A stretch of 64,000 nt of DNA from Pseudomonadota bacterium (GTDB lineage Bacteria; Desulfobacterota; Binatia; Binatales; Binataceae): contig JAJPJA010000039.1 of NCBI GenBank assembly GCA_021324455.1, positions 35,594 to 99,593 of the forward strand, given 5' to 3'. Positions 1 through 64,000 of the stretch are shown here, one piece after another. The notes under the pieces are model-generated. The model did not search any database and had not been told where the DNA came from. It saw only the letters and a program-made list of their open reading frames with translations. Positions within the stretch are counted from its first letter, which is position 1, and the number at the start of each line of letters is the position of its first letter. A program made the translations under genes and the position numbers.

Positions 1-54
1 CGGGGGTAATTCGAGGCCGGCGGAATTCTGGAAGCGGCGGGGGTTGAATACGTC

Positions 55-600
55 ATGACCGCAAAGCGTCTAAATCAGGGAATTGAGGTGGTGGAGGACT
101 CGAGTCAGCCCGTGAGAGGCCACAAGGAAGTGACAATGCAAGAGAAAGAAACGCTTGATGAGAGGCTGCCGAGCCTGTTCGAACCGGACACGCTCCTGCC
201 TGTTCAATATTTCGAGGCGATGCGCCGCAAGCATCTGCTCGAGGGTGAGAAACGGCTGATCCTGAGCGTACTGGAGGACGGGATCGAGTGTTTCATGAAG
301 TATGTCGACGCGCCGACCGGCAAGGGTCAGCGGCTGTTTCGCGACGCCGAGGAATGGATCAATCTGCACGACAAGCAGTGGATTTTCTCCTTCGACAACG
401 TCTGTGACATGCTCGACATCAATCCCGACTACATGCGGCGGGGACTGCACGAATGGAAGCAGAAGCGGCTGGCCAAACTTAATCACCAGAGCGAAGATGC
501 GGCCGAGACCAAGGCCCATCACAGCGACAGGCCCGGCCAGCGCAAACCCGAAACCGCCCAGCGCAAACGGCATTTGCATCTGCATAAAGTGCACGCCTGA
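55..600 (+). CDS. hypothetical protein (181 aa), no recognisable domain
   Basis: Complete ORF with diverse, non-repetitive amino-acid composition, unlike the Arg/Ala-rich shadow ORFs that overlap it. First gene of a co-directional run that ends at the terminator at 1811-1845. Confidence 0.45.
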   Translation: MTAKRLNQGIEVVEDSSQPVRGHKEVTMQEKETLDERLPSLFEPDTLLPVQYFEAMRRKHLLEGEKRLILSVLEDGIECFMKYVDAPTGKGQRLFRDAEEWINLHDKQWIFSFDNVCDMLDINPDYMRRGLHEWKQKRLAKLNHQSEDAAETKAHHSDRPGQRKPETAQRKRHLHLHKVHA

Positions 601-748
601 GCGCGGCGCGGAAAACCTTTTTAGATTAGCCAGGCGGTCTGATGATTCAGGCCGCCTGTTTAATTTTCGCCCTAACGCTTGTTTCGTCGCCCACAGAACC
701 CCCTGCCGATAAACCGAAACCGCCGGCCTCCGTCGGCTGCGGGAAAGA

Positions 749-1087
749 GTGTCATGGCCGGCGCGATCGCGTACTCTGGAGGCCGAGGTTGTTGTCCGCT
801 CCGTGCCGCTCAAGACTAAAATCGAATGCCCTTCCTGCCATCAGGACCTGACCATTAAGCGGGGCGGCAAATGCCCCAACTGCGGGATAGCGATCTCGGC
901 GCATGTCGCCCGGATGCGCGCCCGCGAGCGCAGAATCGAGCAGACGGTTGCGATAATCGGCTCGATTCTGGTGCTGGCGCTGTTTTTGACCACCACCGGC
1001 GTGAGCCTGGGATTGATTGAGGGCGCCGCGGTTTACGCCGCGGTCGGCGCCGTGATGTTTTTCGTGGCGCGCAAAACCTTCAGCTGA
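749..1087 (+). CDS. small membrane-anchored zinc-ribbon protein
   Basis: GTG start directly preceded by GGGAAAGAG. Contains a CPSC-x16-CPNC zinc-ribbon motif, followed by one or two hydrophobic helices (IIGSILVLALFLTTTGVSLGLI ... AAVYAAVGAVMFFVA). The true start may lie further downstream. Confidence 0.4.
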   Translation: MSWPARSRTLEAEVVVRSVPLKTKIECPSCHQDLTIKRGGKCPNCGIAISAHVARMRARERRIEQTVAIIGSILVLALFLTTTGVSLGLIEGAAVYAAVGAVMFFVARKTFS

Positions 1088-1170
1088 AATTACGCGTGTA
1101 AACGATTCTCCGTCCGCCGGCGTCGAAGAATCGACGGGATTGAAAACCTCGGAAGGAGAAAACACCGGCG

Positions 1171-1794
1171 ATGAAAGCGACGACTTACGGATTCCTGGCG
1201 GCGGTGGTTGCTTTGGTCTTGTTCGCCACGCCGCTTAAGGTATTGGCGCATGATTTCGGCGGATGGCATCACGACCATGGCCATCATTGGGGATGGTACA
1301 AGCATCACGGCGGCGAAGGCTGGGGCGGTTACGGTCCGGGATACGGTTGGCATCACCATGATTGTGATGATGACGATTGGGGCGAGCATGGCGGCTACGG
1401 CGGTTATGGTCCGTATGGCGGTTACGGCGCGGGCTATGGCGGTTACGGTCCGGGCTACGGCGTGACTCCGCCCATCAGCATTCCGTGGAACGCGGGCGGC
1501 TACCAGGGATATTACGGATCAGGATACGCGCCCAACGGTAAGCTGATGCGCATGCAGCAGCGTTACAACGCCAACCAGGCATTGTACCAGGCCGCGATGG
1601 CGCAGGGCAACTACCCGCTGGCCAACAAGGCCGCCGCGCACATGCAGAAACAGTCGATGCGGCTGAACGCGGCCAATTCGATGCTGGGCGGAATGGGAAT
1701 TCCGTACGGCGCTCCCGGCTATGGTGCCAACCCCTACTACGGGCAGGGGGGCTATTCTCCGCTGAGTTCAATAATGCAGATGTTCGTTCCGTAA
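1171..1794 (+). CDS. secreted low-complexity protein: His/Gly/Tyr/Trp-rich N-terminal half with GYG repeats, Met/Gln/Asn/Ala-rich C-terminal half
   Basis: Signal peptide MKATTYGFLAAVVALVLFATPLKVLA. Repeats of the form GYGGYGPYGGYGAGYGGYGPGYG, visible as DNA-level ggctacggcggttatggt repeats. His-rich block HHDHGHHWGWYKHHGG and a DCDDDD run. The C-terminal half contains 10 Met. A RBS-like GGAAGGAG lies 8 nt upstream of the ATG. Confidence 0.6.
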   Translation: MKATTYGFLAAVVALVLFATPLKVLAHDFGGWHHDHGHHWGWYKHHGGEGWGGYGPGYGWHHHDCDDDDWGEHGGYGGYGPYGGYGAGYGGYGPGYGVTPPISIPWNAGGYQGYYGSGYAPNGKLMRMQQRYNANQALYQAAMAQGNYPLANKAAAHMQKQSMRLNAANSMLGGMGIPYGAPGYGANPYYGQGGYSPLSSIMQMFVP

Positions 1795-1810
1795 GGACGC
1801 TTTCCTTGAA

Positions 1811-1845
1811 AAAAAGCCGGACCGGCAGGTCCGGCTTTTTTTTGG
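1811..1845 (+). terminator. rho-independent terminator
   Basis: AAAAAAGCCGGACCGGCAGGTCCGGCTTTTTTTTGG: a perfect 8-bp GC stem (GCCGGACC/GGTCCGGC) with loop GGCA and a T8 tract, immediately after the stop at 1794. Confidence 0.85.
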
Positions 1846-1950
1846 ATTTACTCCTCCCGCATGGCGGCACTGCCGCTTGTGGGTTGTCGTTCAGGCGCGG
1901 GCAGTGGGTCGGACTGGCACGGCGGGACAAAATCCGCCATTGATTCCCGC

Positions 1951-2679
1951 ATGAACCGAAGCATCCGTCTCTTCGCCGCAATCCTCCTCTGGCATTGGTT
2001 GGCGGCGGCTTTTGCGCAGACTGCCGCAACCGCGGCCGCGGGACTGACCTGCAAACCAGCCAATCTTGGTCTGTACAAAATCGAACTCACCCGCTACGTC
2101 GAATCCGGGCAGTACGCGCGTGACTTCGCCGCCGCCGTGGCCCCCGCCGCGGCTTATTTGGCAGCGCAGGCAAACCGTAAAGGCAAGCTTGCCATCGTTC
2201 TGGATATCGACGAGACCTCGCTTTCGAACTGGCCGGTGATTAAGGCCGACGATTTCGGCTTCATCCGTCGCGGCCCCTGCGATCTGTCGCGCAGCGACAT
2301 GCCGCAGGGCGCATGCGGCTGGATCGAATGGATCAACCAGGCGCGCGATCAACCGCTGATGCCGACGCTGCAGCTCTATCGTCAGGCGCGAAAAGAGGGC
2401 GCGGCGGTGTTCTTCATCACCGGGCGCCCGGGCTCGCTGCGCGCAGCGACCGAGCGCAATCTGCGCGCGGCCGGATACCACGGCTGGAGCGCGCTGATCA
2501 TGAAAACCGGCGGCTACCGCACTGAATCGGTGATTGCCTACAAGTCCTCGGCGCGGCGCTCCATCGTTAAACGGGGATACACCATTGTGCTGGATATGGG
2601 CGACCAGGAAAGCGATTTGGCCGGCGGCTTCGCCGAGCGCACCTTCAAGGTGCCCAATCCTTTTTATTACATTCCCTGA
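1951..2679 (+). CDS. HAD superfamily subfamily IIIB acid phosphatase (class B / e(P4)-like), secreted
   Basis: Signal peptide MNRSIRLFAAILLWHWLAAAFAQ and a DxDET motif (VLDIDETSLSN) typical of HAD-IIIB acid phosphatases. The ORF-track start at 1861 is probably an N-terminal over-extension; the ATG at 1951 gives a clean signal peptide. Confidence 0.7.
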   Translation: MNRSIRLFAAILLWHWLAAAFAQTAATAAAGLTCKPANLGLYKIELTRYVESGQYARDFAAAVAPAAAYLAAQANRKGKLAIVLDIDETSLSNWPVIKADDFGFIRRGPCDLSRSDMPQGACGWIEWINQARDQPLMPTLQLYRQARKEGAAVFFITGRPGSLRAATERNLRAAGYHGWSALIMKTGGYRTESVIAYKSSARRSIVKRGYTIVLDMGDQESDLAGGFAERTFKVPNPFYYIP

Positions 2680-2700
2680 GCTTTATTACATTGCCTGAGC
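2663..2700. repeat. 19-bp tandem direct repeat (TTTATTACATTCCCTGAGC / TTTATTACATTGCCTGAGC) at a convergent gene junction
   Basis: Two adjacent copies at 2663-2681 and 2682-2700 with one mismatch. Copy 1 carries the last codons and TGA of the + strand phosphatase gene; copy 2 carries the stop (TTA = TAA on the minus strand) and last codons of the minus-strand oxidase gene. Confidence 0.7.
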
Positions 2701-5556
2701 CAGGCCGAGGTTGAGCACTTCCGCCAGATGCATCGCGCGGCGGCCGGGACAAAAATGCGCGATTTGGGTGCGGCATGAAAAGCCGTCGCTGATGATGATT
2801 GTGTCGGAAGCGGCGGCGCGGATTGCCGCCAGCAGCACGCGCTCGCCGATGGCGCGCGACAATTCATAGTGAGCGGTCTGGTAGCCGAACGCCCCCGCCA
2901 TCCCGCAGCATCCCGAATCCGGCGTCAGCAGCTCAAGGCCGTCGATCCGTTTCAGAATCGCAACTTCGTGCTCCAGACCGGCGATTGCTTTCTGATGGCA
3001 ATGCCCATGCAGCAGCGCCGTGCGTCCCGCCAGAGCGGGCAGGGCGAGTTGCGGAGCTTCACGCGCCAGAAATTCGTCGAGCATCAAGGCCGACCGCGCC
3101 ATCGCCGCCGCGCGGTTATCGGCGGGAAACAGCGCCGGCAACTCGTCGCGGAAGGTGAGTACACAACTGGGCTCCAGCCCGACGATCGTTTTGCCCTGAT
3201 CGAGCAGCGGCGCCATCGCGTCCATCACCCGGGTCAGCCATCGCCGCGCGGTATCGAGCAGGCCGTGGTCGAACAGCGGCCGTCCGCAGCATAGATCGAC
3301 GGCTGGGATTTCCACCGCGAAGCCGGCGCGTTCCAATACTTCCACCGCCGCGCGCGCGATCCCGGGTTCGAAAAAATTGGTGAAGGTGTCAGGAAACAGG
3401 ACGACGCCGCGCCGGGCGCCGGCCCGTCCGCGGCGTCGAAACCAGGCGCGGAAGGACTCCGCCGCGAATGCCGGCAGTGTGCGATCGGGATGGATGCCGC
3501 ACAGCGCACGCAGGACCGATTTCGATATCGGCAGACGCGCCAGGCGATTGATTGCGCGCGGGGCGAATTGCGCGAATGCGGCGCCGTAATGAATTCTGCC
3601 AAACAGATGCGCCGACAGCGGCCGCCGATGGCGCTGATAGTAATGCGACAGGAACTCCGCCTTATAAGCCGCCATATCGACGCCGGCCGGGCATTCGCGC
3701 TTGCATCCCTTGCACGCCAGGCACAGGTCCAGCGCTTCGTGAATAGCGCTGTCCGCGCTATCGCCGCCCAGAAAATCTCCGGTCAGCGCCTCGTACAGCA
3801 GATGGGCGCGGCCGCGCGTGGAATGCATCTCCTCGCGCGTTGCCATGTACGAGGGGCACATCATGCCGCCTTCGAGGCGGCGGCATTTGCCAATCCCGAC
3901 GCATCGCGAGGCCGCGCCGGCAAAACCGTGGTCGGCGCTGAAATCGAAGTGGGTGTCAAGCGGGCGTCCCGCGGAGGTCGCGCGCAGATGGTCGTCCAGC
4001 GCGTCGGGGTTGACGATCACGCCCGGATTCATCCGATTGCCCGGATCGAAGATGCGTTTGAATTCAGCGAACGCCGCGATCAAATCCGTCCCGAACATCT
4101 TGGGCAGCAGTTCCGAGCGGGCGCGTCCGTCGCCATGCTCGCCCGACAGCGAACCGCCGAACTCGCCCACCAGATCGCCGATTTCGAGCATCGCCGAGCG
4201 GAACTGACGCACGCCTTCGGGCGTGGAAAAATCGAAATTGATCCGGCCGTGGACGCATCCGTCGCCGAAATGCCCATAAAAGGTTGCGGCCTCAAGCTGG
4301 CGCCGCGCCAGCAAGGCCTGCAGGCGGCGCAGAAAGCCGCCCAGCTTTTCCGGCGCAACCGCGGTATCCTCTGCGCCGGGCCAGGTGCGCGGGCGTCCGG
4401 CAATGACGGCGCTGGCGCCCAGACCCGACTCGCGCAATTCCCACACCGCCTTCTGCTCGCGCTCGTCGCTGAACAGTTTGCAGTCCGCGCGGACGGCGGC
4501 GTTGCCGGCGCGGCGGGCCAGTTCCGCCGCCCGCCCGCGTGCGTCGTCCGCGGTATCCGCGCCGAACTCCACCATCAGGAAGCCGCCGCCGCGCGGCAGC
4601 CTGCGCTCGACTTCGGCCGCGCCCGCCCTGGTCCGGCAGAACTCGATCAGCCGGTTGTCGAAACCCTCCAGCGCCTGCGGGCGATGCTCCAGGATCCACG
4701 GCACCTGGTCGGCGGCCTGGAACATGTCCTCAAATCCCATCATCAGCAGGGCGCGGCGGCGCGGACGCGGCACAAGGCGGACGGTGGCTGACAAGGTCAG
4801 CGCCAGCGTGCCTTCGGAGCCGACCAGCGCGCGCGCCAAATTGAAGCCGTTCTCCGGCAGGAGCTGGTCGAGATTGTAGCCGGATACGCGCCGCGGAATC
4901 CGGGGAAAGCCGCCGCGAATCGAAGCGGCGTAGCGGTCGCGCAGCGCGATCAATTTCGCGTAGGTCTCGCCTCCGCGGGGGCTATCGCCGATTCGCGCCA
5001 GTTGTTCCTCGGCGCTGCCGCCCAGGCGCATCCGGGTGCCGTCATAGAGCAGGGCGTCGAGTTCGATCAGGTTGTCCACGGTCTTGCCGTATTGGACGGA
5101 ATGCGATCCGCAGGAGTTGTTGCCGATCATCCCGCCCAGGCAGCATCGATCCTTGGTGGTCGGGTCTGGGGCGAATTGAAGATCGAGTTGGGCGGCCTGG
5201 TTGTTGAGCGTGCTGAGAACCACGCCGGGTTCGACCACGGCCACGGCGCGGTCCGCGTCGATAAGTTTGATTGAATTCAGGTACTTGGAAAAATCCAGCA
5301 CCAGGGCGCGATTGCAGGTCTGGCCGGCCAGCGACGTGCCGCCGCCGCGGGGCACGATGGCCACGTCGTTCTCATGCGCAAGAGCGAGGGCGGCGATAAC
5401 GTCGCCTTCATGGCGGGGAACGACGACGCCGAAGGGAATGAGCCGGTAGTTGGAAGCGTCGGTGGAGTAGAGCGCCCGGCTCCCCGCATCGAACCGTACT
5501 TCGCCCTCAAGGCGGCGCCGCAGTTCGGCTTGCAGGACCGGGAGCGAGATTTTCAT
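2686..5556 (-). CDS. FAD-linked oxidase fused to a Fe-S cluster-binding domain (GlcD-GlcF fusion type, YdiJ / D-2-hydroxyglutarate dehydrogenase-like), 956 aa
   Basis: The N-terminal FAD-binding PCMH domain shows VAIVPRGGGTSLAGQ. The C-terminal region has ferredoxin-like CxxCxxCxxxCP motifs (CLACKGCKRECP, and CCGRPLF for a second cluster). The size matches the YdiJ family. Confidence 0.85.
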   Translation of the reverse strand: MKISLPVLQAELRRRLEGEVRFDAGSRALYSTDASNYRLIPFGVVVPRHEGDVIAALALAHENDVAIVPRGGGTSLAGQTCNRALVLDFSKYLNSIKLIDADRAVAVVEPGVVLSTLNNQAAQLDLQFAPDPTTKDRCCLGGMIGNNSCGSHSVQYGKTVDNLIELDALLYDGTRMRLGGSAEEQLARIGDSPRGGETYAKLIALRDRYAASIRGGFPRIPRRVSGYNLDQLLPENGFNLARALVGSEGTLALTLSATVRLVPRPRRRALLMMGFEDMFQAADQVPWILEHRPQALEGFDNRLIEFCRTRAGAAEVERRLPRGGGFLMVEFGADTADDARGRAAELARRAGNAAVRADCKLFSDEREQKAVWELRESGLGASAVIAGRPRTWPGAEDTAVAPEKLGGFLRRLQALLARRQLEAATFYGHFGDGCVHGRINFDFSTPEGVRQFRSAMLEIGDLVGEFGGSLSGEHGDGRARSELLPKMFGTDLIAAFAEFKRIFDPGNRMNPGVIVNPDALDDHLRATSAGRPLDTHFDFSADHGFAGAASRCVGIGKCRRLEGGMMCPSYMATREEMHSTRGRAHLLYEALTGDFLGGDSADSAIHEALDLCLACKGCKRECPAGVDMAAYKAEFLSHYYQRHRRPLSAHLFGRIHYGAAFAQFAPRAINRLARLPISKSVLRALCGIHPDRTLPAFAAESFRAWFRRRGRAGARRGVVLFPDTFTNFFEPGIARAAVEVLERAGFAVEIPAVDLCCGRPLFDHGLLDTARRWLTRVMDAMAPLLDQGKTIVGLEPSCVLTFRDELPALFPADNRAAAMARSALMLDEFLAREAPQLALPALAGRTALLHGHCHQKAIAGLEHEVAILKRIDGLELLTPDSGCCGMAGAFGYQTAHYELSRAIGERVLLAAIRAAASDTIIISDGFSCRTQIAHFCPGRRAMHLAEVLNLGLAQAM

Positions 5557-5586
5557 GGCGGTTTATTATCCCCCTGTCAGGGGGAG

Positions 5587-5609
5587 ATGGGCGCCGCTGC
5601 GGCGCCCAT
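5587..5609 (-). terminator. GC-rich stem-loop between two minus-strand genes (possible weak terminator or 5' UTR structure)
   Basis: ATGGGCGCCG-CTG-CGGCGCCCAT is a perfect 10-bp stem. It is not followed by a canonical U-tract on either strand, and it sits 31 nt upstream of the oxidase start codon. Confidence 0.3.
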
Positions 5610-5651
5610 CTTTAGCTATCCGAGCCGCCACCCATTTTCCTGCTGCGTTGA

Positions 5652-6692
5652 TCAGGCCGGGTTGATGGCAATCTTCCCCATCACCTCGTTGCGTTCCATG
5701 ATCTCCTGCGCGCGGCCGAGTTCCTTAAGCGGCAGTACTTTGCCGACCACGGGCTTAATCTGGCCCGACTCGATAAAGCGCATCGCGTCGACCAGTTCGG
5801 CTTTGTTGCCCAGATGCGATCCCAGGTAGTTCTGCTGCTTGTTCCAGAGCAGACGGATGTCCATATGCGCGTCGAAACCAGAGGTTGCGCCGCAGACCAC
5901 GATGGTGCCGCCCCACTTCAGGCATTGCATTGAGATGGGCCAGGTATCGGCGCCGGTATGCTCGAACACGATGTCGGCGCGTTTGCCGTTGGTAAACTTG
6001 CGGACCTCTTTGAAAACGTCCTGTTTGGAGCGATTGATGACGAATTCGGCGCCGAGTTCCTGGCACATCTTAAGTTTGTCGTCGCCCGAGGCGACCGCGA
6101 TGGCGCGCGCGTTGAACAGCTTGGCGACCTGGATGGCCATGATGCCGAGGCCGCCGGCGGCGCCCCAGATCAGGACGAAATCGCCGGCGCGGATTTTGGC
6201 CCGCGTCACCAGCATCCGCCATACGGTTACCAGCACCAGCGAGATCGACGCGGCCTCTTCATGGCTGAGATTTTTGGGCTTGGGCAGCACATTGACGGCG
6301 GGGAGTTTGCAGTACTCGGCGTGGCCGCCGTCGAGCGGTCCGGTCTGGAAGCCCCAGATTTTGAAGTCTTTGCAGAAAAACTCGTTGCCGGCGGTGCAGG
6401 CTTCGCATTCGCGGCAGGACAGTCCGCAATGGACGATGACCTCGTCGCCGACTTTGACGTTATGCACGCCGGGACCGATTTCGGCCACCACGCCGGAAAC
6501 GTCGGAACCCGAAATGTGGGGCAGGATGATCTCCATGCCGGGCAATCCGCGCCGCGCCCAGATGTCGTTGTAGTTGCAGGCCGAGGCTTTGACCTGGATC
6601 ACGACTTCGTTGTGGCCGGCTTTCGGCTGCGGGGTTTCCTTGTACTGAAGCACCTCGGGGCCGCCGTTTTGCTCGAATATGACTGCCTTCAT
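5652..6692 (-). CDS. medium-chain dehydrogenase/reductase (zinc-dependent alcohol dehydrogenase family)
   Basis: Structural-zinc Cys4 motif CGLSCRECEACTAGNEFFC, a GxGxxG-like cofactor loop LIWGAAGGLGIMAIQ, and a 346-aa length. Confidence 0.8.
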   Translation of the reverse strand: MKAVIFEQNGGPEVLQYKETPQPKAGHNEVVIQVKASACNYNDIWARRGLPGMEIILPHISGSDVSGVVAEIGPGVHNVKVGDEVIVHCGLSCRECEACTAGNEFFCKDFKIWGFQTGPLDGGHAEYCKLPAVNVLPKPKNLSHEEAASISLVLVTVWRMLVTRAKIRAGDFVLIWGAAGGLGIMAIQVAKLFNARAIAVASGDDKLKMCQELGAEFVINRSKQDVFKEVRKFTNGKRADIVFEHTGADTWPISMQCLKWGGTIVVCGATSGFDAHMDIRLLWNKQQNYLGSHLGNKAELVDAMRFIESGQIKPVVGKVLPLKELGRAQEIMERNEVMGKIAINPA

Positions 6693-6960
6693 AGTTTAAC
6701 GCTCCGCGAAATGTTCTGGATATTCAACCAAAAACTCAACATAGGTAGCGTTTCGGCGCATCCGAGACAACAGCCCGCGCAACCGCGTCCGGTACACCGC
6801 CAGTTCCCGGCACGGAGCCGGCGCTGGTTGATTGATCCAACGGAATTCCATAGAAATCAACGGGCATTCGGCGCCCCTGGGTCTTTTCTGACTCCGGTTG
6901 CCGGGCCAACCTCGCCAGGTATCGCAGGGTCGAAGCGGCGCGCCGGTACAATGGTATAAA

Positions 6961-7437
6961 ATGGCAGTCAGAAAAATCGAGCGGGGACACTACTTCGAGG
7001 ACTTCGAGGTCGGCCAGGTCTTCAGGCATCACTGGGGCCGCACCATCAACGAGGGCGACAACTCGCTGTTCACCAGCGTGACGATGAACTTCAACCCCAT
7101 CTACTTCAACCGCGAGTACGCACGCAGCCTGGGCTACAACGACCTTATCGTCAATCATATGCTGGTGCTCAACGTGGTCTTCGGACTGTCGGTCGAGGAC
7201 CTCAGCGAGCGCGCCATCGCCCATCTCGGATATGAAAAGGTGAAATTTCTCGGCACCGTCTATGCCGGCGATACGCTGACCTCGCAGTCCGAAGTGCTGT
7301 CCAAGCGCGAAGCGTCGCGTCCGGACCGCGGGGTGGTCAAGTTCCGCACCACCGGCTTCAACCAGCGCGGCGAGAAGGTGCTGGAATACGAACGCCCCGT
7401 GCTGATCCGCAAACGCAACCCCGGTTCCAAGGAGTGA
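6961..7437 (+). CDS. MaoC-like (R)-specific enoyl-CoA hydratase/dehydratase, hot-dog fold
   Basis: Single MaoC domain (FEDFEVGQVFRHHWGRTINEGDNSLFTSVTMNFNPIYFN). The start was moved from the track's 6898 to the ATG at 6961, which gives the typical MaoC N-terminus. Confidence 0.75.
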   Translation: MAVRKIERGHYFEDFEVGQVFRHHWGRTINEGDNSLFTSVTMNFNPIYFNREYARSLGYNDLIVNHMLVLNVVFGLSVEDLSERAIAHLGYEKVKFLGTVYAGDTLTSQSEVLSKREASRPDRGVVKFRTTGFNQRGEKVLEYERPVLIRKRNPGSKE

Positions 7438-7443
7438 ATCACG

Positions 7444-8607
7444 ATGCCCGCCGTAACACCGGAACACGAAGAAATCCGCCGCTCGGTTCGGGAGTTCGTC
7501 GAGCATGAAGTGGTGCCGATCGCCAACGACCTCGACCGCCAGGAAGCGCAGATCCCCGAGCCCATCATCCAGAAGATGGCCGAACTGGGCTATTTCGGCA
7601 TCATCTTTCCCCCCGAAGAGGGCGGAATGGGTCTGGATTACGTCGCCATGGCGATCGTGACCGAGGAACTTTCCCGCGGATGGCTTTCGGTGGGATCGGT
7701 GATGACCCGCAACCTCATCACCGGCAGCCTCATCCACAACAACGGCACGCCCGAGCAGAAGAAAAATTTCATGCCGCGAATTGCGCGCGGCGAGGTGATG
7801 ACGGCGGCGGCCTTCACCGAGCCCGATACCGGTTCCGATACCGCCTCGCTCAAGCTGCGCGCGGTCAAGCATGGCGACGGCTACCTGCTCAAAGGCTCCA
7901 AGATGTGGTGCACGTTCGCCAACCGCGCCAACATCCTGACCGTGATGACGCGCACCGACCCCGATGTCTCGAAAAAGCATCGCGGGCTGTCGCTGATGCT
8001 GTTGGAGAAGACGCCGGGCGACGATTTCGCGCCGCCGCATCTGACCGGATCGCGGATTCCGACTATCGGCTATCACGGCATGAACAGCTTCGCGCTGTCG
8101 TTCGACGACGCGTTCGTGCCGGCCGCCAACCTGATCGGCGGCAAGGAAGGTCAGGGCTTTTACCAGCTCATGAACACCTACGAGGCGGCGCGCATCCAGA
8201 CCGCGGCGCGCGGCGTCGGCGTGGCGCAGGCGGCGTACGAATGCGCGGTGAAATACGCCAAAGAGCGGACCCAGTTCGGCGTGCCGATCGGCAACCATCA
8301 GGTGATCCGCCACAAGCTGGCGCACATGGCGGTGGAGATCGAAGCGGCGCGCCAGCTCGCGTATTTCGCGGCGTCGCAGAAAGACACCGGCAAGCGATGC
8401 GATTACGAGGCCGGGTTGGCCAAGGTGTTTGCGGCCGAGATGGCCGAGCGGGTCACGCGCGAGGCGATGCAGATCCACGGCGGCTACGGCTATTCGATGG
8501 AGTTCAACGCGCAGCGCTTCTGGCGCGACGCGCGCGTGCTGTCGATTTTCGAGGGCACCAGCGAAATCCAGCTCGAAGTAATCGGGCGCCGGATCATGGA
8601 GCAGTAA
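7444..8607 (+). CDS. acyl-CoA dehydrogenase
   Basis: Full-length ACAD fold (387 aa). The C-terminal signature YGYSMEFNAQRFWRDARVLSIFEGTSEIQ is present. An AGGAG RBS lies 11 nt upstream, and the gene starts 7 nt after the upstream stop. Confidence 0.9.
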   Translation: MPAVTPEHEEIRRSVREFVEHEVVPIANDLDRQEAQIPEPIIQKMAELGYFGIIFPPEEGGMGLDYVAMAIVTEELSRGWLSVGSVMTRNLITGSLIHNNGTPEQKKNFMPRIARGEVMTAAAFTEPDTGSDTASLKLRAVKHGDGYLLKGSKMWCTFANRANILTVMTRTDPDVSKKHRGLSLMLLEKTPGDDFAPPHLTGSRIPTIGYHGMNSFALSFDDAFVPAANLIGGKEGQGFYQLMNTYEAARIQTAARGVGVAQAAYECAVKYAKERTQFGVPIGNHQVIRHKLAHMAVEIEAARQLAYFAASQKDTGKRCDYEAGLAKVFAAEMAERVTREAMQIHGGYGYSMEFNAQRFWRDARVLSIFEGTSEIQLEVIGRRIMEQ

Positions 8608-8611
8608 GCCG

Positions 8612-9097
8612 ATGAGCATCACCTCCGACGGCAGCTACTTCGAGGATTTCACCGTGGGCGATACGCTGGTACATCAGCGCGGCCGCACCATCACGGAAAC
8701 AGACAATCACATGTTCACCTCGCTGGTGATGAACACCGCGCAGCTGCATTTCAACCAGCACCTGGTGGACCGCGAGCCGGATACCTATTTCAGCGGGCGG
8801 CGCGTGGTTTACGGCGGCGTGGTGCTGGCGTTCGTGGTGGGTTTGGCGTCGGAGGATACCAGCGAGAACGCGATCGCCGAGCTGGAGATGGACAACGGGC
8901 GGCATACCAATCCGGTGTTTCACGGCGACACCATTTACGCCGAATCCACCGTGCTGGAAAAACGCGATTCGCATCGGCCCGACGCCGGCATCGTCAAGTT
9001 CAAGCTGATTGGCAAAAGGCCCGACGGCACCGTGGTGGTGGAAATCGAGCGCTCCGTGCTGATCAAGCGCAAATCCTACTTTCTCAAAAATTCCTGA
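8612..9097 (+). CDS. MaoC-like dehydratase, second hot-dog protein
   Basis: Paralogous single MaoC domain (FEDFTVGDTLVHQRGRTITETDNHMFTSLVMNTAQLHFN). It starts 5 nt after the ACAD stop. Confidence 0.8.
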   Translation: MSITSDGSYFEDFTVGDTLVHQRGRTITETDNHMFTSLVMNTAQLHFNQHLVDREPDTYFSGRRVVYGGVVLAFVVGLASEDTSENAIAELEMDNGRHTNPVFHGDTIYAESTVLEKRDSHRPDAGIVKFKLIGKRPDGTVVVEIERSVLIKRKSYFLKNS

Positions 9098-9109
9098 GAG
9101 GTTGCAGAC

Positions 9110-10147
9110 ATGTTCGTCCTCGACGGCGGCAAGCGCTTTGTGATTCCACGCACCGAGATGACCTATCCCGGGCATAACCTCAAGCTGCATCAGAACGCGG
9201 CCGACCCGGTCAAGGCGCCGGTCGATCACGTGATGGCGGATTTCGAGGACGCCTGCCCCTACGAATTCAAGGGCGAGAAGAGCCGCAAGGTGATGGTCGA
9301 GGCGCTCAACACGCTGGACTTCGGCAAGAAGGTGGTGACCATCCGGCCCAACAACATTCACTCCAGCTTCTTCAAGGGCGATATGGAAGCGGTGATGCTG
9401 GGGGCGCCCAACCGCTTTCACGGCATCATCCTGCCCAAGACGCGCGGCCCCGAGGAGATTGTCGCGGTATCAAAGCTGCTCGACGATCTCGAGAAGCGCG
9501 GCGGATGGCAGTACAAGGTCCAGATCGAGTCGCTGATCGAAACCCCGCACGCGTTGATCCGCGCGTATGACATCGCCAGCGCGTCGGATCGGATGGCGGG
9601 GCTGATTTTTGGAATCGCGGATTTCGCCGCCAACCTCGGTATCCGCGAGATCGTCGAGGACCAGAACCGCAACTTCCACTACGCCAAGCAAGCCGTGGTG
9701 ATCGCGGCCAAGGCGGCGGGACTGCATGCGATCGACAACGTCTATCTGCGCCTGATGCGCAAGGACGATCCGCCCGAACGCGTGGCGGAGATCGAGCGCG
9801 GTCTGCGCGAAAAGAACACCGGCGCCGCCAATCTGGGTATGGACGGCACCTGGGTTATCCATCCGCAGCAGGCGGAAATCGCCAACGCCTGCTTCTCACC
9901 GACGCCCGAGCAGGTGGACGAAGCGCGCCGCGTGGTCAAGCTCTACCACGAGAAGGGCGGCGGCTCGATGGCGGACCCCAAGACCGGCGACATGATCGAC
10001 GAAGCCACGATCAAGATTGCCCTGATGGATCTGGCCAAAGGCGTGCAGATGGATTTGGTGTCGCCCGAAGAGCTGGCCGATTGGTCCGCGCGCAGCCGCG
10101 AAATCACCGGCTACGACATCCTCCAACTGATGCGCCGTGTGCAATAA
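9110..10147 (+). CDS. HpcH/HpaI aldolase / citrate lyase beta subunit (CitE)-like CoA-ester lyase (malyl-CoA, citramalyl-CoA or HMG-CoA lyase type)
   Basis: 345 aa with the CitE/Mcl-like N-terminus VMADFEDACPYEFKGEK. Co-oriented with, and 13 nt downstream of, the second MaoC gene. Confidence 0.8.
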   Translation: MFVLDGGKRFVIPRTEMTYPGHNLKLHQNAADPVKAPVDHVMADFEDACPYEFKGEKSRKVMVEALNTLDFGKKVVTIRPNNIHSSFFKGDMEAVMLGAPNRFHGIILPKTRGPEEIVAVSKLLDDLEKRGGWQYKVQIESLIETPHALIRAYDIASASDRMAGLIFGIADFAANLGIREIVEDQNRNFHYAKQAVVIAAKAAGLHAIDNVYLRLMRKDDPPERVAEIERGLREKNTGAANLGMDGTWVIHPQQAEIANACFSPTPEQVDEARRVVKLYHEKGGGSMADPKTGDMIDEATIKIALMDLAKGVQMDLVSPEELADWSARSREITGYDILQLMRRVQ

Positions 10148-10425
10148 AATCGCGGCTCGCCGCTTAACCTATACCGTGACTCTCATCCATTGAGTGACCA
10201 TGAGATCGCGGCGGCTTGGAGCGAATTGTTGAAAGTAGTGTTTTCGCGGCGGAAAACGAGCAGCAGGTATTTGTCGCCATGGCCGCACTCAGGGATGGAT
10301 TCGGTGCGTTCGCAGATGCCCTCAGCGGGGCGCTCAGCCAACCGGCCGGAGGCTCGGTTGCGATGACCTTCGACTGCGACAACGCCTGCCTGAAAAGTTT
10401 CGAACTGCTGTTATAGCATTGGATC

Positions 10426-12213
10426 TCACCGCTTGCGGCGGGCGAGGATCATTTCGCCGCTGCCGTCGAGGTAGGTGGGGCCGCTGCGCAGCACCGGAAT
10501 GTAGTTGCTCATCTCGCGTTTGGCCAATACCTGGTAGGTGTCTTCACCGAGGATCAGGTAATCGGGCCAGTCCTTTGGATCGATTGCGACCACGGGGAAG
10601 ACCTTGTCGCCGCTGTAGAAAGCGATGTCGTAGTTGAGGCCGAACAGGTACGCCGCCTTATCCTTGCCGACGGTCCGGGCGAGCTGTTGGGCGAAGTCTT
10701 TCAGCGCGATGGTGTTGGCGGTCGCCGGCAGGACATAGAGATTGGCGACCATCGACAGGCATGCGACGCCCACCGCCGTGCCGCAGACCAGTTTCGCCGC
10801 GGTTGGCGGGGTTCGCAGCAACAGGTAAGCGACCGCGCCCGCAACCGCGGCAATCGCCATCACCGCGATCCAATGCGCGCCGATTGCGGCCGACAGTTCA
10901 GGAACGAAGCGCGGCGCCTTGATGTCGAACGCGGCCAGCGCCGCGCGCGCAGTCGGCGGCCATATCCTGATCAGCCCCGCGGCGATCAGGCCGCCCATGC
11001 TTATTGCACCGAAGAAGATTCCCATTGCGAGCGACCAAAATCGCGTCCACGACGACACTCGCGGCGCCCCCAGCTCATCGGCCAGATAGAGTCCCAACAA
11101 CACCGCCAGCGCCGGATACAGCGCCAGCAGGTAGACGCCGCGTTTGGCGGCGGCGACGTTGTAGAACAGCAGGACCACGCCGAACCAGATCAGGACATAG
11201 AGTGCGCGCGGTTCGAGCAGTTTGCGTTTGTCGGCGAAATACAGGGCGGCGGGGGGAAGCAGCAGCGACCACGGCAGAAACCCCGCCAGCAAAACCAGTT
11301 CGACGTAGTAAAAGCGATGGCCGTGGCCGGGGCTCATGCCGTGATGATGCAGAAACGTGAAGACGTTTTCGGCCAAAATCTGCTTGTCGAAAAAGGCTCG
11401 GCCGCCGACCATAATCGCCGCCAGGTACCATCCGCCGGCCAGGATTCCCACGATCAGCGCGCCCCTGGCCAGTTCCAGATCCGCCAGCAGATTCCATCGC
11501 CCCTGCGCCGCGACAAAGACCAAAGCCACAGCCGCGGGCAGCACCAGACCCACCGGTCCCTTGGCCAGCACCGCCAGCGCAACAGCAAGGTAAAGCGGCG
11601 TCCGCCGCGGCGTCAGACCTTCAGCGATCATCAGGAATTCGAAAAAGGCAATCTCCATGAAGAAGGTCAGCGTCATGTCGACGCGTGCGCCGCCGGCCGC
11701 CTGCAGGAACTGGAAATTGGCGGCCAGTATCAGGGCCGAGAACAGCCCGGCGGACGCGTTGAACAAGCGGCGCACATAGAGATAGCAGCAGAGCACCGCC
11801 AAAGTGGCCATAATCGCGGAGGGCAGGCGCACGGTCCATTCGCCGACGCCGCCGGTCAGCATTGACGTCGCCGCGATCAGCCAATGCATCAGCAGCGGCT
11901 TGGAAGGAAGCTCGACCCCCGCCCGCATCGGCAGGAGGAACGAGCCGATGCTGTGGCCGCGAAACATGTCGAGCACGGTGACGGCTTCGCGCGGCTCACC
12001 CTTGGTATAAAGCGGGTAGCCGCCGAGGTTGACGAAAAACGCGGCCAGGCACACCAGCGTCAGCAGGGGAAGGGCGAATTGCGGCGCCGCCCAGCGCTGG
12101 AATTGCGCATCAAGCGGCGCTGCGGGTGCTTCCCGCCGAGCTTGCGTCAGGGGCTCCTGTGCGGGTTCAGTTGCTGGAGATTGTGCTGGCGTGGCTTGCG
12201 CTTCCATCATCAC
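10426..12213 (-). CDS. glycosyltransferase family 39 (ArnT/PMT-like) polytopic membrane protein
   Basis: 595 aa with about 11 or more predicted TM helices. The N-terminal region resembles undecaprenyl-phosphate sugar transferases of the ArnT type (YTKGEPREA ... RLPSAIMATL). The C-terminal part is a soluble domain. Confidence 0.8.
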   Translation of the reverse strand: MMMEAQATPAQSPATEPAQEPLTQARREAPAAPLDAQFQRWAAPQFALPLLTLVCLAAFFVNLGGYPLYTKGEPREAVTVLDMFRGHSIGSFLLPMRAGVELPSKPLLMHWLIAATSMLTGGVGEWTVRLPSAIMATLAVLCCYLYVRRLFNASAGLFSALILAANFQFLQAAGGARVDMTLTFFMEIAFFEFLMIAEGLTPRRTPLYLAVALAVLAKGPVGLVLPAAVALVFVAAQGRWNLLADLELARGALIVGILAGGWYLAAIMVGGRAFFDKQILAENVFTFLHHHGMSPGHGHRFYYVELVLLAGFLPWSLLLPPAALYFADKRKLLEPRALYVLIWFGVVLLFYNVAAAKRGVYLLALYPALAVLLGLYLADELGAPRVSSWTRFWSLAMGIFFGAISMGGLIAAGLIRIWPPTARAALAAFDIKAPRFVPELSAAIGAHWIAVMAIAAVAGAVAYLLLRTPPTAAKLVCGTAVGVACLSMVANLYVLPATANTIALKDFAQQLARTVGKDKAAYLFGLNYDIAFYSGDKVFPVVAIDPKDWPDYLILGEDTYQVLAKREMSNYIPVLRSGPTYLDGSGEMILARRKR

Positions 12214-12430
12214 ACCGCGACTTAAACATACGCCGTGATGCCAAAAAAGGTGGCCGACGCTGAATCAGGCTACGGCCAGCTCGACAACCTGGCCTGCGCG
12301 CGCATCAGCCCGCTCCACTCCGGCCTTCTTTCCGACCGGCGGCCAGGCGAGAGCGCAAGCGAAGAGGAGAGTTCCAAGCGGGAGCGATGAGGAAGCGATC
12401 ATGCGCGAGCGAAATTTTGCTCGCGCCGCT

Positions 12431-12688
12431 TCAATTCTTCTTCATCGCCGGATCGTCGGAGGACACGCATTTCGCCCAAACGCTGCCGGCCGGAGCATTC
12501 GAACCGACACCGGTTGCAATCGCGACGATTTGTTTGCGCGTGGCTTCGCAATCGTCCGCACTCTCGTACGGACCCGACTGCTTCCATTGATTGAGCGGGA
12601 CGTTGACCTCAATCTTGCCGTTGGTTTTCGGCGCGACCATCAGGTACCAGGCGGCCAGAGCGAGCGCGGCGGTATGCCATCGTTTCAT
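12431..12688 (-). CDS. small secreted protein (85 aa)
   Basis: Clean signal peptide MKRWHTAALALAAWYLMVAP followed by a mature region with 2 Cys. Local GC content is lower than the surroundings. It overlaps only the implausible N-terminal extension of the + strand hydrolase ORF. Confidence 0.4.
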   Translation of the reverse strand: MKRWHTAALALAAWYLMVAPKTNGKIEVNVPLNQWKQSGPYESADDCEATRKQIVAIATGVGSNAPAGSVWAKCVSSDDPAMKKN

Positions 12689-12743
12689 GCCGGTCTTTGT
12701 ATATCAGCGCTGCAAAAACTGAAAGCCTGTTCAATGCAACGTC

Positions 12744-12872
12744 TCACCCGAGCATCAGCGTCAATATCAGGCCAAAGGTGCCGATTTTTAAAACGATCCA
12801 CACCACGTAATCGCCGATCGCGCCCGAGAGTACCCGATGCGCCGCGACAGCTCCGTGGAAAGCCGGCCGCAT
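12744..12872 (-). CDS. possible 42-aa single-TM peptide (below the ORF-track size cutoff)
   Basis: Reverse-strand ATG...TGA ORF encoding MRPAFHGAVAAHRVLSGAIGDYVVWIVLKIGTFGLILTLMLG with a hydrophobic C-terminal helix. It lies in a lower-GC gap and is speculative. Confidence 0.2.
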   Translation of the reverse strand: MRPAFHGAVAAHRVLSGAIGDYVVWIVLKIGTFGLILTLMLG

Positions 12873-12985
12873 GCCTGGGGGCAGGTTGCGTTTCCAAAGC
12901 GGCGCCGGCGCTCAGCATTGTCGCCCGTGCGGTTCAGGGCGGGCGCTTGAATGGCGCGCTGCTATCCGGTAGCGCAAATCTACGT

Positions 12986-13804
12986 ATGGAAAAGCTCGAC
13001 CTGCCCGGCGCCGGTGTGCGCCTGAACTGCCTCGACTACGGCGGCAAGGGTGAGCCGCCGATTCTTTTGATTCACGGCGGCGCCGCTCATGCGCATTGGT
13101 GGGACTTCGTGGGAGAGCGCCTCAAAGATACGCATCACTCGCTTTCCATCGACCTGCGCGGCCATGGCGACAGCGAGCGTGCGGCCGACGGCGATTACAC
13201 TATCGAGGCGCACATTGCGGACCTGTCCGCAGCGATCGGCAACTGGGGTTTTGGCAAGCCGGTGATCGCGGCGCATTCCGGCGGATGCTTCGCCGCGCTG
13301 CCCTACGCCGCGGCTCATCCTGAGGCTATCGCGGGAATGGCGATCGTGGAGCCGCGGGTCTATTGGCCGCCCGAACTGCTGGAAATGGCCAGCCGCCGCA
13401 TCGAACGGCCCCATCGCCGCTTTGCCACTCTGGAAGAGGCCTGCGCGTCGTATCGCTTTATTTTTCCCCCGATTGGTGCGGAACCTGAGGTGCTGGAGCA
13501 TGTTGCCCGGCACAGTTTCCGCCAGGAGTCCGACGGGATGTGGGTCAACAAGACCGAGCGCATGTCGATGGCCGGGATCTTCAACATTTCGGTGATGGAT
13601 TATGCGGCGCGGCTGCGATGCCCCGCGATGGTGATTCGCGGCGACCGCAGCGTGCATCTGTCGGAGGAGGACGCGGTCAGGCTGACGGCGTTGGCCAAGG
13701 CCGGTCCCGCGGTGGTAATCAGCAACGCCCAGCACAACGTGATGCTGGACAATCCGGCGGAGGTCGCGGCCGCGATACGGAGTTTCGCGGCCGCTTTGAA
13801 ATAG
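12986..13804 (+). CDS. alpha/beta-fold hydrolase
   Basis: Motifs HGGAAHAHWWDF and the nucleophile elbow AAHSGG (GxSxG variant). Start placed at the ATG at 12986 (MEKLDLPGAGV...); the track ORF beginning at 12401 is over-extended upstream. Confidence 0.75.
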   Translation: MEKLDLPGAGVRLNCLDYGGKGEPPILLIHGGAAHAHWWDFVGERLKDTHHSLSIDLRGHGDSERAADGDYTIEAHIADLSAAIGNWGFGKPVIAAHSGGCFAALPYAAAHPEAIAGMAIVEPRVYWPPELLEMASRRIERPHRRFATLEEACASYRFIFPPIGAEPEVLEHVARHSFRQESDGMWVNKTERMSMAGIFNISVMDYAARLRCPAMVIRGDRSVHLSEEDAVRLTALAKAGPAVVISNAQHNVMLDNPAEVAAAIRSFAAALK

Positions 13805-13874
13805 CGCGCGCCTACCAGCAGGCGCCGCCGATGTGGTAGCGTGCCGCCAGCATCCGGAAAAGGAGGACGCGACC

Positions 13875-14873
13875 ATGGAATATCGTCCATTCGGCCAGAC
13901 CGGCATCCAGATTTCCGCCATCGGTTTCGGCTGCTGGGAGATCGGCGGCGGCTACGGCAGTATCGAGGAAACCGATTTCATCAAGGCAGTCAATCGCGCG
14001 CTCGATGCCGGCATCAACTGTTTCGACACCGCCGAAGCCTACGGCATGGGTGCGTCGGAGAAATCGCTGGCCAAGGCGCTGGGCGGGCGGCGCAAAGAGG
14101 CGGTAATCACCACCAAGTTCGGTATCGGCTATCCGGGCTTTCCCAACTACCGCGACGCCAGCCGCGCCCGGGTGATGTCCTCGATCGAAAAGGCGCTCAA
14201 GAATCTCAATACCGACTATGTTGACGTGTTCATGGTGCACTGGCCCGACCGCAACGTCCCGTTCGAGGAAACCATGAAAGCGCTGGACGACGTGGTCAAA
14301 CAGGGCAAAGCGCGCGCCGTCGCCGTTTCCAACTTCAAACTGGAGGAGATCGAGCGCTGCATGAAGACGCGGCGCGTCGATGTGGTGCAGTACTGCTGGA
14401 ACATGCTGGACCGCCGGATGCAGAAGGGGATTTACCCGTACTGCCAGAAAAACGGAATCGGGGTGATGGCGTACGGTTCGCTGGCGTACGGGATGCTCAC
14501 CGGCACGTTCAGCGTCGAGATGAATTTCGACTCCGACGACTGGCGCTCGCGGCGCGGCAAACTGGGCAACGTCAACCTGTTCCAGCATCTGTTCGGCCCC
14601 GAACAGTTCGTCAAAAACATCCGCGCCGTCGAAGAGCTCAAGGAAATCGCCAGGCGCTACGGCAAGACGCTGCCGCAGCTCGCGCTGCGCTGGACCACCA
14701 GCAATCCGGTAATCAGCACGGCGCTGGTCGGATGCCGCAACGAGAAGGAAGTCAACGACAATATCGGCGCGCTGGGCTGGACCATCTCTGACGCCGACAT
14801 GAAGGAAATCGACGCGATTTTCGCGCGCAACGGCGTTATCACCGAGCCCGACCTGTGGCTGGAGGAAGTCTGA
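13875..14873 (+). CDS. aldo/keto reductase
   Basis: AKR fold (GFGCWEIGGGYG ... NCFDTAEAYG). An AGGAGGA RBS lies 7 nt upstream of the ATG at 13875. Confidence 0.85.
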   Translation: MEYRPFGQTGIQISAIGFGCWEIGGGYGSIEETDFIKAVNRALDAGINCFDTAEAYGMGASEKSLAKALGGRRKEAVITTKFGIGYPGFPNYRDASRARVMSSIEKALKNLNTDYVDVFMVHWPDRNVPFEETMKALDDVVKQGKARAVAVSNFKLEEIERCMKTRRVDVVQYCWNMLDRRMQKGIYPYCQKNGIGVMAYGSLAYGMLTGTFSVEMNFDSDDWRSRRGKLGNVNLFQHLFGPEQFVKNIRAVEELKEIARRYGKTLPQLALRWTTSNPVISTALVGCRNEKEVNDNIGALGWTISDADMKEIDAIFARNGVITEPDLWLEEV

Positions 14874-14904
14874 CCCCATCGGCTAAGGCGGGAGGAGGAC
14901 GGCC

Positions 14905-15345
14905 ATGAACGATGTCGACAAACTCATCGCGGTCGAAGAAATCAAACAACTGAAGGCCCGCTACTATCGCTGCATGGACACCAAGCAGTGGTCCGGATGG
15001 GAAGAGGTGTTCACCGCCGACGCCACCATGGACGTGAGCGAGGAGCGGCCGCCCGGCCACAACGATCCCGTGCCCGTAATCCAGGGCCGCGCCAAAATCA
15101 TTCCGTACGTCAGCAAGGTGCTCGAAGGCGTGGTCACCGTCCATCACGGGCATATGCCTGAAATCGAGATCACGTCGGACACCACCGCGCGCGGGATCTG
15201 GTCGATGGAGGACAAGCTGCGATGGCCCGACGGCAAGACCACCCTGCACGGGTACGGCCATTACCACGAGACCTACGAAAAAGTGGACGGCAAGTGGCGC
15301 ATCAAGACGCTGAAGCTGACGCGCCTGCGGATCGACCGGACCTGA
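14905..15345 (+). CDS. NTF2-like (SnoaL/BaiE-like) small protein
   Basis: 146 aa. The KARYYRCMDTKQW pattern is typical of the SnoaL_4 / DUF4440 family. A GGAGGAGG RBS is present. Confidence 0.65.
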   Translation: MNDVDKLIAVEEIKQLKARYYRCMDTKQWSGWEEVFTADATMDVSEERPPGHNDPVPVIQGRAKIIPYVSKVLEGVVTVHHGHMPEIEITSDTTARGIWSMEDKLRWPDGKTTLHGYGHYHETYEKVDGKWRIKTLKLTRLRIDRT

Positions 15346-15380
15346 ACTGAGGCCGCGGGTCTCGCCAACGGAGGACTACG

Positions 15381-16172
15381 ATGGATCAAAAAGGAAAGGT
15401 AGCCATCATCACCGGCGCCAGCCGCGGGATGGGCAAGCAGATGGCGCTGCGGCTGGCCAAACGCGGCGTCAACGTGGTGCTGGCGGCGCGCACCGTGGGG
15501 GCGAAAGAAAGCGAATGGCCGGGGTCGCTGACCGAGACCGCCAACGAAATCCGCGGTTTCGGCGTTGACGCGGTGCCGGTCAAATGCGATCTGACGGTGC
15601 GCAAAGACGTCGAAAACCTCTGTCATGCGGCGCTGGAGAAGTACGGACGCGTCGATTTTCTGCTCAACAACGCGCGCTATGTCGGCGAGGGACATTTCGA
15701 TCCTTTCCTGGATATCCCGTTCGAGCTGTGGGACAAGTATCTCGCCGCCAACGTGATGGCGCCGATCGTCGCCACGAAGATCTGCCTGCCGGTGATGGCA
15801 AAGCAGAAAAGCGGGGTCATCATCAATACCACTTCCGCGGCGGCTTATTCCGATTCCGGTCTGCCCGGCGGGCGGGGCGGCACCGGGCCGCATTACCCGC
15901 TGACCAAGGCGGCGCTCGACCGGTTTACCAAAGCCGTATCGCTGGAGACCGAATCGATGGGCATCCCGCTCATCGGACTCGATCCCGGCGCGACGCTGAC
16001 CGAGCGTGTGCAGATCCAGACCGCCAAGTACGGCTTCGACATGAGCATCTTCCATTCGATGGATATTCCGGCGGCCGCCGCGGAATACCTGTGCACGTGT
16101 CCTTATCCGATGCGCTACAACGGCCAGGTCGTGGTCGCGGCCGTGCTGTGCAAACAGTTCAACCTGTCATAA
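15381..16172 (+). CDS. SDR family oxidoreductase
   Basis: Rossmann motif TGASRGMGK and the catalytic Tyr...Lys motif YPLTK. Confidence 0.85.
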   Translation: MDQKGKVAIITGASRGMGKQMALRLAKRGVNVVLAARTVGAKESEWPGSLTETANEIRGFGVDAVPVKCDLTVRKDVENLCHAALEKYGRVDFLLNNARYVGEGHFDPFLDIPFELWDKYLAANVMAPIVATKICLPVMAKQKSGVIINTTSAAAYSDSGLPGGRGGTGPHYPLTKAALDRFTKAVSLETESMGIPLIGLDPGATLTERVQIQTAKYGFDMSIFHSMDIPAAAAEYLCTCPYPMRYNGQVVVAAVLCKQFNLS

Positions 16173-16240
16173 GCACGAGGCCGCGGCTTCCCCGGCGCGC
16201 CGGGCAATAGCGCCGAATCGCGCCGCGAGAGGCATAGAAT

Positions 16241-16284
16241 AAAAAAGGGCAGGGGAGCCAGACTCCCCCGCCCTTGGCCTTTTC
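16241..16284. terminator. bidirectional intrinsic terminator between convergent genes
   Basis: AAAAAA-GGGCAGGGGAG-CCAGA-CTCCCCCGCCC-TTGGCCTTTT: an 11-bp stem with one mismatch, flanked by an A-run on one side and a T-rich tract on the other. It lies between the SDR (+) stop at 16172 and the DUF1329 (-) stop at 16300. Confidence 0.6.
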
Positions 16285-16299
16285 GGGCAAGCTCCCGCG

Positions 16300-17634
16300 C
16301 TATTGCATGATCTGCGCGAGCCCCGAGGGGAACGCCAGGGTCTGCGCGTTCCAGTATTTCTGCGGCGCGAACTTGTTCGCCGTGAGTTCAGCGTAGATCT
16401 CGCTGGTGCTCATGTGCGCATTCTGCAGATCGATCATCACTTCGTTGAAGCTGCCCGGCACCACCGCCTTCTCATGATCGTTGATCGGAATGGGGGCGAT
16501 CAGGGCATAGTCGGTCTTCCACAGATGATTCTGCACGTCGTAGATGTCGACGTTGAAGGGCTGCCAGGTCTCCTTATCCACGTAGAAGACCTTTTCCTGG
16601 TAGCAGTAGCCCTTCAGTTCCGAGAGCGGGGTCAACACGATCACTTCGGTGTCGCGCAGTTCCCAGTTGCCCTCAACCGGCTTGGGCCACGACGGCATCG
16701 ACGACGCCGCCAGATGATACGAATCGTCGCGGAAGCGGGCGACCGGGTCCATGTGCATCATCGCCAGGATCTTGTGCTCGCCCAGGTACTGCACCCTGAA
16801 GTTGGGCCATTGCAGGTTGAAGCCAAGGCCATTATCGTCCTGCACCCAGTCGGTGCCCAGGATCGGCGAGCAGCGCGCCGCCGACGACAACCGCAGCGAA
16901 CGTCTGAGCGAGGGCAGGAAGACGTAGATTTCCTGCACGCGCTGCGGGTCGCTGAACACCTGCGCCAATTGCGTCGTGTACTTTACCTGCTCGGGCTGGA
17001 AGTCGAAGAAGCGCGACACGATCTGCACGCCGTTGGCGTAGGGCAGGGTCTTGGGCATGTCGGGCTCGCTCAGGTTCGACAGCCGCCAGGTATTGATGTC
17101 GCCCTTGGTCAGCGAAACGCTGTGGAACCGGTCGATGGTATGCGAGTTGGTCAGGTAGTGGATGAGAAAAGGATGGTAGCGCTCCCTGACGTTGTAGCCG
17201 ACCTTGGTGCCTTTTTCCGGATCCGACGGATCGGGGAAAGGCACGCCCGCGGTGTAGCCGTCGATGGTGTAGCCGCCGCTCTCGAGCTTGCGCAGTTTGA
17301 CCTGCCCCGAATACTGTTCGGTGTCCTTGCGGTATTGATCGGGCAGCGGAATAGGAATGGCCGGCGCGACCGTGATGGCGTAGTCCGGCTCGGATCCGAT
17401 TTTCCAGAAATACTGGCCGCTGTAGAGCGCCTGCAGCCCGATCGGCAGAAAGCGCCGATATTGCTGCCAGTTCTGCGTGGTGATTTTGGTCCCCGGCGGG
17501 ATGCTTTCGTTGACCCCGGCCAGCGACCGGTAGGCCTGGTCGCTGTAGTTGAACTGAGCGGCGGCTGCCCCGCACAAGCCGGCCATCAGCATAACCCCGG
17601 CCGCGGCCGCCGCTGCTGAACGCCAAAATCTCAT
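16300..17634 (-). CDS. DUF1329 family secreted protein (LolA-like fold)
   Basis: 444 aa with signal peptide MRFWRSAAAAAAGVMLMAGLCGAAAAQ. The composition and length are typical of DUF1329 outer-membrane-associated proteins. No DUF1302 partner is adjacent. Confidence 0.65.
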   Translation of the reverse strand: MRFWRSAAAAAAGVMLMAGLCGAAAAQFNYSDQAYRSLAGVNESIPPGTKITTQNWQQYRRFLPIGLQALYSGQYFWKIGSEPDYAITVAPAIPIPLPDQYRKDTEQYSGQVKLRKLESGGYTIDGYTAGVPFPDPSDPEKGTKVGYNVRERYHPFLIHYLTNSHTIDRFHSVSLTKGDINTWRLSNLSEPDMPKTLPYANGVQIVSRFFDFQPEQVKYTTQLAQVFSDPQRVQEIYVFLPSLRRSLRLSSAARCSPILGTDWVQDDNGLGFNLQWPNFRVQYLGEHKILAMMHMDPVARFRDDSYHLAASSMPSWPKPVEGNWELRDTEVIVLTPLSELKGYCYQEKVFYVDKETWQPFNVDIYDVQNHLWKTDYALIAPIPINDHEKAVVPGSFNEVMIDLQNAHMSTSEIYAELTANKFAPQKYWNAQTLAFPSGLAQIMQ

Positions 17635-17936
17635 CCCTCTTTGACTCCCTTCACGTTGTGTTGAATAGGAACGAAACGATTCCCGAATATGATACGCGAG
17701 GGCTTAAGTTGATGAAAACCTGGGCAAATGCGCCGAGCGTCGGCGGCACACCGCCGAAAATTTATTCGCCGCAGTCTTGACGGGCTGTGCCTTCAGCGGC
17801 CCAGCGGGCTAAAAGCCGTGCCGCCGCTTTGCTCGGCGCCAAAAAAGAGCGGGCGCCTCCACCACTGGCGGGGACGCCTGTGGCGCTGTCCTGAACCTGA
17901 ATTGATGCTGACAGATGCGGCGGGCAGGATGCCCCG

Positions 17937-19640
17937 CTAGGCGAACAGCATCTCGGACATCGAACCGCCCGGCGGAATCATCGGCATCACCGCTTCTTCT
18001 TTCGGGATCACCACGTCGATCAGCACCGGCCCCGGGGTCTCGAAAGCCTGCTTCATCGTCGGCGCCAGTTCCGACGCCTTTTCGATCCTGAAGCCATTCG
18101 CGTTGTACGCCCTGGCGAGCATCACGAAATCCGGCACCGACATCTCGGAGTAGGAATAGCGCTCCTGGTAGAACTTCTCCTGCCATTGACGCACCATCCC
18201 GAGGAACCGGTTGTTCATGATCACGACTTTGATGTCGATGTTGTACTGGACGGCGGTGGCCAGCTCCTGGATGTTCATCTGGATCGACCCGTCGCCCGAG
18301 ACCACCACCACGCGGCGGTCGGGCGCGGCGAACTTGGCGCCGATTCCGGCGGGCAACCCGTAGCCCATTGTGCCCAGCCCGCCCGAGGTCAGCAGCGAGC
18401 GCGGCCGCTCGAACGGAAAGAGCTGCGCCACCCACATCTGATGCTGTCCCACGTCGGTGGCCACGATACAATCGCCCCTGGTCAGGTTATGCAGCTCTTC
18501 GATCACTCCCACCGCTGAAACACGATTGTCGCCGTTGCCGTTGCGGCGCTCGTACAGCGGTTTCTCTTTCTGCCACTGCAGGATTTCCTGATGCCACTTG
18601 GACCATACCGGGCGCCGCTTGCCCAGACTTTCGCGCGTGCGCACCACTTCGGGCATGTCGCCCAGCACGGCCTTGATGTCGCCCACGATCGGAACGTCGA
18701 CCTTGACGTTCTTGGAGATCGAAGACGGGTCGATATCGAGATGGATGATCGATTTGGCTTTGGGTGCGAAGTCCGAGATGCGGCCGGTGACGCGGTCGTC
18801 GAAGCGCGCGCCCACCGCGATCAGGCAATCGGTGTTGCAGACCGCCGTGTTGGTGGCGTACGACCCGTGCATTCCAAGCATCCCGAGGCACAGCGAATCG
18901 GAGGCCGGGAACGATCCCAGTCCCATCAGGGTTTCGCAGATTGGGATTCCCAGTCCGCGCACCAGTTGAATCAGTTCGGCCGACGCGCCCGACCATTGCA
19001 CGCCGCCGCCCACGTAAAACAACGGCTTGTCGGCCTGTTCGATAGCGTCGACCGCGCGTTCAATCTGGCGCGGATTGCCCTTGATGGTCGGCTTGTAGCC
19101 GCGGATATCGACGCGGTCGGGGTATTTGAAGGTGTGCTGCGCCTGCTGCACGTCCTTGGGCAGGTCGATCAGCACCGGACCCGGCCGGCCATTGGCGGCG
19201 ATAAAAAACGCCTCCTTGATGATGCGGGCGAGGTCCTTGATGTCCTTGACCAGGTAGTTGTGCTTGGTGCAGGGGCGGGTGATGCCGACCACGTCCGCTT
19301 CCTGAAAAGCGTCGTTGCCGATCATGGTGGTGGAAACCTGTCCCGTGATTACCACCATCGGAATCGAATCCATGTAAGCGTCGGCCAGACCGGTGACGGT
19401 ATTGGTGGCGCCGGGTCCGGAGGTTACCAGCACCACGCCCGGGCGTCCGCTGACGCGGGCATAGCCTTCCGCCATATGGGTGGCGCCTTGCTCATGGCGG
19501 ACCAGTACGTGGCGGATTTTGGAATCCAAAAGGGCATCGTAGGTGGGCAGTATGGCGCCGCCCGGATACCCGAAAATGGTGTCGACCCCCTCGGCGATCA
19601 GACTTTCGATTACAATTTGCGCTCCGGTGAGTTTTTTCAT
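17937..19640 (-). CDS. ilvB: acetolactate synthase (acetohydroxy-acid synthase) large catalytic subunit
   Basis: Thiamine-diphosphate enzyme with the canonical N-terminus (GAQIVIESLIAEGVDTIFGYPGGAILPTYDAL), TPP motif GDGSIQMNIQEL, 567 aa. Confidence 0.9.
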   Translation of the reverse strand: MKKLTGAQIVIESLIAEGVDTIFGYPGGAILPTYDALLDSKIRHVLVRHEQGATHMAEGYARVSGRPGVVLVTSGPGATNTVTGLADAYMDSIPMVVITGQVSTTMIGNDAFQEADVVGITRPCTKHNYLVKDIKDLARIIKEAFFIAANGRPGPVLIDLPKDVQQAQHTFKYPDRVDIRGYKPTIKGNPRQIERAVDAIEQADKPLFYVGGGVQWSGASAELIQLVRGLGIPICETLMGLGSFPASDSLCLGMLGMHGSYATNTAVCNTDCLIAVGARFDDRVTGRISDFAPKAKSIIHLDIDPSSISKNVKVDVPIVGDIKAVLGDMPEVVRTRESLGKRRPVWSKWHQEILQWQKEKPLYERRNGNGDNRVSAVGVIEELHNLTRGDCIVATDVGQHQMWVAQLFPFERPRSLLTSGGLGTMGYGLPAGIGAKFAAPDRRVVVVSGDGSIQMNIQELATAVQYNIDIKVVIMNNRFLGMVRQWQEKFYQERYSYSEMSVPDFVMLARAYNANGFRIEKASELAPTMKQAFETPGPVLIDVVIPKEEAVMPMIPPGGSMSEMLFA

Positions 19641-19680
19641 CTGGCCTTTTGCAATGATGGCTGAGCCCGGCGAGGTTTAA

Positions 19681-19696
19681 CCCACGACATCGTGGG
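19681..19696 (-). promoter_or_regulatory. perfect hairpin in the ilvB 5' leader
   Basis: CCCACGA-CA-TCGTGGG at 19681-19696, about 40 nt upstream of the ilvB start. A second GC hairpin (GCGCGGCCGCGCCCCGGCGCG) lies about 60 nt further upstream. Confidence 0.3.
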
Positions 19697-19805
19697 GGCG
19701 CACAAGCTGAGATATCTAGTCAAGCAAAATTGTCCAGCTAAAGAAAGCGCGGCCGCGCCCCGGCGCGATTATCCCGTACCGCGACAGCCGCCGGGCGCGG
19801 ACGCT

Positions 19806-21434
19806 CTACGCCCGGAAGATGAAGCTGACCTCGCCCAGGCGGACTTCGCTGCCGGGCGCCAGCGGCACCGACCCGTGAACCGGCTGGTCATTGAGAAAGG
19901 TGCCGTTGGTCGAGTTGAGGTCGACCAGCTGATAGGCTCCGTTGCGCCGCTGGATCCGGGCATGCGTGCGCGAAACGCTGGCGTGCGGTACCACGAGGTC
20001 GTTTTCGGTGCCGCGGCCCAATGAGATTTCGTCCTTCAAAAGGCTGTACTCCGAGGGCAGCGGCGCCACCGGATTGACCGTGATCAGCTTGGGCTGGCCG
20101 CCCGGCGCCGTCGCGGCCGCCGCCGGCGTCCTTGAAGGCGGCGGGGCGGGGCGCGCTGCCGTGCTCTGCTGCTGGCGGAATATCGGTGCGCGCGGCGCGG
20201 GCTGATTGTACGCCTCGAGGATCGCCTTGACTTCTTCCGCCGGGGGACCGAGACCCGCGCGCGACAATGCCAACAGCGCCAGAATCGCAATCAGCGGAAT
20301 CGCCGCGTTCCACCATTGAAAGGAAAGCTGGCTCAACCCGGTGCCCGATTGGTTCGCGGTTGCGGCTTCGCCCTCTTCGGGAACATTGATGCGCGCGCCG
20401 CTGATGCCGCGCACCTCGTAGCCCGTTTCGGCGTCGGCGGTCTGCCCCTCGTAATCGATCTTCAACTCGACCTTGCGCGAAGTGCCGTCTTCGATCGGCC
20501 GCGGTGTGCGATAGGTCAGCGAATATTGCGTCGCGATCGAATGGCCGATCTCGCGCACCAACTCGGAGAAGCGTCCTTCCTCGGTGACGATATTGTAGGA
20601 ACGGCCGTGAGTCGCGCTGACCAGCAGCGCGTAGTCGGGCGCGATAAACGGCGGCGGCACGACCGCGTACAGAGTCAGGCCGTTTTTCTTGAACATTGCC
20701 GCCACCTGGTCCGCCGTCAGATCGGTGACGTCCTTGTCCTTGTCCGGATGATGGTCCCAGAACGCCTGGTCGTGCTGTGTATGCGCCGAACCGTCGCCCG
20801 CATGATGATCGGGCGCGTCGCTGACCAGGATTACGATGCCCTGCGCTTCGGGACGGAATGGAAAGGTCGAGGCGTAAGCCAGCGCGTCAAGCTGATCTTC
20901 AGGGATATCGCCCCCGCCGCCGGCATGCAGCGAGCCGACCCATTGGGTGAATTCCTGCACGTTGGAAGTCATTTTCTTGTGGTAGGGGCAATTGCAGTCG
21001 GACGCCGCGGAAACGACGTAATCCTCGAAGGTGACCAGTCCCAGCCGATAGTCGCGGTTGTTGCGCGCCAGGTCCTCGGCGAAGCTGATGACGTTCTGCT
21101 TGACCGCGTCGATATAGGGCTGCATCGATTCGGTGACGTCAAGCACGAAGACGATATCCACCGGACGTCCCTGGCCCTGGCCGCGGAAGTCGAGGATCCT
21201 GGCGGGCTTGCCGTCCTCGTAGACCTTTACGTTATCGACGCGCAGATTGCCCACCGGGGCGCCGTTCTGGTCGGTCAGACCGAAATCGATCTGGACGCCG
21301 CCGTCGGTATCGAAATGCTCGAGGCTGGGATTGCCCACCGAAAGTTGCATCGCGGCGCCGGCGGGGCGGGCGGCAAGCGCCGCCAACAACGCCAGCAGGC
21401 CTGCGAGCACAACCGTGCGGCTGCATGAATTCAT
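19806..21434 (-). CDS. signal-peptide / von Willebrand factor A domain / TM helix / Pro-rich linker / FHA domain protein
   Basis: Signal peptide. vWA MIDAS motif VFVLDVTESM. TM segment WWNAAIPLIAILALLALS. The C-terminal FHA shows LGRGTENDLVVPHASVSRTHARIQ ... NSTNGTFLN. Confidence 0.8.
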   Translation of the reverse strand: MNSCSRTVVLAGLLALLAALAARPAGAAMQLSVGNPSLEHFDTDGGVQIDFGLTDQNGAPVGNLRVDNVKVYEDGKPARILDFRGQGQGRPVDIVFVLDVTESMQPYIDAVKQNVISFAEDLARNNRDYRLGLVTFEDYVVSAASDCNCPYHKKMTSNVQEFTQWVGSLHAGGGGDIPEDQLDALAYASTFPFRPEAQGIVILVSDAPDHHAGDGSAHTQHDQAFWDHHPDKDKDVTDLTADQVAAMFKKNGLTLYAVVPPPFIAPDYALLVSATHGRSYNIVTEEGRFSELVREIGHSIATQYSLTYRTPRPIEDGTSRKVELKIDYEGQTADAETGYEVRGISGARINVPEEGEAATANQSGTGLSQLSFQWWNAAIPLIAILALLALSRAGLGPPAEEVKAILEAYNQPAPRAPIFRQQQSTAARPAPPPSRTPAAAATAPGGQPKLITVNPVAPLPSEYSLLKDEISLGRGTENDLVVPHASVSRTHARIQRRNGAYQLVDLNSTNGTFLNDQPVHGSVPLAPGSEVRLGEVSFIFRA

Positions 21435-21589
21435 CGTGCTTTTGATTGTGAAAGCCCAGCTACCACCTAGTCAATATCCTGGCAGCCCGCGGTGGATGCG
21501 CGCGGGCGCGTTTCCCGCCGCCTGCTTGCCTTCGCTCCTGCGGTAAGTTATCCAAGGACCAACCTCAATTTTGCACTTATGGTCGCCGA

Positions 21590-23521
21590 GTGAAACGAAT
21601 ACCTGCACCCTACAGCGTTCTTGTACTGCTTGGTCCGTTATTGACTATCGCCGCCCTGATCGCGGGACCCTTTGGATGCGGCGGCGGGGGCGGGGGCCCC
21701 ACCCCGGTCCCGACCACCGGATCGGTCGAAGTGGGCTTTATCGACAGTCCCAGCCAGCCCTTTCAGTCCATCGCCTTGAACGTCGTTTCGGTGCGGCTCA
21801 ATCCTTCCACCGACGCCAGCATACCCGACACCGATCCAAACTGGGTGGCGGTAACCGCTCCGCCGAGCGCCGGCCCGGGCGAGTTGTCCGTCAACCTGCT
21901 CGATCTGCAGAACAACGGCGTGATTTTCAACACCGGACAGATTGCCGCCCAGACCTATCATCAGATTGAAGTCGTGATCGACGCCAGTATCCCGGGGACG
22001 GTGATTCCCTCGTGTTTGTCCTCGACCACGCCGACGCTGGAAGGATGCATCACGGCCAACGTGTCCTTTACCGGTAGCACCAATCTGCGGTTCAACGACA
22101 TTGCCGGCTTGAGCATCGCGCCCGGAGCCCTGACGCCGCTGTTGATCGATATCAACCCCGGCACCATCGTGTCGCCGGCGTCCTCGGGCGGCAATTATAC
22201 GATGGCGCCGACCATTTCCCTGGCTCCGCCCGCGTCGTTTCTGGTGCCCGTCACGGGTACCGTCAGCGGGCATTCGATCACCAGCGGCACCACGGTAACA
22301 GCGGAATTGTCGGGCACCAACTCGGTAATCGCCACCGCACCGGTTCAGAGCGACAATAGCTACACTATCCAGCTCCCCGCGCCGCCAGTGGGCAGCGCCA
22401 GCTATGACCTGTTCGTTTCCGTCGGCTCAACCATTGCCGTCGCCTCTAACATCGCGGTAACGCGCGGCGGCAGCTCGCCGGTGGTGAATTTCACCGTCGC
22501 CCCGGCCAGCGGCACCGGAACCATCAGCGGTCAGGTAATCGATCAGCGCACCACCAATGGCCTGGTGGGCGCGACGGTTAACCTGCTGCTGCCTGAGACC
22601 AGCGGGGATAACTGCGCCACCAGCCTGGCGGGATGCGTGGTCGTCGCCACCACTACGTCGGATAACACGGCAACCTACACGTTTTCCTCAATACCGCCCA
22701 CCACGCTGCCTTATTATGTGCAGGCCAGCACGACCGGGACCGATACGGCGATTCAGCAGGTAACCGCCTTTGGCACCACCAGTTCCTGCTCGAGCAGCCC
22801 CAATCCCAGCAACTGCAGCTTTAAGCTCAACAATGTGCTGCTGTCCGGACAGATAACGGTCGATCCGATGCCGGCCGCGAGTACCAATATCGTGGTGACA
22901 GTGATGGCGGAGATTACCGGCACCGGCACTTTGGTCGGTTTGACCCAGGTGACAGTCGGACCGTCGGGCAGCGCCAGCTTCTCGATGGAAGTTCCGACCA
23001 CGGCCGGGAACGTGGACCTGATTGCGTCGGCCAACGATAGCTATCAGGGCGTCGGCACGCAGTTCTCGGGGCATCAGTTGGCGGTCGCGTCAAACGTCAA
23101 TCCGGCCGCGACTTCCGGCACTCCCGTAGCGCTGACGGTTACCTGCATGGGGCATGGGACGATTGCCGGCACAGCCCCCAGCTCGGACGCCAACACCCAC
23201 GTCCGGTTGTTTGAGAGCAACGTGCAGTTGATGGACACGACGGTCGGCAGCAGCGTGGTGACGGTGCCGTCGGGAACCGCGACTCCCGCGTTCCCTAATC
23301 AATACTCATTCTGTGTGCCGCCCAACAACACCTACACCATTCAGCGTTTCGAAGTGACCGGCGGTGTTGCCAGCCCGGTGGGTACGCCGACGATGATCGT
23401 GGTCCCGACTCCGATGGCGACGGCGACCGCGACCTGTCCATTATGTACCGCGCCGGCTTCGGCGGGCGGCGGATGTCCGGGCAACTGCAGTGCCACCGCG
23501 GCGAGCCCGTTAAATCCATGA
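21590..23521 (+). CDS. large secreted Thr/Ser/Gly-rich protein (possible lipoprotein) with an N-terminal DUF4382-like domain and CarboxypepD_reg-like repeats
   Basis: GTG start. Signal peptide MKRIPAPYSVLVLLGPLLTIAALIAGPFGCGGGG. DUF4382-like pattern (ELSVNLLDLQNNG ... AAQTYHQIEVVI). CarboxypepD_reg-like segment ISGQVIDQRTTNGLVGATVNLL. 643 aa with very high Thr/Ser content. Confidence 0.7.
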   Translation: MKRIPAPYSVLVLLGPLLTIAALIAGPFGCGGGGGGPTPVPTTGSVEVGFIDSPSQPFQSIALNVVSVRLNPSTDASIPDTDPNWVAVTAPPSAGPGELSVNLLDLQNNGVIFNTGQIAAQTYHQIEVVIDASIPGTVIPSCLSSTTPTLEGCITANVSFTGSTNLRFNDIAGLSIAPGALTPLLIDINPGTIVSPASSGGNYTMAPTISLAPPASFLVPVTGTVSGHSITSGTTVTAELSGTNSVIATAPVQSDNSYTIQLPAPPVGSASYDLFVSVGSTIAVASNIAVTRGGSSPVVNFTVAPASGTGTISGQVIDQRTTNGLVGATVNLLLPETSGDNCATSLAGCVVVATTTSDNTATYTFSSIPPTTLPYYVQASTTGTDTAIQQVTAFGTTSSCSSSPNPSNCSFKLNNVLLSGQITVDPMPAASTNIVVTVMAEITGTGTLVGLTQVTVGPSGSASFSMEVPTTAGNVDLIASANDSYQGVGTQFSGHQLAVASNVNPAATSGTPVALTVTCMGHGTIAGTAPSSDANTHVRLFESNVQLMDTTVGSSVVTVPSGTATPAFPNQYSFCVPPNNTYTIQRFEVTGGVASPVGTPTMIVVPTPMATATATCPLCTAPASAGGGCPGNCSATAASPLNP

Positions 23522-24237
23522 AAACGGCATATTCAGCGAAACCGCGGGCGGGCTGGCTTGCTCTGGCGATACTGTGCGCCTGGGCTCTGGCTCAATCCGG
23601 ATGCGGCAGTACGTTTGGATGCGGCGGTCTGACCGGAATCGGCAATGGTCCGTTTACCGGATGCGGCGGCGGCCAGAACATCCCGCCGCAAAGCTCGGTC
23701 AATTTTCTCGGCACCAACGGCACCGTATTTATCGCGACGGTATCGGACACGGTGGCGTCCTACACCTTTAAGGGCACAGTTCCGCTCAAGCTGATCTTTG
23801 TCAACAACAAACTGCCGGTGCGGATTATCGCCACCAACCTGAGCCCGACTCCGGCCCTTTTGAGCGTGCAGGCGCTGTCGGTGTTTACCACCACGCAAAT
23901 AGCGTCGACAACTACGCCGGGAGGCACGGTTTCGGTTAACGTCGGCGGGGTGCTCCCGGCCATTTCGGGGCCGGCCGCCTGCGACGTCAGGTTTATCGTC
24001 ACCGGACCTATCAACCAGAACTACGAGGCGCTGCTCGAGCAAAACAACAACGCCTACGAGAACCTCACCACGGCGCCCACCTACTATCTGGTGGGAGGAG
24101 CGTCGGGCAACGTCGACGGCGTCTTTACCGAGGTCGGCGGCTTCTTTGGTGCGATTAAGGTTGAACTGGTGATCAACGGAAAGGTGGCGGATTTCGACTC
24201 CGGCAACAGTTTTACGGTGAAGTCGGGATGTCCCTGA
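23518..24237 (+). CDS. secreted protein (possible lipoprotein), translationally coupled to the upstream gene
   Basis: The ATG at 23518 overlaps the upstream TGA (ATGA). Signal peptide MKTAYSAKPRAGWLALAILCAWALAQSGCGS. Like its upstream neighbour, it has a Gly/Cys-rich N-terminus (GCGGLTG...GCGGG) after the signal peptide. Confidence 0.6.
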   Translation: MKTAYSAKPRAGWLALAILCAWALAQSGCGSTFGCGGLTGIGNGPFTGCGGGQNIPPQSSVNFLGTNGTVFIATVSDTVASYTFKGTVPLKLIFVNNKLPVRIIATNLSPTPALLSVQALSVFTTTQIASTTTPGGTVSVNVGGVLPAISGPAACDVRFIVTGPINQNYEALLEQNNNAYENLTTAPTYYLVGGASGNVDGVFTEVGGFFGAIKVELVINGKVADFDSGNSFTVKSGCP

Positions 24238-24378
24238 GGCTGCCGGCGGGCGTGTGAGCAAGCGCCGCAGTCGCGGCCCCCCTATCGCCTCGTCGTGTAT
24301 TTTGCTGCATAGTTCAGGGTTGGGAACTGAGTTGAACGTTGGTTATGTATGCGGTAAAAGGGGCCGTCGGAATTCTGG

Positions 24379-25479
24379 ATGAATCGGTTTTTTCGTAGAC
24401 GCTATATTGTGGCGGTCCTGGTGCTGATCGCGCTGGCATTCGCCGCAAAGCCAGCCCTGCGCTACTACCGCTTCATGACCACCCACGTCAGTACCGACGA
24501 CGCCTACGTCGACGGTACCGTGGACCTGATCTCCTCGCGCGTGACCGGAACCGTCAGCCAGGTTTACGTCCAGGACAACTGGATCGTTAAGGCCGGCGAT
24601 CTGCTCGTCAGCCTCGATCCGACCGATTTCGAGGTGCGGGTGGAACGCGCCCGCGCCAACCTCAATCGCGCCCGCAGCATGGTCGACCAGGAATACGCCC
24701 AGATGACCGAGGCCGAAGCCGGACAGCATCTGGCGGAAGCTCAACTGACCCAGGCTGAAACCGACTACAAGCGCGCGCGCACGCTGCGCAAGGTCGGCGT
24801 CGTTTCGCAGGAATTCTACGACCAGTCGGAGACCGCGTACCGCGCTTCCGAAGCCAATCTTGCCCTGGCCAAGCAGGAAGTGGCGCGCTCCCGCGCGGCC
24901 TTGGGCGGCGCCGACAGCGTCGATCACGATCGCTACGACCAGGCGATTGTCAGGCAGGCCGAGGCCGAGCTCAAAACCGCCGAACTGGACCTGGGCTACA
25001 CCAGTATCAAGGCTCCGGTCAGCGGCGTGGTCACGCGCAAGACGGTCCACGTGGGCCATCGCGTCCAGGCGGGCGAACCGCTGATGACCATCGTGCCGCT
25101 GGACAGCCTTTACGTGACGGCCAATTTCAAGGAAACCCAGCTCACCGATGTGCGCGTGGGCCAGAAAGCGGAAATCATCGCCGACATCTACCCCGATTAC
25201 GTCTTCAAGGGGCATGTGGATTCAATCAGCCTCGGCACTGGGGCCGCCTTCTCGCTGCTGCCGCCGGAAAACGCGACCGGCAACTGGGTCAAGGTGGTTC
25301 AGCGGGTGCCGGTCAAAATCGTCTTCGACGAGGCTATCCCGCCCAACCGGCAATTGCGGCTGGGACTTTCGGTCGACGCCTCGATCGATGTCAGCAACAC
25401 GCGCGGACCGCTGATCTCCTCCCTGCTGCAACGGGAGTTCCGCCGGCTTCACAGCAGCCAGAAGACGATTCGACCCTGA
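24379..25479 (+). CDS. HlyD/EmrA-family membrane fusion (periplasmic adaptor) protein
   Basis: N-terminal TM anchor and a biotinyl-lipoyl-like motif (VSTDDAYVDGTVDLISSRVTGTVSQVYVQDNWIVKAGDLL). The long coiled-coil region and C-terminal beta-barrel segment are typical of EmrA. Confidence 0.8.
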   Translation: MNRFFRRRYIVAVLVLIALAFAAKPALRYYRFMTTHVSTDDAYVDGTVDLISSRVTGTVSQVYVQDNWIVKAGDLLVSLDPTDFEVRVERARANLNRARSMVDQEYAQMTEAEAGQHLAEAQLTQAETDYKRARTLRKVGVVSQEFYDQSETAYRASEANLALAKQEVARSRAALGGADSVDHDRYDQAIVRQAEAELKTAELDLGYTSIKAPVSGVVTRKTVHVGHRVQAGEPLMTIVPLDSLYVTANFKETQLTDVRVGQKAEIIADIYPDYVFKGHVDSISLGTGAAFSLLPPENATGNWVKVVQRVPVKIVFDEAIPPNRQLRLGLSVDASIDVSNTRGPLISSLLQREFRRLHSSQKTIRP

Positions 25480-25531
25480 CCGCGCCTGCCGGACTTTCAG
25501 GTCCTGCCGCTCTGACGGGGAGAGATGCCGG

Positions 25532-25909
25532 TCAGGAACGGCTTGGCGGATGCGGCCGCCGACGGTTGTGGGCGGTGCTCAGGCGGGCGACATTGGTCCG
25601 CACCGTCCGCGCGGCGCGCCGGCGCCTTACCATCAGAATAACCAGCGGAGCGCATCCCGGGAGGATTACCCAGAACGGCGCCACCACCGCGCCGACGTAG
25701 TTACCGCGCTGCACAAACTCCACGACTATCCACAAACCAAAGGTCGTGGCGGCGGCGGCGATAATCAATGCCACCGCCAGGGCGACAACGCTGGTGGATG
25801 GGGGATGGGGCTTGTCGGGGCCGGCAGGCTGACGGCGCCGCCGGCGTGCGCTATCAATAGCTACTACCGAATTCTTCTTGCTCGGATTATTCGGGAGGGC
25901 ACCCATCAC
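25532..25909 (-). CDS. possible small two-TM membrane protein
   Basis: Two hydrophobic helices flanked by Arg-rich tracts. It is the only candidate ORF in a 520-bp gap, but it is in high-GC sequence and could be spurious. Confidence 0.25.
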   Translation of the reverse strand: MMGALPNNPSKKNSVVAIDSARRRRRQPAGPDKPHPPSTSVVALAVALIIAAAATTFGLWIVVEFVQRGNYVGAVVAPFWVILPGCAPLVILMVRRRRAARTVRTNVARLSTAHNRRRPHPPSRS

Positions 25910-26076
25910 ACTGCCCCCTGTGGGACTATACTTAGCTTAGCGCCGCGCGGTTTTAAGAGCCAGCGGGAAATTGCGATCGCCGCTTTTTTTGGGGCCAATT
26001 GGCTGTTTTTGCCGGCCGCCAACCCGGATGCACTCATTGCAACCGTCCTGCCCGCACCCTAAGCTGGCCGACTGCG

Positions 26077-27147
26077 ATGGCTGTAGCAAACCAGGTAGAG
26101 GCGCGCCTGAGTAAGTATCTCGGCGCTCAACTCGATCGCTTCCGTGTGCTGGCCAGCGGATGGGAAACCACGGTATTCGAATTTGCCCTTCGCTCCCCCG
26201 CCGGAATCGAATTGCCGCAGCGCCGCCCGCTGGTCCTGCGCTTTTATCACGGACCCGAGGCGGCGTCCAAAGGGCGCCGCGAGCACCGCGTGCTTCAGTC
26301 GCTGCGCGCGGCGAAATTTCCGGTCCCCTGTCCTTACCTGTACGAGCCCGACGCCGCCGCCGTGGGCGCTCCCTTTCTGATCATGGAGCGGCTTGCCGGC
26401 GCACCGCTGCTGCGGCTGGGCGGCTTCGCCGGCGCGGTCCGGACCTTCACCGTGGCCTTTCTTCCCTTCGTCCGCCTCCACGCCCGGCTGCATCGGATGG
26501 ATCCGGGCGCGGCGGGCATCACCGAGCTGGATCCGGCGTTGGGGCGCGGCGAGAACGCGGCAGTCCGCCCTGCGCTGCTCGATCGGACGCTGGCGACGAT
26601 TGCGGCGCGCGTCGAGCAGGGACCGCTGGCCTGGCTCGGTCCGGCGCTGCAATGGGCGCGCACGGAATCGGTCAGGTTCAGCAACTCGGCCAGTTCGGTG
26701 CTGCATATGGACTACCATCCGCTGAACGTGCTGGTGGCGGGCGCGCGCATCAGCGGCATTATCGACTGGGTCAACGCCGAGGGCGGCGATCGGCATTTGG
26801 ACGTGGCAACCACGTCGGCGATTCTGTCATGCCACGCGATGGAGAATCCGCGATGGCTGCGCGACAATCCGGCGGGCAATTCGCTGCGCCGCTTTTACAA
26901 CGGCCTGTACGTGGCGCTGTATCACGCGACCATGCCGCTGGAGTTCGCGCGGCTGCGCTACTACCAGGCGCTGGCGTCGATTTTCCGGCTGTCGACTTTG
27001 GGGATGATGCTGACGCGCGGCGCCGAATCGGTGGGCTACCGCAGCGAGGCGGCCGCCGACGTCACGCGCCCGGTGCTGCAATTGCTGGCGCGCTATGCGG
27101 CGCGCAAATCCCGCATTCCGATCCCCGTCCCGCTGCCGAAAAAATGA
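26077..27147 (+). CDS. phosphotransferase enzyme family (APH/choline-kinase-like) protein
   Basis: Brenner-type catalytic motif LHMDYHPLNVLV and a Gly-rich N-lobe. Start taken at the ATG at 26077 (MAVANQVEARL...). Confidence 0.7.
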   Translation: MAVANQVEARLSKYLGAQLDRFRVLASGWETTVFEFALRSPAGIELPQRRPLVLRFYHGPEAASKGRREHRVLQSLRAAKFPVPCPYLYEPDAAAVGAPFLIMERLAGAPLLRLGGFAGAVRTFTVAFLPFVRLHARLHRMDPGAAGITELDPALGRGENAAVRPALLDRTLATIAARVEQGPLAWLGPALQWARTESVRFSNSASSVLHMDYHPLNVLVAGARISGIIDWVNAEGGDRHLDVATTSAILSCHAMENPRWLRDNPAGNSLRRFYNGLYVALYHATMPLEFARLRYYQALASIFRLSTLGMMLTRGAESVGYRSEAAADVTRPVLQLLARYAARKSRIPIPVPLPKK

Positions 27148-27229
27148 TTCTGCACAAGACGCAGATGCGCCTCCGATCGCGCCGCACCGCGCGCGCCCAA
27201 GCCCCGGCGGCGCCTCCGACCGCAACCGG

Positions 27230-29995
<2,766 letters not shown>

Positions 29996-30188
29996 TGTCC
30001 TGCTCTCGTTCCCGGGATTTTCGATTCCGGCGCGCCTGTGCGCCGGATGGAGGTCTGTCCGGAGTCAGAATAGCGCGGATCGAGCCGCCAAAAAAACGCC
30101 GGCACGGCGGATGAATCGCCGCATTGGACGAGGCGGCCCGCCGGGCGCAGGCTCCAGCCTGTCCCCGACGGGCGCCATCGGGGAGAGG

Positions 30189-31304
30189 TCAGCTCAGGTT
30201 CATGTTGAACAATCGATCGCAGTTATGGCTGATGATCTTGTTCTTAATCGGCTCGGGCACGTCGCTGAAGATGTCGGCGATCACTTCGCGCGACTTGGGC
30301 CAGGTGGTCGCGCTATGCGGATAATCGGACGCCCACATGTAGTTGTCCTCGCCGAAAAATCGCGTGACCCGCGGTCCGATCGGATCGATCTCGAAGGTAA
30401 AGAACACCTGCCGCCGCATGTACTCCGACGGCAGATGCGCCAGCTTGTTGTCCGCCATCGGAGCGAACTTCTTGAACCGCCGGTCGAGCTGCCAGACAAA
30501 ATACGGCACCCATCCCGCGCCCAATTCGACCGAAACCACCTTCAAATTGGGATAACGCTCGAGCACGCCGCCGAACACCAGGCTGCACAGCGTTTCCTGG
30601 ATCTCGTGGACGAAATGCAGACTGGCAAAGGTGAGGAATTCGGGACTGCCGTCGATTTTGGCCGCGCGCTTTTTGTCCTTGGCGGTGATCTCATGCATCG
30701 TGATCACCATCCCATGGTCCTGGGCGGCGGCGAAGAAGGGATCATAGATGCGGCTGTGGTAGGGACGATCGGCGGGCGGACCCGACCAGACCATCGCGCC
30801 TTTCAGCCCCAATTTGGCTGCGCGCTCGACTTCCTTGACCCCCTCGGCGACATTTTCCAGTGAGATCAGTGCGACCGGAAACAGGCGCTTGGGCGCATGC
30901 GAGGCGAACTCCGCCATCCAATCGTTGTAGATGCGGAAGCAGGCCAGCTGCAGTTCGGCGTCATCCAAACCGAAGAGCGAAAAGCCCAGCGACGGGTAGA
31001 GCACTTCGGCGGCGACGCCGTCGGTCTCCATGTCCCTGACCCGCGCCTGGGGGTCCCAGGCGCCGGGCCGCGCCGCCTCATACCCCTTGCTCATCATCTC
31101 CTTCAGTTCCTTGCCCTCGGCGCCCAGGGCATAAAAGGCCGCCACCTGCATCGGGGGAACGCCCGGAGCTTCGAACATCGGTCCCGCGCCGGGCTTGTCG
31201 ACCACGCGCGGCGCGCGGTCGCGAAAGCGCTTATCCAGACGTTCTTCCCAAAGCCTGGGAGGCTCGACGATATGACCGTCAGAGGAAATGATTGGCACGC
31301 TCAT
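30189..31304 (-). CDS. amidohydrolase-2 (PF04909, ACMSD/LigW-like) family protein
   Basis: N-terminal ISSDGHIVEP and a C-terminal WASDYPH metal-binding motif. 371 aa. Confidence 0.8.
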   Translation of the reverse strand: MSVPIISSDGHIVEPPRLWEERLDKRFRDRAPRVVDKPGAGPMFEAPGVPPMQVAAFYALGAEGKELKEMMSKGYEAARPGAWDPQARVRDMETDGVAAEVLYPSLGFSLFGLDDAELQLACFRIYNDWMAEFASHAPKRLFPVALISLENVAEGVKEVERAAKLGLKGAMVWSGPPADRPYHSRIYDPFFAAAQDHGMVITMHEITAKDKKRAAKIDGSPEFLTFASLHFVHEIQETLCSLVFGGVLERYPNLKVVSVELGAGWVPYFVWQLDRRFKKFAPMADNKLAHLPSEYMRRQVFFTFEIDPIGPRVTRFFGEDNYMWASDYPHSATTWPKSREVIADIFSDVPEPIKNKIISHNCDRLFNMNLS

Positions 31305-31491
31305 CGTGGTGTTCGTCCTTCAATAAAATTTGCCGCCGGTGTCCGGCCGCGGATTGTCAGGGTGCTGCGCCTCAATTAGCGTTAGATCGTAAAGCGGCCA
31401 TTGTAAAGTCCGCAGTCTCTCCATTCGGAACTTTGTATTGCGGCGCGCAGCCGCTTGCCCATCGGCACCCGAATGGAGCACAAGTAAAGCC

Positions 31492-32751
31492 ATGGCACGG
31501 ATTGAAGATTACTACGATCCCTGGAGCCCCGATTTTGTCCGCGATCCGCTCAGCCGCTACCGTCCGCTGCTGTCGCGGCCCCCGATACTGGTCGAAGGCG
31601 GCAGGCTGCCGCCCTCGCTCAGCCAGGGCGCCTTGCCGGGCAAGCCGATCGTGCTGATCGCGCGCTACGACGACGTGCTGACCGTGATGCGCGACGCCGC
31701 GCGGTTTTCCAATCATCGGCCGCCGCGGCCGGGCGAGCAAAAGGCCGGCGAGGGCGGGCTTAAGTTTTACGGCGCCGCCAACCTGCTCTTCAGCGATCCG
31801 CCGGTGCATACGCGGATGCGCCGGCTGGTTACCCGTGCGTTCAGTCCGCGGCGCATCCGCGACATGACCCCGTCGATCAAATCGCTGGTGATAAAAATGA
31901 TCGATGCCGTTGCGGAAAAAGGCAGCTTCGAAGTGATGAAGGATTTGGCGTGGCCGCTGCCGATGGCGGTGATTGCGGACATGCTCGGAGTGACGCGCGA
32001 ATTTTACCACGACTTCCATCGCTGGGCCGTGCTCATCATCACCGCCGACAGCCTCAGCGCCAACGGTTCCTATTCCAAGGAGACCCGCGAAGCGGTCGGC
32101 AAGCTGCGCAATTACGTCAGCGGAGAAATTGAAAAGCGCCGCAATTCAAAGGCCGAGGATGTAATCAGCGTTTTGGTCCGCGCCCAGGAGGAAGGCGACG
32201 CCTTGACCAGCGGTGAAGTGCTGGCCTTCGTGTTGCTGCTGCTGCTGGCCGGCAGCGAGACCACCACCAGTTTGATCGGCAATACGATGCAGCTGCTGGC
32301 GGAGCATCCGGAAGAATTCGAGCAGGTGCGCAGGAACCCGCAGTTGTGGACGCGCGCCATCGAGGAAATCCTGCGCTTCGAACCCCCGGTGCACGCCGTC
32401 GACCGCTTCGCCACGCGCGATACCGAGGTGGGCGGCACGGAAATTCCGCAGGGTTCGCTGCTGCACGTGCTGCTGGGTGCGGCCAACTTCGACCCGGCCA
32501 AATTTCCCGATCCGGAACGCTTCGACCTTACCCGCGACCCCAACGACCACGTGTCGTTCGGCGAGGGGATACATTTCTGTTTGGGCGCCGGACTGTCGCG
32601 GCTGGAAGGAGAAATCCTGTTCCCGTACCTGTTCGAGCGTTTCCCGCGCCTGCGTCCCGCCGTGCCCGGCTGCGATGGACGGCTGTACAACGGCGAGACG
32701 TCGTACTTCATGCCGCGGCGGGTCGGGTCGCTGCCGATGCTGATCGATTGA
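31492..32751 (+). CDS. cytochrome P450
   Basis: Heme-binding loop FGEGIHFCLGAGLS, I-helix LLLAGSETTTS, and ExxR (EEILRFEPP). Start at the ATG at 31492. Confidence 0.88.
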   Translation: MARIEDYYDPWSPDFVRDPLSRYRPLLSRPPILVEGGRLPPSLSQGALPGKPIVLIARYDDVLTVMRDAARFSNHRPPRPGEQKAGEGGLKFYGAANLLFSDPPVHTRMRRLVTRAFSPRRIRDMTPSIKSLVIKMIDAVAEKGSFEVMKDLAWPLPMAVIADMLGVTREFYHDFHRWAVLIITADSLSANGSYSKETREAVGKLRNYVSGEIEKRRNSKAEDVISVLVRAQEEGDALTSGEVLAFVLLLLLAGSETTTSLIGNTMQLLAEHPEEFEQVRRNPQLWTRAIEEILRFEPPVHAVDRFATRDTEVGGTEIPQGSLLHVLLGAANFDPAKFPDPERFDLTRDPNDHVSFGEGIHFCLGAGLSRLEGEILFPYLFERFPRLRPAVPGCDGRLYNGETSYFMPRRVGSLPMLID

Positions 32752-32792
32752 TTCGGCGGCGCAGCTTGCGCGGATCGCAGAATAGCGCCGAG

Positions 32793-33218
32793 CTAACGCA
32801 TCATCTGAAAGAACTCGACCGGAACTCCGTCCGGATCCTCGACATAGAAGCTGCGGAACCTGGGCACCACTTCCTCGATGTCGGAAATGATCTTCGCCCA
32901 CGGCATCGATTGCACTTCGCGGAATTTCGCCTCGACATCTTCAACCGCGAACGACATGTGCGGGCTGCCGGCATTGTTGTGATGAATATGCTGAGGCGCG
33001 CCGCCGCCGGCGGTGTATTCGAGCAACTGCAGCTTGAACCCACCCGCGCGCACGTAAGCTCCCTTGATGGCGGCGGGCGGGTTTCTGGTCAGCCGGGCAA
33101 ACCCGCCGTTTTGCAGTTCGAACGTGGCTTCCACCGTCATCCCCACCACTTCGCGATAAAATCTGAGCGAGGCATCCAGGTTGGTGACGGTCAGACCGAC
33201 ATGATCGAGCGCAGCCAT
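32793..33218 (-). CDS. VOC family (glyoxalase / bleomycin-resistance / dioxygenase fold) protein
   Basis: LDHVGLTVTNLDASLRFYREVVGM is the classic VOC N-terminus. The ATG at 33218 is preceded by AGGAGG. The ORF-track N-terminal extension was rejected. Confidence 0.75.
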   Translation of the reverse strand: MAALDHVGLTVTNLDASLRFYREVVGMTVEATFELQNGGFARLTRNPPAAIKGAYVRAGGFKLQLLEYTAGGGAPQHIHHNNAGSPHMSFAVEDVEAKFREVQSMPWAKIISDIEEVVPRFRSFYVEDPDGVPVEFFQMMR

Positions 33219-33325
33219 TTTCAACCTCCTGCCGGGGTGCGTTTCGGGCCACCCTAGCCGCAGAGCGCAAAGAAGAAAACGTCCGGCGTGGACTGTCGGC
33301 GCGCCATCGCTTAACTTGCTCATCC

Positions 33326-34135
33326 GTGGACGCAATCGAAAAGGCCGCCAGGCGCGCGGCGCGGGCCGCCGGCGCCGTTCATATCGCTCGATTCGGCAAG
33401 ACCACATTCAAGGGCAAAAGCAGCTTTTTGGACCTGGTGACCGAGGCCGACCAGGAAGCGGAGGCGGCGGTGGTCGGGATTCTGCATCGCGCCTTCCCCG
33501 ATCACGCGATTCTCTCCGAGGAAGGCGGCGGTATCGACCAGCCCAGTCAACATCGATGGATCATCGATCCGCTCGACGGCACCACCAATTTCGCCCACGC
33601 CTATCCCCATTGCTGCGTCTCCATCGGCTATGAACGGCGCGGACGGCTGGAATTGGGCGTCATTTTGGACGCGCTGCGCGGTGAGCTGTTCCTCGCGCGC
33701 CGGGGCCGGGGCGCCACGCTCAACGGCAAGCCAATCGCCGTCAGCCGTGCCGCCACGCTCGACACCGCTTTGCTGTGCACCGGCTTTCCCTACGATCGCT
33801 CCGCGCGCCGGCGCTTTTACCTGACCTTCTGGGAGGCGATGATGACCCGCGTGCACGGCGTGCGCCGCACCGGCAGCGCCGCGCTGGATCTGGCCTGGGT
33901 GGCGTGCGGCAGGATGGACGGGTTCTGGGAGTTCGGGCTCAAGCCGTGGGACGTCGCGGCGGGCACGCTGATAGTGCAGGAGGCCGGCGGCAGAGTCACC
34001 AATATGGACGGAACCAGATTGAGCCTGACCGCGGGACGAATAGCGGCGACCAATCGCCGCCTGCACAAGCAGTTGCTGGACGTCATCGCGGAAAACTTCG
34101 CGGAGGCCGAACGCCGCGAAGCTTCCGGGATGTAG
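33326..34135 (+). CDS. inositol monophosphatase family protein (SuhB/CysQ/HisN-like)
   Basis: Motifs DPLDGTTNFAH and WDVAAG, GTG start. Confidence 0.85.
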   Translation: MDAIEKAARRAARAAGAVHIARFGKTTFKGKSSFLDLVTEADQEAEAAVVGILHRAFPDHAILSEEGGGIDQPSQHRWIIDPLDGTTNFAHAYPHCCVSIGYERRGRLELGVILDALRGELFLARRGRGATLNGKPIAVSRAATLDTALLCTGFPYDRSARRRFYLTFWEAMMTRVHGVRRTGSAALDLAWVACGRMDGFWEFGLKPWDVAAGTLIVQEAGGRVTNMDGTRLSLTAGRIAATNRRLHKQLLDVIAENFAEAERREASGM

Positions 34136-34209
34136 CGGCCCCCGCCAGCGTTTCTGCCCGCAAAGCGGCGGGGGAAACTCAAGCGGCAATCGATCCGGCG
34201 GCCGCTCAG

Positions 34210-35679
34210 TCAGCGCGGCTGGCTGTGCGCCAAAACCGATCGCGCCGCCGCCTCCACCGCGGTGCCTTTGAAAAAATCCGGATTCGCTTCAGCCTTGGCG
34301 CGCACCGGGTTGATTAGGACGAAATCGCGGAAATCCTCCTCGCTGATGCATCCGCGCTCCACCATCTCCCACGCCTCCGACGCGGCCAGGCGCATGTCGG
34401 GCAGATCGAAATGGCCGAGATCGGAGCCGTAAATCGCGCCCAGCCGCGCTGCGAAAGGATTTTTGCGCGGGTCGAAGGCAACCGCGGTCATGCGGTCGTC
34501 GCCTTCGCATCCGAAAAAGAAATTCGGCACGAAACGGTCGCGGATGTCTTCGCGCGTGCGCACCGCGCAGCGCGCGAACTCGTCGAGGTCGGCGGGATCC
34601 TGCACCACGCCCCACAAAAGCTGCGAGCGGTCGTCCTGGCGCGCCGCGATTTCGGCGCGGTAATCGCTTCCGTACTCCCTGAACAGACGGCGCATCAGAT
34701 CCTCGTCCAGAGCGCGGGGGTCGTAGTTTGACACCATTGCGGCGTTATGTTTTTCCCAATGACCGGCGAGATCGCACAGCAGGCCCGCAGCCCAGGCCGC
34801 GCCGCCTTCGAGAAAAGCGAAACGGATTTGAGGAAAGCGGCGCGTCACTCCGCCCAAAAACAGCGACTTGCAAATCGCCTCAGCCGACGCGGCGAAGTGT
34901 CCGATATGGTTGTAGACGAAATTGGAGATGGAGTTGCGCATCCCCAGGCCCATCGTGCCGCTATGGAAGGTCGGCGCCACCTTCAGCTCAACGCATCTGG
35001 CCCACACCGGATCGTAGTCGTATTCACTGTCCAGCGCGTAGGTGTCGAACCAATGCGCATAGCGGGCGGCGTCGGGACTTTTCCTGGCCGCGGCGGGAAT
35101 CGTTCGCACCACGAAAGCCGGCATCAGCACGACCTTCAATCCGAGCACGCGGACCGCGTAATCCAGTTCCTCCAGAGCTTCGGCCGGCGTATGCATCGGA
35201 ATCACCGCGGCCGGAGTCAGACGGTCGGCGTACGCGCGGAAAATGTCGGCATGCAGCCTGTTCAGCGCGCGGCATGAGGCACGGCGCAACTCCTCATCGC
35301 CCAGGCTGGGCAGCACGATGCCGAAACTCGGATAGATGATACTGAAGTCGATACCCATTTCGGGCAGCCGCTGATGCAGCAGCCGGGGCAGCGAACTGGT
35401 CGCCCGGTCCAGCGTGTTGCGCGTCGGATGCGCCGCCCACAGCGGACGCGCCAGCCGGGCGTCGCGGCGCTCCTGCGGAGTCATCCGGTACCATCGAAAC
35501 GCGATCGGGCTGTTGGGCATCGACTTGAGCCGATCCAGCATCCGGCTGCCGCCCACTTCGCGCAGGTAATCGAACAAAGCCGGTTCGAATTCAGCGGTAT
35601 GGCCGTCGGAATCGATTATCGGATGATTGAGACGGGCGCGAATCGCGGCTGATTTGGAAATCGTTGCTGAGGTCGGCAT
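34210..35679 (-). CDS. amidohydrolase-2-like protein, long form (489 aa), paralog A
   Basis: N-terminal IIDSDGHTAEFEP, internal HSGTMGLG, C-terminal GSDLGHFD. Start placed at the ATG at 35679 (MPTSATISKSAAIRARL). Confidence 0.7.
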   Translation of the reverse strand: MPTSATISKSAAIRARLNHPIIDSDGHTAEFEPALFDYLREVGGSRMLDRLKSMPNSPIAFRWYRMTPQERRDARLARPLWAAHPTRNTLDRATSSLPRLLHQRLPEMGIDFSIIYPSFGIVLPSLGDEELRRASCRALNRLHADIFRAYADRLTPAAVIPMHTPAEALEELDYAVRVLGLKVVLMPAFVVRTIPAAARKSPDAARYAHWFDTYALDSEYDYDPVWARCVELKVAPTFHSGTMGLGMRNSISNFVYNHIGHFAASAEAICKSLFLGGVTRRFPQIRFAFLEGGAAWAAGLLCDLAGHWEKHNAAMVSNYDPRALDEDLMRRLFREYGSDYRAEIAARQDDRSQLLWGVVQDPADLDEFARCAVRTREDIRDRFVPNFFFGCEGDDRMTAVAFDPRKNPFAARLGAIYGSDLGHFDLPDMRLAASEAWEMVERGCISEEDFRDFVLINPVRAKAEANPDFFKGTAVEAAARSVLAHSQPR

Positions 35680-35753
35680 CGCAATCTCACCTGCGGTTTG
35701 TGCACGGTACAAAGCATCACGGGCCGGCGCCGGCCGTACCCGCGCAAGCAGCG

Positions 35754-36158
35754 TCAATGGCCGCGGAATTTTCTCACCTGCAGCAGGATGTCCATAGTTC
35801 GAGTGCCGCCCGATTGCGACAGGCGCGGGTCGGAATCGGAGATGCATTGGATGAAGACATTGGGACTGGTGAAGCCGAACCGGGACCATCCGCCGCGCGC
35901 AATGACGCTGTGCTTGAGCCAGTCCTGAACCATCCCGGTGCGATCCGATTCGCATTCGGAGCGGCTGGCGAAGTCACCGCGCGCGGTGAAGCGGACCGGC
36001 CCCGCCATCGAGCCTTTGACCATGCTGCTGGCGGCTTTGGGCTGGCTGATGACGTTGACGTCCGCCGCCATCAGGTACCAGCTCGCGGCGTGGCTGTTTT
36101 GCGCAAGGACAAGCAGCGCCGCGAGCGCGAATTGGATATGGAGGAGGTTGTTCTTCAC
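35754..36158 (-). CDS. small secreted protein (134 aa)
   Basis: GTG start with a GGAGGTGGAG RBS. Signal peptide MKNNLLHIQFALAALLVLAQNSHAA. It sits co-directionally between the two long amidohydrolase paralogs. Confidence 0.45.
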   Translation of the reverse strand: MKNNLLHIQFALAALLVLAQNSHAASWYLMAADVNVISQPKAASSMVKGSMAGPVRFTARGDFASRSECESDRTGMVQDWLKHSVIARGGWSRFGFTSPNVFIQCISDSDPRLSQSGGTRTMDILLQVRKFRGH

Positions 36159-36364
36159 TTGAAATTTTTCTCCACCTCCGGCAGAGAAACTCTCGATTCC
36201 GGGGCTGAGACGGCATCCGCCCGGTGAGGCCGGCGTCCATGACGGTCGTCAACCCGGGCCGCGGCGGGAGAAGGCCGGCCGAATCGCCCGCTCCACTGCC
36301 GGAAGGCTTTGCGGTTGAGAAAACCGCCCTCCCGGGCGAATCGGCCAAATCACAATCCTCCGGC

Positions 36365-37789
36365 TCAACCGCCGGCCATCAGGTCGCTCGCCTGTTTCTC
36401 CACTACGGTGCCATTGAAGAAATCCGGATTCATCCCGGCGAACAGCCTGACCGGGTTGGTGAAAGTCAGGTCGCACAGCTGCTCTTCGGTGAGCACGCCG
36501 TGTTCGACCAGTTCCCAGGATTCCTCCAGCACTTCGGTCATGTCCTTGACGTCGAAATGTCCGATGTCGGAGCCCAGGATCGCGTTGAGCCGGGCTCCGA
36601 ACGGATTGACGCGGCTGTTGAACGCCGCCGCATTCATCGGGTCCTCGGCTTCGCATCCGAAATAGAAGTTGGGCACGAACAGGTCGCGGATATCCTCGGC
36701 GCGATTGATTGCGCAGCGCCAGAAGTCGTCCAGCTGCGGCGGCGGCTCGACATGCTTGCTGATAACCGGGTTGTGCCGCACGGTTTGCCTGATCAATTCG
36801 TCGCCGTAGCGCTCGGCCAGATTGCGAAACAGATTTTCGTCCAGATTGGCCGGATCGACCCGATCCAGCACGTTGATGTTGCGCGTGTTCCAATGCCGGA
36901 TCAGGTCGCTGTACAGGCTGCAGGCCCATCCGGCGCCGCCTTCCAGGAAGGCGAATTTCAGCCTGGGAAAGCGCCGCGTCACGCCGCCCAGAAACAGCGC
37001 CTTGCACAGGGTGTCGCCGGCGGTCGCGAAGTGGCCGATATGGTTGTACACCCAGTTCGACGTCGATGCGCGAAAGCCCAGGCCCTGCGTTGAGTTGTGG
37101 AAGGTGGGAATCAGCCCCAGCTCAATGCATTTGGCCCATACCGGATCGTAATCGTAGTCGCTGTCCAACCCCAGCGGATCGCGCCAGATGCGGTCCGCTT
37201 TTCCCTCGCCCGCCGGAACATGGCGGTTGACCAGCCCGGCCAGCATCACCACCTTCAGCCCCAATGACTTGACGTGCTCGAGCTCCTCGATCGCCTCCTG
37301 CGGCGTATGCACCGGAACTCCGGCAACCGGCGTCAATCGATCGGAATAATCGCGGAACAACTCGGCGGCATATTCGTTGAGCGCGCGCGTGCCGCCGCGG
37401 CGCAGCTCCTCGTCGCGCATGAACGGCACCATCGTCATCACCGAGGTCGGAAACAGCACGCAGAAATCCAGTCCCATCTCGGGCAGCCGCTCATACAGCA
37501 GTTTGGGCAGCATCGCGGTGGCCCGGTCCAGCGTGTTTTTGGTAGGAAACGGCCACCATGCCGGCTGGGCGAGCTTGTTTTTCTGGCGCTGTTCGAAACT
37601 ACTGCCGGCGTTGGGGAGGGTGACCCGCGTGATGCGCTCGTAGCGCGCCGCGGACTGATCTCCCACCACGCGCCGCACGTATTCCATCACGGCGGGTTCG
37701 TACTCGATCCAATGCCCGTCCGAGTCGATCACGGGATGGCTCAAACGGGCATGAATAGCGGCAGACTTGCTGGTTGCGGTGGCGGCCAT
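36365..37789 (-). CDS. amidohydrolase-2-like protein, long form (474 aa), paralog B
   Basis: Collinear with paralog A along its whole length (MAATATSKSAAIHARLSHPVIDSDGHWIEYEP ... GSDIGHFD). Confidence 0.75.
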   Translation of the reverse strand: MAATATSKSAAIHARLSHPVIDSDGHWIEYEPAVMEYVRRVVGDQSAARYERITRVTLPNAGSSFEQRQKNKLAQPAWWPFPTKNTLDRATAMLPKLLYERLPEMGLDFCVLFPTSVMTMVPFMRDEELRRGGTRALNEYAAELFRDYSDRLTPVAGVPVHTPQEAIEELEHVKSLGLKVVMLAGLVNRHVPAGEGKADRIWRDPLGLDSDYDYDPVWAKCIELGLIPTFHNSTQGLGFRASTSNWVYNHIGHFATAGDTLCKALFLGGVTRRFPRLKFAFLEGGAGWACSLYSDLIRHWNTRNINVLDRVDPANLDENLFRNLAERYGDELIRQTVRHNPVISKHVEPPPQLDDFWRCAINRAEDIRDLFVPNFYFGCEAEDPMNAAAFNSRVNPFGARLNAILGSDIGHFDVKDMTEVLEESWELVEHGVLTEEQLCDLTFTNPVRLFAGMNPDFFNGTVVEKQASDLMAGG

Positions 37790-37836
37790 TTTGCTCTCTC
37801 TCCTCTCAGCCCGGCCTTCTACAATCTGTAAGGATT

Positions 37837-40253
37837 TTATTGCGTGCCGGCGTAAACCCGGGCCGCGCCCTGCGCCTGCCGGCGCATCGCGGCCGCGCCC
37901 TTGTCATTCTTCAATACGAACACAACCTTATCCACAACGCCGTTAAAACGGAAAGGACACCGGTAGCTTTCGTCAACCGGCGTTCCGGTGTCGATTCCGA
38001 CGTCGAATGTATCATGATCGGAAAAGACGAACGGCACGGTGCGATCGATCGCGCCTTCGCCGGTCTTGTGGCCGTTGATGAAGACCGCGCCGCGTCCTGT
38101 GTTGTCGCCGGTTCTGGTGAACTCGAACCGCAGCGTCGATTTGCCCGGGCGCAGCCGCTCGCGCGAGGCGACCCTGTAGCGCTCATCGCCCAGGAAATTG
38201 TAAACGAAGGTGGGACGACCGCCGCGGACGAAAAACGCGTAGCCGCCAAAGCGCCCGCCGTCGGTCACGATCATCCCGTCGCCGCCGCCGGGCGGGACCT
38301 CCACCTCGGCGGTGATGCTGTAGGAGCGGTTCTTTACGTCGGGTGCGAGGATTTCCGGCACCCGGAAAGTCCCGGCGGTGTAGGTGTACTCGGCGCGCGG
38401 CGCCGGCAGCCACGGCTTGGCCGGCGCGATGCGGCCCAGCCGATCGTCGAGCGGCAGGACGTTGTTGCGCTGCGCCTCCTTCAGCCACAGCGCCTCCAGT
38501 TCCTTCACCTTGTCCGGATATTGCGCCGACAGGTCATGGATCTCGGCGAAGTCGTCATCGACGTGATACAGCTCCCAATGGTCGTTATCGAACGGCACCG
38601 AACCGGCGGAATCCCACGGCGGACGTCCGTGAAAAACGACCGCTTTCCAGCCGTCGCGCCAGATGCCGCGATTGCCCACCATTTCATAATACTGCATATG
38701 GCGCGCGGCGGGCGCCGACGGATCGCCTAAAGTTCGGGCAAAGCTGATACCGTCCAGCGGCCGCTGCGGCACACCGCCGATTACGGAGGGCGGTTTGATG
38801 CCGGCGACCTCCAGAATCGTCGGCGCAATATCGGTAACGTGGCAGAACTGATGGCGGATCGCCCCCGCATCCTTTATCAATCTGGGATAGTAAACGATCA
38901 ACGGATCGCGCACGCCGCCGTAGTGCACGGTCTGCTTGTAATACTTCAGCGGCGTGTTGCTGGCTGGGCCCATCCCACCGGATAATGGTTGTAGGTCAGG
39001 GGAGAGCCGAATTCGCCGATCCTTGCCACGTCGCGCTCAAGCGGCTCGGGCACGCGGTTGAAGATGCGGAATTCGTTGCTGGTGCCGATCAGACCCCCTT
39101 CCGCGCTGGCGCCGTTGTCCGACATCACGATTATCAGCGTGTTGTCCATCTGGCCCATCGCGGAGAGCGCCGCCACGATGCGCCCGAACTGGTAGTCGGC
39201 ATGCTCCAGGTAGCCGGCGTACACCTCCATCTCGCGCGCGAACAGCCGCCGCTCGGACGGCGTCAGCGCCGCCCACGGCTTGACGCCCGGCGCCAGCGGG
39301 GCAAGCTCGGTGTTGGCCGGTACGATGCCTATTTCCTTCTGGCGGGTGAGTATCTCCTTGCGGATCTGATCCCAGCCTTTGTCGAAACGTCCCTTGTAAT
39401 GATCGATGAACTCGCGGGGCGCCTGATGCGGCGCGTGGCAGGCGGCGGGGGCGAAATAGAGCAGGAAGGGCCGCGCGGGTTCGATCGCTTTAAGCCGCCG
39501 CATCTGCTCGATCGCCTGGTCCGCGAGGATCGCGGTCAGATGATCCTGCGCCCGATTCCATTGCGCCGGCCAATCGCGCAGTATCGCGCTGGTATTTTCG
39601 AACAGCTCCGGATTCCACTGGCTGGCCTCGCCGCCCTGAAAGCCGAAGAAATAGTCGAAACCCCAGATGCCGGTGGGCCAGTACTTGAACGGTCCCGCCG
39701 CCGAAGTGAACTCGAGCGGCGTGTTGTGCCATTTGCCGATCGCGTAGGTCGCGTAGCCGTTCAGCTTCAGGATCGTGGGCAGCGTGCCGGCGTCGTCGGG
39801 CAGCAGGCCGTCGTAGCCCGGATAGCCGGTGGCGGCCTCGATGATGGTGCCGAAGCCGACCGCGTGATGGTTGCGGCCGGTGAGCAGCGCCGCGCGCGTG
39901 GGCGAGCATAGCGCCGTGGTGGTGAAATTGTTGTAACGCAAGCCCCGCGCCGCAATCCGATCGATATTGGGAGTGTGAATCGGACCGCCATAGCTGCCCA
40001 GATTGGCGAAGCCCACGTCATCGAGCAGAAAAATCACGACATTGGGGGCGCCCGGGCGGGCTGTGGGCAGCGCCGGCCACGCGGGTTGCGACTGCTTGTA
40101 GGTGAAGCCGATAACGCCGTTAAATTTGCCGTCGCTGTAGGTTCTGACGGCAACAATCGCCGCTGCCGCAACCGGCACCATCAGCCCGGCCATCGCCAGC
40201 CACAATACCAGGTGCAGTCGCGGATTGGGCCGGAAAGAATCGGGAGCTTTCAT
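37837..40253 (-). pseudogene. arylsulfatase (large AtsA-type), interrupted by a frameshift
   Basis: The N-terminal ORF at 38946-40253 has a signal peptide and the sulfatase signature CSPTRAALLTGRNHH. The C-terminal ORF at 37837-38973 continues the sulfatase fold in another frame. The two ORFs overlap by 28 nt. The expected junction VGWAxxSNTPLKYYKQ is broken as VGWAQPATRR* versus MGPASNTPLKYYKQ, which is consistent with a 1-nt loss near 38958-38963. Confidence 0.7.
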
Positions 40254-40388
40254 CGATTACCTCCCATTATTACGCGGCTATTGCTGCTTATAGGTGTCCT
40301 CCCCTCTATCACGGCGCGCTTGAGAATTGCGAACCGCGGCGGGCGGATTGAGCCCGCCGCCAGCGCCGCGCATCCGGCGGCGCGCGCT

Positions 40389-42059
40389 TCAGGTCGGACG
40401 CAGAACGCGGCCGGGCAGAACTCCACGCGGCTGACCGTGATCGTACAGCACCTGGCCGTTGACCACGGTGTAATGCACGCCGGTCGCCGCCACCGTCAGG
40501 CGCATCCCGCCGCCCGGCAGGTCGAAGGCGGTTCGCGGACCTTTCTCGCCCACCGTGTCGTAGTCGAAAATAGCGATATCCGCGGCCATGCCCGGCGCCA
40601 GCCGTCCGCGGTCGCCGAGCCCGAAAAAGTCCGCCGGCTCCGATGTCATGCGCTTGACCGCGCGCTCCAGCGAGAACAGCTTTTCCTCGCGCACCCAATG
40701 CCCCACCATGTAGGTGCAGTAGGCGGCGCCGCAGAACATATCGACGTGCGCGCCGCCGTCGCCCAAACCGACCAACGTGCGATCGTCGGCCAGCAGCCCG
40801 CTCAGGTAGCGCTCGAAATCCTCGAAGATGCAGAACCTGGTCTGCAGCTTGTCCGCGATGGCGAGGTCCAAAAACGCGTCCACCGGCGCCTTGCCCGTTT
40901 CGCCCGCCACCTGGAGAATGCCTTTGCCCTCGAAATGGCGCAGCGCGGGATCGCTGACCTCGGCCACCGACATCGCCTTCCAGTTGCCGGAAAAGAAAAC
41001 TTCGGGTTTCTCGAGCCCCTGGGCAAAGGCCGCGCGGAACGCCGGATCGGACAGGATTTCGATCTGCTTCTCCAGCGGCTGATGGAATACCTGTTTCCAT
41101 TCGGCGCGCGGCGCGAACACGAACGGGTCGCGCAGCGCGAACAGGATCTTGTTGCCTTTGCTGACGATCTGGGGAATGCCTCCGCGCCGGATCAGCGGTT
41201 CGGCTTTCTTCAGCGTCGCCTCATGCGCCGTCAGATCGGTGATGCGCGGCAACAGCGCCGTCCAGGTCACCGGGCGTCCGCTATGCTCCAGCAGCAGGTC
41301 GACCAGTTCGTATTCCTGATCCGACAGCAGCCCCAAATCCTGCGTCAGCGCGATTTCGACCACGCCCCTGCCGCTGTGCTTCAGCACGTTAGCGTAGGCG
41401 GCGAGTTCGTCGCGGTCGGCCAGGCGGCAGGCGAGCGGGCGGCCCTTGTAGCCCAGATGCTGGCGGAAGACGGTGGTGGAAAAACCCAATGCGCCGGCGC
41501 CGATCGCTTCGCGCAGCAGCCCCGCGATGCGCTCGCGCTCATCGGGACGCGCCGCGCGCTGGCTCGATTCCTCGCCCAGCACGTAATGGCGCAGCGGCGT
41601 GAGCGGCACCAGAAAGCCGACGTTGATGCCCAGGCCGCGGTTTTGCGCCGCCTGCATGTACTGCGGAAAGCTTTCCCAATCCCAGGTGATACCGCGGGTC
41701 AGGACGTCAAACGGGATGCCTTCGACCGTGACCAGATCGCGCGTGACCATCTCATGCGCCTGCGCGCGGCAGGGCGCGATCCCCACGCCGCAGTTGCCGA
41801 TCACGACGCTGGTCACGCCATGCTCCGATGAGCAGGTGAGCAGGGGATCCCAGCAGATTTGCGCGTCGTAATGCGTATGCGGGTCGATAAAGCCGGGCGC
41901 CGCGATCAGGCCGGCGGCGTCGATCTCCTCGCGCGCTTTGCCCCCGAGGTTGCCGAGCGCGGCAATCCTGCCGCCGGCGACGCCGATATCGCCCTTAAAA
42001 CCGGGCGCTCCGGTGCCGTCAACGATCGTGGCTTTCCTGATGATCAGGTCGTAGTCCAT
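40389..42059 (-). CDS. N-acyl-D-amino-acid deacylase (D-aminoacylase) family amidohydrolase
   Basis: MDYDLIIRKATIVDGTGAPGFKGDIGVAGGRIAALG ... FIDPHTHYD is the typical D-aminoacylase N-terminus. 556 aa from the ATG at 42059; the upstream track extension was rejected. Confidence 0.8.
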   Translation of the reverse strand: MDYDLIIRKATIVDGTGAPGFKGDIGVAGGRIAALGNLGGKAREEIDAAGLIAAPGFIDPHTHYDAQICWDPLLTCSSEHGVTSVVIGNCGVGIAPCRAQAHEMVTRDLVTVEGIPFDVLTRGITWDWESFPQYMQAAQNRGLGINVGFLVPLTPLRHYVLGEESSQRAARPDERERIAGLLREAIGAGALGFSTTVFRQHLGYKGRPLACRLADRDELAAYANVLKHSGRGVVEIALTQDLGLLSDQEYELVDLLLEHSGRPVTWTALLPRITDLTAHEATLKKAEPLIRRGGIPQIVSKGNKILFALRDPFVFAPRAEWKQVFHQPLEKQIEILSDPAFRAAFAQGLEKPEVFFSGNWKAMSVAEVSDPALRHFEGKGILQVAGETGKAPVDAFLDLAIADKLQTRFCIFEDFERYLSGLLADDRTLVGLGDGGAHVDMFCGAAYCTYMVGHWVREEKLFSLERAVKRMTSEPADFFGLGDRGRLAPGMAADIAIFDYDTVGEKGPRTAFDLPGGGMRLTVAATGVHYTVVNGQVLYDHGQPRGVLPGRVLRPT

Positions 42060-42088
42060 GGTCCTTCCTTTTCGCCCGCCCTTTCCGC

Positions 42089-43198
42089 TTACGGCCGGTA
42101 AAAGGCCAGCGCGCTTTCCGCCATCACGATGCGGCGCATATCGGGTCGCAGCCGCTGTGCAATCTGTTGCGGCGCGCCGGGAAAGAAGCCGTCGGGATGG
42201 GGATAATCGGTGGCCCACAGGATATGCTCGGGTCCCAGGAAATCCGCCGCGAACTGCACCGACGCCTCCACCGGCTCGAATGACACCCAGCATTGACGGC
42301 GGAAGTAGTCGGAGGGCTTCATCCTGATTTCCGGATAGAACAGATGGCTGTCGGAGAAATGGCGGTCCATCCGATCCAGCCACGCCGGCATCCATCCGCC
42401 GCCCGCCTCCAGAAAGCCGAAGCGCAGTTTGGGAAAGCGCTCGCACACGCCGCCCCAGATTACGCACAGCGACGCCAGCATCATTTCCATCGTATGCGAG
42501 ACGATATGCTTGGCGCCGCGATTGGCGAAGCGGTCGGCGCCGATCGCCGGATTGCCGCCCAGTCCCTCATGGATTCCGATCGCGAAATCAAGCTCCTGCG
42601 CCGCGGCCCACAACGGGTCGTAGGCGCGGTCATCCAACTGCCGGTTGTTGTAGCGGTTGGGACGCACGAATCCCGATCGCATCCCCAACTCCTTGCGCGC
42701 AAAGCGCATCTCCTCGATCGCGTATTCCACCGACTGCATCGGCAGCATCGCCACCCCGAACAGCCGGTCCGGGTAGGGACTGCAATAGTCGGCCAGCCAT
42801 CGGTTGTAGGCGCGAAAGCAGGCAGCGGCGAATTTGGGATCTTCCACCGCGCCCATCCACAGGCCCATCGTGGGGTAGAGGAACACCGCGTCGATACCGT
42901 CGAGGTCGAGATCGGCGATGCGCGCGTGCGGATCGAACCCGCCCTTGCGCCCCTCGGCGTACTTCATGTCCTTGACCGTGTCGGCCCCCCCGCGCACCGC
43001 GTCGATCGCGCCCGCGGAGCCGATTCCGTCAAAGCCGGGAAAGGCGCGGCCGATAAACCACATCATCTCCTTGCCGCGCTCATCGATGAAGTATCTCGGC
43101 GCCTGATCGCGGTAAGCGGGATCGATATATCGCTGCCACAGATCGACCGGTTCGAGCACGTGGCCGTCGGAATCGATGACGTTGTAAGTGCGGCCCAT
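42089..43198 (-). CDS. amidohydrolase-2 family protein
   Basis: N-terminal IDSDGHVLEP and C-terminal WATDYPHPD, 369 aa. Paralogous to the gene at 30189-31304. Confidence 0.8.
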   Translation of the reverse strand: MGRTYNVIDSDGHVLEPVDLWQRYIDPAYRDQAPRYFIDERGKEMMWFIGRAFPGFDGIGSAGAIDAVRGGADTVKDMKYAEGRKGGFDPHARIADLDLDGIDAVFLYPTMGLWMGAVEDPKFAAACFRAYNRWLADYCSPYPDRLFGVAMLPMQSVEYAIEEMRFARKELGMRSGFVRPNRYNNRQLDDRAYDPLWAAAQELDFAIGIHEGLGGNPAIGADRFANRGAKHIVSHTMEMMLASLCVIWGGVCERFPKLRFGFLEAGGGWMPAWLDRMDRHFSDSHLFYPEIRMKPSDYFRRQCWVSFEPVEASVQFAADFLGPEHILWATDYPHPDGFFPGAPQQIAQRLRPDMRRIVMAESALAFYRP

Positions 43199-43638
43199 CG
43201 CAGCGCAACCTCCGCATAAACCCAGGCTTATCCGCGGCGATCGCCGCGGCTTCTCCGTAGCAAGCGTGTAACATGGGATCGCGGGCTTATCAATCGCGGG
43301 CGCGGGAACTCCGCAGCCGCTCGGTGCGGCGGGATTTCCGGACTATCCCGCGCGGGCGGCAGGCGGAAATCAACCGCGCAGGGTCAGCGCAGCCGCCAAT
43401 GCGGCCGAATGGTCTCATTTGACCAGATCCGCGAATAAAAATGAAGCGTTCGGGCCCTGCCCGGGTTTGAATCCTTGCGCGCCGCGCCGCGGGCCGGTTA
43501 TCGTTTGGGCCGTATGGATATCGTGCTGACTGTGCCGCGGCGTTCCCGCCTCGCCGCCCATTAGCGAGTCCATTACGTTTCACTCACCGCTTAGAGCGGG
43601 AAAACTTCAGGTCCGCACCATTAATCCGGATTGGAGCC

Positions 43639-44451
43639 ATGCTGGATCGTACGGAAGAGTTGCCGGCATATAATTACCTTGCCAGAACGATTATCGACTC
43701 GATCGAACGTTTGGCCGCCGCGCTTCATCGAAAGCGTATATACACGCCTGCGGCGCAGGCGGCGGACCCGGTCAAGGTGAATCTCGGCAGCGGGCTGCGG
43801 GTCGCGCCGGGATGGATCAACGTGGACGGCAGCCTCAAGACGCTGCTGGCCGGAAAGCCCGATTTCGTCATCGGTCTGGCGCATAACTTTCTCACCGACC
43901 GCAGCATTGCGCGGGAACAGTTCCGCGAGATTCTTTCCAATAATACTTTCGTCCATCACGACCTGAAATACGGCGTGCCGATGCCAGATTCGTCGGTGGA
44001 CTTCATCTATACTTCGCATACGCTGCATCATCTCTATCGGGATCAAGCCCAAAAACTTTTGAATGACTGCTGCAGGGCATTGAAACCGGGCGGAGTAATC
44101 AGAATAGCGGTGCCGGATCTCGAGTATATTTTCGCTCTATATGGAAAAGGCGAACGGGAGCGCGCGCTCGAATTTTTCTTCTACTCATCCACGCCGCGCC
44201 ATAGTCTGAGCTCGCGCCGCTATCAATATGATTTCGAAATGCTGCGGATGATGCTGCAGGCGGCGGGTTATGACAATATCCGCCGCTGCCGCTTCGGTGT
44301 GGGCCGCACGCCAGACCTCGACCGCCTCGACAATCGTCCGGACCAGACCCTTTTCGTCGAGGCCGAAAAGCCCCGCCAGACGGCGGATGAGGCCGCGGCC
44401 GGGCAGGCGCGGACGGATAACGGAATCAGCGGGAGGAACGGGCAAGCCTGA
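43639..44451 (+). CDS. class I SAM-dependent methyltransferase
   Basis: Methyltransferase fold motifs VNLGSG (motif I) and LKPGGVIRIAVPD (post I/II). A GGAG RBS is present. Confidence 0.7.
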   Translation: MLDRTEELPAYNYLARTIIDSIERLAAALHRKRIYTPAAQAADPVKVNLGSGLRVAPGWINVDGSLKTLLAGKPDFVIGLAHNFLTDRSIAREQFREILSNNTFVHHDLKYGVPMPDSSVDFIYTSHTLHHLYRDQAQKLLNDCCRALKPGGVIRIAVPDLEYIFALYGKGERERALEFFFYSSTPRHSLSSRRYQYDFEMLRMMLQAAGYDNIRRCRFGVGRTPDLDRLDNRPDQTLFVEAEKPRQTADEAAAGQARTDNGISGRNGQA

Positions 44452-45025
44452 GTGCCCGCGCGTAATCCTGCGGTGTGTTCACATTGAGGAAGCTGGTCAG
44501 TTCCGGATCGTAAGGACGCAGTTCGTCTTCGCTAACCATCCGCGCGTTTATCAGCCCCACGATCTCCCGCAAGCGGTGCTCGCCGCGCGCGATCATCGCA
44601 TCCAGCGCCGGCATGCAGCCTTTGGCGTAAACCGCGGCGAGCACCTGCGGCTGATTGCCCACCACCGGTATAGCGGCGTCATACCCAAACGCCATCGCAT
44701 ACAAAGCCAGTGCGACTTCCGCCTTCAACAGGGGCAAGTCGCAGGCGCAGACGAAGGCAAATGGGGCATGGACGGCGTCCAGTCCGCGGCGCAGAGCCGG
44801 AACCGGTCCCCGAAACGGCTCCGCGTCGCGGATTACGGCGGCCGCAAGGTGCGGGACGCCATGAGTTCCCGTTATGACCACCAAATCGGCGAAGCCGCGG
44901 GCCAATTCCGCGGCGATGGCCTCAACAATCGTAGCGCCGCCCCAGGCCAGGCTGGCTTTATCGGTGCCCATCCGGGCGCTGCGGCCGCCAGCCAGAATGA
45001 CTGCGCTTTTATCTTGCGGCGCCAT
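44426..45025 (-). CDS. mobA: molybdenum cofactor guanylyltransferase
   Basis: AVILAGGRSARMGTDKA is the MobA N-terminal nucleotide-binding motif. 199 aa. Its 3' end overlaps the 3' end of the convergent methyltransferase by 26 nt. Confidence 0.8.
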   Translation of the reverse strand: MAPQDKSAVILAGGRSARMGTDKASLAWGGATIVEAIAAELARGFADLVVITGTHGVPHLAAAVIRDAEPFRGPVPALRRGLDAVHAPFAFVCACDLPLLKAEVALALYAMAFGYDAAIPVVGNQPQVLAAVYAKGCMPALDAMIARGEHRLREIVGLINARMVSEDELRPYDPELTSFLNVNTPQDYARALRLARSSR

Positions 45026-45138
45026 CGGTTATGCCTGAGTTGGTCAGCTAAAGCGCGGCGCTGGCGAGCACGGCCACAAACGGCATCAGAGCGGCGGCAC
45101 ATTTTTCTACTTCAGCGCTAAAAATAGTTCCTTGCATA

Positions 45139-45193
45139 TTAAGCTTACGAAGGTGTGCCCTTTTTACACACCTACTCCTGTGCTAGCTTAAGA
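45139..45193. promoter_or_regulatory. cluster of palindromes and a hairpin in a relatively AT-rich divergent promoter region
   Basis: TAAGCTTA at 45140-45147. A 7-bp inverted repeat AGGTGTG-N9-CACACCT at 45151-45173. Overlapping GCTAGC and CTTAAG palindromes at 45182-45191. All lie between mobA (-) and the ImmA-like gene (+). Confidence 0.35.
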
Positions 45194-45196
45194 TTA

Positions 45197-46036
45197 ATGG
45201 CTGCCGCCGTTATAGCGAACAGGTCCATCCCTCCGGTGCCGGACGCGATTGAAGTCCGCAGTGCTGACGCCCTCATCGCCAGGCTACTCGAAGAACTCCA
45301 GATTTCGCTGGCTTCGGTCAACCAGCAATTGCTGGTGAAACTGGCCGACCTTAAAAAGGTTCTGGCCGCCGATTATCGCATGGTGCCGGGGATGCCGCCG
45401 GCGCCCATGATCGGAGAGCTCTCGCGCATCATCGAACGCGACATCCGCAGCCGCTTCGCCGGACTTTCCTCTGGCTGGAACAAGGACGACCTGTTGCGTC
45501 ATCTGGCCCGGGTATTCGGTCCGCGGGAGATTGAGGTCCGGGCGGAGCCCTATCGCCGCGGCGCGGGACTGGCGCTGCGGGGATTTTTTTGCCGCGCGGA
45601 AGTCAGTAAAAGAGCCAAGTTCGTGATTTTTCTCAACAGCGCCCATCCGCCGGCAGTCGTCGCCGCCACTTTCGGCCATGAGTTGGGTCATTACCTGTAC
45701 GGCTCGATGGTCACGGAAACCTCGGCTTTCAATGCTTTCATCGAGGGCAGCTTCACCCGCCATCTTAGCGACGAAAGCGAACTGTTCGCCGATTGCCTGG
45801 TGGCCCTTGCCGCCTACGATCGGCCGACGCTGAACCGGATCGTGGCGCGCGAAACCGGCTCGCCCGCGGATCGATGGATCACGCTGTTCAAGGAAATCCA
45901 TCGTTTGATCGATTCGCGCTATCAATTGAATCTCGCTCCGGGGCGGTTGGCCAACCTCAGCCGTATCGGCTATTTGACCGCGATGATCCATTTCTTCAAG
46001 CTGCGCCGGGCCCTGTTCCAACTCAACGGCCTTTGA
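45197..46036 (+). CDS. ImmA/IrrE-family (COG2856, DUF955) HEXXH metallopeptidase-like protein
   Basis: ATFGHELGHYLYG is the HEXXH zinc-binding motif in its usual context. The start is ambiguous: ATG at 45197, or the track's GTG at 45155, which would overlap the hairpin. Confidence 0.6.
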   Translation: MAAAVIANRSIPPVPDAIEVRSADALIARLLEELQISLASVNQQLLVKLADLKKVLAADYRMVPGMPPAPMIGELSRIIERDIRSRFAGLSSGWNKDDLLRHLARVFGPREIEVRAEPYRRGAGLALRGFFCRAEVSKRAKFVIFLNSAHPPAVVAATFGHELGHYLYGSMVTETSAFNAFIEGSFTRHLSDESELFADCLVALAAYDRPTLNRIVARETGSPADRWITLFKEIHRLIDSRYQLNLAPGRLANLSRIGYLTAMIHFFKLRRALFQLNGL

Positions 46037-46091
46037 ATCGGCCTGAGCGGGGCTGTCGCCCTGAGCGGGCGGAAGCGCGCATCGGCCACTT

Positions 46092-48710
46092 TTGCGCTGG
46101 GGCGCGGGCGCGGATATCTTAGCCGCCAACGTGGCTGTAAAAACCACAGGCCTGATTGCCCAATACCTGAGCATCAAGCAAAAGGTCCCCGATGCGATTC
46201 TCTTCTTCCGCCTGGGTGACTTCTACGAGATGTTCTTTGAGGACGCCGAACTCGCCTCGCGCATCCTGGACATACAACTGACCGCGCGTTCGCGCGAAGG
46301 CGCGCCCCTGTGCGGCGTGCCGTACCATTCCGCGGAGCCTTATATCGCCAAGCTGCTCAAAGCCGGCCACAAGGTCGCTATCTGCGAGCAGACCCCTGCG
46401 GCGGGCGCGCGCGGTCTGATGCCGCGTCAGATCGTGCGCGTGGTCACGCCGGGCACCGTCAACGACGAACTGGTCCTGAGCGCGGATGAAAAGAATTTTC
46501 TCAGTGCCGTGGCACCCGCGGCCAACGGCTTTGCGCTGGCTTCGGTCGACGTTTCCACCGGTGAGTTCCGCGTCACACAGCTTGCCAATCCGGCCAGCCT
46601 GCTCGAAGAGATCCGAAGAGTCGGCCCGCGCGAGATACTGGCGTCGCCCGAGCTGGGTGCGATGGCGGACCGGCTGGACGGGCTGCCGCTCAGCCGAACG
46701 CAGGATTCCTTTTGGGATCCGGCGCGCGCCGCCCAGGCGGTCGCGGGACGTTTCGGCGGATGCGAAGGATTGCCGCCTGCAATCATCGTCGCCGCCGGCG
46801 CCGCCCTGCTCTATCTCGAACAGACCTTTGGCGGCGAGCTGGCCCATCTGCGGCCCCCCGAACTCTACCAGGCCAGCCAGTATCTGCAGATCGACGAGGT
46901 CAGCCGGGCCCATCTGGAACTGGTCGTCTCCAGCGACGGCACGCGCAAAGGTTCGCTGCTGTCGGTCCTCGACCAAACCCGCACTGCGGCGGGCGCGCGG
47001 ACCCTGTCGTCATGGCTGCTCTATCCCCTGCTCGACATCGAAGCGATCCATCGGCGGCAGGACGCGATCGAGGAGCTGTACGACGCCGATTTGGGCGGCG
47101 ACGTCGCCCACGCCCTGGGGCGGATTGGCGATTTGGAGCGGCTGGTCGGACGCGCGGCCAGCCTGAAGGCGGGCCCGCGCGATTGCCTTAAGCTGGCAAT
47201 GGCGCTGCAGGCGGTCGCGGATTTGAAGCTGGCGTTCGCCAAGTTCCGCAGCGATGAGCTGCGCCGATGCGCCGGCGAGCTGGACCCGCTGCCCGAGGTT
47301 GGCGCGGAGATCATGGCCGCGCTCAGCGACGAACCGCCCGCCGCCGCGCGCGAGGGCAACGTGATTCGTATCGGCTATGACCCGAAGGTCGACGAACTGC
47401 GCGCGCTCAGTCTGGACGCCCGATCGGTTATCGCGCGGCTTGAGGCCCGCGAACGCCAACGCACCGCAATCCCCTCGCTGAAGGTCCGCTACAACCAGGT
47501 CTTCGGCTATTACCTCGAAGTCACCAAGGCGCATCTGGAACGCGTTCCGCCCGATTACGAGCGCAAGCAGACCCTGGTCGGAGCGGAACGCTTCACCACG
47601 GCGGAACTGAAAGAGCTGGAGCGCAAGATCCTGAGCGCCGAATCGGGTTTGAGGGAACTGGAAGCGGAGCTGTTCGTAAAGCTGCTGCGCTCGATCTCCG
47701 GCCGCGCCGACACTCTGGCCCGCACGGCGCGGGCGGTCGGCGAGCTGGACTGCCTGGTCTCGCTGGCCGAAGTCGCCCGCCGCCGCGGCTACGTGCGGCC
47801 GATCATCAATCACGCCACCGCGTTGAGCATCGCCGACGGACGCCATCCGGTGCTGGAGGCCGACCTCAAACGCGGCGAATTCGTTCCCAACGATCTGGAG
47901 GTCGATACCGAAGAACGCCAACTCCTTTTAATCACCGGTCCCAACATGGCGGGCAAATCGACCTATCTGCGCCAGGTTGCGCTGATCGTGATCATGGCGC
48001 AGGCGGGGAGCTTTGTTCCCGCCACCCAGGCGACCCTGGGACTGGTGGACCGGGTGTTCACGCGTATCGGCGCGCGCGATGATCTGCGGCGGGGCGAATC
48101 CACCTTCATGGTCGAGATGCGCGAGACGGCGCGGCTGCTGTCGGGGCTGGGCGAGCGCAGCCTGCTGCTGCTGGACGAAGTGGGCCGCGGCACCAGCACC
48201 TTTGACGGCCTCGCCATCGCCTGGTCGCTGGCCGAATATCTGCACGACCGCACCCGCGCTCGGATTCTTTTCGCCACTCATTTTCACGAACTGACCGACC
48301 TTGCGCGCGAGCGGCCGCGAGTCAAAAATCTGTGCATGGCGGTGCGGGAGTGGGGCGGCGACGTGATCTTTCTGCGCCGCGTGATCGAAGGCGCGGCCAG
48401 CCGCAGTTACGGTATCGAGGTGGCCAAACTGGCCGGTCTGCCGCAGACCCTCATCCTGCGCGCGCGCGAAATCCTCAACAACCTCGAGCAGGGCGAGCTC
48501 GACGCCAACGGGATGCCGCGGCTGGCGCGCGGACGTCAACGCGGCGCCGCGCAGGCCCGTCAGATGGATCTGTTCACACCGGCGGAGCGGCGCGCGTTGG
48601 ATGAACTCAAGCTGATCGACCCCGACCGCCTGACCCCCATCCAGGCGCTCAACACGCTGAGCCGGCTGACCGCGATGATCGAGAAACGGGACCAGTCCGA
48701 GGACCAATGA
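46092..48710 (+). CDS. mutS: DNA mismatch repair protein MutS
   Basis: Mismatch-binding N-terminus QYLSIKQKVPDAILFFRLGDFYEMFFEDA and Walker A GPNMAGKSTYLRQ. The start is TTG at 46092, or alternatively GTG at 46131. Confidence 0.92.
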   Translation: MRWGAGADILAANVAVKTTGLIAQYLSIKQKVPDAILFFRLGDFYEMFFEDAELASRILDIQLTARSREGAPLCGVPYHSAEPYIAKLLKAGHKVAICEQTPAAGARGLMPRQIVRVVTPGTVNDELVLSADEKNFLSAVAPAANGFALASVDVSTGEFRVTQLANPASLLEEIRRVGPREILASPELGAMADRLDGLPLSRTQDSFWDPARAAQAVAGRFGGCEGLPPAIIVAAGAALLYLEQTFGGELAHLRPPELYQASQYLQIDEVSRAHLELVVSSDGTRKGSLLSVLDQTRTAAGARTLSSWLLYPLLDIEAIHRRQDAIEELYDADLGGDVAHALGRIGDLERLVGRAASLKAGPRDCLKLAMALQAVADLKLAFAKFRSDELRRCAGELDPLPEVGAEIMAALSDEPPAAAREGNVIRIGYDPKVDELRALSLDARSVIARLEARERQRTAIPSLKVRYNQVFGYYLEVTKAHLERVPPDYERKQTLVGAERFTTAELKELERKILSAESGLRELEAELFVKLLRSISGRADTLARTARAVGELDCLVSLAEVARRRGYVRPIINHATALSIADGRHPVLEADLKRGEFVPNDLEVDTEERQLLLITGPNMAGKSTYLRQVALIVIMAQAGSFVPATQATLGLVDRVFTRIGARDDLRRGESTFMVEMRETARLLSGLGERSLLLLDEVGRGTSTFDGLAIAWSLAEYLHDRTRARILFATHFHELTDLARERPRVKNLCMAVREWGGDVIFLRRVIEGAASRSYGIEVAKLAGLPQTLILRAREILNNLEQGELDANGMPRLARGRQRGAAQARQMDLFTPAERRALDELKLIDPDRLTPIQALNTLSRLTAMIEKRDQSEDQ

Positions 48711-49951
48711 GAGCCGGGAGGCCACGCTCGGTTCCGCCGCCCGCATACCTGCTTTTCACATGGGTGTTGGTGGCTGCCGCAGCCGGCGCCGCGCCTCGCA
48801 GCGGCGCCGCCAACGTGCTGCGGCGGGCGTGGATCGAACATCGCGGGGCTATCTTCACGGTCCATATCCGCCTGAGCGGACGCCCGCGATGGACGCTCAG
48901 CCAGCAGGCGAGCCGATTGCAAATCGATCTGCCCGATACGCTTCCGAACTGGCCGCCCGATCAGTTTCTGCATGCGCCGGTCGGGTCTCTGGGTTCGGTC
49001 CGCATCGTGGGCGCGGGCGGCTCGATTCGGATCGAGATCGACGCGGCCGGCAGCGACTACGTGGTGGGCCGCCAGCATGACGACCTGATCATAGGGCTGG
49101 CGCCGCGCGGGGCTGGACCGCGAATTGCCGCCGTATTTTCCAGTCGGCGCAACGCCGCGCCGTCCCCTCGAATCGAACCGCGACAAACCGCTCGCGCCGA
49201 TCACGCCCCGGCTCCTTTGCTGGCGCCGGCCGTGGACGCCGATGGTTATGTCCGGGGACGTTCCGTGGTGGTCGTCGATCCCGGCCATGGCGGGCATGAC
49301 CCCGGCACCCGATCGGCCGGCGGGGTGCTGGAGAAAGATTTGGCCCTGCAGATCGGACGCCGCCTGGCCGCGGCGCTGGCCAATCGCGGGGTGAAGGCGT
49401 TGATGACCCGCGAGCGCGACGTCTATCTGACCCTGGCGCAGCGCACGGCAATCGCGAATCAGACCGGAGCGGACCTGTTCGTTTCGGTCCATCTGAACTG
49501 GAGCCCCAATCCGGGCACCACCGGAATGGAGGTTTACTACCTGAATAACACCACCGATCGCGCTACAATCAGGCTGGCGCGGATGGAAAACGCGGCCGAG
49601 CGCGGCGCAGCCCCGCTCGATCCCAACCTGAACTACATCTTGAGCGATCTCCAGCAACAGTATAAAGCCACCGAATCAGCCCTGCTGGCGCAAGCGATGG
49701 AACAGCAGACGGTGAGCGCGTTGGCGGGCGGCTTTGGCAATGACATCCGCGGCCTTGGAGCCAAACGCGGTCCCTTCTATGTTCTGGTCGGACCGCGGAG
49801 CCCGGCGGTGCTGGTCGAATGCGGTTTTCTGTCCAACCGGGCGGAAACGCAGCGCCTGTCCGATCCCGCCTATCAGCAGGCGATGGCGGACGCGCTGGCC
49901 GACAGCGTGGTGCATTACCTCAATCAGGACGTGAGCGCGGGGACATTGTGA
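48707..49951 (+). CDS. amiC: N-acetylmuramoyl-L-alanine amidase (Amidase_3, AmiC-type with N-terminal AMIN-like domain)
   Basis: The ATG overlaps the mutS TGA (ATGA). Catalytic region VVVDPGHGGHDPG ... DLFVSVHLNW ... GMEVYYLNN. Confidence 0.85.
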   Translation: MRAGRPRSVPPPAYLLFTWVLVAAAAGAAPRSGAANVLRRAWIEHRGAIFTVHIRLSGRPRWTLSQQASRLQIDLPDTLPNWPPDQFLHAPVGSLGSVRIVGAGGSIRIEIDAAGSDYVVGRQHDDLIIGLAPRGAGPRIAAVFSSRRNAAPSPRIEPRQTARADHAPAPLLAPAVDADGYVRGRSVVVVDPGHGGHDPGTRSAGGVLEKDLALQIGRRLAAALANRGVKALMTRERDVYLTLAQRTAIANQTGADLFVSVHLNWSPNPGTTGMEVYYLNNTTDRATIRLARMENAAERGAAPLDPNLNYILSDLQQQYKATESALLAQAMEQQTVSALAGGFGNDIRGLGAKRGPFYVLVGPRSPAVLVECGFLSNRAETQRLSDPAYQQAMADALADSVVHYLNQDVSAGTL

Positions 49952-52704
49952 GCACGATTTCCGGTTCAGACTCCAACGATGCCGCCGCCTCCGCGCTCGC
50001 ACCGGCCGAAGCTCAACTGCTCAAGCAATTGCGCCAGACGCGCAAGCCGGGTCAGGTTGCCAGAACCTACCTGGACGGCCGGCGCGAACAGTTGAAGACG
50101 CGGCATTTCGCCGGCGCCAGCGGGGCGGAGATCGTGCGCGAACTGACCGCGTCGGTGGACCAGGTCGTGCGGGCGCTGTTTGTCTATGCCGCGGCTGAGC
50201 ACAATCGGCGCTTCTCCAAGCTCAATCAGCATCTGGCGGTGCTGGCGCGCGGCGGTTACGGGCGCGCCGAGCTTAATCCGTATTCCGATATCGACCTGCT
50301 CTTCCTGCACGACTGGAAACCCGGTCCGTACCTCGAAATCGTGGCCGAGATCATCCTGCATGCGTTATGGGACGCGGGGCTGATCGTGGGCCACGCGGTG
50401 CGCAACATCCGCGAATGCGTGCGGATGGCGGACGGCGATCTGAAGGAAAAAACCGCCATCCTCGACAGCCGCTTTCTGGCCGGGGAGGCCGAGCTGTGGG
50501 CCCAGTTGGAAAAGTCCCTGCTGAGCGACGTGCTCAATCGCAACCAGGTCAGATTCTTCAAGGCCAAGATGGAGGAGAGCCGCAAACGCCACGCCGCCTA
50601 CGGCGATTCCATCTACCTGCTGGAACCGCAGATCAAGGAGGGCGAGGGCGGACTGCGCGACCTGCACACCGCGCTGTGGGTGGCCAAGGTCAAGTACAAG
50701 GTTCGCTCGCTCGAAGAACTGGTGCACAAGGCGGTCATCACCCAGGCCGAGATGGACGAGGTGGCGCGCGCGCGCGATTTTTTGTGGCGCGTGCGCAACT
50801 CGCTGCACTTTCTCTCCAGGCGGCATTTCGACCAGCTTACCTTCGAATACCAGGAAGAACTGGCTCCGCTGCTGGGCTTCAGTGCGGTCAACGGACAGAG
50901 CGCCAGCTCCGCCCTGATGCGCGCCTATTATCAGCAGGCCAGCACCATCAAGATGTTCGCCGACGGACTGATCGCGCGCATCACCGAGGAACCCGAGGGC
51001 GGGCGTTTGCGGCGCTTTGGCTTCGGCCGTCAAATCCGCCCCGGCGTGCTGATTCAGCGCAAGCTGCTGGCCGCCGCCGATCCCGACCTGTTCAAACGCG
51101 ATCCGCTCAACCTGGTCACCATCTTCGCCGACTGCCAGGCTCATGGCGTGCAGTTGTCAGGATCGACCTATCAGCTCGTGCGCGACAATTTGAGCCTGAT
51201 CGACGACGCCGCGCGATCCGATCCGCGCTACGGCGCCGCTTTGATGCGTATTCTGGCGGGGCCGCAGCGGGTGTCGGAAACGCTGGAAGCGATGCATCTG
51301 TCGGGGGTGCTGGGCGCGCTCATCCCGGAGTTCGGCAATCTCTACGCGCGCGTGCTGCACGACCTGTATCACATCTATACCGTGGACCGGCATTCGCTGG
51401 TGGCGGTGCGCGAACTGGAACGGCTGCGGGCGGGCGAATTCAAATCGACGCTGCCGCTGCTGACCGAAGTGTCGCGCGAAGCCGACACGCTGCCGCTGGT
51501 GTTTTTGGCCCTGGTCCTGCACGACATCGGCAAAGGCCACGGCCATCACCATCATGAACGCGGCGCGGCGCTGGCGCAGGAAGTGGCGCGGCGGCTGGGA
51601 CTGGATTCGGAGCAGACCGACGCGGTGGTGTTCCTGGTGCGCAATCACCTGATGATGTCGGAGATCGCTCAGAAGCGCGACATCGAGGACGACCATCTGG
51701 TCAAGGAATTCGCGCGCGCCACCGGATCGATCGAGCGCCTCAAGGAACTTTACCTGATGACCTTCGCCGACATGCGCGCGGTCGCGCCCAAGGTTTACAA
51801 CAACTGGCGCGACATGCTGCTGAGCGACCTCTACATGAAGGCGCTCAGGATCCTTGAACAGGGCGATCGCGAAGCGGTCGATCCGGACCGGCTGCTGGCG
51901 CTGACCAAGACCGAATTGCGCAGCCAGCTGGGCGGCGCCGACGCCGAGCGCAGCCGCGCGCTGGAGCAATTTTTGGAGCAGATGCCGGATCGGTACTTTC
52001 TGATCACTCCGCGCCAGGATATTCCGTATCATTTCGACCTGATGCGCCGGCTGGACGGCAACGCCCTGGTCTGCCAGCATCGCCATTTCCCCGACCGCGA
52101 GTTCAGCGAATTCATCGTCGCCACGCGCGACCAGCATGGACTGTTCTCCAAGATCGCCGGCGTCCTGACCGCCAATAACCTCAACATTCTCTCCGCCCGC
52201 ATCACCACCCGGTCCGACGGCGTCGTGCTCGACAGCTTCCGGATCTCGCACATGGCGCAGGCAGCCGCTATTGCGATGGACGAGGTGCGCTGGGAGCGGG
52301 TGGAGCGCGACCTGATGGCGGTGCTGAGCGGGGGGCAGAATATCGTCGAGCTGGTGGCGCGGGCGCAGCCCTCGGCGGTGGCGGCGCGCCGCTACGTGTC
52401 GCGCGTGGCCACCGAAGTTACGGTCGATAACCGCACTTCGGAGCGCTTCACCGTGATCGACGTATTCACCCAGGACCGGCTGGGCTTGCTGTTCGCGGTC
52501 ACCCATGCGCTGTCGGAGATGGGACTTGAGATTCACCTGGCGCGCATCTCGACCAACGCCGACCAGGCGCTGGACGTGTTTTACGTCAGCGACGCGCAGG
52601 GGCGTAAAATCGAAGACCCCAGGACGGTCAGACGGATCGAGTCCACGCTGCTGGAGCGGCTGGACGAAAAACCCGCGCAGCGCGCGCCGCAGGAAGCCAA
52701 TTGA
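49948..52704 (+). CDS. glnD: bifunctional [protein-PII] uridylyltransferase / uridylyl-removing enzyme
   Basis: NTase motif GGYGRAELNPYSDIDLLFL and HD domain LVLHDIGKGHG, with two C-terminal ACT-like regions. The GTG at 49948 overlaps the amidase stop; the track start at 49819 would overlap amiC by 130 nt. Confidence 0.85.
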   Translation: MSTISGSDSNDAAASALAPAEAQLLKQLRQTRKPGQVARTYLDGRREQLKTRHFAGASGAEIVRELTASVDQVVRALFVYAAAEHNRRFSKLNQHLAVLARGGYGRAELNPYSDIDLLFLHDWKPGPYLEIVAEIILHALWDAGLIVGHAVRNIRECVRMADGDLKEKTAILDSRFLAGEAELWAQLEKSLLSDVLNRNQVRFFKAKMEESRKRHAAYGDSIYLLEPQIKEGEGGLRDLHTALWVAKVKYKVRSLEELVHKAVITQAEMDEVARARDFLWRVRNSLHFLSRRHFDQLTFEYQEELAPLLGFSAVNGQSASSALMRAYYQQASTIKMFADGLIARITEEPEGGRLRRFGFGRQIRPGVLIQRKLLAAADPDLFKRDPLNLVTIFADCQAHGVQLSGSTYQLVRDNLSLIDDAARSDPRYGAALMRILAGPQRVSETLEAMHLSGVLGALIPEFGNLYARVLHDLYHIYTVDRHSLVAVRELERLRAGEFKSTLPLLTEVSREADTLPLVFLALVLHDIGKGHGHHHHERGAALAQEVARRLGLDSEQTDAVVFLVRNHLMMSEIAQKRDIEDDHLVKEFARATGSIERLKELYLMTFADMRAVAPKVYNNWRDMLLSDLYMKALRILEQGDREAVDPDRLLALTKTELRSQLGGADAERSRALEQFLEQMPDRYFLITPRQDIPYHFDLMRRLDGNALVCQHRHFPDREFSEFIVATRDQHGLFSKIAGVLTANNLNILSARITTRSDGVVLDSFRISHMAQAAAIAMDEVRWERVERDLMAVLSGGQNIVELVARAQPSAVAARRYVSRVATEVTVDNRTSERFTVIDVFTQDRLGLLFAVTHALSEMGLEIHLARISTNADQALDVFYVSDAQGRKIEDPRTVRRIESTLLERLDEKPAQRAPQEAN

Positions 52705-53621
52705 GCGATCTGGGCTGGGACACCGCGGTTGAGGTTTACCTGGCCCGGCTCGCCACCGAGCGCGGCCTGGCGCCCAACTCGCTGGATTCCTACAGCCGCG
52801 ACCTCGCCGGCTTCAGCCGCTTCTGCATCGAACGCGATATCCCGCCGCGCGCGCTCGACGCTCCCGCGCTGCTCGATTACCTGGAGCGCCTGGCCGAGCG
52901 CGGACTGAGTCCCAGCAGCCAGCGGCGGCATCTGGCCAGCGTCCGCGGACTGGTGCGCGAGCTGCTCGAGCGCAAGGTGCTGGAACAGGATCCGACCGCC
53001 GCCATCAAGCTGCGTCCGCCCTCGCGGCCTCTGCCGCATACCCTGGGGGTCAAACAGATCGAGGCGCTGATCGAGGCGATCGACGGCTCCAGTGCGCGCG
53101 GACTGCGCGACCGTGCGATGCTGGAGCTGGCGTACGGCAGCGGGCTGCGGGTATCGGAACTGGTCAACCTGAGGCTGAGCGCGCTTAATCTGGAAGCCGG
53201 GCTGCTGGTGGTATTCGGCAAGGGCAGCAAGGAGCGGCTGGTGCCGTTCGGCGATCGAGCGCGGCGCGCGCTGGAGGCGTATCTGGAACGGGGGCGTCCG
53301 CAACTGCTCAAACGCCGTCAGAGCAACGTTCTGTTCGTGGCGCGGGCGGGGCGCGCGATGACGCGGCAGGCGTTTTTCAAGAACCTCAAAAACCGGGCGA
53401 TCGGGGTGCCGGGGCTCGACCAGGTGCATCCGCATGCGCTGCGGCATTCCTTTGCGACGCATCTGCTGCTGGGCGGCGCCGACTTGCGCTCGGTGCAGGA
53501 GATGCTGGGTCATAGCGACATTTCGACCACGCAGATCTACACCCATCTGACGCGCACGCATCTGCGCCGCGTGCATCGCACCTTTCATCCGCGCGCCACG
53601 CTCGATAAGCTGCGTGATTAG
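52701..53621 (+). CDS. xerD: tyrosine recombinase XerD (XerC/XerD family)
   Basis: C-terminal catalytic motifs HALRHSFATHLL and LGHSDISTTQIYTH. The TTG start overlaps the glnD TGA. Linked to scpAB, as commonly seen for xerD. Confidence 0.85.
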   Translation: MSDLGWDTAVEVYLARLATERGLAPNSLDSYSRDLAGFSRFCIERDIPPRALDAPALLDYLERLAERGLSPSSQRRHLASVRGLVRELLERKVLEQDPTAAIKLRPPSRPLPHTLGVKQIEALIEAIDGSSARGLRDRAMLELAYGSGLRVSELVNLRLSALNLEAGLLVVFGKGSKERLVPFGDRARRALEAYLERGRPQLLKRRQSNVLFVARAGRAMTRQAFFKNLKNRAIGVPGLDQVHPHALRHSFATHLLLGGADLRSVQEMLGHSDISTTQIYTHLTRTHLRRVHRTFHPRATLDKLRD

Positions 53622-53623
53622 GG

Positions 53624-54277
53624 ATGGTTTCAACCAGCGTTTCAAATTTTATCGTGGAGCTGTCGATCTGGGCGGTTCCGACGATCTTTTCGATCGTGGC
53701 GCATGAGGTGATGCATGGCGAGGTCGCGCGCCATCTGGGCGACGACACCGCGCAACGCGCCGGCCGCCTCACGCTCAATCCAATCTCCCACGTCGATCCC
53801 TTGGGCACCGTCATCCTGCCGGCGATCCTGCTGTACTTCAATATGCCGGTCTTCGGATGGGCCAAGCCGGTGCCGGTGGATTTTCGCCGGCTGCGAAACG
53901 GACGCGTGGGGATGGTGATGGTTGCGGCGGCGGGCCCGCTGACCAATCTCACGCTCGCCATCGCCAGCGCGTTTGTGGCCCATGAATTGCCCCGGGTAAT
54001 CGACCCCGAGGCGTGGCGTGCCGTGGTGATTCCGATTATCTACATGCTGCGGGCGGCGGTGATCATCAACGTGGTGCTGGCCATCTTCAATCTCATTCCG
54101 CTGCTGCCGCTGGACGGGGGACGGGTGCTGGCGGGATTGCTGCCGCTCCCGATTGCGGTCAAATTCGCCCGCATGGAGCCCTACGGCATCCTGATCCTGT
54201 TCTTCCTGCTGTACTCGGATTTTTTTGAGCGTATAGTCGGTCCGATTATCAATACCGTTACCCGGATGCTGCTGTGA
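53624..54277 (+). CDS. site-2 protease family (peptidase M50) small membrane zinc metalloprotease
   Basis: HEVMHG HExxH motif within the first TM region, plus a downstream LDGG motif. Four or five TM helices. Confidence 0.75.
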   Translation: MVSTSVSNFIVELSIWAVPTIFSIVAHEVMHGEVARHLGDDTAQRAGRLTLNPISHVDPLGTVILPAILLYFNMPVFGWAKPVPVDFRRLRNGRVGMVMVAAAGPLTNLTLAIASAFVAHELPRVIDPEAWRAVVIPIIYMLRAAVIINVVLAIFNLIPLLPLDGGRVLAGLLPLPIAVKFARMEPYGILILFFLLYSDFFERIVGPIINTVTRMLL

Positions 54278-55041
54278 ACGATTGGACCACGAATCCTGCC
54301 AAAACGCCGGCCGAGCCTGGCCGATGGTTCAGGCTGCCGGTGTTCGAGGGTCCGCTCGACCTGCTGCTGCATCTGATCAAGAAGAACGAACTCGATCCGC
54401 AGGAAGTAACTACCAGCATCGTCACCGAACAGTACCTCGAGTACCTGGAACTGCTCGACTCGCTCAATCTCGACGTCGCCGGCGAATATTTGGTGATGGC
54501 GGCCACGCTGCTGCTGATCAAGTCGTTCTCGCTGCTGCCCTACCAGGGGCCGGCGGATGAAGAGGAGGCGGAAGAACTCAAACGCGACCTGATCGCGCGC
54601 CTGCTGGAGTATCAACGCTATCGCGAGGCGGCCTTCAAGCTGGCCGAACGGCCGCTGCTGGGACGCGACGTGTTCGTGGCGCCGGGCGAGAAACTGGAAG
54701 CCGCGGCCGAGGAAGTACCGGTCTACGACGTCTCGATCTTCGACCTGGTCGAGGCGCTGCGCGGCGTGCTGGAGCGGCTTTCCCGGGAGACGCCGCGCGA
54801 ACTGACGCTCAGAGATATCCCGGTCGCGCGCTGTATCCCGGTAATCCTGGAGCGGCTGCAGCAAAACGATCGCATCGAGTTCGCCGCGTTGTTCGATGAG
54901 GTGAATGATCGGCCGACGGTGGTGGCGTTTTTTCTCGGACTGCTCGAACTGATCAGGCGCGGGCAGGTGCGCGCGTTTCAGCAGGCCGCCTTCGGCCCGA
55001 TCTGGCTGTCGCGCCGCACGGATGCATCCGGCGCGCAGTAA
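54274..55041 (+). CDS. scpA: segregation and condensation protein A
   Basis: The GTG start overlaps the upstream TGA. N-terminus FEGPLDLLLHLIKKNELD is typical of ScpA. Confidence 0.85.
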   Translation: MNDWTTNPAKTPAEPGRWFRLPVFEGPLDLLLHLIKKNELDPQEVTTSIVTEQYLEYLELLDSLNLDVAGEYLVMAATLLLIKSFSLLPYQGPADEEEAEELKRDLIARLLEYQRYREAAFKLAERPLLGRDVFVAPGEKLEAAAEEVPVYDVSIFDLVEALRGVLERLSRETPRELTLRDIPVARCIPVILERLQQNDRIEFAALFDEVNDRPTVVAFFLGLLELIRRGQVRAFQQAAFGPIWLSRRTDASGAQ

Positions 55042-55067
55042 ACCATTGGTGCGGGAGTGATGCAGAG

Positions 55068-55799
55068 GTGGATGAGGAGCGACTCAAGGCGGTACTGGAA
55101 AGCCTGCTGTTTGCGTCGGGCGAGCCGGTCTCGCTGGCGCGCCTGGCCGCTGTGCTGGAGCCGGCGGCCAAAGAGGCGATTCGCAAGGCGCTGGCCGAGC
55201 TTAAGGCCGATTTCCATCGCCAGGGACGCGGCGTGATGCTCGAAGAGGTCGCCGGCGGCTACCAGCTACGCACACCCAGAGAGCATGCGCTGTATGTGCG
55301 CAAGCTGCTGTCGGCGCGTCCGCCGCGGCTGTCGCGTCCGATGATGGAGACGCTGGCCATTATCGCCTATCGCCAGCCGATCACGCGGCCGGAAATCGAG
55401 CAGCTGCGCGGCGTCGATAGCGGCGCGGTGCTGGAAACCCTCGGCGAGCGCCGCCTGATCAAAATCGCCGGCCGCAAGGAAGCGCCCGGACGGCCGATCA
55501 TGTACGCCACCACGGCGGAATTTCTCCAGACCTTCGGCCTGAGGGATCTCGACAGCCTGCCCGATCTCAGCGAACTGCGCGAAGTCGAACAGAAGATCGA
55601 AGCGGCCGAGCAGGAACGCCTGGCGCAGGACAAGCACGAAGAGGCTGCGCCCGCGCAGATGGATCTGATTGCGCAAGGCGAACCGTCTGAGCAGCCTGGT
55701 GCGGCGCAGCCCAACCCGGATTCGGCCGGCGAAGAGCCATTCGCGCAACAGCAATCCGCCCCGCCGGGTCCGCCGCGCGACGACGAAAGCCTGTCCTGA
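55068..55799 (+). CDS. scpB: segregation and condensation protein B
   Basis: LESLLFASGEPVSLARLA is the N-terminus of the ScpB winged helix. Acidic and Pro-rich C-terminal tail. Confidence 0.85.
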   Translation: MDEERLKAVLESLLFASGEPVSLARLAAVLEPAAKEAIRKALAELKADFHRQGRGVMLEEVAGGYQLRTPREHALYVRKLLSARPPRLSRPMMETLAIIAYRQPITRPEIEQLRGVDSGAVLETLGERRLIKIAGRKEAPGRPIMYATTAEFLQTFGLRDLDSLPDLSELREVEQKIEAAEQERLAQDKHEEAAPAQMDLIAQGEPSEQPGAAQPNPDSAGEEPFAQQQSAPPGPPRDDESLS

Positions 55800-55866
55800 T
55801 GCTGCCTTGTGTTCCCGATCCGTTTCACTTCAACCAGGCTGGTTAACCATCCAACAGACCCGTTCT

Positions 55867-58095
55867 ATGCTCCACAAACGATCCCACGCTTTTACGTTCA
55901 TCTGGTGCGCGCTTGTTGTGTCGGCTTTGTTGGGAGTGACTGCCGGCGCGGACAGCTCACCGCTGCTGCGGCCGCGGCAGTGGACTTTTTTCGGCCCCGC
56001 TCCCATCTTCGACGGTGTGACACGGTTCTCCGGCCGCATCGACGTCGCCGTGCCTGACCCGCTCGACCCCAACGTGATGTACGCCGGGGCGGGCGACGGC
56101 GGAGGCACCGGGGGCGGCGGAGTATGGAAAACCACTAACTGGCTCAGCGGCAATCCCATTTGGCAGCCGCTGACCGATAATCTCCCGAGCCTTTCGATTT
56201 TCAGCAAGAGCCTCGCCCTGTTCCCGGGCCCTCACGGCGGTATTCTGTACGCGGCCGCGCAGGGACCCAACGGCGGTATCCTGCGCTCGAGCGACGGCGG
56301 CAGGCATTGGAAATATTTGGCGCAGGATCTGTTCAACAACGCTCTGTTCGGCGCCGTCGCGGTGAGCCCGGCCGATTCCAAAACGGTCTATGCCGCGGTG
56401 GGCGGCAACTTCGTCCACGGTCTGTACCGGTCCGATGACGGCGGCAAGAACTGGTCGAACATCACCGATCCGGGCATCGGGCTGGGCGCGGCGTCCGACG
56501 TTGTCGTCGATCCGGACAACCCGTCGATTCTGTACACCGCGATCGTAAACGGCACGCTGGCCGGCGCCGACCACGGGGGGATTTACAAGAGCGTCGACGG
56601 CGGCAAGAGCTGGACGCCGATGGTCCTGCCGCTGCCGATGAATTTTTCGATCGGCAGTTTTATCGCGCTGCGCATGGCGCCGAGCGATCCGAACTACGTT
56701 TACGCCACGGTCTTCGGCAGCCGGAACAGCTCCAGGAATCCGCAGCTGCAGCGCTTCCGCACCACCGACGGCGGCGCGACCTGGACTTTGCTGACGCTGC
56801 CCGACGCGCGCCCGCATAACGTCTGCAAGGACGACACGCCGGGCAACATGCTGCAGGATTTCCGCTTCTGGCACGTGGTTTTGGGAGTCGATCCCCATAA
56901 TCCCGACGTGGTTTACGCCAACGCCTGCGAGCCGACCTTCGTGGTAAGCGAGGACGGCGGGAGCAGCTGGCGCGAGATGCCCACGGTGGACGACGTGGTC
57001 AACGTGTTCTTCGACGATTCGGACAACCTGATTCTGACCGGCGACCGCGGGATCCATCTGAGCTCCAATCCGCTGGATCCCAATCCGGCGTTTATTTCGA
57101 TGCAGGGAAATCTGGGCAACTTCCTGATCCATACCCTGGCTTTGGATCCGCTGAACTCCTCGCTAATCGACGCCGTATCGCAGGATCAGCTCTCCGGCAT
57201 CCAGTACAGCGGCAGCTTGACCTGGAATTATCTGACCGCCGGCTCGGAGGTGGGCCGGTTTCTGATCAATCCCCAAAACGACAAGCTGGTTTACACCTGG
57301 GGCTTTCAGAACGATATCTTTCTGCAGCGTTCGGAAGACGGGGGGCAGACCTGGGAGCCGCAGATGAACGGACTGCTCACCAGCGACTTTGCGAGTGAGG
57401 ACCAGCAGTTCCCGTACAACGCGTTCGCGCTGGACCCGGACAATTCCACCCGCCTGCTGCTGGGCGGACAGCATGTATGGGAAGCGATCGATCAGGGTCC
57501 CTCGCAGCCCTTGAGCTGGACGATGCTCAATGCGGCGCCGTCGCCGGGCAACCAGATCAGCGCGGTGGCGGCCGCGCCGGGAACTGATGCTCAGACCATT
57601 TATGCCGGCACCGCCGGCAATCGGTTCTTCGTCACCACCGATGGCGGAACGAGCTGGACCGACATAACGCCGCAACCGGGGATCACGGGAGCCATCACCA
57701 CCGCGATCGCGATCGATCCGCACGATTCGGCGCGGGTGTTCATCAACGCCGCAACTGCGGCCGCGTCCACCTGGAGTATCGGTCCGCTCCCGCCGCCTGC
57801 CGGACGGGTGTGGATGACCACCGACGGCGGGACTTTATGGACCAATCTGGACGGCGACCTGCCGGTTAACTTCAGCGTTCATACTTTGGCCGTTAATTTC
57901 AGCTCAGCCAGGCCGACGCTGTTTGCCGGCACCGATCGCGGCGTGTTCTGGTCGCGCGATCTGGGCAAGCATTGGACGGTTCTGAAACAGGGTCTGCCCA
58001 ACGTATTGATCGACGACCTGGAATTGCTGGCGCAAACCGGAGTTTTGGCGGCGGGCACATTTGGCCGCGGCGTGTGGCAGATTGCGCTTCCGTGA
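55867..58095 (+). CDS. secreted BNR/Asp-box repeat beta-propeller protein (GH74 / sortilin-like)
   Basis: The signal peptide follows the ATG at 55867. At least 9 S/T-x-D-x-G-x-T/S-W Asp-boxes: SDGGRHWKY, SDDGGKNWSN, SVDGGKSWTP, TTDGGATWTL, SEDGGSSWRE, SEDGGQTWEP, TTDGGTSWTD, TTDGGTLWTN, SRDLGKHWTV. 742 aa. The track's 5' extension overlapping scpB was rejected. Confidence 0.75.
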   Translation: MLHKRSHAFTFIWCALVVSALLGVTAGADSSPLLRPRQWTFFGPAPIFDGVTRFSGRIDVAVPDPLDPNVMYAGAGDGGGTGGGGVWKTTNWLSGNPIWQPLTDNLPSLSIFSKSLALFPGPHGGILYAAAQGPNGGILRSSDGGRHWKYLAQDLFNNALFGAVAVSPADSKTVYAAVGGNFVHGLYRSDDGGKNWSNITDPGIGLGAASDVVVDPDNPSILYTAIVNGTLAGADHGGIYKSVDGGKSWTPMVLPLPMNFSIGSFIALRMAPSDPNYVYATVFGSRNSSRNPQLQRFRTTDGGATWTLLTLPDARPHNVCKDDTPGNMLQDFRFWHVVLGVDPHNPDVVYANACEPTFVVSEDGGSSWREMPTVDDVVNVFFDDSDNLILTGDRGIHLSSNPLDPNPAFISMQGNLGNFLIHTLALDPLNSSLIDAVSQDQLSGIQYSGSLTWNYLTAGSEVGRFLINPQNDKLVYTWGFQNDIFLQRSEDGGQTWEPQMNGLLTSDFASEDQQFPYNAFALDPDNSTRLLLGGQHVWEAIDQGPSQPLSWTMLNAAPSPGNQISAVAAAPGTDAQTIYAGTAGNRFFVTTDGGTSWTDITPQPGITGAITTAIAIDPHDSARVFINAATAAASTWSIGPLPPPAGRVWMTTDGGTLWTNLDGDLPVNFSVHTLAVNFSSARPTLFAGTDRGVFWSRDLGKHWTVLKQGLPNVLIDDLELLAQTGVLAAGTFGRGVWQIALP

Positions 58096-58170
58096 TCTGT
58101 GCCGCGGCGGGCATTTGCGTCCGCGCCGTAGTATAGACCTACCGACCACAAGCTCACGGAGGATCGGAAC

Positions 58171-58971
58171 ATGAGCAGGCTTGCAGGCAAAGTCGCGATA
58201 GTCGCGGGAGCCGCATTCGGTATCGGCCGCGCCACCGCCGCGATCATGGCGCGCGAAGGAGCCCGTGTAATCGTCGGCGATTACGACGCCGACGCGGCCG
58301 GCGCGGCCGCCGAAGCCATCCGCAGCAGCGGCGGCGACGCGCACTCGATCCATTTCGACGCCACCCACGAGGATTCCGTGCGCGAACTGATCGCGAAAGC
58401 CAAAGAGCGCTACGGCCGCGTCGATATAATGCATAACAACGTGGGCGGCACCGAGCCCGGCAAAGACACCGACGTGGTCAATCTCGATACCGCGGCATGG
58501 GAGCGAATCCTCAGACTGACGCTGCACAGTGCGATGTACGGATGCCGCCACGTGATTCCGGTGATGCTGCAGGGGGGCGGCGGTGCAATCGTCAACACCG
58601 CGTCGATGGCGGGCGAGGTCGGCGACATGGGGCTGACCGCTTACGGCGCGGCGAAAGCCGGCGTCATCAACCTGACCCGCTACGTCGCGACGCAGTACGG
58701 GCGGCAGAACATCCGCTGCAACGCGGTTGCGCCGGGGTTGATCGGCACCGAACGGGCCAACGAAGTGGTGTTGCCGCCGGTGCGGAAGATCTTCGAGGAG
58801 CACAATTTGGTGCCGCGCAACGGCCGCCCCGAAGACATCGGCCACGTGGTCGCCTTCCTGGCCTCCGACGAAGCCGCGTTCATCACCGGCCAGACCATCG
58901 TCGTGGACGGCGGCGCCTTCATCCACGGCCCGACACTGGTGGATATGCGCAAGCTGGGTTTGAAGATTTAA
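58171..58971 (+). CDS. SDR family oxidoreductase
   Basis: VAGAAFGIGRAT and YGAAK motifs. Confidence 0.85.
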   Translation: MSRLAGKVAIVAGAAFGIGRATAAIMAREGARVIVGDYDADAAGAAAEAIRSSGGDAHSIHFDATHEDSVRELIAKAKERYGRVDIMHNNVGGTEPGKDTDVVNLDTAAWERILRLTLHSAMYGCRHVIPVMLQGGGGAIVNTASMAGEVGDMGLTAYGAAKAGVINLTRYVATQYGRQNIRCNAVAPGLIGTERANEVVLPPVRKIFEEHNLVPRNGRPEDIGHVVAFLASDEAAFITGQTIVVDGGAFIHGPTLVDMRKLGLKI

Positions 58972-59174
58972 GTCCGCTTGCCAGGCATCGGGTCTCAAAG
59001 CGCGCCGCCCGCCTGGAGCGTTGTCCGATCGGCGGCGAGCCGGGCATACGCGCTTGACAGTTTTCCAACCGCCGCCGTAGCATCCCGCATACTTCGAAAT
59101 CAGCCGGCACCAGGACCGGCCGCCGCGGTCGCGAAGCATACCTGCCTTTTGCGATCGTAACAGGAGAAACGCAG

Positions 59175-59933
59175 ATGAGCGGAGAAAACAAGGTCGCTAT
59201 TGTGACCGGCGCCGGGCGGCGCTGGGGGATGGGATGGCAGATCGCTTCGGGTCTGGCCAGAAAAGGACTCGACATCGCCGTGGCCGATATTCGCGAGGAC
59301 TGGGGCAGGGAATCGGCGGAATCAATCAGGGCGGAAACCGGCAGACGGACCCTGTTCGTCAAAACCGACGTCTCCAATCGTGCCAGCGTCGGGGCGATGG
59401 TCGCGGCGGTGGCCAAAGAGTTCGGCCGTATCGACGCCCTGGTCAACGACGCCGCGATTTCCCCCCGCGTGATGGTCGACGATATTACCGACGAGCATTA
59501 CGACCAGGTGATGAACATCAACTTCCGCGGCACGGTGCTGACCTGTCAGGCGGTGCTGCCGCAGATGCGCAAGCAGGGCGGGGGACGAATCGTGAATATC
59601 TCCTCGGGCGGCGCGCTGCAGCCGATCCGCGGGCTTTCGATCTATTCCGCCAGCAAAGCGGCGGTCATCAGTTTCAGCAAGATCCTGGCCCAGGAAGCGG
59701 CGCGCGACAACATCGTGGTGACGGTGGTGGCGCCCGGCGTGATGCATACCGCGATGGGCTCGGAGAGCGCTCCCTCGCAGGAGGAATTCGAACGCCAGGG
59801 CAAGCATCAGCTCTTCCGCCGTCCGCTCTACCCGGCCGAGGTGGCGGAGGTGGTAATCTACGCCGCCACCCATCCGACGCACGTCCTTACCGGACAGACG
59901 CTGCACGCCAACGGCGGCGGCTACATGGTGTGA
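59175..59933 (+). CDS. SDR family oxidoreductase
   Basis: VTGAGRRWGMG and YSASK motifs. Confidence 0.85.
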   Translation: MSGENKVAIVTGAGRRWGMGWQIASGLARKGLDIAVADIREDWGRESAESIRAETGRRTLFVKTDVSNRASVGAMVAAVAKEFGRIDALVNDAAISPRVMVDDITDEHYDQVMNINFRGTVLTCQAVLPQMRKQGGGRIVNISSGGALQPIRGLSIYSASKAAVISFSKILAQEAARDNIVVTVVAPGVMHTAMGSESAPSQEEFERQGKHQLFRRPLYPAEVAEVVIYAATHPTHVLTGQTLHANGGGYMV

Positions 59934-59939
59934 CGGGGC

Positions 59940-59976
59940 GCGGCGGCGGGAGCATCCTTTCCGCCGCCGCTTTATG
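59940..59976 (+). terminator. putative intrinsic terminator
   Basis: GCGGCGGCGGGA-GCATCCT-TTCCGCCGCCGC (11 of 12 bp paired) followed by TTTAT. Confidence 0.4.
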
Positions 59977-60026
59977 CAGCGGTTTCAGCCCGTGATTGGG
60001 CTGCCGCAAATCAAAGCGCCGCTCTC

Positions 60027-60386
60027 ATGCCCTTAACCATCGAAGAACTGTTTCAGCAGGGCATCGAACTGTTCAACTCGGAGCGTTTCTTTGAATGCCA
60101 TGAGGCGTGGGAAGCGGCGTGGCTGCGCAGCAACGCTGAAGAAAAGCTCTTCTACCAGGGAATGATCCAGGCGGCGGCCGCCGTCCTGCACGCGCAGCGC
60201 GGCAATCCGGCCGGCAGCCGCGGTTTATGGGGCAAGGCACTCGAAAAGCTGGCGCCGTTGCCGGCTCAGTTCAGGTCGATTGCGCTGGAAGAATTGCGCC
60301 GCGACTTGACGCAATACTTCGCTCAGCTGCTCGAGCGCGGCAGCGCCCCGGATCATCCGCCGAAGATTCGCCGCCTGGATTCGTGA
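60027..60386 (+). CDS. DUF309 domain protein
   Basis: FNSERFFECHEAWEAAWL is the DUF309 signature. Confidence 0.6.
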   Translation: MPLTIEELFQQGIELFNSERFFECHEAWEAAWLRSNAEEKLFYQGMIQAAAAVLHAQRGNPAGSRGLWGKALEKLAPLPAQFRSIALEELRRDLTQYFAQLLERGSAPDHPPKIRRLDS

Positions 60387-60607
60387 ACCTTCACGGACAA
60401 TGACCTCCCCCGCGCTGGTCCGCGGCGCCGGAAAAGTGGAGCGCCGCTGCCGGCTAATCGTACCCGGCATCCTCGGCTCTGCTCTAACCGTGTCAGCCGC
60501 GCTCACCCGGTCCCCTTCCACACAAGGATGCGGGAGAGGGGCCGGGCTATTGTGGGAAAGAAAACCCAGCCGGGAACCGGCGATCGCGGGAGAGGAGCGG
60601 GATAAGA

Positions 60608-62389
60608 TTACGCCTCCGCTTCCGAACCGATGTAGCCTTCGCGTTCCAGATGCAGAATTATCTGCTGCGCGGCTTCGTCGGGGCTCACCTCGGTGGTGTC
60701 GATGACGATTTCGGCGTCCTGCGGCGATTCGTACGGATCGGAAATTCCGGTGAACTCCTTGACGATGCCGGCGCGCGCCTTGGCATACAGACCCTTGCGG
60801 TCGCGGCCCTCGCAAATCTCCAGCGGCGTGGCGACATGCACCAGCACGAATCCTCCGCCCTGCTCGACCATCGCGCGCACTTCCTTGCGCACGCTGTCGT
60901 AGGGCGCAATCGGGGCGCAAATCGCGATACCGCCATTCTTGCTGATTTCCGAGGCGACGAATCCGATGCGCCGGATGTTGATATCGCGATGCTCCTTGGA
61001 GAAGCCCAGCTCGGAGGACAGATGCTTGCGCACCAAATCGCCGTCGAGCAGCGTGACCGGGCGGCCGCCGATTTCCAAAAACTTGACCAGCAGCGCGTTG
61101 GCGATGGTTGACTTGCCCGACCCGGACAAGCCGGTGAAGAACACCGTGAAGCCCTGCTTATGCCGCGGCGGATAGCTTCGCTTCAGTTCCCTGGCCACTT
61201 CGGGGAAGGTGAACCAATGCGGGATCTCGCGCCCTTCGTTCAATCGCCGCCGAAGTTCCGTGCCCGAAATGTTCAGTTCGCGCATTCCCTTGGGAATTTC
61301 GTCTTCGGGCACGAACGTGTCCAGCTCCTCGATGTACACCATCATGCGGAAGGGAACGACGCCGACGCCGATTTCTTCCTGATGCTTGAGCAGCAGTTCC
61401 TGCGCATCATAAGGGCCATAGAACGGCCGGCCGCTGGAATCGCTGCCGGGACCGGCGTGGTCGCGCCCGATGATGAAGTCGGTGCAGCCGTAATTCTTGC
61501 GGATCAGAGCATGCCACACCGCCTCGCGCGGCCCGCCCATCCGCATCGCCAGCGGCAGCAGCGCCAGCTTCACCGTGCCGTGCGGATAATGCGGCAGCAG
61601 CGCCTGGTAGCATCTGACCCTGGTGTAGTGATCCACGTCACCCGGTTTGGTCATGCCGACCACCGGCTGGATGAGCAGATTGGCCTCGACGCTTTTGGCC
61701 GCGCGCAGGGTGAGTTCCTGGTGCGCGCGATGCATCGGGTTGCGGGTCTGGAAGGCGACAATCCGCCGCCATCCCAGACGCAGAAACTCGGCGCGCAGCT
61801 CGGCAGGCGTCAGCCGCAGCGCTTTGTAGTCGTAGTGGATCGGCAGTTCCAGAACTTCGAGCCGCCCGCCGATGTAGCATGGATGGCTGCGCTGCAGCAG
61901 ATGCGCCACGCCAGGATGCTCGACGTTGGTGGTGCGAAACACCGCCTGCGCTTCGGCCGCCAAATCCGGCTTCCAGATGTCTTCGACGTGAAGCACCGCG
62001 ACCATTACGCCCTCGGGATCGCGCAGCGCCAGCACGCTGCCGCGGCTGAGTCTGGCGGCCAGCTCTTGCGCAACGTCCAGATTTATCGGCATCGGCCACA
62101 ATGTGCCGTCCGCCAGACGCATCTGCGAGCAGACCGAATCGTAGTCGGCGCGGCCCAGAAATCCGCGCAGGGGCGAGAAGCCCCCGTTGGCCAGCAGTTC
62201 CAGGTCGCACAGCTGTCTGGGGGTCAAATCCCACGAAGGCCAATCCTTCGAAGCTGCTTTCAATTCGGCGGCCCGATCGGGCCCGACGATAAGACTGACC
62301 AGGCTGCCGCCATGCGGGGCGATTAACGTATGCGCCATGAATTTCCTCTGCGGTCGTGATTCATCGGGGATCCGCAGCCGCGGATACAC
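60608..62389 (-). CDS. sat: bifunctional sulfate adenylyltransferase (ATP sulfurylase) / adenylylsulfate kinase
   Basis: N-terminal PUA-like and ATP-sulfurylase domains (QTRNPMHRAHQELT, GRDHAGPG). C-terminal APS kinase with P-loop GLSGSGKSTIANAL. Confidence 0.88.
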   Translation of the reverse strand: MYPRLRIPDESRPQRKFMAHTLIAPHGGSLVSLIVGPDRAAELKAASKDWPSWDLTPRQLCDLELLANGGFSPLRGFLGRADYDSVCSQMRLADGTLWPMPINLDVAQELAARLSRGSVLALRDPEGVMVAVLHVEDIWKPDLAAEAQAVFRTTNVEHPGVAHLLQRSHPCYIGGRLEVLELPIHYDYKALRLTPAELRAEFLRLGWRRIVAFQTRNPMHRAHQELTLRAAKSVEANLLIQPVVGMTKPGDVDHYTRVRCYQALLPHYPHGTVKLALLPLAMRMGGPREAVWHALIRKNYGCTDFIIGRDHAGPGSDSSGRPFYGPYDAQELLLKHQEEIGVGVVPFRMMVYIEELDTFVPEDEIPKGMRELNISGTELRRRLNEGREIPHWFTFPEVARELKRSYPPRHKQGFTVFFTGLSGSGKSTIANALLVKFLEIGGRPVTLLDGDLVRKHLSSELGFSKEHRDINIRRIGFVASEISKNGGIAICAPIAPYDSVRKEVRAMVEQGGGFVLVHVATPLEICEGRDRKGLYAKARAGIVKEFTGISDPYESPQDAEIVIDTTEVSPDEAAQQIILHLEREGYIGSEAEA

Positions 62390-62469
62390 CTGAAGCTGGC
62401 GCGATTTTACCCTTAATCGCTACCCCAAACGAGACGCGCGCCCGCTCTCCAGCGCCTGCTCCCTGCCCC

Positions 62470-63474
62470 TCACGACCACGGATCGAGCATCACCTTGGAC
62501 TGGATGCCCGGCTGGCGCATCGACTCGAACGTGGCGGGAAATTCATCAAAGCCGACGGTCTGCGTAATCATTGCCGGCAGCGGGCTTTCGCCCAGCGTCT
62601 GTGCGGCGAGCGCATAGTCGCGGACGTCATACACCATTGAGAACTGGATGCGTACTTCCTTGAACAAACCAACCGCCGGGACCATCCCTTCGTCGGGCAG
62701 CGTGCAGAAGCCCAGCGATACGATCGTGCCGCGTTTGGCGACGCAGTTGAGCGCGGTCCCCAGGATGCCCTGTTTGCCGACCGCTTCGAAGACGATTTCC
62801 GGCGCCTGACCCAGCGCGTCGGCGCATTCGGCGGCCAGATTGGGACCGGCGGTCATAAAAGCGGTCGCGCCCATTTTCATCGCGAGGTCGGCATGCCGCG
62901 TGGAGCTGGCCGCGACCGCGATCGGACCCGCGCCCAGCCGCCGCGCCCAGAAAATCGCGCCCAGCGCGATTGGACCGGCGCCGATCACCAGCACGCGCGC
63001 GTCCGGCCTCATCCCGGCCAGCCGCACGCCATGCAGGCCCACCGCGACCGGCTCGATCAGCGCGGCGTCATTCAACGAGACGTTCTCCGGCAGCCTGACC
63101 GTGGCCAGATGGCCGCCCTTGCCGTACTGGGCAAAGCCGCCCGATCCGCCGAGCCATCCGGCACACCACATGGGCTCGCCCTTGAGGCAATCGGGACAGG
63201 CGCCGCAGGGCACGAACGACATCGGCGCGACGAGGTCGCCCGGTTTGAAATTGGTCACGGCGGATCCGATCGCGACGACTTCACCGGACATCTCATGGCC
63301 GAGCACGGAGCCCGGCGGCCATTGATCGCCCACCCCGCTGCTCATCGCGAGATCGGTCGCGCACACGCCGCATCGCGCCACCTTCAGCACGATCTCGGTC
63401 GGACCGGGAGTGGGATCGGGCACTGTTTGGATCGAGAGCGGTTGTCCCGCCGCTGTGAATACCGCCGCCTTCAT
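62470..63474 (-). CDS. zinc-dependent alcohol dehydrogenase family oxidoreductase
   Basis: Catalytic-zinc context CGVCATDL ... GHEMSGEV, structural zinc CGACPDCLKGEPMWC, and Rossmann loop LVIGAGPIALGAI. Confidence 0.85.
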   Translation of the reverse strand: MKAAVFTAAGQPLSIQTVPDPTPGPTEIVLKVARCGVCATDLAMSSGVGDQWPPGSVLGHEMSGEVVAIGSAVTNFKPGDLVAPMSFVPCGACPDCLKGEPMWCAGWLGGSGGFAQYGKGGHLATVRLPENVSLNDAALIEPVAVGLHGVRLAGMRPDARVLVIGAGPIALGAIFWARRLGAGPIAVAASSTRHADLAMKMGATAFMTAGPNLAAECADALGQAPEIVFEAVGKQGILGTALNCVAKRGTIVSLGFCTLPDEGMVPAVGLFKEVRIQFSMVYDVRDYALAAQTLGESPLPAMITQTVGFDEFPATFESMRQPGIQSKVMLDPWS

Positions 63475-63686
63475 CGTTATCGCTCCTGAACCGGACAGTG
63501 GTTTGCCTACCGCGTTGCGGCGCGGAAAACAATACGGTGGTCTGGTGCGTTGCGGGCGGGCTAATATCTGCCGCTATGTCCGAGGCAGGCGCGCCGCAAT
63601 CATGCAGAGCGGACCGCAGTTCAGCGGGCGCGCCGGCGCGATCCGACGCGGCGTTGCGCGGCGTGGATTCCGCCCATGGATGGATC

Positions 63687-64000
63687 ATGGCGGCGGCGGC
63701 GTTCTTCGCCTGCTTCGTCGTTTACGGAGTGCAGTACAGCTTCGGCGCGTTCTTCAAATCGATTGCCGCCGATTTGGGGGCAGGGCGCGCCGACACAGCC
63801 GGCATTTTTTCCGTCAACATGTTTGTCGGCAACCTGTTCGGCGCCGCCGCCGGATACCTGGCCGATCGCTTCGGCCCCCGGCCCCTGCTGGCGCTGGCCT
63901 CGATCGCGGCCGGCGCCGGCCTGGTGCTGACCGCGCGCATCGACCGGCTCTGGATGGGCTATCTGACCTACGGCGTCTGCATCGGGATTGCCGCCGGCAG
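63687..64000 (+). CDS. MFS transporter, 5' part (runs off the window end; start uncertain)
   Basis: Read manually in frame 3: MAAAAFFACFVVYGVQYSFGAFFKSIAADLGAGRADTAGIFSVNMFVGNLFGAAAGYLADRFGPRPLLALASIAAGAGLVLTARIDRLWMGYLTYGVCIGIAAG. This is the typical MFS TM1-TM4 pattern, including a GxLaDRxGxR-like motif. Alternative in-frame starts are GTG at 63663 and TTG at 63654. Absent from the ORF track because no stop is reached. Confidence 0.5.
   Translation, partial: MAAAAFFACFVVYGVQYSFGAFFKSIAADLGAGRADTAGIFSVNMFVGNLFGAAAGYLADRFGPRPLLALASIAAGAGLVLTARIDRLWMGYLTYGVCIGIAAG

Follow-up and report, generated by a model that had tools for sequence, protein, structure and literature searches.

Organization of the locus

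The window analysed here (the whole stretch of DNA, 64,000 nucleotides from an uncultured Binataceae bacterium of soil) contains four same-strand genes encoding a MaoC-type hydratase (MaoC1), an acyl-CoA dehydrogenase (ACAD), a second MaoC-type hydratase (MaoC2), and a CitE-superfamily CoA-ester lyase, next to a divergently transcribed gene for a zinc-type MDR protein (sMDR) (Table 1). The tight co-directional operon with a divergent MDR gene, as described in the first-pass annotation, is borne out by the open reading frame (ORF) listing and Pfam domains. The gaps of 7, 5, and 13 nt given there are coordinate differences, the untranslated nucleotides numbering 6, 4, and 12, and the divergent region, put at 270 bp, measures 268 bp when MaoC1 begins at ATG 6961. 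The start of MaoC1 may be either this codon or TTG 6898, which would shrink the divergent region to 205 bp; ATG 6961 is most likely the real start because homologues are 156-159 aa long.

Table 1. Positions of the genes and the intergenic region within the window
Feature	Position	Strand	Product length and Pfam domains
MaoC1	6961-7437	+	158 aa, single hot-dog; MC_hydratase/MaoC_dehydratas
ACAD	7444-8607	+	387 aa; three Acyl-CoA_dh domains
MaoC2	8612-9097	+	161 aa, single hot-dog; MC_hydratase/MaoC_dehydratas
CitE-superfamily CoA-ester lyase	9110-10147	+	345 aa; HpcH_HpaI
sMDR (zinc-type MDR)	5652-6692	-	346 aa; ADH_N/ADH_zinc_N
Divergent intergenic region sMDR/MaoC1	6693-6960	.	268 bp; presumed promoter region
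FAD-linked oxidase/4Fe-4S/CCG fusion	2686-5556	-	956 aa; FAD_binding_4, FAD-oxidase_C, Fer4_8, CCG

All five ORFs have coding-type composition (GC3 of 0.81-0.85 versus GC2 of 0.38-0.43), and the ACAD, MaoC2, and lyase starts are preceded, at a distance of 7-10 nt, by AAGGAG, GGAG, and GAGAGG motifs. Neither a sigma-70 consensus match nor an inverted repeat was found in the intergenic region. Among the genes of the window (Pfam-scanned, with the remainder read by eye), there was no biotin carboxylase, CoA-transferase, B12 mutase, CitD/CitF, ethylmalonyl-CoA mutase, epimerase, or canonical crotonyl-CoA carboxylase/reductase (Ccr), and family III CoA-transferase and MmgE/PrpD queries had no tblastn match within the window. 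The arrangement is not due to chance, because the MaoC1-ACAD-MaoC2-lyase order is repeated in at least 43 Binataceae loci (a count that varies with the treatment of cut contigs) and in 28 of the 35 informative non-Binatia metagenome loci.

A short dehydrogenase and a split hydratase

The top PDB match of the ACAD is the (2S)-methylsuccinyl-CoA dehydrogenase (Mcd) PdMCD (6es9; 380 bits, residues 171-550, 48% identity), whose Arg252, Arg421, Ser248, Thr418, Glu535, Ala285, and Phe287 are all conserved, whereas Arg376 of the three-arginine cluster is replaced by His. Ala285 and Phe287 correspond to the C2-methyl pocket described for PdMCD (PMC5798300). This residue signature is invariant across 44 Binataceae homologues, and the 170-residue N-terminal extension of Mcd is missing. 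The dicarboxylate-binding arginines, together with the C2-methyl pocket, support a C5-dicarboxyl-CoA substrate, one of the options entertained in the first-pass annotation, and we propose that the ACAD is a (2S)-methylsuccinyl-CoA dehydrogenase devoid of the N-terminal extension.

The two MaoC proteins match different halves of the mesaconyl-CoA hydratase (Mch) structure 4e3e. In phmmer comparisons, MaoC1 aligned to residues 4-155 with 104.9 bits (31.1 bits to the C-half) and was also matched by Pfam PF19315 (1.6e-29), whereas MaoC2 aligned to residues 195-316 with 73.8 bits (49.8 bits to the N-half). With the active-site residues of MeMeaC as reference (PMC10164722), residue alignment found Phe71, Ser79, and Arg142 kept in MaoC1, which has Tyr at the catalytic His position (NFNPIY), and Asn226 and His231 (NTAQLHF) as well as Tyr248-Gly249 kept in MaoC2; the carboxylate-binding residues of the N-domain are therefore retained in one protein and the catalytic Asn/His in the other. 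These signatures are invariant across 47 Binataceae homologues of MaoC1 and 52 homologues of MaoC2. Judged by sequence, MaoC2 is the equivalent of the C-terminal catalytic domain of Mch, while MaoC1 is that of the N-terminal non-catalytic domain and is proposed to act as a substrate-binding subunit, the two probably forming a heterodimer. The earlier idea that both genes specify a single two-subunit hydratase gains support from these N- and C-like Mch halves and their complementary active-site residues. Fused homologues are known, namely canonical Mch and a 353-aa protein of C. oxalaticus, and maoC1 and maoC2 occur together in 32 of the 35 informative non-Binatia loci. With about 50-60% identity, the hydratase subunits of the catabolic trio operons considered below are nearer to both proteins than canonical Mch is, and the active-site residues of MaoC1 and MaoC2 do not distinguish C1- from C4-ester specificity.

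The CitE-superfamily lyase

Among PDB structures, the lyase is best matched by the malyl-CoA lyases 5ugr, 4l9y, and 4l7z (107, 99, and 88 bits), compared with 47 bits for RipC, 37 bits for Rv2498c, and 26 bits for P. aeruginosa Ccl. The citE family model reached 126 bits, well under its cut-off of 443, and no CitD/CitF lies nearby, which argues against a citrate lyase beta subunit dependent on such partners, a possibility raised in the first-pass annotation. The catalytic set is complete, comprising a D-x-E-D motif, the Arg, the Glu and Asp Mg ligands, and a lid Asp (not Glu). The MCL-specific insertion is absent; an 11-residue insertion peculiar to this protein and a C-terminal extension of about 35 residues are present. 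Identity to characterised Mcl enzymes is only about 30%, and the lyases of catabolic trio operons (145-149 bits) are marginally closer than Mex/Rs Mcl (117-129 bits). Conservation is high across Binataceae (at least 79% identity), and an ortholog in another Binatia bacterium (GCA_026004195.1; 83% identity) adjoins a 554-aa long Mcd. We propose that the enzyme is a beta-methylmalyl-CoA/L-malyl-CoA lyase; its affinity to malyl-CoA lyases and the correspondence of the MaoC pair to Mch halves lend support to the Mch plus Mcl route, formerly a secondary suggestion. In 23 Binataceae loci, the lyase and sMDR are present without the rest of the cassette, so that the lyase also has a role independent of it.

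The divergent reductase and its neighbour

The top NCBIfam match of sMDR is TIGR01751 (Ccr), at 298.8 bits and thus under the cut-off of 378.55. In comparison with KsCcr (6owe), the NYN, IWGF(E/Q)T, and GSH motifs align to N81, F170, and H365, so that Asn81, Phe170, and His365 are conserved and Glu171 is replaced by Gln, leaving three of the four CO2-pocket residues of Ccr. At 346 aa, sMDR is about 70-100 residues shorter than the Binataceae Ccrs (415-417 aa, about 35% identical) and the crystallised Ccr chains (443-449 aa); the N-terminal region and two insertions are missing, while the Cys4 structural-zinc motif is retained. In the loci of about 31 sister Binataceae species, the sMDR position is taken by a bona fide Ccr, which passes the TIGR01751 cut-off with 569 bits, and sMDR homologues elsewhere adjoin an acyl-CoA mutase and an epimerase. 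Hence sMDR is probably the enoyl-CoA reductase or carboxylase of the ethylmalonyl-CoA (EMC) pathway and may be a compact substitute for Ccr.

Two aspects of this flank had been missed earlier: the Ccr likeness of the divergent MDR, and the conservation of the FAD-oxidase/CCG fusion (2686-5556) in this neighbourhood. The fusion, a YdiJ/GlcD-GlcF-like protein (503 bits to NF049975 YdiJ, under the cut-off of 1350), is encoded on the sMDR strand, 95 nt downstream of that gene, and adjoins sMDR or Ccr in most Binataceae loci, in every arrangement type. It may have a role in the pathway.

Proposed pathway and alternative readings

The serine cycle and the full EMC pathway have been predicted for Binatales by genome surveys (PMC8262859 and its supplement), and an EMC pathway in Binatota is itself an earlier prediction. 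We consider it reasonably probable that the four-gene operon represents the lower, C5-dicarboxyl-CoA part of this pathway, covering its final three steps, most likely as a module built of unusual parts: the hydratase takes up two genes, the dehydrogenase is shortened, the lyase is atypical, and the neighbouring gene encodes a compact Ccr look-alike. The short ACAD would oxidize (2S)-methylsuccinyl-CoA to mesaconyl-(C1)-CoA, which would be hydrated by substrate-binding MaoC1 together with catalytic MaoC2 to (2R,3S)-beta-methylmalyl-CoA, and the lyase would cleave this product into glyoxylate and propionyl-CoA, probably also cleaving L-malyl-CoA for the serine cycle. The domains, the half-by-half match to Mch, the published active-site residues, and the synteny with Ccr and long Mcd are observed, and from them we infer the substrates and regiochemistry.

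Alternatively, the operon could be a catabolic module for methylsuccinate, mesaconate, and itaconate, as in the Pseudomonas/Cupriavidus itaconate-methylsuccinate cluster, proceeding through C4-CoA esters from methylsuccinyl-C4-CoA via mesaconyl-C4-CoA and (S)-citramalyl-CoA to acetyl-CoA and pyruvate, with the CoA-transferase encoded elsewhere. Homologous MaoC-N/ACAD/MaoC-C trios (45-60% identity) are found inside TRAP transporter-MmgE/PrpD-trio-CoA-transferase-CoA-ester-lyase operons of Tistrella, Pseudosulfitobacter, and many metagenome contigs, MmgE/PrpD adjoining an ACAD being a marker of methylsuccinate catabolism (PMC12290011); the Binatia lyase is slightly nearer to the lyases of such operons than to Mex/Rs Mcl, and the window carries sMDR, not Ccr. 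We nevertheless regard this reading as unlikely. MmgE/PrpD and DctP homologues are found neither in the window nor in any Binatia locus searched (L001-L097), and family III CoA-transferases, absent from the window, appear in a few loci, where they are scattered, non-conserved, and kilobases away. Moreover, the Binatia ACAD has the Ala285/Phe287 pocket of C1-specific Mcd, whereas the catabolic trio ACADs have the canonical aromatic residue at 285 (Phe/Tyr285 with Leu/Met287), the neighbour in relatives is a bona fide Ccr or long Mcd, and P. aeruginosa Ccl and RipC match the lyase poorly.

Less probable still is that these enzyme types work on some other dicarboxyl-CoA, so that the module would produce glyoxylate or degrade alkylsuccinates outside the EMC pathway. 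Examples would be a route from succinyl-CoA through fumaryl-CoA and L-malyl-CoA to glyoxylate and acetyl-CoA, or one for a longer 2-alkylsuccinyl-CoA derived from hydrocarbons. Succinyl-CoA is a substrate for residual activity of PdMCD (PMC5798300), the R376H change in the carboxylate cluster makes the ACAD pocket unlike that of PdMCD, the lyase is an outlier within its superfamily, the constant neighbour is an FAD-linked 2-hydroxyacid oxidase-type fusion, and alkane degradation has been predicted for Binatota. Yet the Ala285/Phe287 pocket is specific to the methyl branch, a larger residue at 285 favouring succinyl-CoA (PMC5798300), adjacency to Ccr points to C5 EMC intermediates, and no succinate-adding or CoA-activating genes lie nearby.

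The lead analogy of the first-pass annotation, an M. tuberculosis Rv2498c/Rv2499c/Rv2500c-like module serving leucine breakdown and itaconate dissimilation (dehydrogenation of the isovaleryl-CoA type, (R)-specific hydration, and HMG-CoA/citramalyl-CoA cleavage), is very improbable: the CitE-like, MaoC, and ACAD families are superficially alike, and in another phylum (L172) an sMDR homologue adjoins a CitE-ACAD-MaoC cluster whose ACAD is FadE3-like, but the lyase resembles Rv2498c far less than malyl-CoA lyases, the ACAD has the C2-methyl pocket as well as Arg252, a dicarboxylate-binding residue missing from FadE3-like ACADs, methylcrotonyl-CoA carboxylase is absent, and the MaoC pair matches Mch halves.

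Comparison with known systems

The Rv2498c-Rv2499c-Rv2500c region likewise has adjoining genes for a CitE-like lyase, a MaoC hydratase, and an ACAD, whereas the Binataceae cluster has a dicarboxylate-type ACAD, two complementary MaoC halves, and no carboxylase genes. The itaconate/methylsuccinate clusters of P. aeruginosa (PA0878-0883) and C. necator, grouped here with the uncharacterised TRAP-MmgE/PrpD-MaoC-ACAD-MaoC-CoA-transferase-lyase operons of Tistrella pTM1 and Pseudosulfitobacter plasmids, have in common with the Binatia loci the trio order, a CitE-superfamily lyase after the trio, and C5-dicarboxyl-CoA esters as substrates. Unlike them, the Binatia loci have no MmgE/PrpD, CoA-transferase, or transporter, their neighbour is Ccr or sMDR, and their lyase falls into a different subgroup (about 33% identity).

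In Streptomyces, EMC genes are clustered with ccr in the emc operon (ccr-ecm-mml-mch-mcd). Judging from its 6067 bp, this operon would have room only for a short mcd (about 1.2 kb) and mch (about 0.5 kb), suggesting a precedent for reduced forms, and Zarzycki et al. in 2008 reportedly described Streptomyces Mch relatives with a single hydratase domain. The likeness concerns operon layout and sizes alone: Streptomyces has one mch, whereas Binataceae possess a pair of distinct MaoC genes, of which one is catalytic and the other not, in a cluster without ecm and with a different gene order.

The lower EMC module of Alphaproteobacteria (PdMCD, 6es9; Mch/MeaC, 8hgn and 4e3e; Mcl1, 4l9y and 5ugr) runs through the three types of reaction predicted here, in identical order. 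Several features nonetheless set the Binataceae version apart: a 346-aa MDR stands in place of Ccr in the window, Mcd is without the N-terminal extension of about 170 residues that makes PdMCD dimeric, and Mch is divided into two genes, one on either side of mcd. Even so, the hydratase keeps every published active-site residue of Mch, and the lyase has the complete catalytic residue set of the CitE/Mcl superfamily.

Organization of the locus

The locus comprises a divergent 346-aa MDR reductase, termed here sMDR, and, on the opposite strand, MaoC1, ACAD and MaoC2 (together, the cassette) followed by a CoA-ester lyase. This gene set is present as listed in the first-pass annotation, with each domain call upheld by Pfam, and its genes, which differ from the textbook enzymes, probably run the lower half of the ethylmalonyl-CoA (EMC) pathway. 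For MaoC1, the start at ATG 6961 is favoured because homologues are 156-159 aa long, and with this start the divergent region between sMDR and MaoC1 spans 268 bp. The untranslated gaps within the four-gene operon are 6, 4, and 12 nt, and Shine-Dalgarno-like motifs lie upstream of ACAD, MaoC2, and the lyase gene. All five ORFs have coding composition (GC3 0.81-0.85; G+C of the window, 62-65%), and scans of the intergenic regions for promoters, terminators, and inverted repeats gave no signal above background.

Features of the locus and of the rest of the window
Feature	Position	Strand	Evidence
207-aa Gly/Tyr/His-rich protein	1171-1794	+	
FADox	2686-5556	-	
MDR (sMDR)	5652-6692	-	ORF listing, Pfam
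MaoC1	ATG 6961 or TTG 6898 to 7437	+	ORF listing, Pfam
ACAD	7444-8607	+	ORF listing, Pfam
MaoC2	8612-9097	+	ORF listing, Pfam
CitE/HpcH-type lyase	9110-10147	+	ORF listing, Pfam
Amidohydro_2/P450 cluster	30189-37789		
Split sulfatase, both ORFs	37837-40253	-	
Split sulfatase, SGSH_C-like C-terminal part	37837-38973	-	
Split sulfatase, Sulfatase domain	38946-40253	-	

In the window, neither a mutase, an epimerase, a carboxylase, nor a CoA-transferase was found (Pfam on the scanned genes, the rest by eye; tblastn). The Pfam-scanned genes include an aldo/keto reductase, an SDR, an acetolactate-synthase-type ThDP enzyme, an aconitase, amidohydrolases, a P450, and a sulfatase, and MutS, GlnD, XerD, and Sat/CysC were identified by eye from translations. 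Two overlapping ORFs seem to share the sulfatase between them, which may reflect a frameshift or a pseudogene. Three Amidohydro_2 genes form a cluster with genes for a cytochrome P450 and a member of the inositol-monophosphatase family, possibly a catabolic island of aromatic or decarboxylase type. A 207-aa protein combines an N-terminal hydrophobic segment with long Gly/Tyr/His-rich repeats (GYGGYGP...). Downstream of sMDR lies FADox, a 956-aa fusion of FAD-linked oxidase, 4Fe-4S, and CCG domains that is YdiJ- or GlcD-GlcF-like, under all curated cut-offs. FADox adjoins sMDR or Ccr, an EMC enzyme, in most Binataceae loci, and might conceivably oxidise glycolate or a D-2-hydroxyacid, thereby feeding or draining glyoxylate.

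A probable short methylsuccinyl-CoA dehydrogenase

The best PDB match of the ACAD is the (2S)-methylsuccinyl-CoA dehydrogenase (Mcd) of Paracoccus (PdMCD; 6es9, 380 bits), of which the 387-aa window protein covers residues 171-550 only, the N-terminal extension of ~170 residues being missing. Because this extension substitutes for the tetramer (dimer-dimer) interface, the ACAD is expected to form a canonical tetramer. The specificity of Mcd has been attributed to a carboxylate-binding cluster of three arginines (252, 376, and 421) and to a C2-methyl pocket, in which Ala285 stands where an aromatic residue is usual and the aromatic side chain is shifted to Phe287 (PMC5798300). In PdMCD numbering, the window ACAD retains Arg252, Arg421, Ser248, Thr418, and the catalytic Glu535, while Arg376 is replaced by His and Glu380 by Ser. 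The pocket is present as Ala122 and Phe124, a state shared by all 44 Binataceae homologues, by PdMCD, and by an Azospirillum long Mcd, whereas ACADs from trios (MaoC-N/ACAD/MaoC-C) in catabolic contexts carry Phe/Tyr285 and Leu/Met287 instead. Its sequence marks the window ACAD as a probable Mcd that lacks the extension.

Long Mcd-type ACADs themselves fall into two active-site types, both retaining the three arginines: the Paracoccus/Azospirillum type has Ala285/Phe287, and the other, comprising PDB 8ciw and a Binatia long Mcd (L002, 8196-9860), carries Ile at 285 and either Ile or Val at 287.

A probable split mesaconyl-CoA hydratase

MaoC1 (158 aa) and MaoC2 (161 aa) are encoded by separate genes with the ACAD gene between them, rather than as one two-domain mesaconyl-CoA hydratase (Mch; PF19315) of ~350 aa, and they score 107.6 and 56.3 bits, respectively, against the Mch model NF041625 (cut-off 560). 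Each protein matches one half of Chloroflexus Mch (4e3e) better than the other: MaoC1 gives 104.9 bits to residues 4-155 and 31.1 bits to the C-half, and MaoC2 gives 73.8 bits to residues 195-316 and 49.8 bits to the N-half. Comparison with Methylorubrum MeaC (8hgn) gives similar half-by-half results. In MeaC, bound malate is surrounded by Phe71, Ser79, Asn85, and Arg142 of the N-domain and by Asn226, His231, Tyr248, and Gly249 of the C-domain, with Asn226 and His231 as the catalytic pair (PMC10164722); Phe71, Ser79, and Arg142 bind the beta-methylmalyl moiety. MaoC1 retains the equivalents of Phe71, Ser79, and Arg142 and has Tyr at the catalytic His position, while MaoC2 retains those of all four C-domain residues; these states are invariant in 47 (MaoC1) and 52 (MaoC2) Binataceae homologues. 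Furthermore, fused two-domain homologues exist, namely Mch itself and a 353-aa protein of Cupriavidus oxalaticus, which constitutes Rosetta-stone evidence that MaoC1 and MaoC2 act together. On its active-site residues, the pair is probably a split mesaconyl-CoA hydratase, which would reversibly hydrate mesaconyl-C1-CoA to beta-methylmalyl-CoA, and it would presumably form the heterodimer suggested in the first-pass annotation.

Conservation of the locus in Binataceae

All 80 species-level loci obtained from GTDB genomes are from Binataceae MAGs. When tblastn hits of the window proteins in these loci were mapped on the lyase tree, three clade-specific arrangements emerged. The first, in about 31 loci of the Binatus clade, has FADox-Ccr divergent from MaoC1-ACAD-MaoC2-lyase; the Ccr of these loci is a genuine one, scoring 569 bits with TIGR01751 (cut-off 378.55). 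The second, in 23 loci, has FADox-sMDR divergent from the lyase gene, with no cassette. The third, that of the window's clade, has FADox-sMDR divergent from cassette-lyase in 6 loci; one contig appears among them twice, as L001 and L007. In a Binatia genome further removed, the gene transcribed divergently from the lyase ortholog (83% identity) encodes a long Mcd-type ACAD of 554 aa. Across lineages, the lyase is thus tied to three different EMC enzymes. All serine-cycle and EMC genes have been reported in Binatales from KEGG assignments (Murphy et al., PMC8262859 and supplement).

One Binataceae species (L078, 7371-11029) has the order sMDR - ACAD - lyase, and neither MaoC gene occurs at the locus. 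In a close relative whose lyase is 92% identical (L001/L007, 8301-9463), gene calling divides the ACAD into two overlapping genes (85 and 319 aa); the two explanations are a frameshift, the MAG being a long-read assembly, and a pseudogene.

The trio outside Binatia and a C4-ester alternative

The trio is also found outside Binatia. In a metagenome scan with an alignment of five MaoC2 relatives as the query, the order MaoC-N/ACAD/MaoC-C occurs in 28 of the 35 informative non-Binatia loci, and the two MaoC genes are adjacent in 4 more. A search of representative proteins with MaoC2 returned both many fused C-halves of ~355 aa and many single-domain proteins with an NTAxxHF motif. The non-Binatia trio typically has MmgE/PrpD upstream and, downstream, a family III CoA-transferase, whose nearest match is succinyl-CoA:mesaconate CoA-transferase, and a CoA-ester lyase of ~300 aa. 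Plasmids of Tistrella and Pseudosulfitobacter carry annotated versions that also encode a TRAP dicarboxylate transporter.

This context resembles the itaconate/methylsuccinate clusters (Ict-Ich-Ccl with C4-Mcd and MmgE/PrpD), in which an ACAD next to MmgE/PrpD oxidises methylsuccinyl-C4-CoA (PMC12290011; PMC13491972). The itaconate-like function suggested in the first-pass annotation therefore carries real weight as the main rival, in which the Binatia locus would serve a C4-ester catabolic route for C5-dicarboxylates. The hydratases favour neither reading, as all published active-site positions are identical in EMC-type and catabolic contexts and do not separate C1- from C4-ester specificity. 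However, the genomic neighbours in Binatia argue against such a route: MmgE/PrpD and the transporter (DctP) are absent from the window and from the Binatia loci L001-L097 (tblastn), a CoA-transferase is lacking in the window and no conserved one occurs in the Binatia loci (tblastn), and the neighbour in Binatia loci is Ccr or a long Mcd. The ACAD signature at positions 285 and 287 points the same way, and we consider the C4-ester route unlikely for the Binatia locus.

The widespread operon with the order TRAP DctPQM - MmgE/PrpD - MaoC (N-like) - ACAD - MaoC (C-like) - mesaconate-CoA-transferase-like - CoA-ester lyase (Tistrella mobilis pTM1 477448-491909, L166; the Pseudosulfitobacter plasmid, L167; L103, L152, and ~30 other metagenome loci) is apparently uncharacterised in the literature searched. 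Its lyases score 214-279 bits against the Mex/Rs malyl-CoA lyases, and its end products may be glyoxylate and propionyl-CoA, or pyruvate and acetyl-CoA. One metagenome contig carries two copies of the trio in opposite orientation (L101, 2377-8459). A Nonomuraea locus (H72) considered as a possible actinobacterial EMC operon was rejected, since it contains no more than a MaoC-ACAD pair beside a P450.

The CoA-ester lyase

Among PDB entries, the lyase scores highest against malyl-CoA lyases (5ugr, 107 bits; 4l9y, 99 bits; 4l7z, 88 bits), followed by CLYBL (71 bits), RipC (47.5 bits), Deinococcus CitE (45 bits), Rv2498c (about 37 bits; chains 35-38), and P. aeruginosa Ccl (26 bits). The superfamily catalytic set is complete, with Asp42/Glu44/Asp45, Arg76, the Mg ligands Glu141 and Asp168, and the lid residue Asp299 lying in the aligned motifs ADFEDA, IRPN, LIET, IADFAA, and MIDEATIK; the lid residue is Asp, not the Glu of the thioesterase subgroup. 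All members of both MCL clusters are described as carrying a family-specific insertion that follows beta-strand 6 (MCL-R residues 167-197, MCL-C residues 182-220; Zarzycki and Kerfeld, PMC3832036). This insertion is absent from the window lyase, which has ~20 residues fewer there than 5ugr and 4l9y and carries an insertion and a C-terminal extension of its own. The lyase is for these reasons regarded as an outlying subgroup, not placed in the Mcl families; it scores 82.8 bits against the Mcl model NF041626 (cut-off 500) and passes no curated NCBIfam cut-off. For homologues with 81-98% identity, the source records give the name Candidatus Binataceae or Binatia.

Other lyase types fit poorly. 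A citrate lyase beta subunit acting with CitD/CitF, which the first-pass annotation had named as counter-evidence to its own proposal, was not borne out: TIGR01588 gives 126.3 bits against a cut-off of 443.4, and no CitD or CitF was found among the scanned window genes or in the neighbourhoods of annotated relatives. The RipC/Ccl type was likewise rejected (NF038242, 101.5 bits; cut-off 375). The proposed likeness to the M. tuberculosis Rv2498c cluster, with its leucine/HMG-CoA reading, was abandoned on scores and context, given the low Rv2498c score, an ACAD of Mcd rather than isovaleryl-CoA type, and the lack of an adjacent methylcrotonyl-CoA carboxylase, no carboxylase being found in the window (Pfam on the scanned genes, the rest by eye).

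The small MDR reductase

The closest structure to sMDR, a zinc-type MDR, is an uncharacterised Thermus 'ADH' (2eih), and its best family model is Ccr (TIGR01751), at 298.8 bits, below the cut-off. It is ~70-100 residues shorter than Ccr, with the Cys4 structural-zinc motif, read from the sequence, kept. In an alignment with K. setae Ccr (KsCcr), three of the four CO2-pocket residues are conserved in sMDR (Asn81, Phe170, and His365), and the fourth, Glu171, is replaced by Gln; 2eih has none of the four. The KsCcr variant E171A retains 97% carboxylation with a 17-fold lower kcat (PMC6628652), so Gln171 may still allow function.

Homologues of sMDR with 62-68% identity were found, some named Chloroflexi or Dehalococcoidia by their sources. 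In three loci (L171, 4992-9047; L175 and L176, both 3981-8044), homologues with 65-66% identity lie directly after genes for the large subunit of an acyl-CoA mutase, for a methylmalonyl-CoA epimerase, and for a B12-binding subunit, in an apparent operon; another homologue has no CoA-ester context. Separately, L172 (7001-13464) encodes a small MDR, a CitE-like lyase, a FadE3-like ACAD, a single MaoC, a mutase large subunit, and an acetoacetyl-CoA-reductase-like SDR, with a thiolase nearby. Although this locus resembles an EMC or M. tuberculosis-type module and was first taken as a full EMC operon, its ACAD is of a different class that lacks Arg252, and the assignment was rejected.

Overall, sMDR probably belongs to the ECR lineage and acts as an enoyl-CoA reductase. 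A bolder and doubtful reading is that it represents a compact, undescribed ECR branch that would do the job of Ccr, by reductive carboxylation or plain reduction of crotonyl-/acrylyl-CoA. This would give an EMC-type pathway built wholly from non-canonical parts: a mini-ECR, a short tetramer-type Mcd, a heterodimeric Mch, and an insertion-less Mcl. The reading is suggested by the position of sMDR in the slot held by bona fide Ccr in sister species, by the retained pocket residues, and by the homologues in other phyla in operons with acyl-CoA mutase and methylmalonyl/ethylmalonyl-CoA epimerase.

Implications and comparison with known systems

Binatota are abundant, uncultured soil bacteria and predicted methylotrophs that regenerate glyoxylate via the EMC pathway. 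The split Mch and short Mcd offer a test case for the evolution of the fused and extended forms, and the Ala285/Phe287 versus Phe/Tyr285 signature may serve as a marker for annotating Mcd as C1-specific EMC-type or C4-specific catabolic. If sMDR is a true carboxylase, it would add a new, smaller scaffold to one of the fastest known classes of CO2-fixing enzymes. The EMC pathway was already predicted in Binatales (PMC8262859). What makes the locus interesting is mainly its split Mch and short Mcd, together with the ACAD signature and a possible mini-ECR. Compared with the synthetic CO2-fixation systems CETCH and HOPAC, the split Mch and extension-less Mcd would represent natural 'minimal' versions of their enzymes.

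Follow-up and report, generated by a model that had tools for sequence, protein, structure and literature searches.

A transmembrane vWA-FHA protein of Binataceae as a probable docking subunit of a Binatia-wide Ser/Thr kinase/phosphatase system

The window analyzed here is a 64-kb (64,000-nucleotide) stretch of DNA from a Binataceae soil bacterium that has not been cultured. One gene of the window encodes a membrane protein that combines an extracytoplasmic, integrin-β-like VWA domain with a cytoplasmic FHA domain (vWA-TM-FHA). This protein is probably a phosphothreonine (pThr)-dependent co-receptor or scaffold, that is, a docking subunit, of a Binatia-wide Hanks-type Ser/Thr kinase/PP2C system. 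We assign this role because the corresponding gene of the sister lineages closes an operon of six genes that encodes a Ser/Thr kinase/phosphatase system. Judged by sequence comparison, the gene in the window is most likely a relocated ortholog of that operon-terminal gene.

Results

Gene and membrane topology

The vWA-TM-FHA gene is a real gene. Its open reading frame starts with ATG on the minus strand, coincides exactly with the interval given in Table 1 and has a coding-type GC content by codon position (0.66/0.46/0.80). A weak sigma-70-like match just upstream of the start codon is only suggestive of a promoter, as the single site found lies within chance expectation; downstream of the gene, the same scan detected no terminator. 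Scanning the window for Rfam families and tRNAs gave no hits.

Table 1 Features of the vWA-TM-FHA gene and of one neighbor, in window positions
Feature	Position	Strand	Basis and remarks
vWA-TM-FHA gene, 542 aa + stop	19806..21434	-	ORF; Pfam FHA, VWA_4, Integrin_beta and VWA; 774 homologs; AF2 model, mean pLDDT 81
Predicted signal peptide or signal anchor, residues 1-28, ends AGA/AM	21351..21434	-	Hydropathy; helix 3-21 in AF2 model; poor conservation
Predicted periplasmic headpiece, residues 29-345	20400..21350	-	Beta strands 30-84, integrin-beta-like VWA 92-301, beta strands 303-340
Headpiece metal ligands D99/T101/S103/D176/E179/D206			Within VWA 92-301
Predicted single transmembrane helix, residues 372-396	20247..20321	-	Hydropathy; helix 375-392 in AF2 model; W375 and N376 invariant
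Predicted cytoplasmic Pro/Ala-rich linker, residues 397-460	20055..20246	-	Composition; poorly conserved; predicted disordered
Predicted cytoplasmic FHA domain, residues 461-542	19809..20054	-	pThr-binding residues G473, R474, S488, H491 and N510 intact
Weak sigma-70-like promoter match (TTGACT-18-CACAAT)	21445..21474	-	Just 5' of the ATG; 1 site versus 0.6 expected by chance
APH-family (kinase-fold) protein, four genes from vWA-TM-FHA	25999..27147		

Exactly two segments of the protein are hydrophobic: residues 1-29, which are signal-like, and residues 372-398. The 20 residues preceding the second segment contain no Lys or Arg, and three such residues follow it. The linker after the transmembrane (TM) helix (67 residues, including 15 Pro and 14 Ala) has pLDDT values below 50 at residues 412-444 of the AF2 model, and its identity to the target is 0.38 in one clade of the family and 0.12 in the other. 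We interpret the product as a type-I inner-membrane protein with the VWA domain outside and the FHA domain inside. This topology is independently supported by fusion proteins, because these have exactly one TM helix between an N-terminal FHA domain and the VWA domain and exactly one between the VWA domain and the C-terminal FHA domain. In these fused relatives, an internal TM helix takes the place of the N-terminal signal-like segment.

A sequence-only reading of the window had proposed the same layout. Its signal peptide, single TM helix and Pro/Ala-rich linker agree with hydropathy, composition and the AF2 model, and its placement of the VWA domain outside and the FHA domain inside agrees with hydropathy and the TM pattern of the fusion proteins. 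The two domain assignments of that reading, a vWA domain with an intact MIDAS (DxTxS) and a canonical FHA domain, were likewise borne out, as detailed below.

The headpiece resembles that of integrin β

Over residues 89-216, four Pfam models reach their gathering scores: VWA_4 (43.0 bits versus a cut-off of 27), Integrin_beta (PF00362; 39.1 versus 24.8), VWA (30.8 versus 23.8) and VWA_2 (27.1 versus 27). The VWA and integrin β-I-like models tested were PF00092, PF25106 and PF00362. The domain has a Rossmann-like α/β fold and a complete MIDAS, consisting of DVTES at residues 99-103 (D99-V-T101-E-S103), in which threonine replaces the middle serine, D176-I-P178-E179, and D206. In an alignment of 198 homologs from both clades (120 + 78 sequences; MAFFT, fast setting), D99, T101, S103, D176, P178 and E179 are invariant, and D206 is a glutamate in one sequence. 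In a motif-by-motif alignment, the metal ligands coincide with the DVSAS, D-T-P-E and TD motifs of integrin β8. By sequence, the VWA domain is related to the acidobacterial-type VWFA domain of TIGR03436 without being a member: the protein scores below the NCBIfam cut-off (58.9 versus 81.25 bits) and aligns only over residues 47-137.

The closest solved relative, both by sequence and by Foldseek, is the headpiece of metazoan integrin β, in which the β-I domain is inserted into the hybrid domain. Among the 60 PDB sequence matches listed in a profile run, those to the VWA region are solely integrins β8, β1, β3, β6 and β7, and the best 50 Foldseek matches are all integrin β. The two proteins share a DxSxS-type motif, a D-x-P-E motif and an Asp after β4; in both, β strands lie on either side of the VWA domain, and a stalk, a single TM helix and a short cytoplasmic docking part come after it. 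However, sequence identity is only about 14-19%, the Asp-Asp pair of the integrin ADMIDAS is not conserved at the sequence level, an α subunit is not evident, and an FHA domain takes the place of the NPxY motifs in the cytoplasmic part. Pfam searches detected no PSI, hybrid, EGF (four in metazoan integrin β) or β-tail domain in the 542 residues, which end in the FHA tail. Because the likeness is confined to the headpiece, the protein is not an integrin. In bacteria, headpieces of this type occur with FHA, zinc-ribbon or multi-TM tails, the latter two in other phyla.

It is conceivable, though in our estimate doubtful, that the periplasmic region represents a genuine prokaryotic version of the integrin β headpiece, with a β-I domain inserted in a hybrid-like β-sandwich. 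The sandwich and the TM helix would then transmit ligand binding at the MIDAS to FHA-pThr engagement. If so, integrin-style outside-in (or inside-out) signaling would be connected to a bacterial network of Ser/Thr kinases.

The FHA domain has the features of a pThr reader

The FHA model (PF00498) matches residues 471-534 with E=3.7e-20 and 72.6 bits, versus a cut-off of 20.7, covering profile positions 2-67 of 67, and the domain forms an 11-strand β-sandwich. The pThr-binding residues are present as G473-R474, S488-x-x-H491 and N510-G511. Across the 198 homologs, G473, R474, S488, H491 and G511 are invariant, and N510 is a serine in one clade-B sequence. The domain also passes the Yop-YscD_cpl model (PF16697; 49.4 bits versus a cut-off of 33.2), and its best PDB sequence match is Rv1747. 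The FhaB/FipA equivalog model (NF049868) is not reached (68.8 versus 125 bits, with only the FHA region aligned), nor is the T6SS TagH/Fha model (TIGR03354; 50 versus 120.25 bits), and no T6SS genes were found in the 64-kb window. We rejected membership of the T3SS YscD family: the match is limited to the cytoplasmic-domain model, a VWA domain occupies the periplasmic side, and T3SS genes are absent nearby.

The sister-clade gene closes a six-gene kinase/phosphatase operon

The sequence-only reading had recommended a search for similar vWA-TM-FHA proteins with conserved neighbors. Among the 774 homologs found, the best 120 are all full-length and 65-100% identical to the target. The family is confined to Binatia and falls into two clades, one from Binataceae (clade A) and one from non-Binataceae (clade B), with about 43% identity between them. 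We examined 27 sister-clade loci, 25 of which were long enough to judge the operon. In all 25, the vWA-TM-FHA gene is the last of six genes, arranged in the order cytoplasmic VWA, ZnR-FHA, pseudokinase-PP2C, receptor Ser/Thr kinase, 4TM-FHA and vWA-TM-FHA (annotated contexts L008, L009 and L010). The gene thus shares the operon with two proteins that have kinase domains, with a PP2C and with two other FHA proteins. The receptor kinases, which are of the active type, contain the VAIK, YRDxKPxN and DFG motifs and one TM helix; the pseudokinase domain fused to PP2C has none of these motifs. In 27 of 80 clade-B proteins, vWA-TM-FHA is fused to its 4TM-FHA partner (Rosetta-stone fusion). The operon VWA family carries four to six copies of TQx[LIVM] within the last 90 residues in all 112 members, and none in the first ~340 residues. 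Two proteins encoded downstream in L009 (687 and 418 aa) have no Pfam matches.

The Binataceae gene is most likely a relocated ortholog

Pfam searches found no Pkinase or PP2C domain in any gene of the 64-kb window, and when five kinase and two PP2C sequences served as tblastn queries against the window, the only matches were FHA-level ones to the target itself, in agreement with the sequence-only reading. The operon genes are absent from the window and from the six Binataceae target loci. Binataceae nevertheless possess the operon at another locus, where it lacks the vWA-TM-FHA gene (L091 and L092, Candidatus Binatus sp.); the vacated slot is occupied by a gene for a 253-aa lipoprotein-like protein. 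These orthologs were recovered by a search with the operon VWA, whereas a scan of genome contigs with the pseudokinase-PP2C alignment, which relied on two peptide patterns, misses them. The chromosomal place of the operon is fixed and syntenic, and the operon is vertically conserved across the class Binatia.

The target and the product of the operon-terminal gene align with 42-43% identity over more than 94% of the length and agree in architecture and in their invariant sites. The proteins of the Binataceae operon are 41-58% identical to those of the L008 operon, in line with the 43% of the target when compared with the terminal gene. The operon proteins have thus diverged between the clades about as much as the target has, which supports the reading of the target as a relocated ortholog. 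Both the target-type gene and the operon occur in Binataceae-labeled MAGs; a comparison of accession series and contig sizes identified no assembly or contig common to both. Because operon members are absent from the window, the link to the kinase operon in Binataceae rests on orthology, not adjacency. The sister-clade operon, the fusions and the Binataceae operon elsewhere support the link to Ser/Thr-phosphorylation signaling that the sequence-only reading had drawn, and from them we infer the signaling role.

The Binataceae proteins also have clade-specific insertions, a CxC loop and a conserved His-rich loop, beside the MIDAS. Because of these loops and the 253-aa gene in the vacated slot, the function of the Binataceae protein may have shifted after relocation.

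Neighborhood of the gene and alternative readings

The immediate neighbors are as the sequence-only reading had described them. The divergent neighbor encodes a protein of 643 aa, of which Ser and Thr make up 25% and which matches DUF4382; the second encodes a protein of ~239-264 aa without a Pfam match, and the third an EmrA-like adaptor without an adjacent pump in the window. The APH-family kinase-fold protein listed in Table 1 had been overlooked in that reading. All six Binataceae loci examined share the order target, divergent Thr/Ser-rich protein (~640-730 aa), ~230-aa protein, EmrA-like adaptor and APH-family protein.

T3SS YscD, T6SS Fha/TagH, T7SS EssC and the ABC exporter Rv1747 all make use of FHA domains. 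The Binataceae protein could accordingly have been recruited to a new job, as an inner-membrane, FHA-regulated part of a device for envelope assembly or export that would also include the EmrA-like periplasmic adaptor and the secreted or lipoprotein-like Thr/Ser-rich proteins. The neighbor arrangement shared by all six loci, the pumpless adaptor, the Yop-YscD_cpl score and the Rv1747 match are in line with this. However, the flanking housekeeping genes, encoding a TPP enzyme (79-83% identity), CMD, an amidohydrolase and DUF309, are equally syntenic in Binataceae, so adjacency at this depth is uninformative, and tblastn found the neighbors next to none of the 27 sister-clade genes. Moreover, the Thr/Ser-rich proteins diverge fast (29-33% identity) while the ectodomain is 79-83% conserved, which argues against a tightly co-evolving pair, and no ATPase or transporter is linked. 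We consider the export reading unlikely, and a functional tie to these neighbors is unsupported.

The match to the YscD cytoplasmic domain family bears on another alternative, since some bacterial FHA-fold domains, such as that family, are structural. The FHA domain would then be a phosphorylation-independent structural or oligomerization module, and the protein a membrane-anchored periplasmic adhesin or metal-binding protein; the His-rich and CxC loops of clade A could bind extra metal. The conservation of the pThr-contacting residues (GR, SxxH and NG), which are invariant or nearly so in 198 sequences, makes this improbable, as does the embedding of the sister-clade gene in, or its fusion into, a kinase/phosphatase operon. 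Similarly hard to sustain is a role in a module of the threat-sensing or anti-phage type, with the protein as its sensor or output arm. Precedents are the TerY-P triads (VWA, PP2C and STK-ZnR), which are associated with defense systems and whose relatives, the TerY-P-like modules, act as stand-alone defense (PMC11090510), and the actinobacterial Esr pathway, which senses epibionts by means of a vWA protein, a paired kinase and phosphatase, and an FHA protein as output (PMC13622651). The VWA protein of the Binataceae operon also has a weak vWA-TerF-like Pfam match. Against this, PADLOC returned no match for the target, the operon VWA or the FHA proteins and no TerY-P-type match, the kinases matching generic kinase models only; the operon has the fixed, vertically inherited place described above; and linked genes for a nuclease or another effector are absent.

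Comparison with known systems

In Sulfolobus acidocaldarius, the FHA domain of ArnA (ZnF-FHA) binds the phosphorylated C-terminal tail of the VWA protein ArnB (PMC5007285), with ArnC and ArnD as kinases. The Binatia operon opens with a like pair, the TQxL-repeat VWA followed by ZnR-FHA, and ArnA and ArnB are among the sequence and structure matches. ArnA and ArnB regulate archaellum genes as soluble proteins of the cytoplasm. The target, in contrast, sits in the membrane and has an extracytoplasmic integrin-β-type VWA domain, and it is an extra FHA component without a counterpart in the Arn system.

The PpkA/PppA/Fha1 pathway of the Pseudomonas aeruginosa H1-T6SS shares with the target system an extracytoplasmic VWA domain, one TM helix, a Hanks kinase, a PP2C antagonist and an FHA pThr reader (PMC3224232; PMC1262709). 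PpkA itself is a kinase whose sensor domain is an extracellular VWA and whose substrate is the FHA protein Fha1 (PMC3224232). There the VWA domain is fused to the kinase, whereas in the target it is fused to the FHA reader; the Binatia kinase has a different ectodomain, and unlike in the Pseudomonas pathway, no T6SS genes lie near the target. VWA, Ser/Thr kinase, FHA and PP2C are likewise clustered in TerY-P triads and in the DRA0331-DRA0334 operon of Deinococcus radiodurans (vWA, transmembrane STPK, FHA and PP2C; bioRxiv 10.64898/2026.01.23.701218), but the VWA proteins of those systems are stand-alone and cytoplasmic, and no membrane vWA-TM-FHA subunit has been described for them. The best FHA sequence matches, the mycobacterial FhaB/FipA (Rv0019c), FhaA and Rv1747 modules, are membrane-tethered or membrane-acting and dock on Hanks-kinase pThr; unlike the target, they have no extracytoplasmic VWA domain. 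The 'Ternary system' (Kaur et al. 2020) was dropped from the comparison, as the term denotes vWA-MoxR-VMAP, and linkages of kinase, PP2C and VWA are mentioned there only briefly.

Discussion

In our preferred reading, the docking-subunit role, the Binataceae gene would have left the operon yet would still serve its system. The receptor kinase would phosphorylate threonines, most plausibly at the TQx[LIVM] motifs of the operon VWA tail and/or in its own juxtamembrane region. At the level of motifs, these candidate TQxL phosphosites may be analogous to the phosphorylated tail of Sulfolobus ArnB that is bound by the FHA domain of ArnA. Docking of the membrane protein's FHA domain on such pThr sites would tether the cytoplasmic complex to the membrane. 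On the other side, a ligand in the envelope or outside the cell would offer an acidic residue to the periplasmic MIDAS; the ~450-aa ectodomain of the kinase itself is one possible ligand. This binding could either feed ligand occupancy into the system or position the complex. PP2C would reset the system.

Accounts of Hanks-kinase signaling in bacteria usually feature a kinase, a phosphatase and soluble FHA readers, and often leave unclear how the system is coupled to events outside the cytoplasm. Here, the pThr reader itself is predicted to be transmembrane and to carry an integrin-β-like, metal-dependent periplasmic domain. The compact, strictly conserved six-gene set, with its TQxL repeats as a candidate docking platform, would make outside-to-inside coupling testable in vitro although the hosts are uncultured. 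The integrin-β-like headpiece would represent an exchangeable sensor module in bacteria. Many thousands of Binatia entries annotated as 'FHA domain-containing protein' or 'Mg-chelatase subunit ChlD' could also receive a more informative description.

Architecture and conservation of the vWA-TM-FHA protein

The target gene lies exactly where the sequence-only reading had placed it (Table), and across the three codon positions its GC fractions are 0.66/0.46/0.80, as is usual for genuine genes in this 63% GC window. The proposed layout, a signal peptide, a VWA domain with a DxTxS metal-ion site (MIDAS), one TM helix, a Pro/Ala linker and an FHA domain, was borne out throughout by Pfam and hydropathy. 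Four VWA-type Pfam models (VWA_4, Integrin_beta, VWA and VWA_2), all reaching at least their gathering scores, cover residues 89-216, and the FHA domain spans residues 471-534 (E=3.7e-20). A Kyte-Doolittle scan found only two hydrophobic stretches: residues 1-29, which are signal-peptide-like and end in AGA-AM, and residues 372-398, which have no Lys or Arg in the preceding 20 residues and three after. The 67 residues that follow the membrane helix, the linker, include 15 Pro and 14 Ala. The protein scores below the cut-offs of the specific NCBIfam models (FhaB/FipA, TagH, OdhI, acidobacterial VWFA domain) and has no PADLOC match.

Among 5.8 billion proteins searched, 774 relatives emerged. 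The top 120 are all full-length, share the Pfam architecture at 65-100% identity and belong to 'Candidatus Binataceae' wherever the source gives a name (clade A). When 1.8 billion cluster representatives were scanned exhaustively with HMMER, only a handful of other clusters showed the full-length layout (P0121, 60%; P0125, 43%; P0122, 44%, 775 aa). A P0125-seeded search showed these to be a second clade (clade B), in which records carry the name 'Candidatus Binatia' or, if older, 'Deltaproteobacteria'. Databases label the family no more specifically than 'FHA domain-containing protein', 'hypothetical protein' or 'Mg-chelatase subunit ChlD'. Across the aligned 120 sequences of clade A and 78 of clade B, the metal ligands D99, T101, S103, D176, P178 and E179 are invariant and D206 is replaced once, by Glu; the FHA residues G473, R474, S488 and H491 are invariant and N510 is replaced once, by Ser. 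Since these residues are invariant or nearly so in both clades, the alignment shows strong purifying selection on both binding sites. The signal peptide, stalk and cytoplasmic linker are weakly conserved.

An integrin-beta-like ectodomain

When the family profile was compared with all PDB sequences, its FHA part matched Rv1747, EmbR, FhaA, GarA/OdhI and ArnA, and its VWA part matched, among the 60 matches listed, integrin beta chains only (beta-8, -1, -3, -6, -7; E down to 9e-12). Pairwise, the motifs of the target and integrin beta-8 correspond one after another: PVDIVFVLDVTESM aligns with PVDLYYLVDVSASM, RDYRLGLVTF with RDFRLGFGSY, GGDIPEDQLDAL with NIDTPEGGFDAM, and ILVSDAPDH with LVMTDQTSH. 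These profile matches and the motif-by-motif alignment assign the VWA domain to the integrin beta-I type. The second-loop ligand is Glu rather than Thr. The target is not itself an integrin: it lacks the PSI, EGF and tail domains and the ADMIDAS Asp pair, and identity is 14-19%. An AlphaFold2 model built from a 131-sequence alignment (mean pLDDT 81) places beta strands on either side of the VWA domain; as modelled, they recall the integrin hybrid domain and the beta-barrel of Sec23/24 and ArnB. Integrin-beta-like proteins were previously noted in cyanobacteria (PMC2651865).

Two Binataceae-specific insertions lie beside the metal site: a CxC loop (C147, C149), at the alignment position of the disulfide-bonded loop of integrin beta-8, and a His-rich loop that is conserved (HHAGDGSAHTQHDQAFWDHHPDKD). 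In clade B a shorter loop reads H-S-R-G-D-G-S. The Binataceae loops may be extra metal- or ligand-specificity elements.

Ectodomains of this kind, counted as present when at least 200 of 317 positions aligned, occur in 49 of the 150 best representative clusters. Five carry a TM helix and FHA domain (P0121, P0122, P0125, P0148, P0152), including P0125, whose TM helix falls below the hydropathy threshold, and P0148 (903 aa), which reads FHA-TM-ectodomain-TM-FHA. About eight others (representatives P0151, P0154, P0156, P0159, P0165, P0169, P0172) have a signal peptide, beta-region, integrin-beta-like VWA and TM helix followed by two cytoplasmic CPxCG...FCxxCG zinc ribbons and no FHA domain. One to two clusters bear multi-TM regions, about 22 are giant secreted multi-domain proteins, and the remainder have different short tails or lack a TM helix. 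Judged by these architectures, the ectodomain is a reusable module with differing attached parts; because one ectodomain type carries either tail, FHA and zinc ribbon look interchangeable as cytoplasmic modules.

A kinase, phosphatase and FHA operon in the sister clade

At three annotated clade-B loci, the target-type gene closes a tightly spaced series of six genes that all run in one direction (Table). Using the Pkinase-PP2C fusion as query against one genome per GTDB species, we found 27 loci with full-length orthologs; at every one of the 25 with contigs of sufficient reach, the six genes were complete and in order. Of 80 clade-B proteins, 27 are fusions of 748-801 aa that carry the 4TM-FHA protein N-terminal to the vWA-TM-FHA protein, a Rosetta-stone arrangement which indicates that the two act together. 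A single TM helix separates the first FHA domain from the VWA domain, and another separates the VWA domain from the second FHA domain; both FHA domains therefore lie on the ATP/kinase side and the VWA domain on the opposite side, upholding the proposed topology of VWA outside and FHA inside. The operon and its partial fusion also lend independent comparative support to the suggested link with Ser/Thr-phosphorylation signalling.

A looser cluster of kinase, PP2C, 429-aa-VWA-like protein (26-34% identity) and ZnR-FHA-like protein, with no vWA-TM-FHA gene, is present in Anaerolineae/Chloroflexota (L038-L045, L049), so the four-gene core predates Binatia and extends beyond it. Several MAGs carrying the Binatia operon (57-76% identity) are titled 'uncultured Enterobacteriaceae bacterium' (L027, L028, L031, L033), and one 'uncultured Nitrospira sp.' (L029): almost certainly mislabelled public records.

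Binataceae also have the operon, at a different site from the target gene. Its best-conserved protein, the 429-aa VWA, has full-length orthologs (58-61%) named 'Candidatus Binataceae' and 'Candidatus Binatus sp.' At two such loci, L091 (961-kb contig) and L092, the order is VWA, ZnR-FHA, an extra Pkinase-FHA, ZnR-pseudokinase-PP2C, Pkinase (792 aa) and 4TM-FHA, and a lipoprotein-like protein of 253 aa, which matches nothing in Pfam or PADLOC, takes the vWA-TM-FHA slot. Identities between Binataceae and clade B are 58% (VWA), 49% (ZnR-FHA), 44% (PK-PP2C), 41% (PK) and 51% (4TM-FHA); at 42-43%, the target and the operon-terminal protein fall within this range. Because the operon proteins have diverged to a similar extent, the simplest reading is that the target is orthologous to the sixth gene and was relocated on the chromosome in the ancestor of Binataceae. 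No single assembly with both loci was identified among the Binataceae records compared.

A proposed signalling mechanism

With the VAIK, YRDxKPxN and DFG motifs in place, a single TM helix (~residues 315-339) and an extracytoplasmic domain of ~450 aa, the 791/792-aa kinases look like active receptor kinases. The PP2C-fused kinase-like domain lacks all three motifs and is therefore probably a pseudokinase. The 112 cytoplasmic VWA proteins of the operon family each carry four to six TQx[LIVM] motifs (KATQAL, KKTQSL, AKTQLL, RKTQQL) within their C-terminal 90 residues, and the first ~340 contain none. A typical FHA ligand reads pT-x-x-(I/L/V). In Sulfolobus, the kinases ArnC and ArnD phosphorylate the VWA protein ArnB, and its flexible C-terminus, once phosphorylated, is the part recognised by the ArnA FHA domain (PMC5007285). 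The kinase motifs, TQx[LIVM] tails, FHA specificity and this precedent together suggest the VWA tail as a candidate multi-phosphothreonine docking site for the operon's FHA proteins. The receptor kinase would phosphorylate this tail, and probably itself too; the system's FHA proteins, three or four in number with the target among them, would dock on the phosphorylated sites, and the PP2C would reset the system. The periplasmic MIDAS of the target would bind an acidic residue of a putative ligand, for which the kinase ectodomain, the 253-aa lipoprotein and some envelope or external component are candidates; this contact would serve either to signal occupancy or to anchor the complex.

In Pseudomonas aeruginosa, the kinase PpkA, whose VWA sensor domain is extracellular, acts on the FHA protein Fha1 by phosphorylation, and the PP2C PppA counteracts it (PMC3224232), which makes an outside VWA combined with inside pThr/FHA signalling an established principle. 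In PpkA, however, the VWA domain is attached to the writer (kinase), whereas in the target it is attached to the reader (FHA).

Surroundings of the target gene

All six Binataceae loci examined keep the surroundings of the target. On the divergent upstream side are a Thr/Ser-rich protein of 640-730 aa (L006/L007 have two), a protein of ~230 aa, an EmrA-like adaptor and an APH-family protein; on the downstream side are a TPP enzyme and further housekeeping genes. As these housekeeping genes are equally syntenic, neighbour conservation carries little functional information. Beyond family-level synteny, nothing was gained for the suggested relation to the Thr/Ser-rich proteins and orphan adaptor, and none of the target's window neighbours occurs at the 27 operon loci. 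The 643-aa window protein has 25% Ser+Thr, only 1.4% Lys+Arg and 13 Cys. It and the ~239-aa protein evolve fast, with 29-33% identity between Binataceae loci against 58-83% for their neighbours; for the Thr/Ser-rich proteins the 29-33% holds between loci whose targets are 64-68% identical. No inner-membrane pump gene lies beside the window adaptor; in L002 and L004 a MacB-type ABC pump with its own adaptor lies ~3-4 kb beyond it.

Pfam found no Hanks kinase or PP2C in any called window gene, nor did tblastn of the window with five kinases and two PP2C proteins, in agreement with the earlier statement that the window has neither. That reading left unmentioned a kinase-fold APH-family protein, probably a small-molecule kinase, which adjoins the adaptor in the window and all Binataceae loci examined, four genes from the target. 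Elsewhere in the window, the overlapping split sulfatase-like pair could be a frameshift or two real genes, and two ~1.1 kb regions (42468-43638 and 48711-49818) contain no ORF accepted by a simple gene caller and no tRNA or Rfam match.

Table. Coordinates and composition of the features described (window nucleotides unless stated)
Feature	Position	Strand	Remarks
Target ORF	19806..21434	minus	ATG start, 542 codons
Binataceae-specific insertions	~20727-21014		Residues 141-156 (CxC loop) and 207-236 (His-rich loop)
Thr/Ser-rich protein, 643 aa	21590-23521	+	DUF4382 match
~239-aa Gly/Ser/Thr-rich protein	23518-24237	+	Lipoprotein-like N-terminus, no Pfam match
EmrA/EmrK-type periplasmic adaptor	24379-25479	+	TIGR00998 E=1.4e-92, below cut-off
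APH-family (protein-kinase-fold) phosphotransferase, 382 aa	25999-27147	+	Pfam APH, E=8.8e-26
Hydrolase gene run	36365-42467	minus	Amidohydro_2, split sulfatase-like pair, Amidohydro_3
Split sulfatase-like pair	SGSH_C 37837-38973; Sulfatase 38946-40253	minus	28-nt overlap
Operon VWA	L008:2903-4192; L091:10001-11305		Family P0381-P0500
253-aa lipoprotein-like protein	L091:19260-20021; L092:19458-20219		Signal sequence ending FSGC
Operon gene 1			VWA, 429 aa
Operon gene 2			FHA, about 217 aa, N-terminal zinc ribbon
Operon gene 3			Pkinase + PP2C fusion, 568 aa
Operon gene 4			Pkinase, 791 aa
Operon gene 5			FHA, 285 aa, four to five Gly-rich TM helices
Operon gene 6			vWA-TM-FHA
N-terminal helix	Residues 3-21		AlphaFold2 model
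Beta strands	Residues 30-84		AlphaFold2 model
Alpha/beta VWA domain	Residues 92-301		AlphaFold2 model
Second set of beta strands	Residues 303-340		AlphaFold2 model
Stalk	Between strands 303-340 and helix 375-392		AlphaFold2 model, low confidence
Helix	Residues 375-392		AlphaFold2 model
Disordered linker	Between helix 375-392 and FHA		AlphaFold2 model
FHA sandwich	Residues 449-541		AlphaFold2 model, very confident

Significance

Operons combining VWA, Ser/Thr kinase, FHA and PP2C are already known (Deinococcus DRA0331-0334; TerY-P triads), and kinase, PP2C and VWA linkages were noted by Kaur et al. In the literature searched, we found no description of the membrane vWA-TM-FHA subunit, the six-gene Binatia operon or the TQxL-repeat tail. 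The system is neat and testable, but it belongs to an uncultured phylum and is built from well-known domains. The new details are the fusion, the integrin-beta-like ectodomain and the operon, set against familiar domains and a familiar signalling logic.

Follow-up and report, generated by a model that had tools for sequence, protein, structure and literature searches.

Four PF04909 genes in a Binataceae genome: probable members of the Asp-x-His oxygenase branch of the family

Gene content of the locus

The window (the whole 64-kb stretch of DNA that was analysed) contains four paralogous genes of Pfam family PF04909, the count returned when the four proteins were searched with phmmer against all six-frame ORFs. 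These genes, here called ARO1 to ARO4, all lie on the minus strand where an earlier, sequence-only reading had placed them, and each scores above the family's gathering cut-off of 26.4 bits. The genes of the locus are:

27230-29995, minus strand: aconitase
30189..31304, minus strand: ARO1, short form, 371 aa (PF04909, 105.7 bits)
31438..32751, plus strand: cytochrome P450 (PF00067, E 2.1e-36)
32793..33407, minus strand: VOC/glyoxalase-fold protein (PF00903, E 1.3e-14)
33326..34135, plus strand: inositol-monophosphatase-family protein (PF00459, E 3.5e-70)
34210..35679, minus strand: ARO2, long form, 489 aa (PF04909, 53.5 bits)
35754..36158, minus strand: small ORF, 134 aa, N-terminus resembling a signal peptide, conserved beside the ARO3 orthologue in relatives
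36365..37789, minus strand: ARO3, long form, 474 aa (PF04909, 47.2 bits; AlphaFold2 model)
37837..40253, minus strand: type I sulfatase, split (PF00884 and PF16347)
40389..42059, minus strand: Amidohydro_3 (D-aminoacylase-like) hydrolase, 556 aa (PF07969, E 4.3e-36)
42089..43198, minus strand: ARO4, short form, 369 aa (PF04909, 100.4 bits)

The neighbours named in the sequence-only reading (P450, VOC protein, inositol monophosphatase, D-aminoacylase, sulfatase and aconitase) are all present, and the neighbourhood is catabolic. ARO4, the Amidohydro_3 gene, the sulfatase, ARO3, the small secreted protein and ARO2 run head-to-tail on one strand with gaps of ~30-210 bp. The Amidohydro_3 gene begins 30 bp downstream of ARO4, at an ATG (42059) that has GGAAGGA upstream and agrees with the N-terminus of its orthologue; its position is the same in relatives L001-L005. 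The sulfatase, which has a membrane or signal segment at its N-terminus and a formylglycine motif (CSPTR), is frameshifted, as had been noticed earlier: its two ORFs (38946-40253 and 37837-38973) result from the loss of a single base near 38965 (a gap against L001 and L005), and the gene is unbroken at 802 aa in L001-L004. The small ORF, for which neither Pfam nor NCBIfam returned a family, occupies the same position in L001-L005 at 61-62% identity (tblastn). The ARO2 ORF extends to 35955, with the start at 35679 favoured by homologues.

The P450, which is transcribed divergently from ARO1, matched no specific NCBIfam equivalog at its cut-off. Since the VOC domain starts at residue 67 of its ORF, the true start of that gene is probably later than 33407. 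The inositol-monophosphatase-family gene is missing at the corresponding position in relatives, and its product is probably unrelated to the oxygenase genes.

The proposal of a catabolic island or a local expansion was not supported. GC content is uniform along the window, and relatives with ARO3 orthologues of 84-86% identity keep only ARO4, Amidohydro_3, the sulfatase and ARO3 here. The paralogues are also old, with identities of 34% (ARO1/ARO4) and 51% (ARO2/ARO3) within pairs and 26-31% between short and long forms.

Metal-ligand motifs of the four proteins

The amidohydrolase-related dinuclear oxygenases (AROs), a newly recognised family that includes PtmU3, DitZ, AibH2 and SfbO, hydroxylate their substrates in an O2-dependent way at an Fe2 or Mn/Fe site and are not non-oxidative decarboxylases. 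Their hallmark is an Asp-x-His on strand β1 together with a C-terminal D-x-P-H-x-D/E loop (PMC13154177), motifs that occur in no characterised PF04909 decarboxylase or hydrolase (PMC13154177, section 7). Metal 1 is held by the β1 Asp and His, by a His that follows β5 and by a bridging Glu that follows β6. The loop after β8 gives a second bridging Asp, the metal 2 His and one acidic residue, whose role is to coordinate metal 2 or else to hold a water bound to it; in most AROs this terminal Asp is second-sphere and no direct ligand. Once reduced, the Fe(II)2 (or Mn/Fe) site reacts with O2 to hydroxylate a substrate C-H bond, with electrons supplied by a separate reductase. A two-metal site in the amidohydrolase superfamily could in principle do hydrolysis.

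The N-termini of the four proteins (ARO1, PIISSDGHIVEP; ARO2, PIIDSDGHTAEFEP; ARO3, PVIDSDGHWIEYEP; ARO4, NVIDSDGHVLEP) have D-G-H in place of the canonical H-x-H. The suggestion that they lack the ACMSD/LigW-type HxH pair is therefore correct, with Asp-x-His found there in all four (D9/H11, D25/H27, D24/H26 and D11/H13 in ARO1-ARO4), and D-S-D-G-H stands as a mark separating them from enzymes of that type. The full D-S-D-G-H start is present in ARO2, ARO3 and ARO4, while ARO1 reads S-S-D-G-H. In the ARO3 model, the segment lies on β1 (D24/H26 within strand 21-27), and it aligns with PtmU3 D10/H12, placing it at the metal site. The β5 His and β6 Glu are likewise found in four of four (H204/E260, H239/E291, H231/E283 and H210/E264), in invariant or nearly invariant columns. 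All four proteins score as PF04909 TIM barrels, and the ARO3 model is closest to ARO/PF04909 TIM-barrel structures; neither of the outcomes that the sequence-only reading had named as telling against it, an unrelated family by profile or a DSDGH segment away from the metal site, was observed.

The C-terminal motifs are located ~35-65 residues ahead of the C-terminus and, contrary to the earlier wording, do not form the protein ends. The long-form motif GSDxGHFD was described accurately (GSDLGHFD and GSDIGHFD), and the short-form motif reads WA[ST]DYPH (WASDYPHSA and WATDYPHPD), not W(A/S)TDYPH. Three of the four proteins (ARO1, ARO2 and ARO3) depart from the strict published C-terminal motif.

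The short forms ARO4 and ARO1

ARO4 carries the ligand positions D11, H13, H210, E264, D331, H334 and D336, and its β8 loop (D331-Y-P-H334-P-D336; DYPHPD) conforms to D-x-P-H-x-D/E. Its similarity to PtmU3 (E 1.1e-49) and DitZ (3.7e-31) compares with 1.9e-23 for ACMSD. In the diiron row of Table 1 of PMC13154177, γ1 is hydrophilic, γ2 hydrophobic (Phe/Tyr) and γ4 non-aromatic; the second-sphere residues of ARO4 (γ1 Gly, γ2 Tyr, γ4 Pro) and ARO1 (G, Y, S) both fit this row if Gly is counted as hydrophilic (octanol scale), which is our own reading and not one given in PMC13154177. By its sequence, ARO4 is a candidate canonical high-potential (diiron-type) ARO, and we predict that it would act as a standard enzyme of this type.

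ARO1 has the corresponding positions D9, H11, H204, E260, D327, H330 and A332, with matches of E 8.4e-54 to PtmU3 and 5.5e-36 to DitZ versus 3.5e-19 to the best decarboxylase. Its loop (D327-Y-P-H330-S-A332) differs from the strict motif in having Ala for the terminal acid. This DYPHSA version is retained in seven relatives of 55-92% identity, and other homologues carry DFPH[TASQ]D. The columns D, H, H, E, D, P and H are invariant across ARO4, ARO1, PtmU3, DitZ and 30 homologues, except at the β1 D and H of one N-terminally truncated homologue. The alignment register is confirmed by E313 of PtmU3, which is the Fe-binding Glu313 named in PMC7782822.

The missing acid raises the question of whether ARO1 is an AibH1-like mononuclear, non-catalytic subunit paired with a catalytic ARO (ARO2, ARO4 or one encoded elsewhere), a reading that we hold to be possible though somewhat doubtful. 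AibH1 has D, H, H, E, D and H but no terminal Asp, and holds one metal (PMC7782822); ARO1 shares this residue pattern, with six ligands kept and the conserved Ala332 where AibH1 lacks the Asp. At one locus (L085), the ARO1 orthologue is followed directly by two more PF04909 genes on the same strand. However, ARO1 has no adjoining ARO gene in the window, where its neighbours are the P450 and aconitase, and it scores 186.5 bits against PtmU3, which works without a partner, versus 47.7 against the AibH1H2 chains. Since the terminal Asp is second-sphere in most AROs, Ala332 need not cost ARO1 its metal 2. ARO1 may hold a single metal and be a partner subunit; alternatively, its activity may be a different one.

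These comparisons also bear on the chemistry proposed in the sequence-only reading, taken here to mean that all four proteins would be non-oxidative, mononuclear PF04909 decarboxylases or hydratases (of the ACMSD, LigW, IDCase, γ-resorcylate decarboxylase or LigJ types) with an unusual ligand set and aromatic or heterocyclic acids as substrates. We consider this highly improbable. The proteins are PF04909 members with weaker yet significant similarity to LigW, ACMSD and dihydroxybenzoate decarboxylases, and a relative's ARO1 orthologue lies near genes for a LigB-type extradiol dioxygenase, an aldehyde dehydrogenase and HpaB, a context of aromatic catabolism. Against this, the similarity of the short forms to PtmU3 and DitZ, the closest solved proteins, is ~30 orders of magnitude stronger than to decarboxylases, and the seven-position dinuclear ligand set is complete in ARO2, ARO3 and ARO4. 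The terminal acidic residue has been reported as conserved only in binuclear members. Such decarboxylases or hydratases would be expected to have an H-x-H-type motif and no β8-loop His/acid pair; all four proteins have D-x-H and the β8-loop Asp/His, which no characterised enzyme of these kinds is reported to have (PMC13154177). As a whole, the earlier interpretation is partly supported, and the substrate may or may not be aromatic.

The long forms ARO2 and ARO3

Long-form proteins are ~470-500 aa in length and exceed the short forms by additional sequence around residues 40-95 and 300-373 (ARO3 numbering). ARO3 has ligand positions D24, H26, H231, E283, D408, H411 and D413, and ARO2 has D25, H27, H239, E291, D420, H423 and D425. 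Their β8 loops (D-I-G-H-F-D in ARO3, D-L-G-H-F-D in ARO2) replace the motif Pro with Gly and keep the Asp, His and Asp. Among 110 diverse representatives of the long family (mean column identity 31%), the strict D-x-P-H-x-D/E motif was found nowhere (0/110); Gly, Ser or Ala stands for the Pro, and an aromatic residue follows the His. The ligand positions are strongly conserved on β1, β5 and β6 (D24 in 104/106, H26 in 106/106, H231 in 110/110, E283 in 108/110) and in the β8 loop (D408 in 101/106, H411 in 105/108, D413 in 100/110), so that, judged by these alignments, the ligand motif is not a chance feature. Since none of the 110 has the Pro, a search by the published signature would miss the family. 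ARO2 and ARO3 thus represent a large branch, strongly multiplied in Binatia genomes, that the ARO signature overlooks and for which activity is a prediction.

Profile and structural comparisons both link this branch to the AROs. The long-family profile aligned with that of the short forms and PtmU3 at 99.9% probability (hhalign, E 1.4e-33) with every ligand position matched, including the β8-loop Asp, His and Asp with PtmU3 D308/H311/E313, and its best profile matches in the PDB were PtmU3, DitZ and 4DZI. The ARO3 model (pLDDT 95.7) places the ligands at the C-terminal ends of β1, β5, β6 and β8. Its best 12 Foldseek matches in the PDB were PtmU3, DitZ, SfbO, TruffO and AibH1H2 chains, although the gap is small (7e-12 to 2e-9 for AROs, with decarboxylases from ~2e-9 on).

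We also weighed whether ARO2 and ARO3 use the ARO ligand set for a two- or one-metal non-redox reaction (hydrolysis or hydration), in which case the exchange of Pro for Gly and additional invariant residues (N249, H250, G252, E380 and D383) would mark another activity; this seems to us unlikely. The absence of the strict motif from all representatives and the family's own nearly invariant residues, not common to the short forms, fit such a reaction, as do neighbours that are often hydrolases (Amidohydro_3, amidase) and CoA-pathway enzymes. However, all seven ligand positions are under strong constraint, and oxygenases account for all of the closest solved sequences and folds. In 32 of 81 loci the long gene has a luciferase-like monooxygenase nearby, and other oxygenases (P450, flavin monooxygenase, Rieske oxygenase) are also often among the neighbours. 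Gene content around long-form genes differs widely between genomes and therefore gives little guidance on substrate. We favour the prediction that ARO2 and ARO3 most likely hold two metals and act as oxygenases. Their second-sphere markers are mixed (γ1/γ2/γ4 of G, Y, F in ARO2 and G, F, F in ARO3): across the family, γ1 Gly and γ2 Tyr/Phe are diiron-like and γ4 Trp/Phe is Mn-like, so that, with neither row of Table 1 fitting, the published rule cannot assign the metal.

Predicted role of the genes

From what the analysis shows of their family, motifs, conservation, fold and synteny, the four genes probably belong to the D-x-H branch of PF04909 (the AROs) and are probably not non-oxidative decarboxylases or hydratases; their metal content and oxygenase activity are predictions. 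In low-potential (Mn-using) AROs, a small Rieske ferredoxin is encoded next to the oxygenase and γ1 is hydrophobic; diiron-type AROs usually have no neighbouring Rieske ferredoxin. No Rieske or small ferredoxin motif was found in coding-like ORFs of the 64-kb window, nor was a reductase partner found within it, and γ1 is Gly in all four proteins. The head-to-tail genes may be co-transcribed, and their products would probably work alongside the P450 and VOC protein encoded nearby to degrade, by oxidation, a compound that is possibly sulfated and hydrophobic.

Comparison with known systems

ACMSD, LigW, IDCase, γ-resorcylate decarboxylase, LigJ and LigY have the Pfam family and TIM-barrel fold in common with the window proteins, and match them more weakly yet significantly. 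Unlike AROs, they are mononuclear Zn/Mn or metal-free, lack D-x-P-H-x-D/E (PMC13154177), have other N-terminal motifs and carry out chemistry independent of O2.

AibH1H2 of Rhodococcus wratislaviensis (PDB 6M1W, 8FUL-8FUO), which hydroxylates 2-aminoisobutyrate at a Mn/Fe site and includes a mononuclear subunit as partner, shares the fold and six or seven ligand positions with the window proteins. In contrast to the locus described here, AibH2 is of the low-potential class: its γ1 is hydrophobic and a Rieske ferredoxin gene adjoins its own. The aibH1 and aibH2 genes are also adjacent to each other.

DitZ of Rhodococcus rhodochrous (PDB 8UYR), a catabolic diiron diterpenoid hydroxylase and high-potential ARO, is the second-best solved match of all four proteins, with a D-x-H start and a DYPHSD loop. 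DitZ is ~26% identical to the short forms, and Foldseek gives 15-18% identity with the ARO3 model. Its γ3 is Glu (E-C-D-Y-P-H), unlike the Ala or Gly of the window proteins. The DitZ pathway (dit cluster) also uses P450s.

PtmU3, a high-potential ARO from Streptomyces platensis (PDB 6OMP/6OMQ), is a non-haem diiron hydroxylase that takes part in platensimycin/platencin biosynthesis. It is the best solved match of ARO1 and ARO4 (~32% identity to ARO4) and heads the Foldseek and profile matches of the long form. It differs in belonging to an antibiotic pathway, where its substrate is a diterpenoid CoA thioester, whereas the window context is catabolic. The last residue of its motif is a Glu that is itself a metal 2 ligand; at this position there is Asp in ARO4 and Ala in ARO1, and the long forms have Gly for Pro. 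Its ligand positions (D10, H12, H189, E241, D308, H311 and E313) correspond to those of the window proteins, and it shares with them the S/D-x-D-x-H-x-x-E-P start, a small or hydrophilic γ1, an aromatic γ2 and a setting with neither partner subunit nor adjacent Rieske ferredoxin.

Gene content and organization of the locus

Four minus-strand ORFs of 371, 489, 474 and 369 aa in the region 30189-43198, here called ARO1, ARO2, ARO3 and ARO4 (ARO, amidohydrolase-related dinuclear oxygenase), all exceeded the Pfam PF04909 cut-off, and no NCBIfam model matched any of them. A phmmer search of all six-frame ORFs of the 64-kb window found no fifth PF04909 copy. Pfam matches and start-codon analysis gave the following gene map.

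Gene map of the locus
27230-29995, minus strand: aconitase
30189-31304, minus strand: ARO1 (short form)
31438-32751, plus strand: P450
32793-33407, minus strand: VOC-fold protein
33326-34135, plus strand: inositol-monophosphatase family protein
34210-35679, minus strand: ARO2 (long form)
35754-36158, minus strand: 134-aa ORF with signal-like N-terminus
36365-37789, minus strand: ARO3 (long form)
37837-40253, minus strand: sulfatase, in two pieces
40389-42059, minus strand: Amidohydro_3 hydrolase
42089-43198, minus strand: ARO4 (short form)
43639 onward: methyltransferase, MobA-like protein and MutS

The six genes from ARO4 to ARO2 share a strand and follow one another head to tail, ~30-210 bp apart. 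Since a promoter and terminator scan gave no signal above shuffled controls, operon structure is described here from strand and spacing only. The P450, VOC and Amidohydro_3 proteins received no specific name from NCBIfam. The sulfatase carries a membrane or signal segment and a CSPTR formylglycine motif, and is broken at ~38965 (overlap 38946-38973), where one G is missing relative to intact 802-aa genes in two Binataceae relatives; the frameshift could reflect a true pseudogene or an assembly error. The 134-aa ORF has no family match and a signal-peptide-like N-terminus; relatives carry a counterpart (61-62% identity) immediately following their ARO3 orthologue, so this ORF is probably a genuine gene with a link to ARO3. 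The ARO2 frame (34210-35955) continues without a stop for 92 codons ahead of the start at 35679 that homologues support; this extension has weak coding character and lacks a counterpart among relatives. As listed, the VOC ORF runs ~80 bp into the start of the divergent phosphatase gene, and its true start is probably downstream, since the VOC domain begins at residue 67. Away from the locus, a 554-aa minus-strand protein (19806-21470) combines VWA and FHA domains and is unrelated to the finding.

The N-termini of the four proteins read IISSDGHIVEP (ARO1), IIDSDGHTAEFEP (ARO2), VIDSDGHWIEYEP (ARO3) and VIDSDGHVLEP (ARO4); near the C-terminus are WASDYPHSA in ARO1, WATDYPHPD in ARO4, GSDLGHFD in ARO2 and GSDIGHFD in ARO3. 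The sequence-only reading had described a shared D-S-D-G-H motif, which holds overall, except that in ARO1 the residue two positions ahead of the Asp ligand is Ser, not Asp; of its short-form C-terminal motif the DYPH core stands, and the actual form is WA[ST]DYPH. Pairwise identities are 34% for ARO1 and ARO4, 51% for ARO2 and ARO3, and 26-31% between short and long forms. Because of these identities (26-51%), the four genes are, as judged from their sequences, old paralogues, and a recent tandem duplication is rejected.

The nearest genomes are metagenome-assembled genomes of Candidatus Binataceae (class Binatia), in which ARO3 protein identity is 84-86%. The nearest relatives have MutS, MobA, ARO4, Amidohydro_3, the sulfatase, ARO3 and the small ORF in common and diverge beyond; ARO2, the phosphatase, VOC, P450, ARO1 and aconitase are absent at that position. 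The region had been called a catabolic island, but GC content is even along the window and no mobility genes were seen in it, so that a mobile or horizontally acquired block is not supported.

Short forms resemble diiron hydroxylases

In a search of all solved structures, ARO1 matched PtmU3 with E 8.4e-54 and DitZ with 5.5e-36, and ARO4 matched the same two proteins with 1.1e-49 and 3.7e-31; LigW and ACMSD ranked behind them for both queries (~1e-19 to 1e-23). PtmU3 and DitZ, both diiron hydroxylases that depend on O2 and act in diterpenoid metabolism, define the AROs together with AibH2 and SfbO (PMC10811679, PMC13154177), a recently recognised C-H-activating enzyme class. Two hallmarks set this class apart: a D-x-H on the first β-strand that supplies two metal 1 ligands, and a D-x-P-H-x-D/E loop after the eighth strand that supplies the bridging Asp, the metal 2 His and an acid binding metal 2 or its water, both of which are reported to be absent from every characterised PF04909 hydrolase and decarboxylase (PMC10811679, PMC13154177).

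Columns D, H, H, E, D, P and H were invariant in an alignment of ARO4, ARO1, PtmU3, DitZ and 30 homologues, the sole exception being a sequence with a truncated N-terminus, at the first two of these columns. Ligand numbers follow PMC7782822, with a check against this alignment; its register is confirmed by PtmU3 E313, which corresponds to the Fe-binding Glu313 of that paper. The ligand set of ARO4 is complete (D11, H13, H210, E264, D331, H334 and D336), and the protein carries every sequence-level feature of an ARO. With Gly counted as hydrophilic, its second sphere (γ1 Gly, γ2 Tyr, γ4 Pro) agrees with the diiron entry in the published metal rule (Table 1, PMC13154177). On this evidence the short forms are, by sequence, further members of the known ARO kind.

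Long forms as a probable variant ARO family

Relatives of ARO3 number at least ~8000 clusters at 90% identity, and the only annotations among those listed are amidohydrolase and TIM-barrel hydrolase. When 1.84 billion representatives were searched exhaustively with a profile, 934 long-family clusters (50% identity) were recovered at E ≤ 1e-30. Conservation was assessed in 110 representatives with a mean column identity of 31%.

Conservation in the long family (ARO3 numbering)
D24: 104/106
H26: 106/106
H231: 110/110
E283: 108/110
D408: 101/106
H411: 105/108
D413: 100/110
Site of Pro in the published motif: Gly 90, Ser 12, Ala 4, Pro 0
γ4, following the His: Trp 65, Phe 34, Tyr 4

ARO2 and ARO3 keep all functional residues and depart from the published loop at the Pro position. 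None of the 110 representatives contained D-x-P-H-x-[DE] anywhere in its sequence, so that the published pattern would miss the long family in a search; by its sequences this family is an uncharacterised variant outside the ARO signature. A profile-profile comparison of the long family with the short forms and PtmU3 gave a probability of 99.9% (E 1.4e-33) and paired every ligand position, and a profile-to-PDB search with the long family returned PtmU3, DitZ and 4DZI at the top.

An AlphaFold2 model of ARO3 built from a 25-sequence alignment reached a pLDDT of only 57 and was discarded; one built from the 110 diverse representatives reached 95.7. The latter places D24/H26 on β1, F113/P114 at the end of β2, H231 after β5, E283 after β6 and D408/H411/D413 after β8, which bears out the earlier proposal that D-S-D-G-H lies at the metal site. 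Its best 12 Foldseek matches in the PDB were chains of PtmU3, DitZ, SfbO, TruffO and AibH1H2. Decarboxylases came next, with scores only slightly weaker. Given the retained ligands and the modelled fold, we consider it most likely, with moderate confidence, that ARO2 and ARO3 hold a two-metal site and are putative oxygenases; less probably, they may be non-redox two-metal enzymes.

The non-oxidative decarboxylase or hydratase chemistry first proposed for the four proteins is thus not supported: the closest solved proteins are the hydroxylases PtmU3 and DitZ, and ARO hallmarks are present rather than decarboxylase ones. By analogy, the proteins most likely work like PtmU3- and DitZ-type diiron hydroxylases. 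Under the published metal rule the long family is mixed, with diiron-like γ1 Gly and γ2 Tyr/Phe and a Mn-like aromatic γ4; since its second sphere combines iron-only and Mn-using markers, it may depart from both classes in metal preference and chemistry. Thousands of sequences make up this possible branch, whose members are concentrated in the uncultured class Binatia and bear the loop D-x-[G/S/A]-H-[W/F]-D.

Genomic neighbourhood and redox partners

Binatia genomes, in which the long family is concentrated, carry several copies; CBDEWE010000003.1, for example, has three loci, and in one genome bin four contigs carry the gene. Neighbours were counted at 81 non-redundant loci from the genome scan and at 162 from the genome and metagenome scans combined. 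In the former set, luciferase-like monooxygenases (32/81), short-chain dehydrogenases (23/81) and enoyl-CoA hydratases (15/81) were most frequent, and Amidohydro_3 proteins (12), amidases (11), CoA-transferases (10) and Rieske oxygenase α subunits (7) were rarer. Within 8 kb of the long gene in the latter set were short PF04909 genes (28/162), Amidohydro_3 (16/162), P450 (10/162) and sulfatase (5/162).

Lower-GC contigs with a long gene also encode VOC and cupin_7 proteins, flavin monooxygenases, P450, luciferase-like monooxygenase, short AROs and Amidohydro_3. Among these unrelated contigs, the long gene occurs with a sulfatase in L026, L049 and L136, and with a formylglycine-generating enzyme in L026. 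An apparent short ARO in L026 proved to be a formylglycine-generating enzyme.

Lower-GC loci with a gene mix like that of the window
L136: 2803-14338
L137: 7487-13549
L049: 1886-7125
L026: 1380-8818

No more than three or four independent lineages repeat the sulfatase link, and long-gene neighbours vary across the 162 loci and do not identify the substrate. The recurring neighbour mix is oxygenase-rich and hints faintly that a sulfated and probably hydrophobic compound is broken down oxidatively.

Diiron-type AROs mostly have no Rieske ferredoxin gene nearby (PMC13154177). A scan of all coding-like ORFs of the 64-kb window for Rieske, adrenodoxin-type and 3Fe/4Fe ferredoxin motifs found no Rieske or small ferredoxin ORF, matching only a 958-aa Fe-S protein and, by chance, a 347-aa ORF; the former (2689-5562, minus strand) has a 4Fe-4S cysteine motif and is unrelated to the finding. 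Nor do the 64 kb contain a reductase gene. The P450 and the four putative oxygenases would each depend on electron donors; their partners must be encoded elsewhere.

Motif variants and implications

ARO1 keeps D9, H11, H204, E260, D327 and H330 and has Ala332 in place of the terminal acid, so that it differs from the C-terminal ARO motif at the last position. All seven relatives at 55-92% identity to ARO1 share DYPHSA, and the remaining 113 of 120 listed homologues have DFPH[T/A/S/Q]D; the Ala is therefore, by sequence comparison, a stable feature of a small ARO1 subclade.

AROs are still labelled "amidohydrolases" in nearly all genomes. Annotation based on PF04909 leads to decarboxylase or hydratase predictions where O2-dependent hydroxylation is more likely, and the signature D-x-P-H-x-D/E is too narrow. 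Because it misses a large family that keeps the ligands, estimates of ARO superfamily size and of oxidative capacity in Binatia are probably too low. The main point was already known (published 2019-2026). Two natural motif variants, the Pro-to-Gly change with aromatic γ4 and the loss of the terminal acid, bear on metal number and Fe-versus-Mn preference. Together with the long family, which the published census does not count, they offer useful leads for studying metal selection in this fold and Binatia metabolism, though practical value is limited until the substrate is found.

The terminal acid is conserved only in binuclear members, and AibH1, the non-catalytic partner of AibH2, keeps D, H, H, E, D and H without the acid and binds one zinc (PMC7782822). 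ARO1 likewise lacks the acid and keeps the other six ligands, and in L085 (8001-12040) an ARO1 orthologue (78% identical) heads a row of three PF04909 genes, near genes for LigB, aldehyde dehydrogenase, HpaB, Amidohydro_3 and P450. The second gene of the row has N-x-H and no β8-loop motif, and the third has D-x-H and a further loop variant, D-A-Y-H-H-D; the Pro of the published motif is thus variable in several lineages. An AibH1-like role for ARO1 is accordingly possible, although we consider it less likely than not, and the ARO1 subclade may represent another mononuclear partner subunit, independent of AibH1. We tentatively combine this possibility with the proposal that the long forms are a large ARO-superfamily branch outside the published census, possibly distinct in metal and chemistry. 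Against an AibH1-like role, the terminal acid is only a second-sphere residue in most AROs; moreover, PtmU3 works self-sufficiently, and ARO1 is far closer to PtmU3 than to the AibH1H2 chains.
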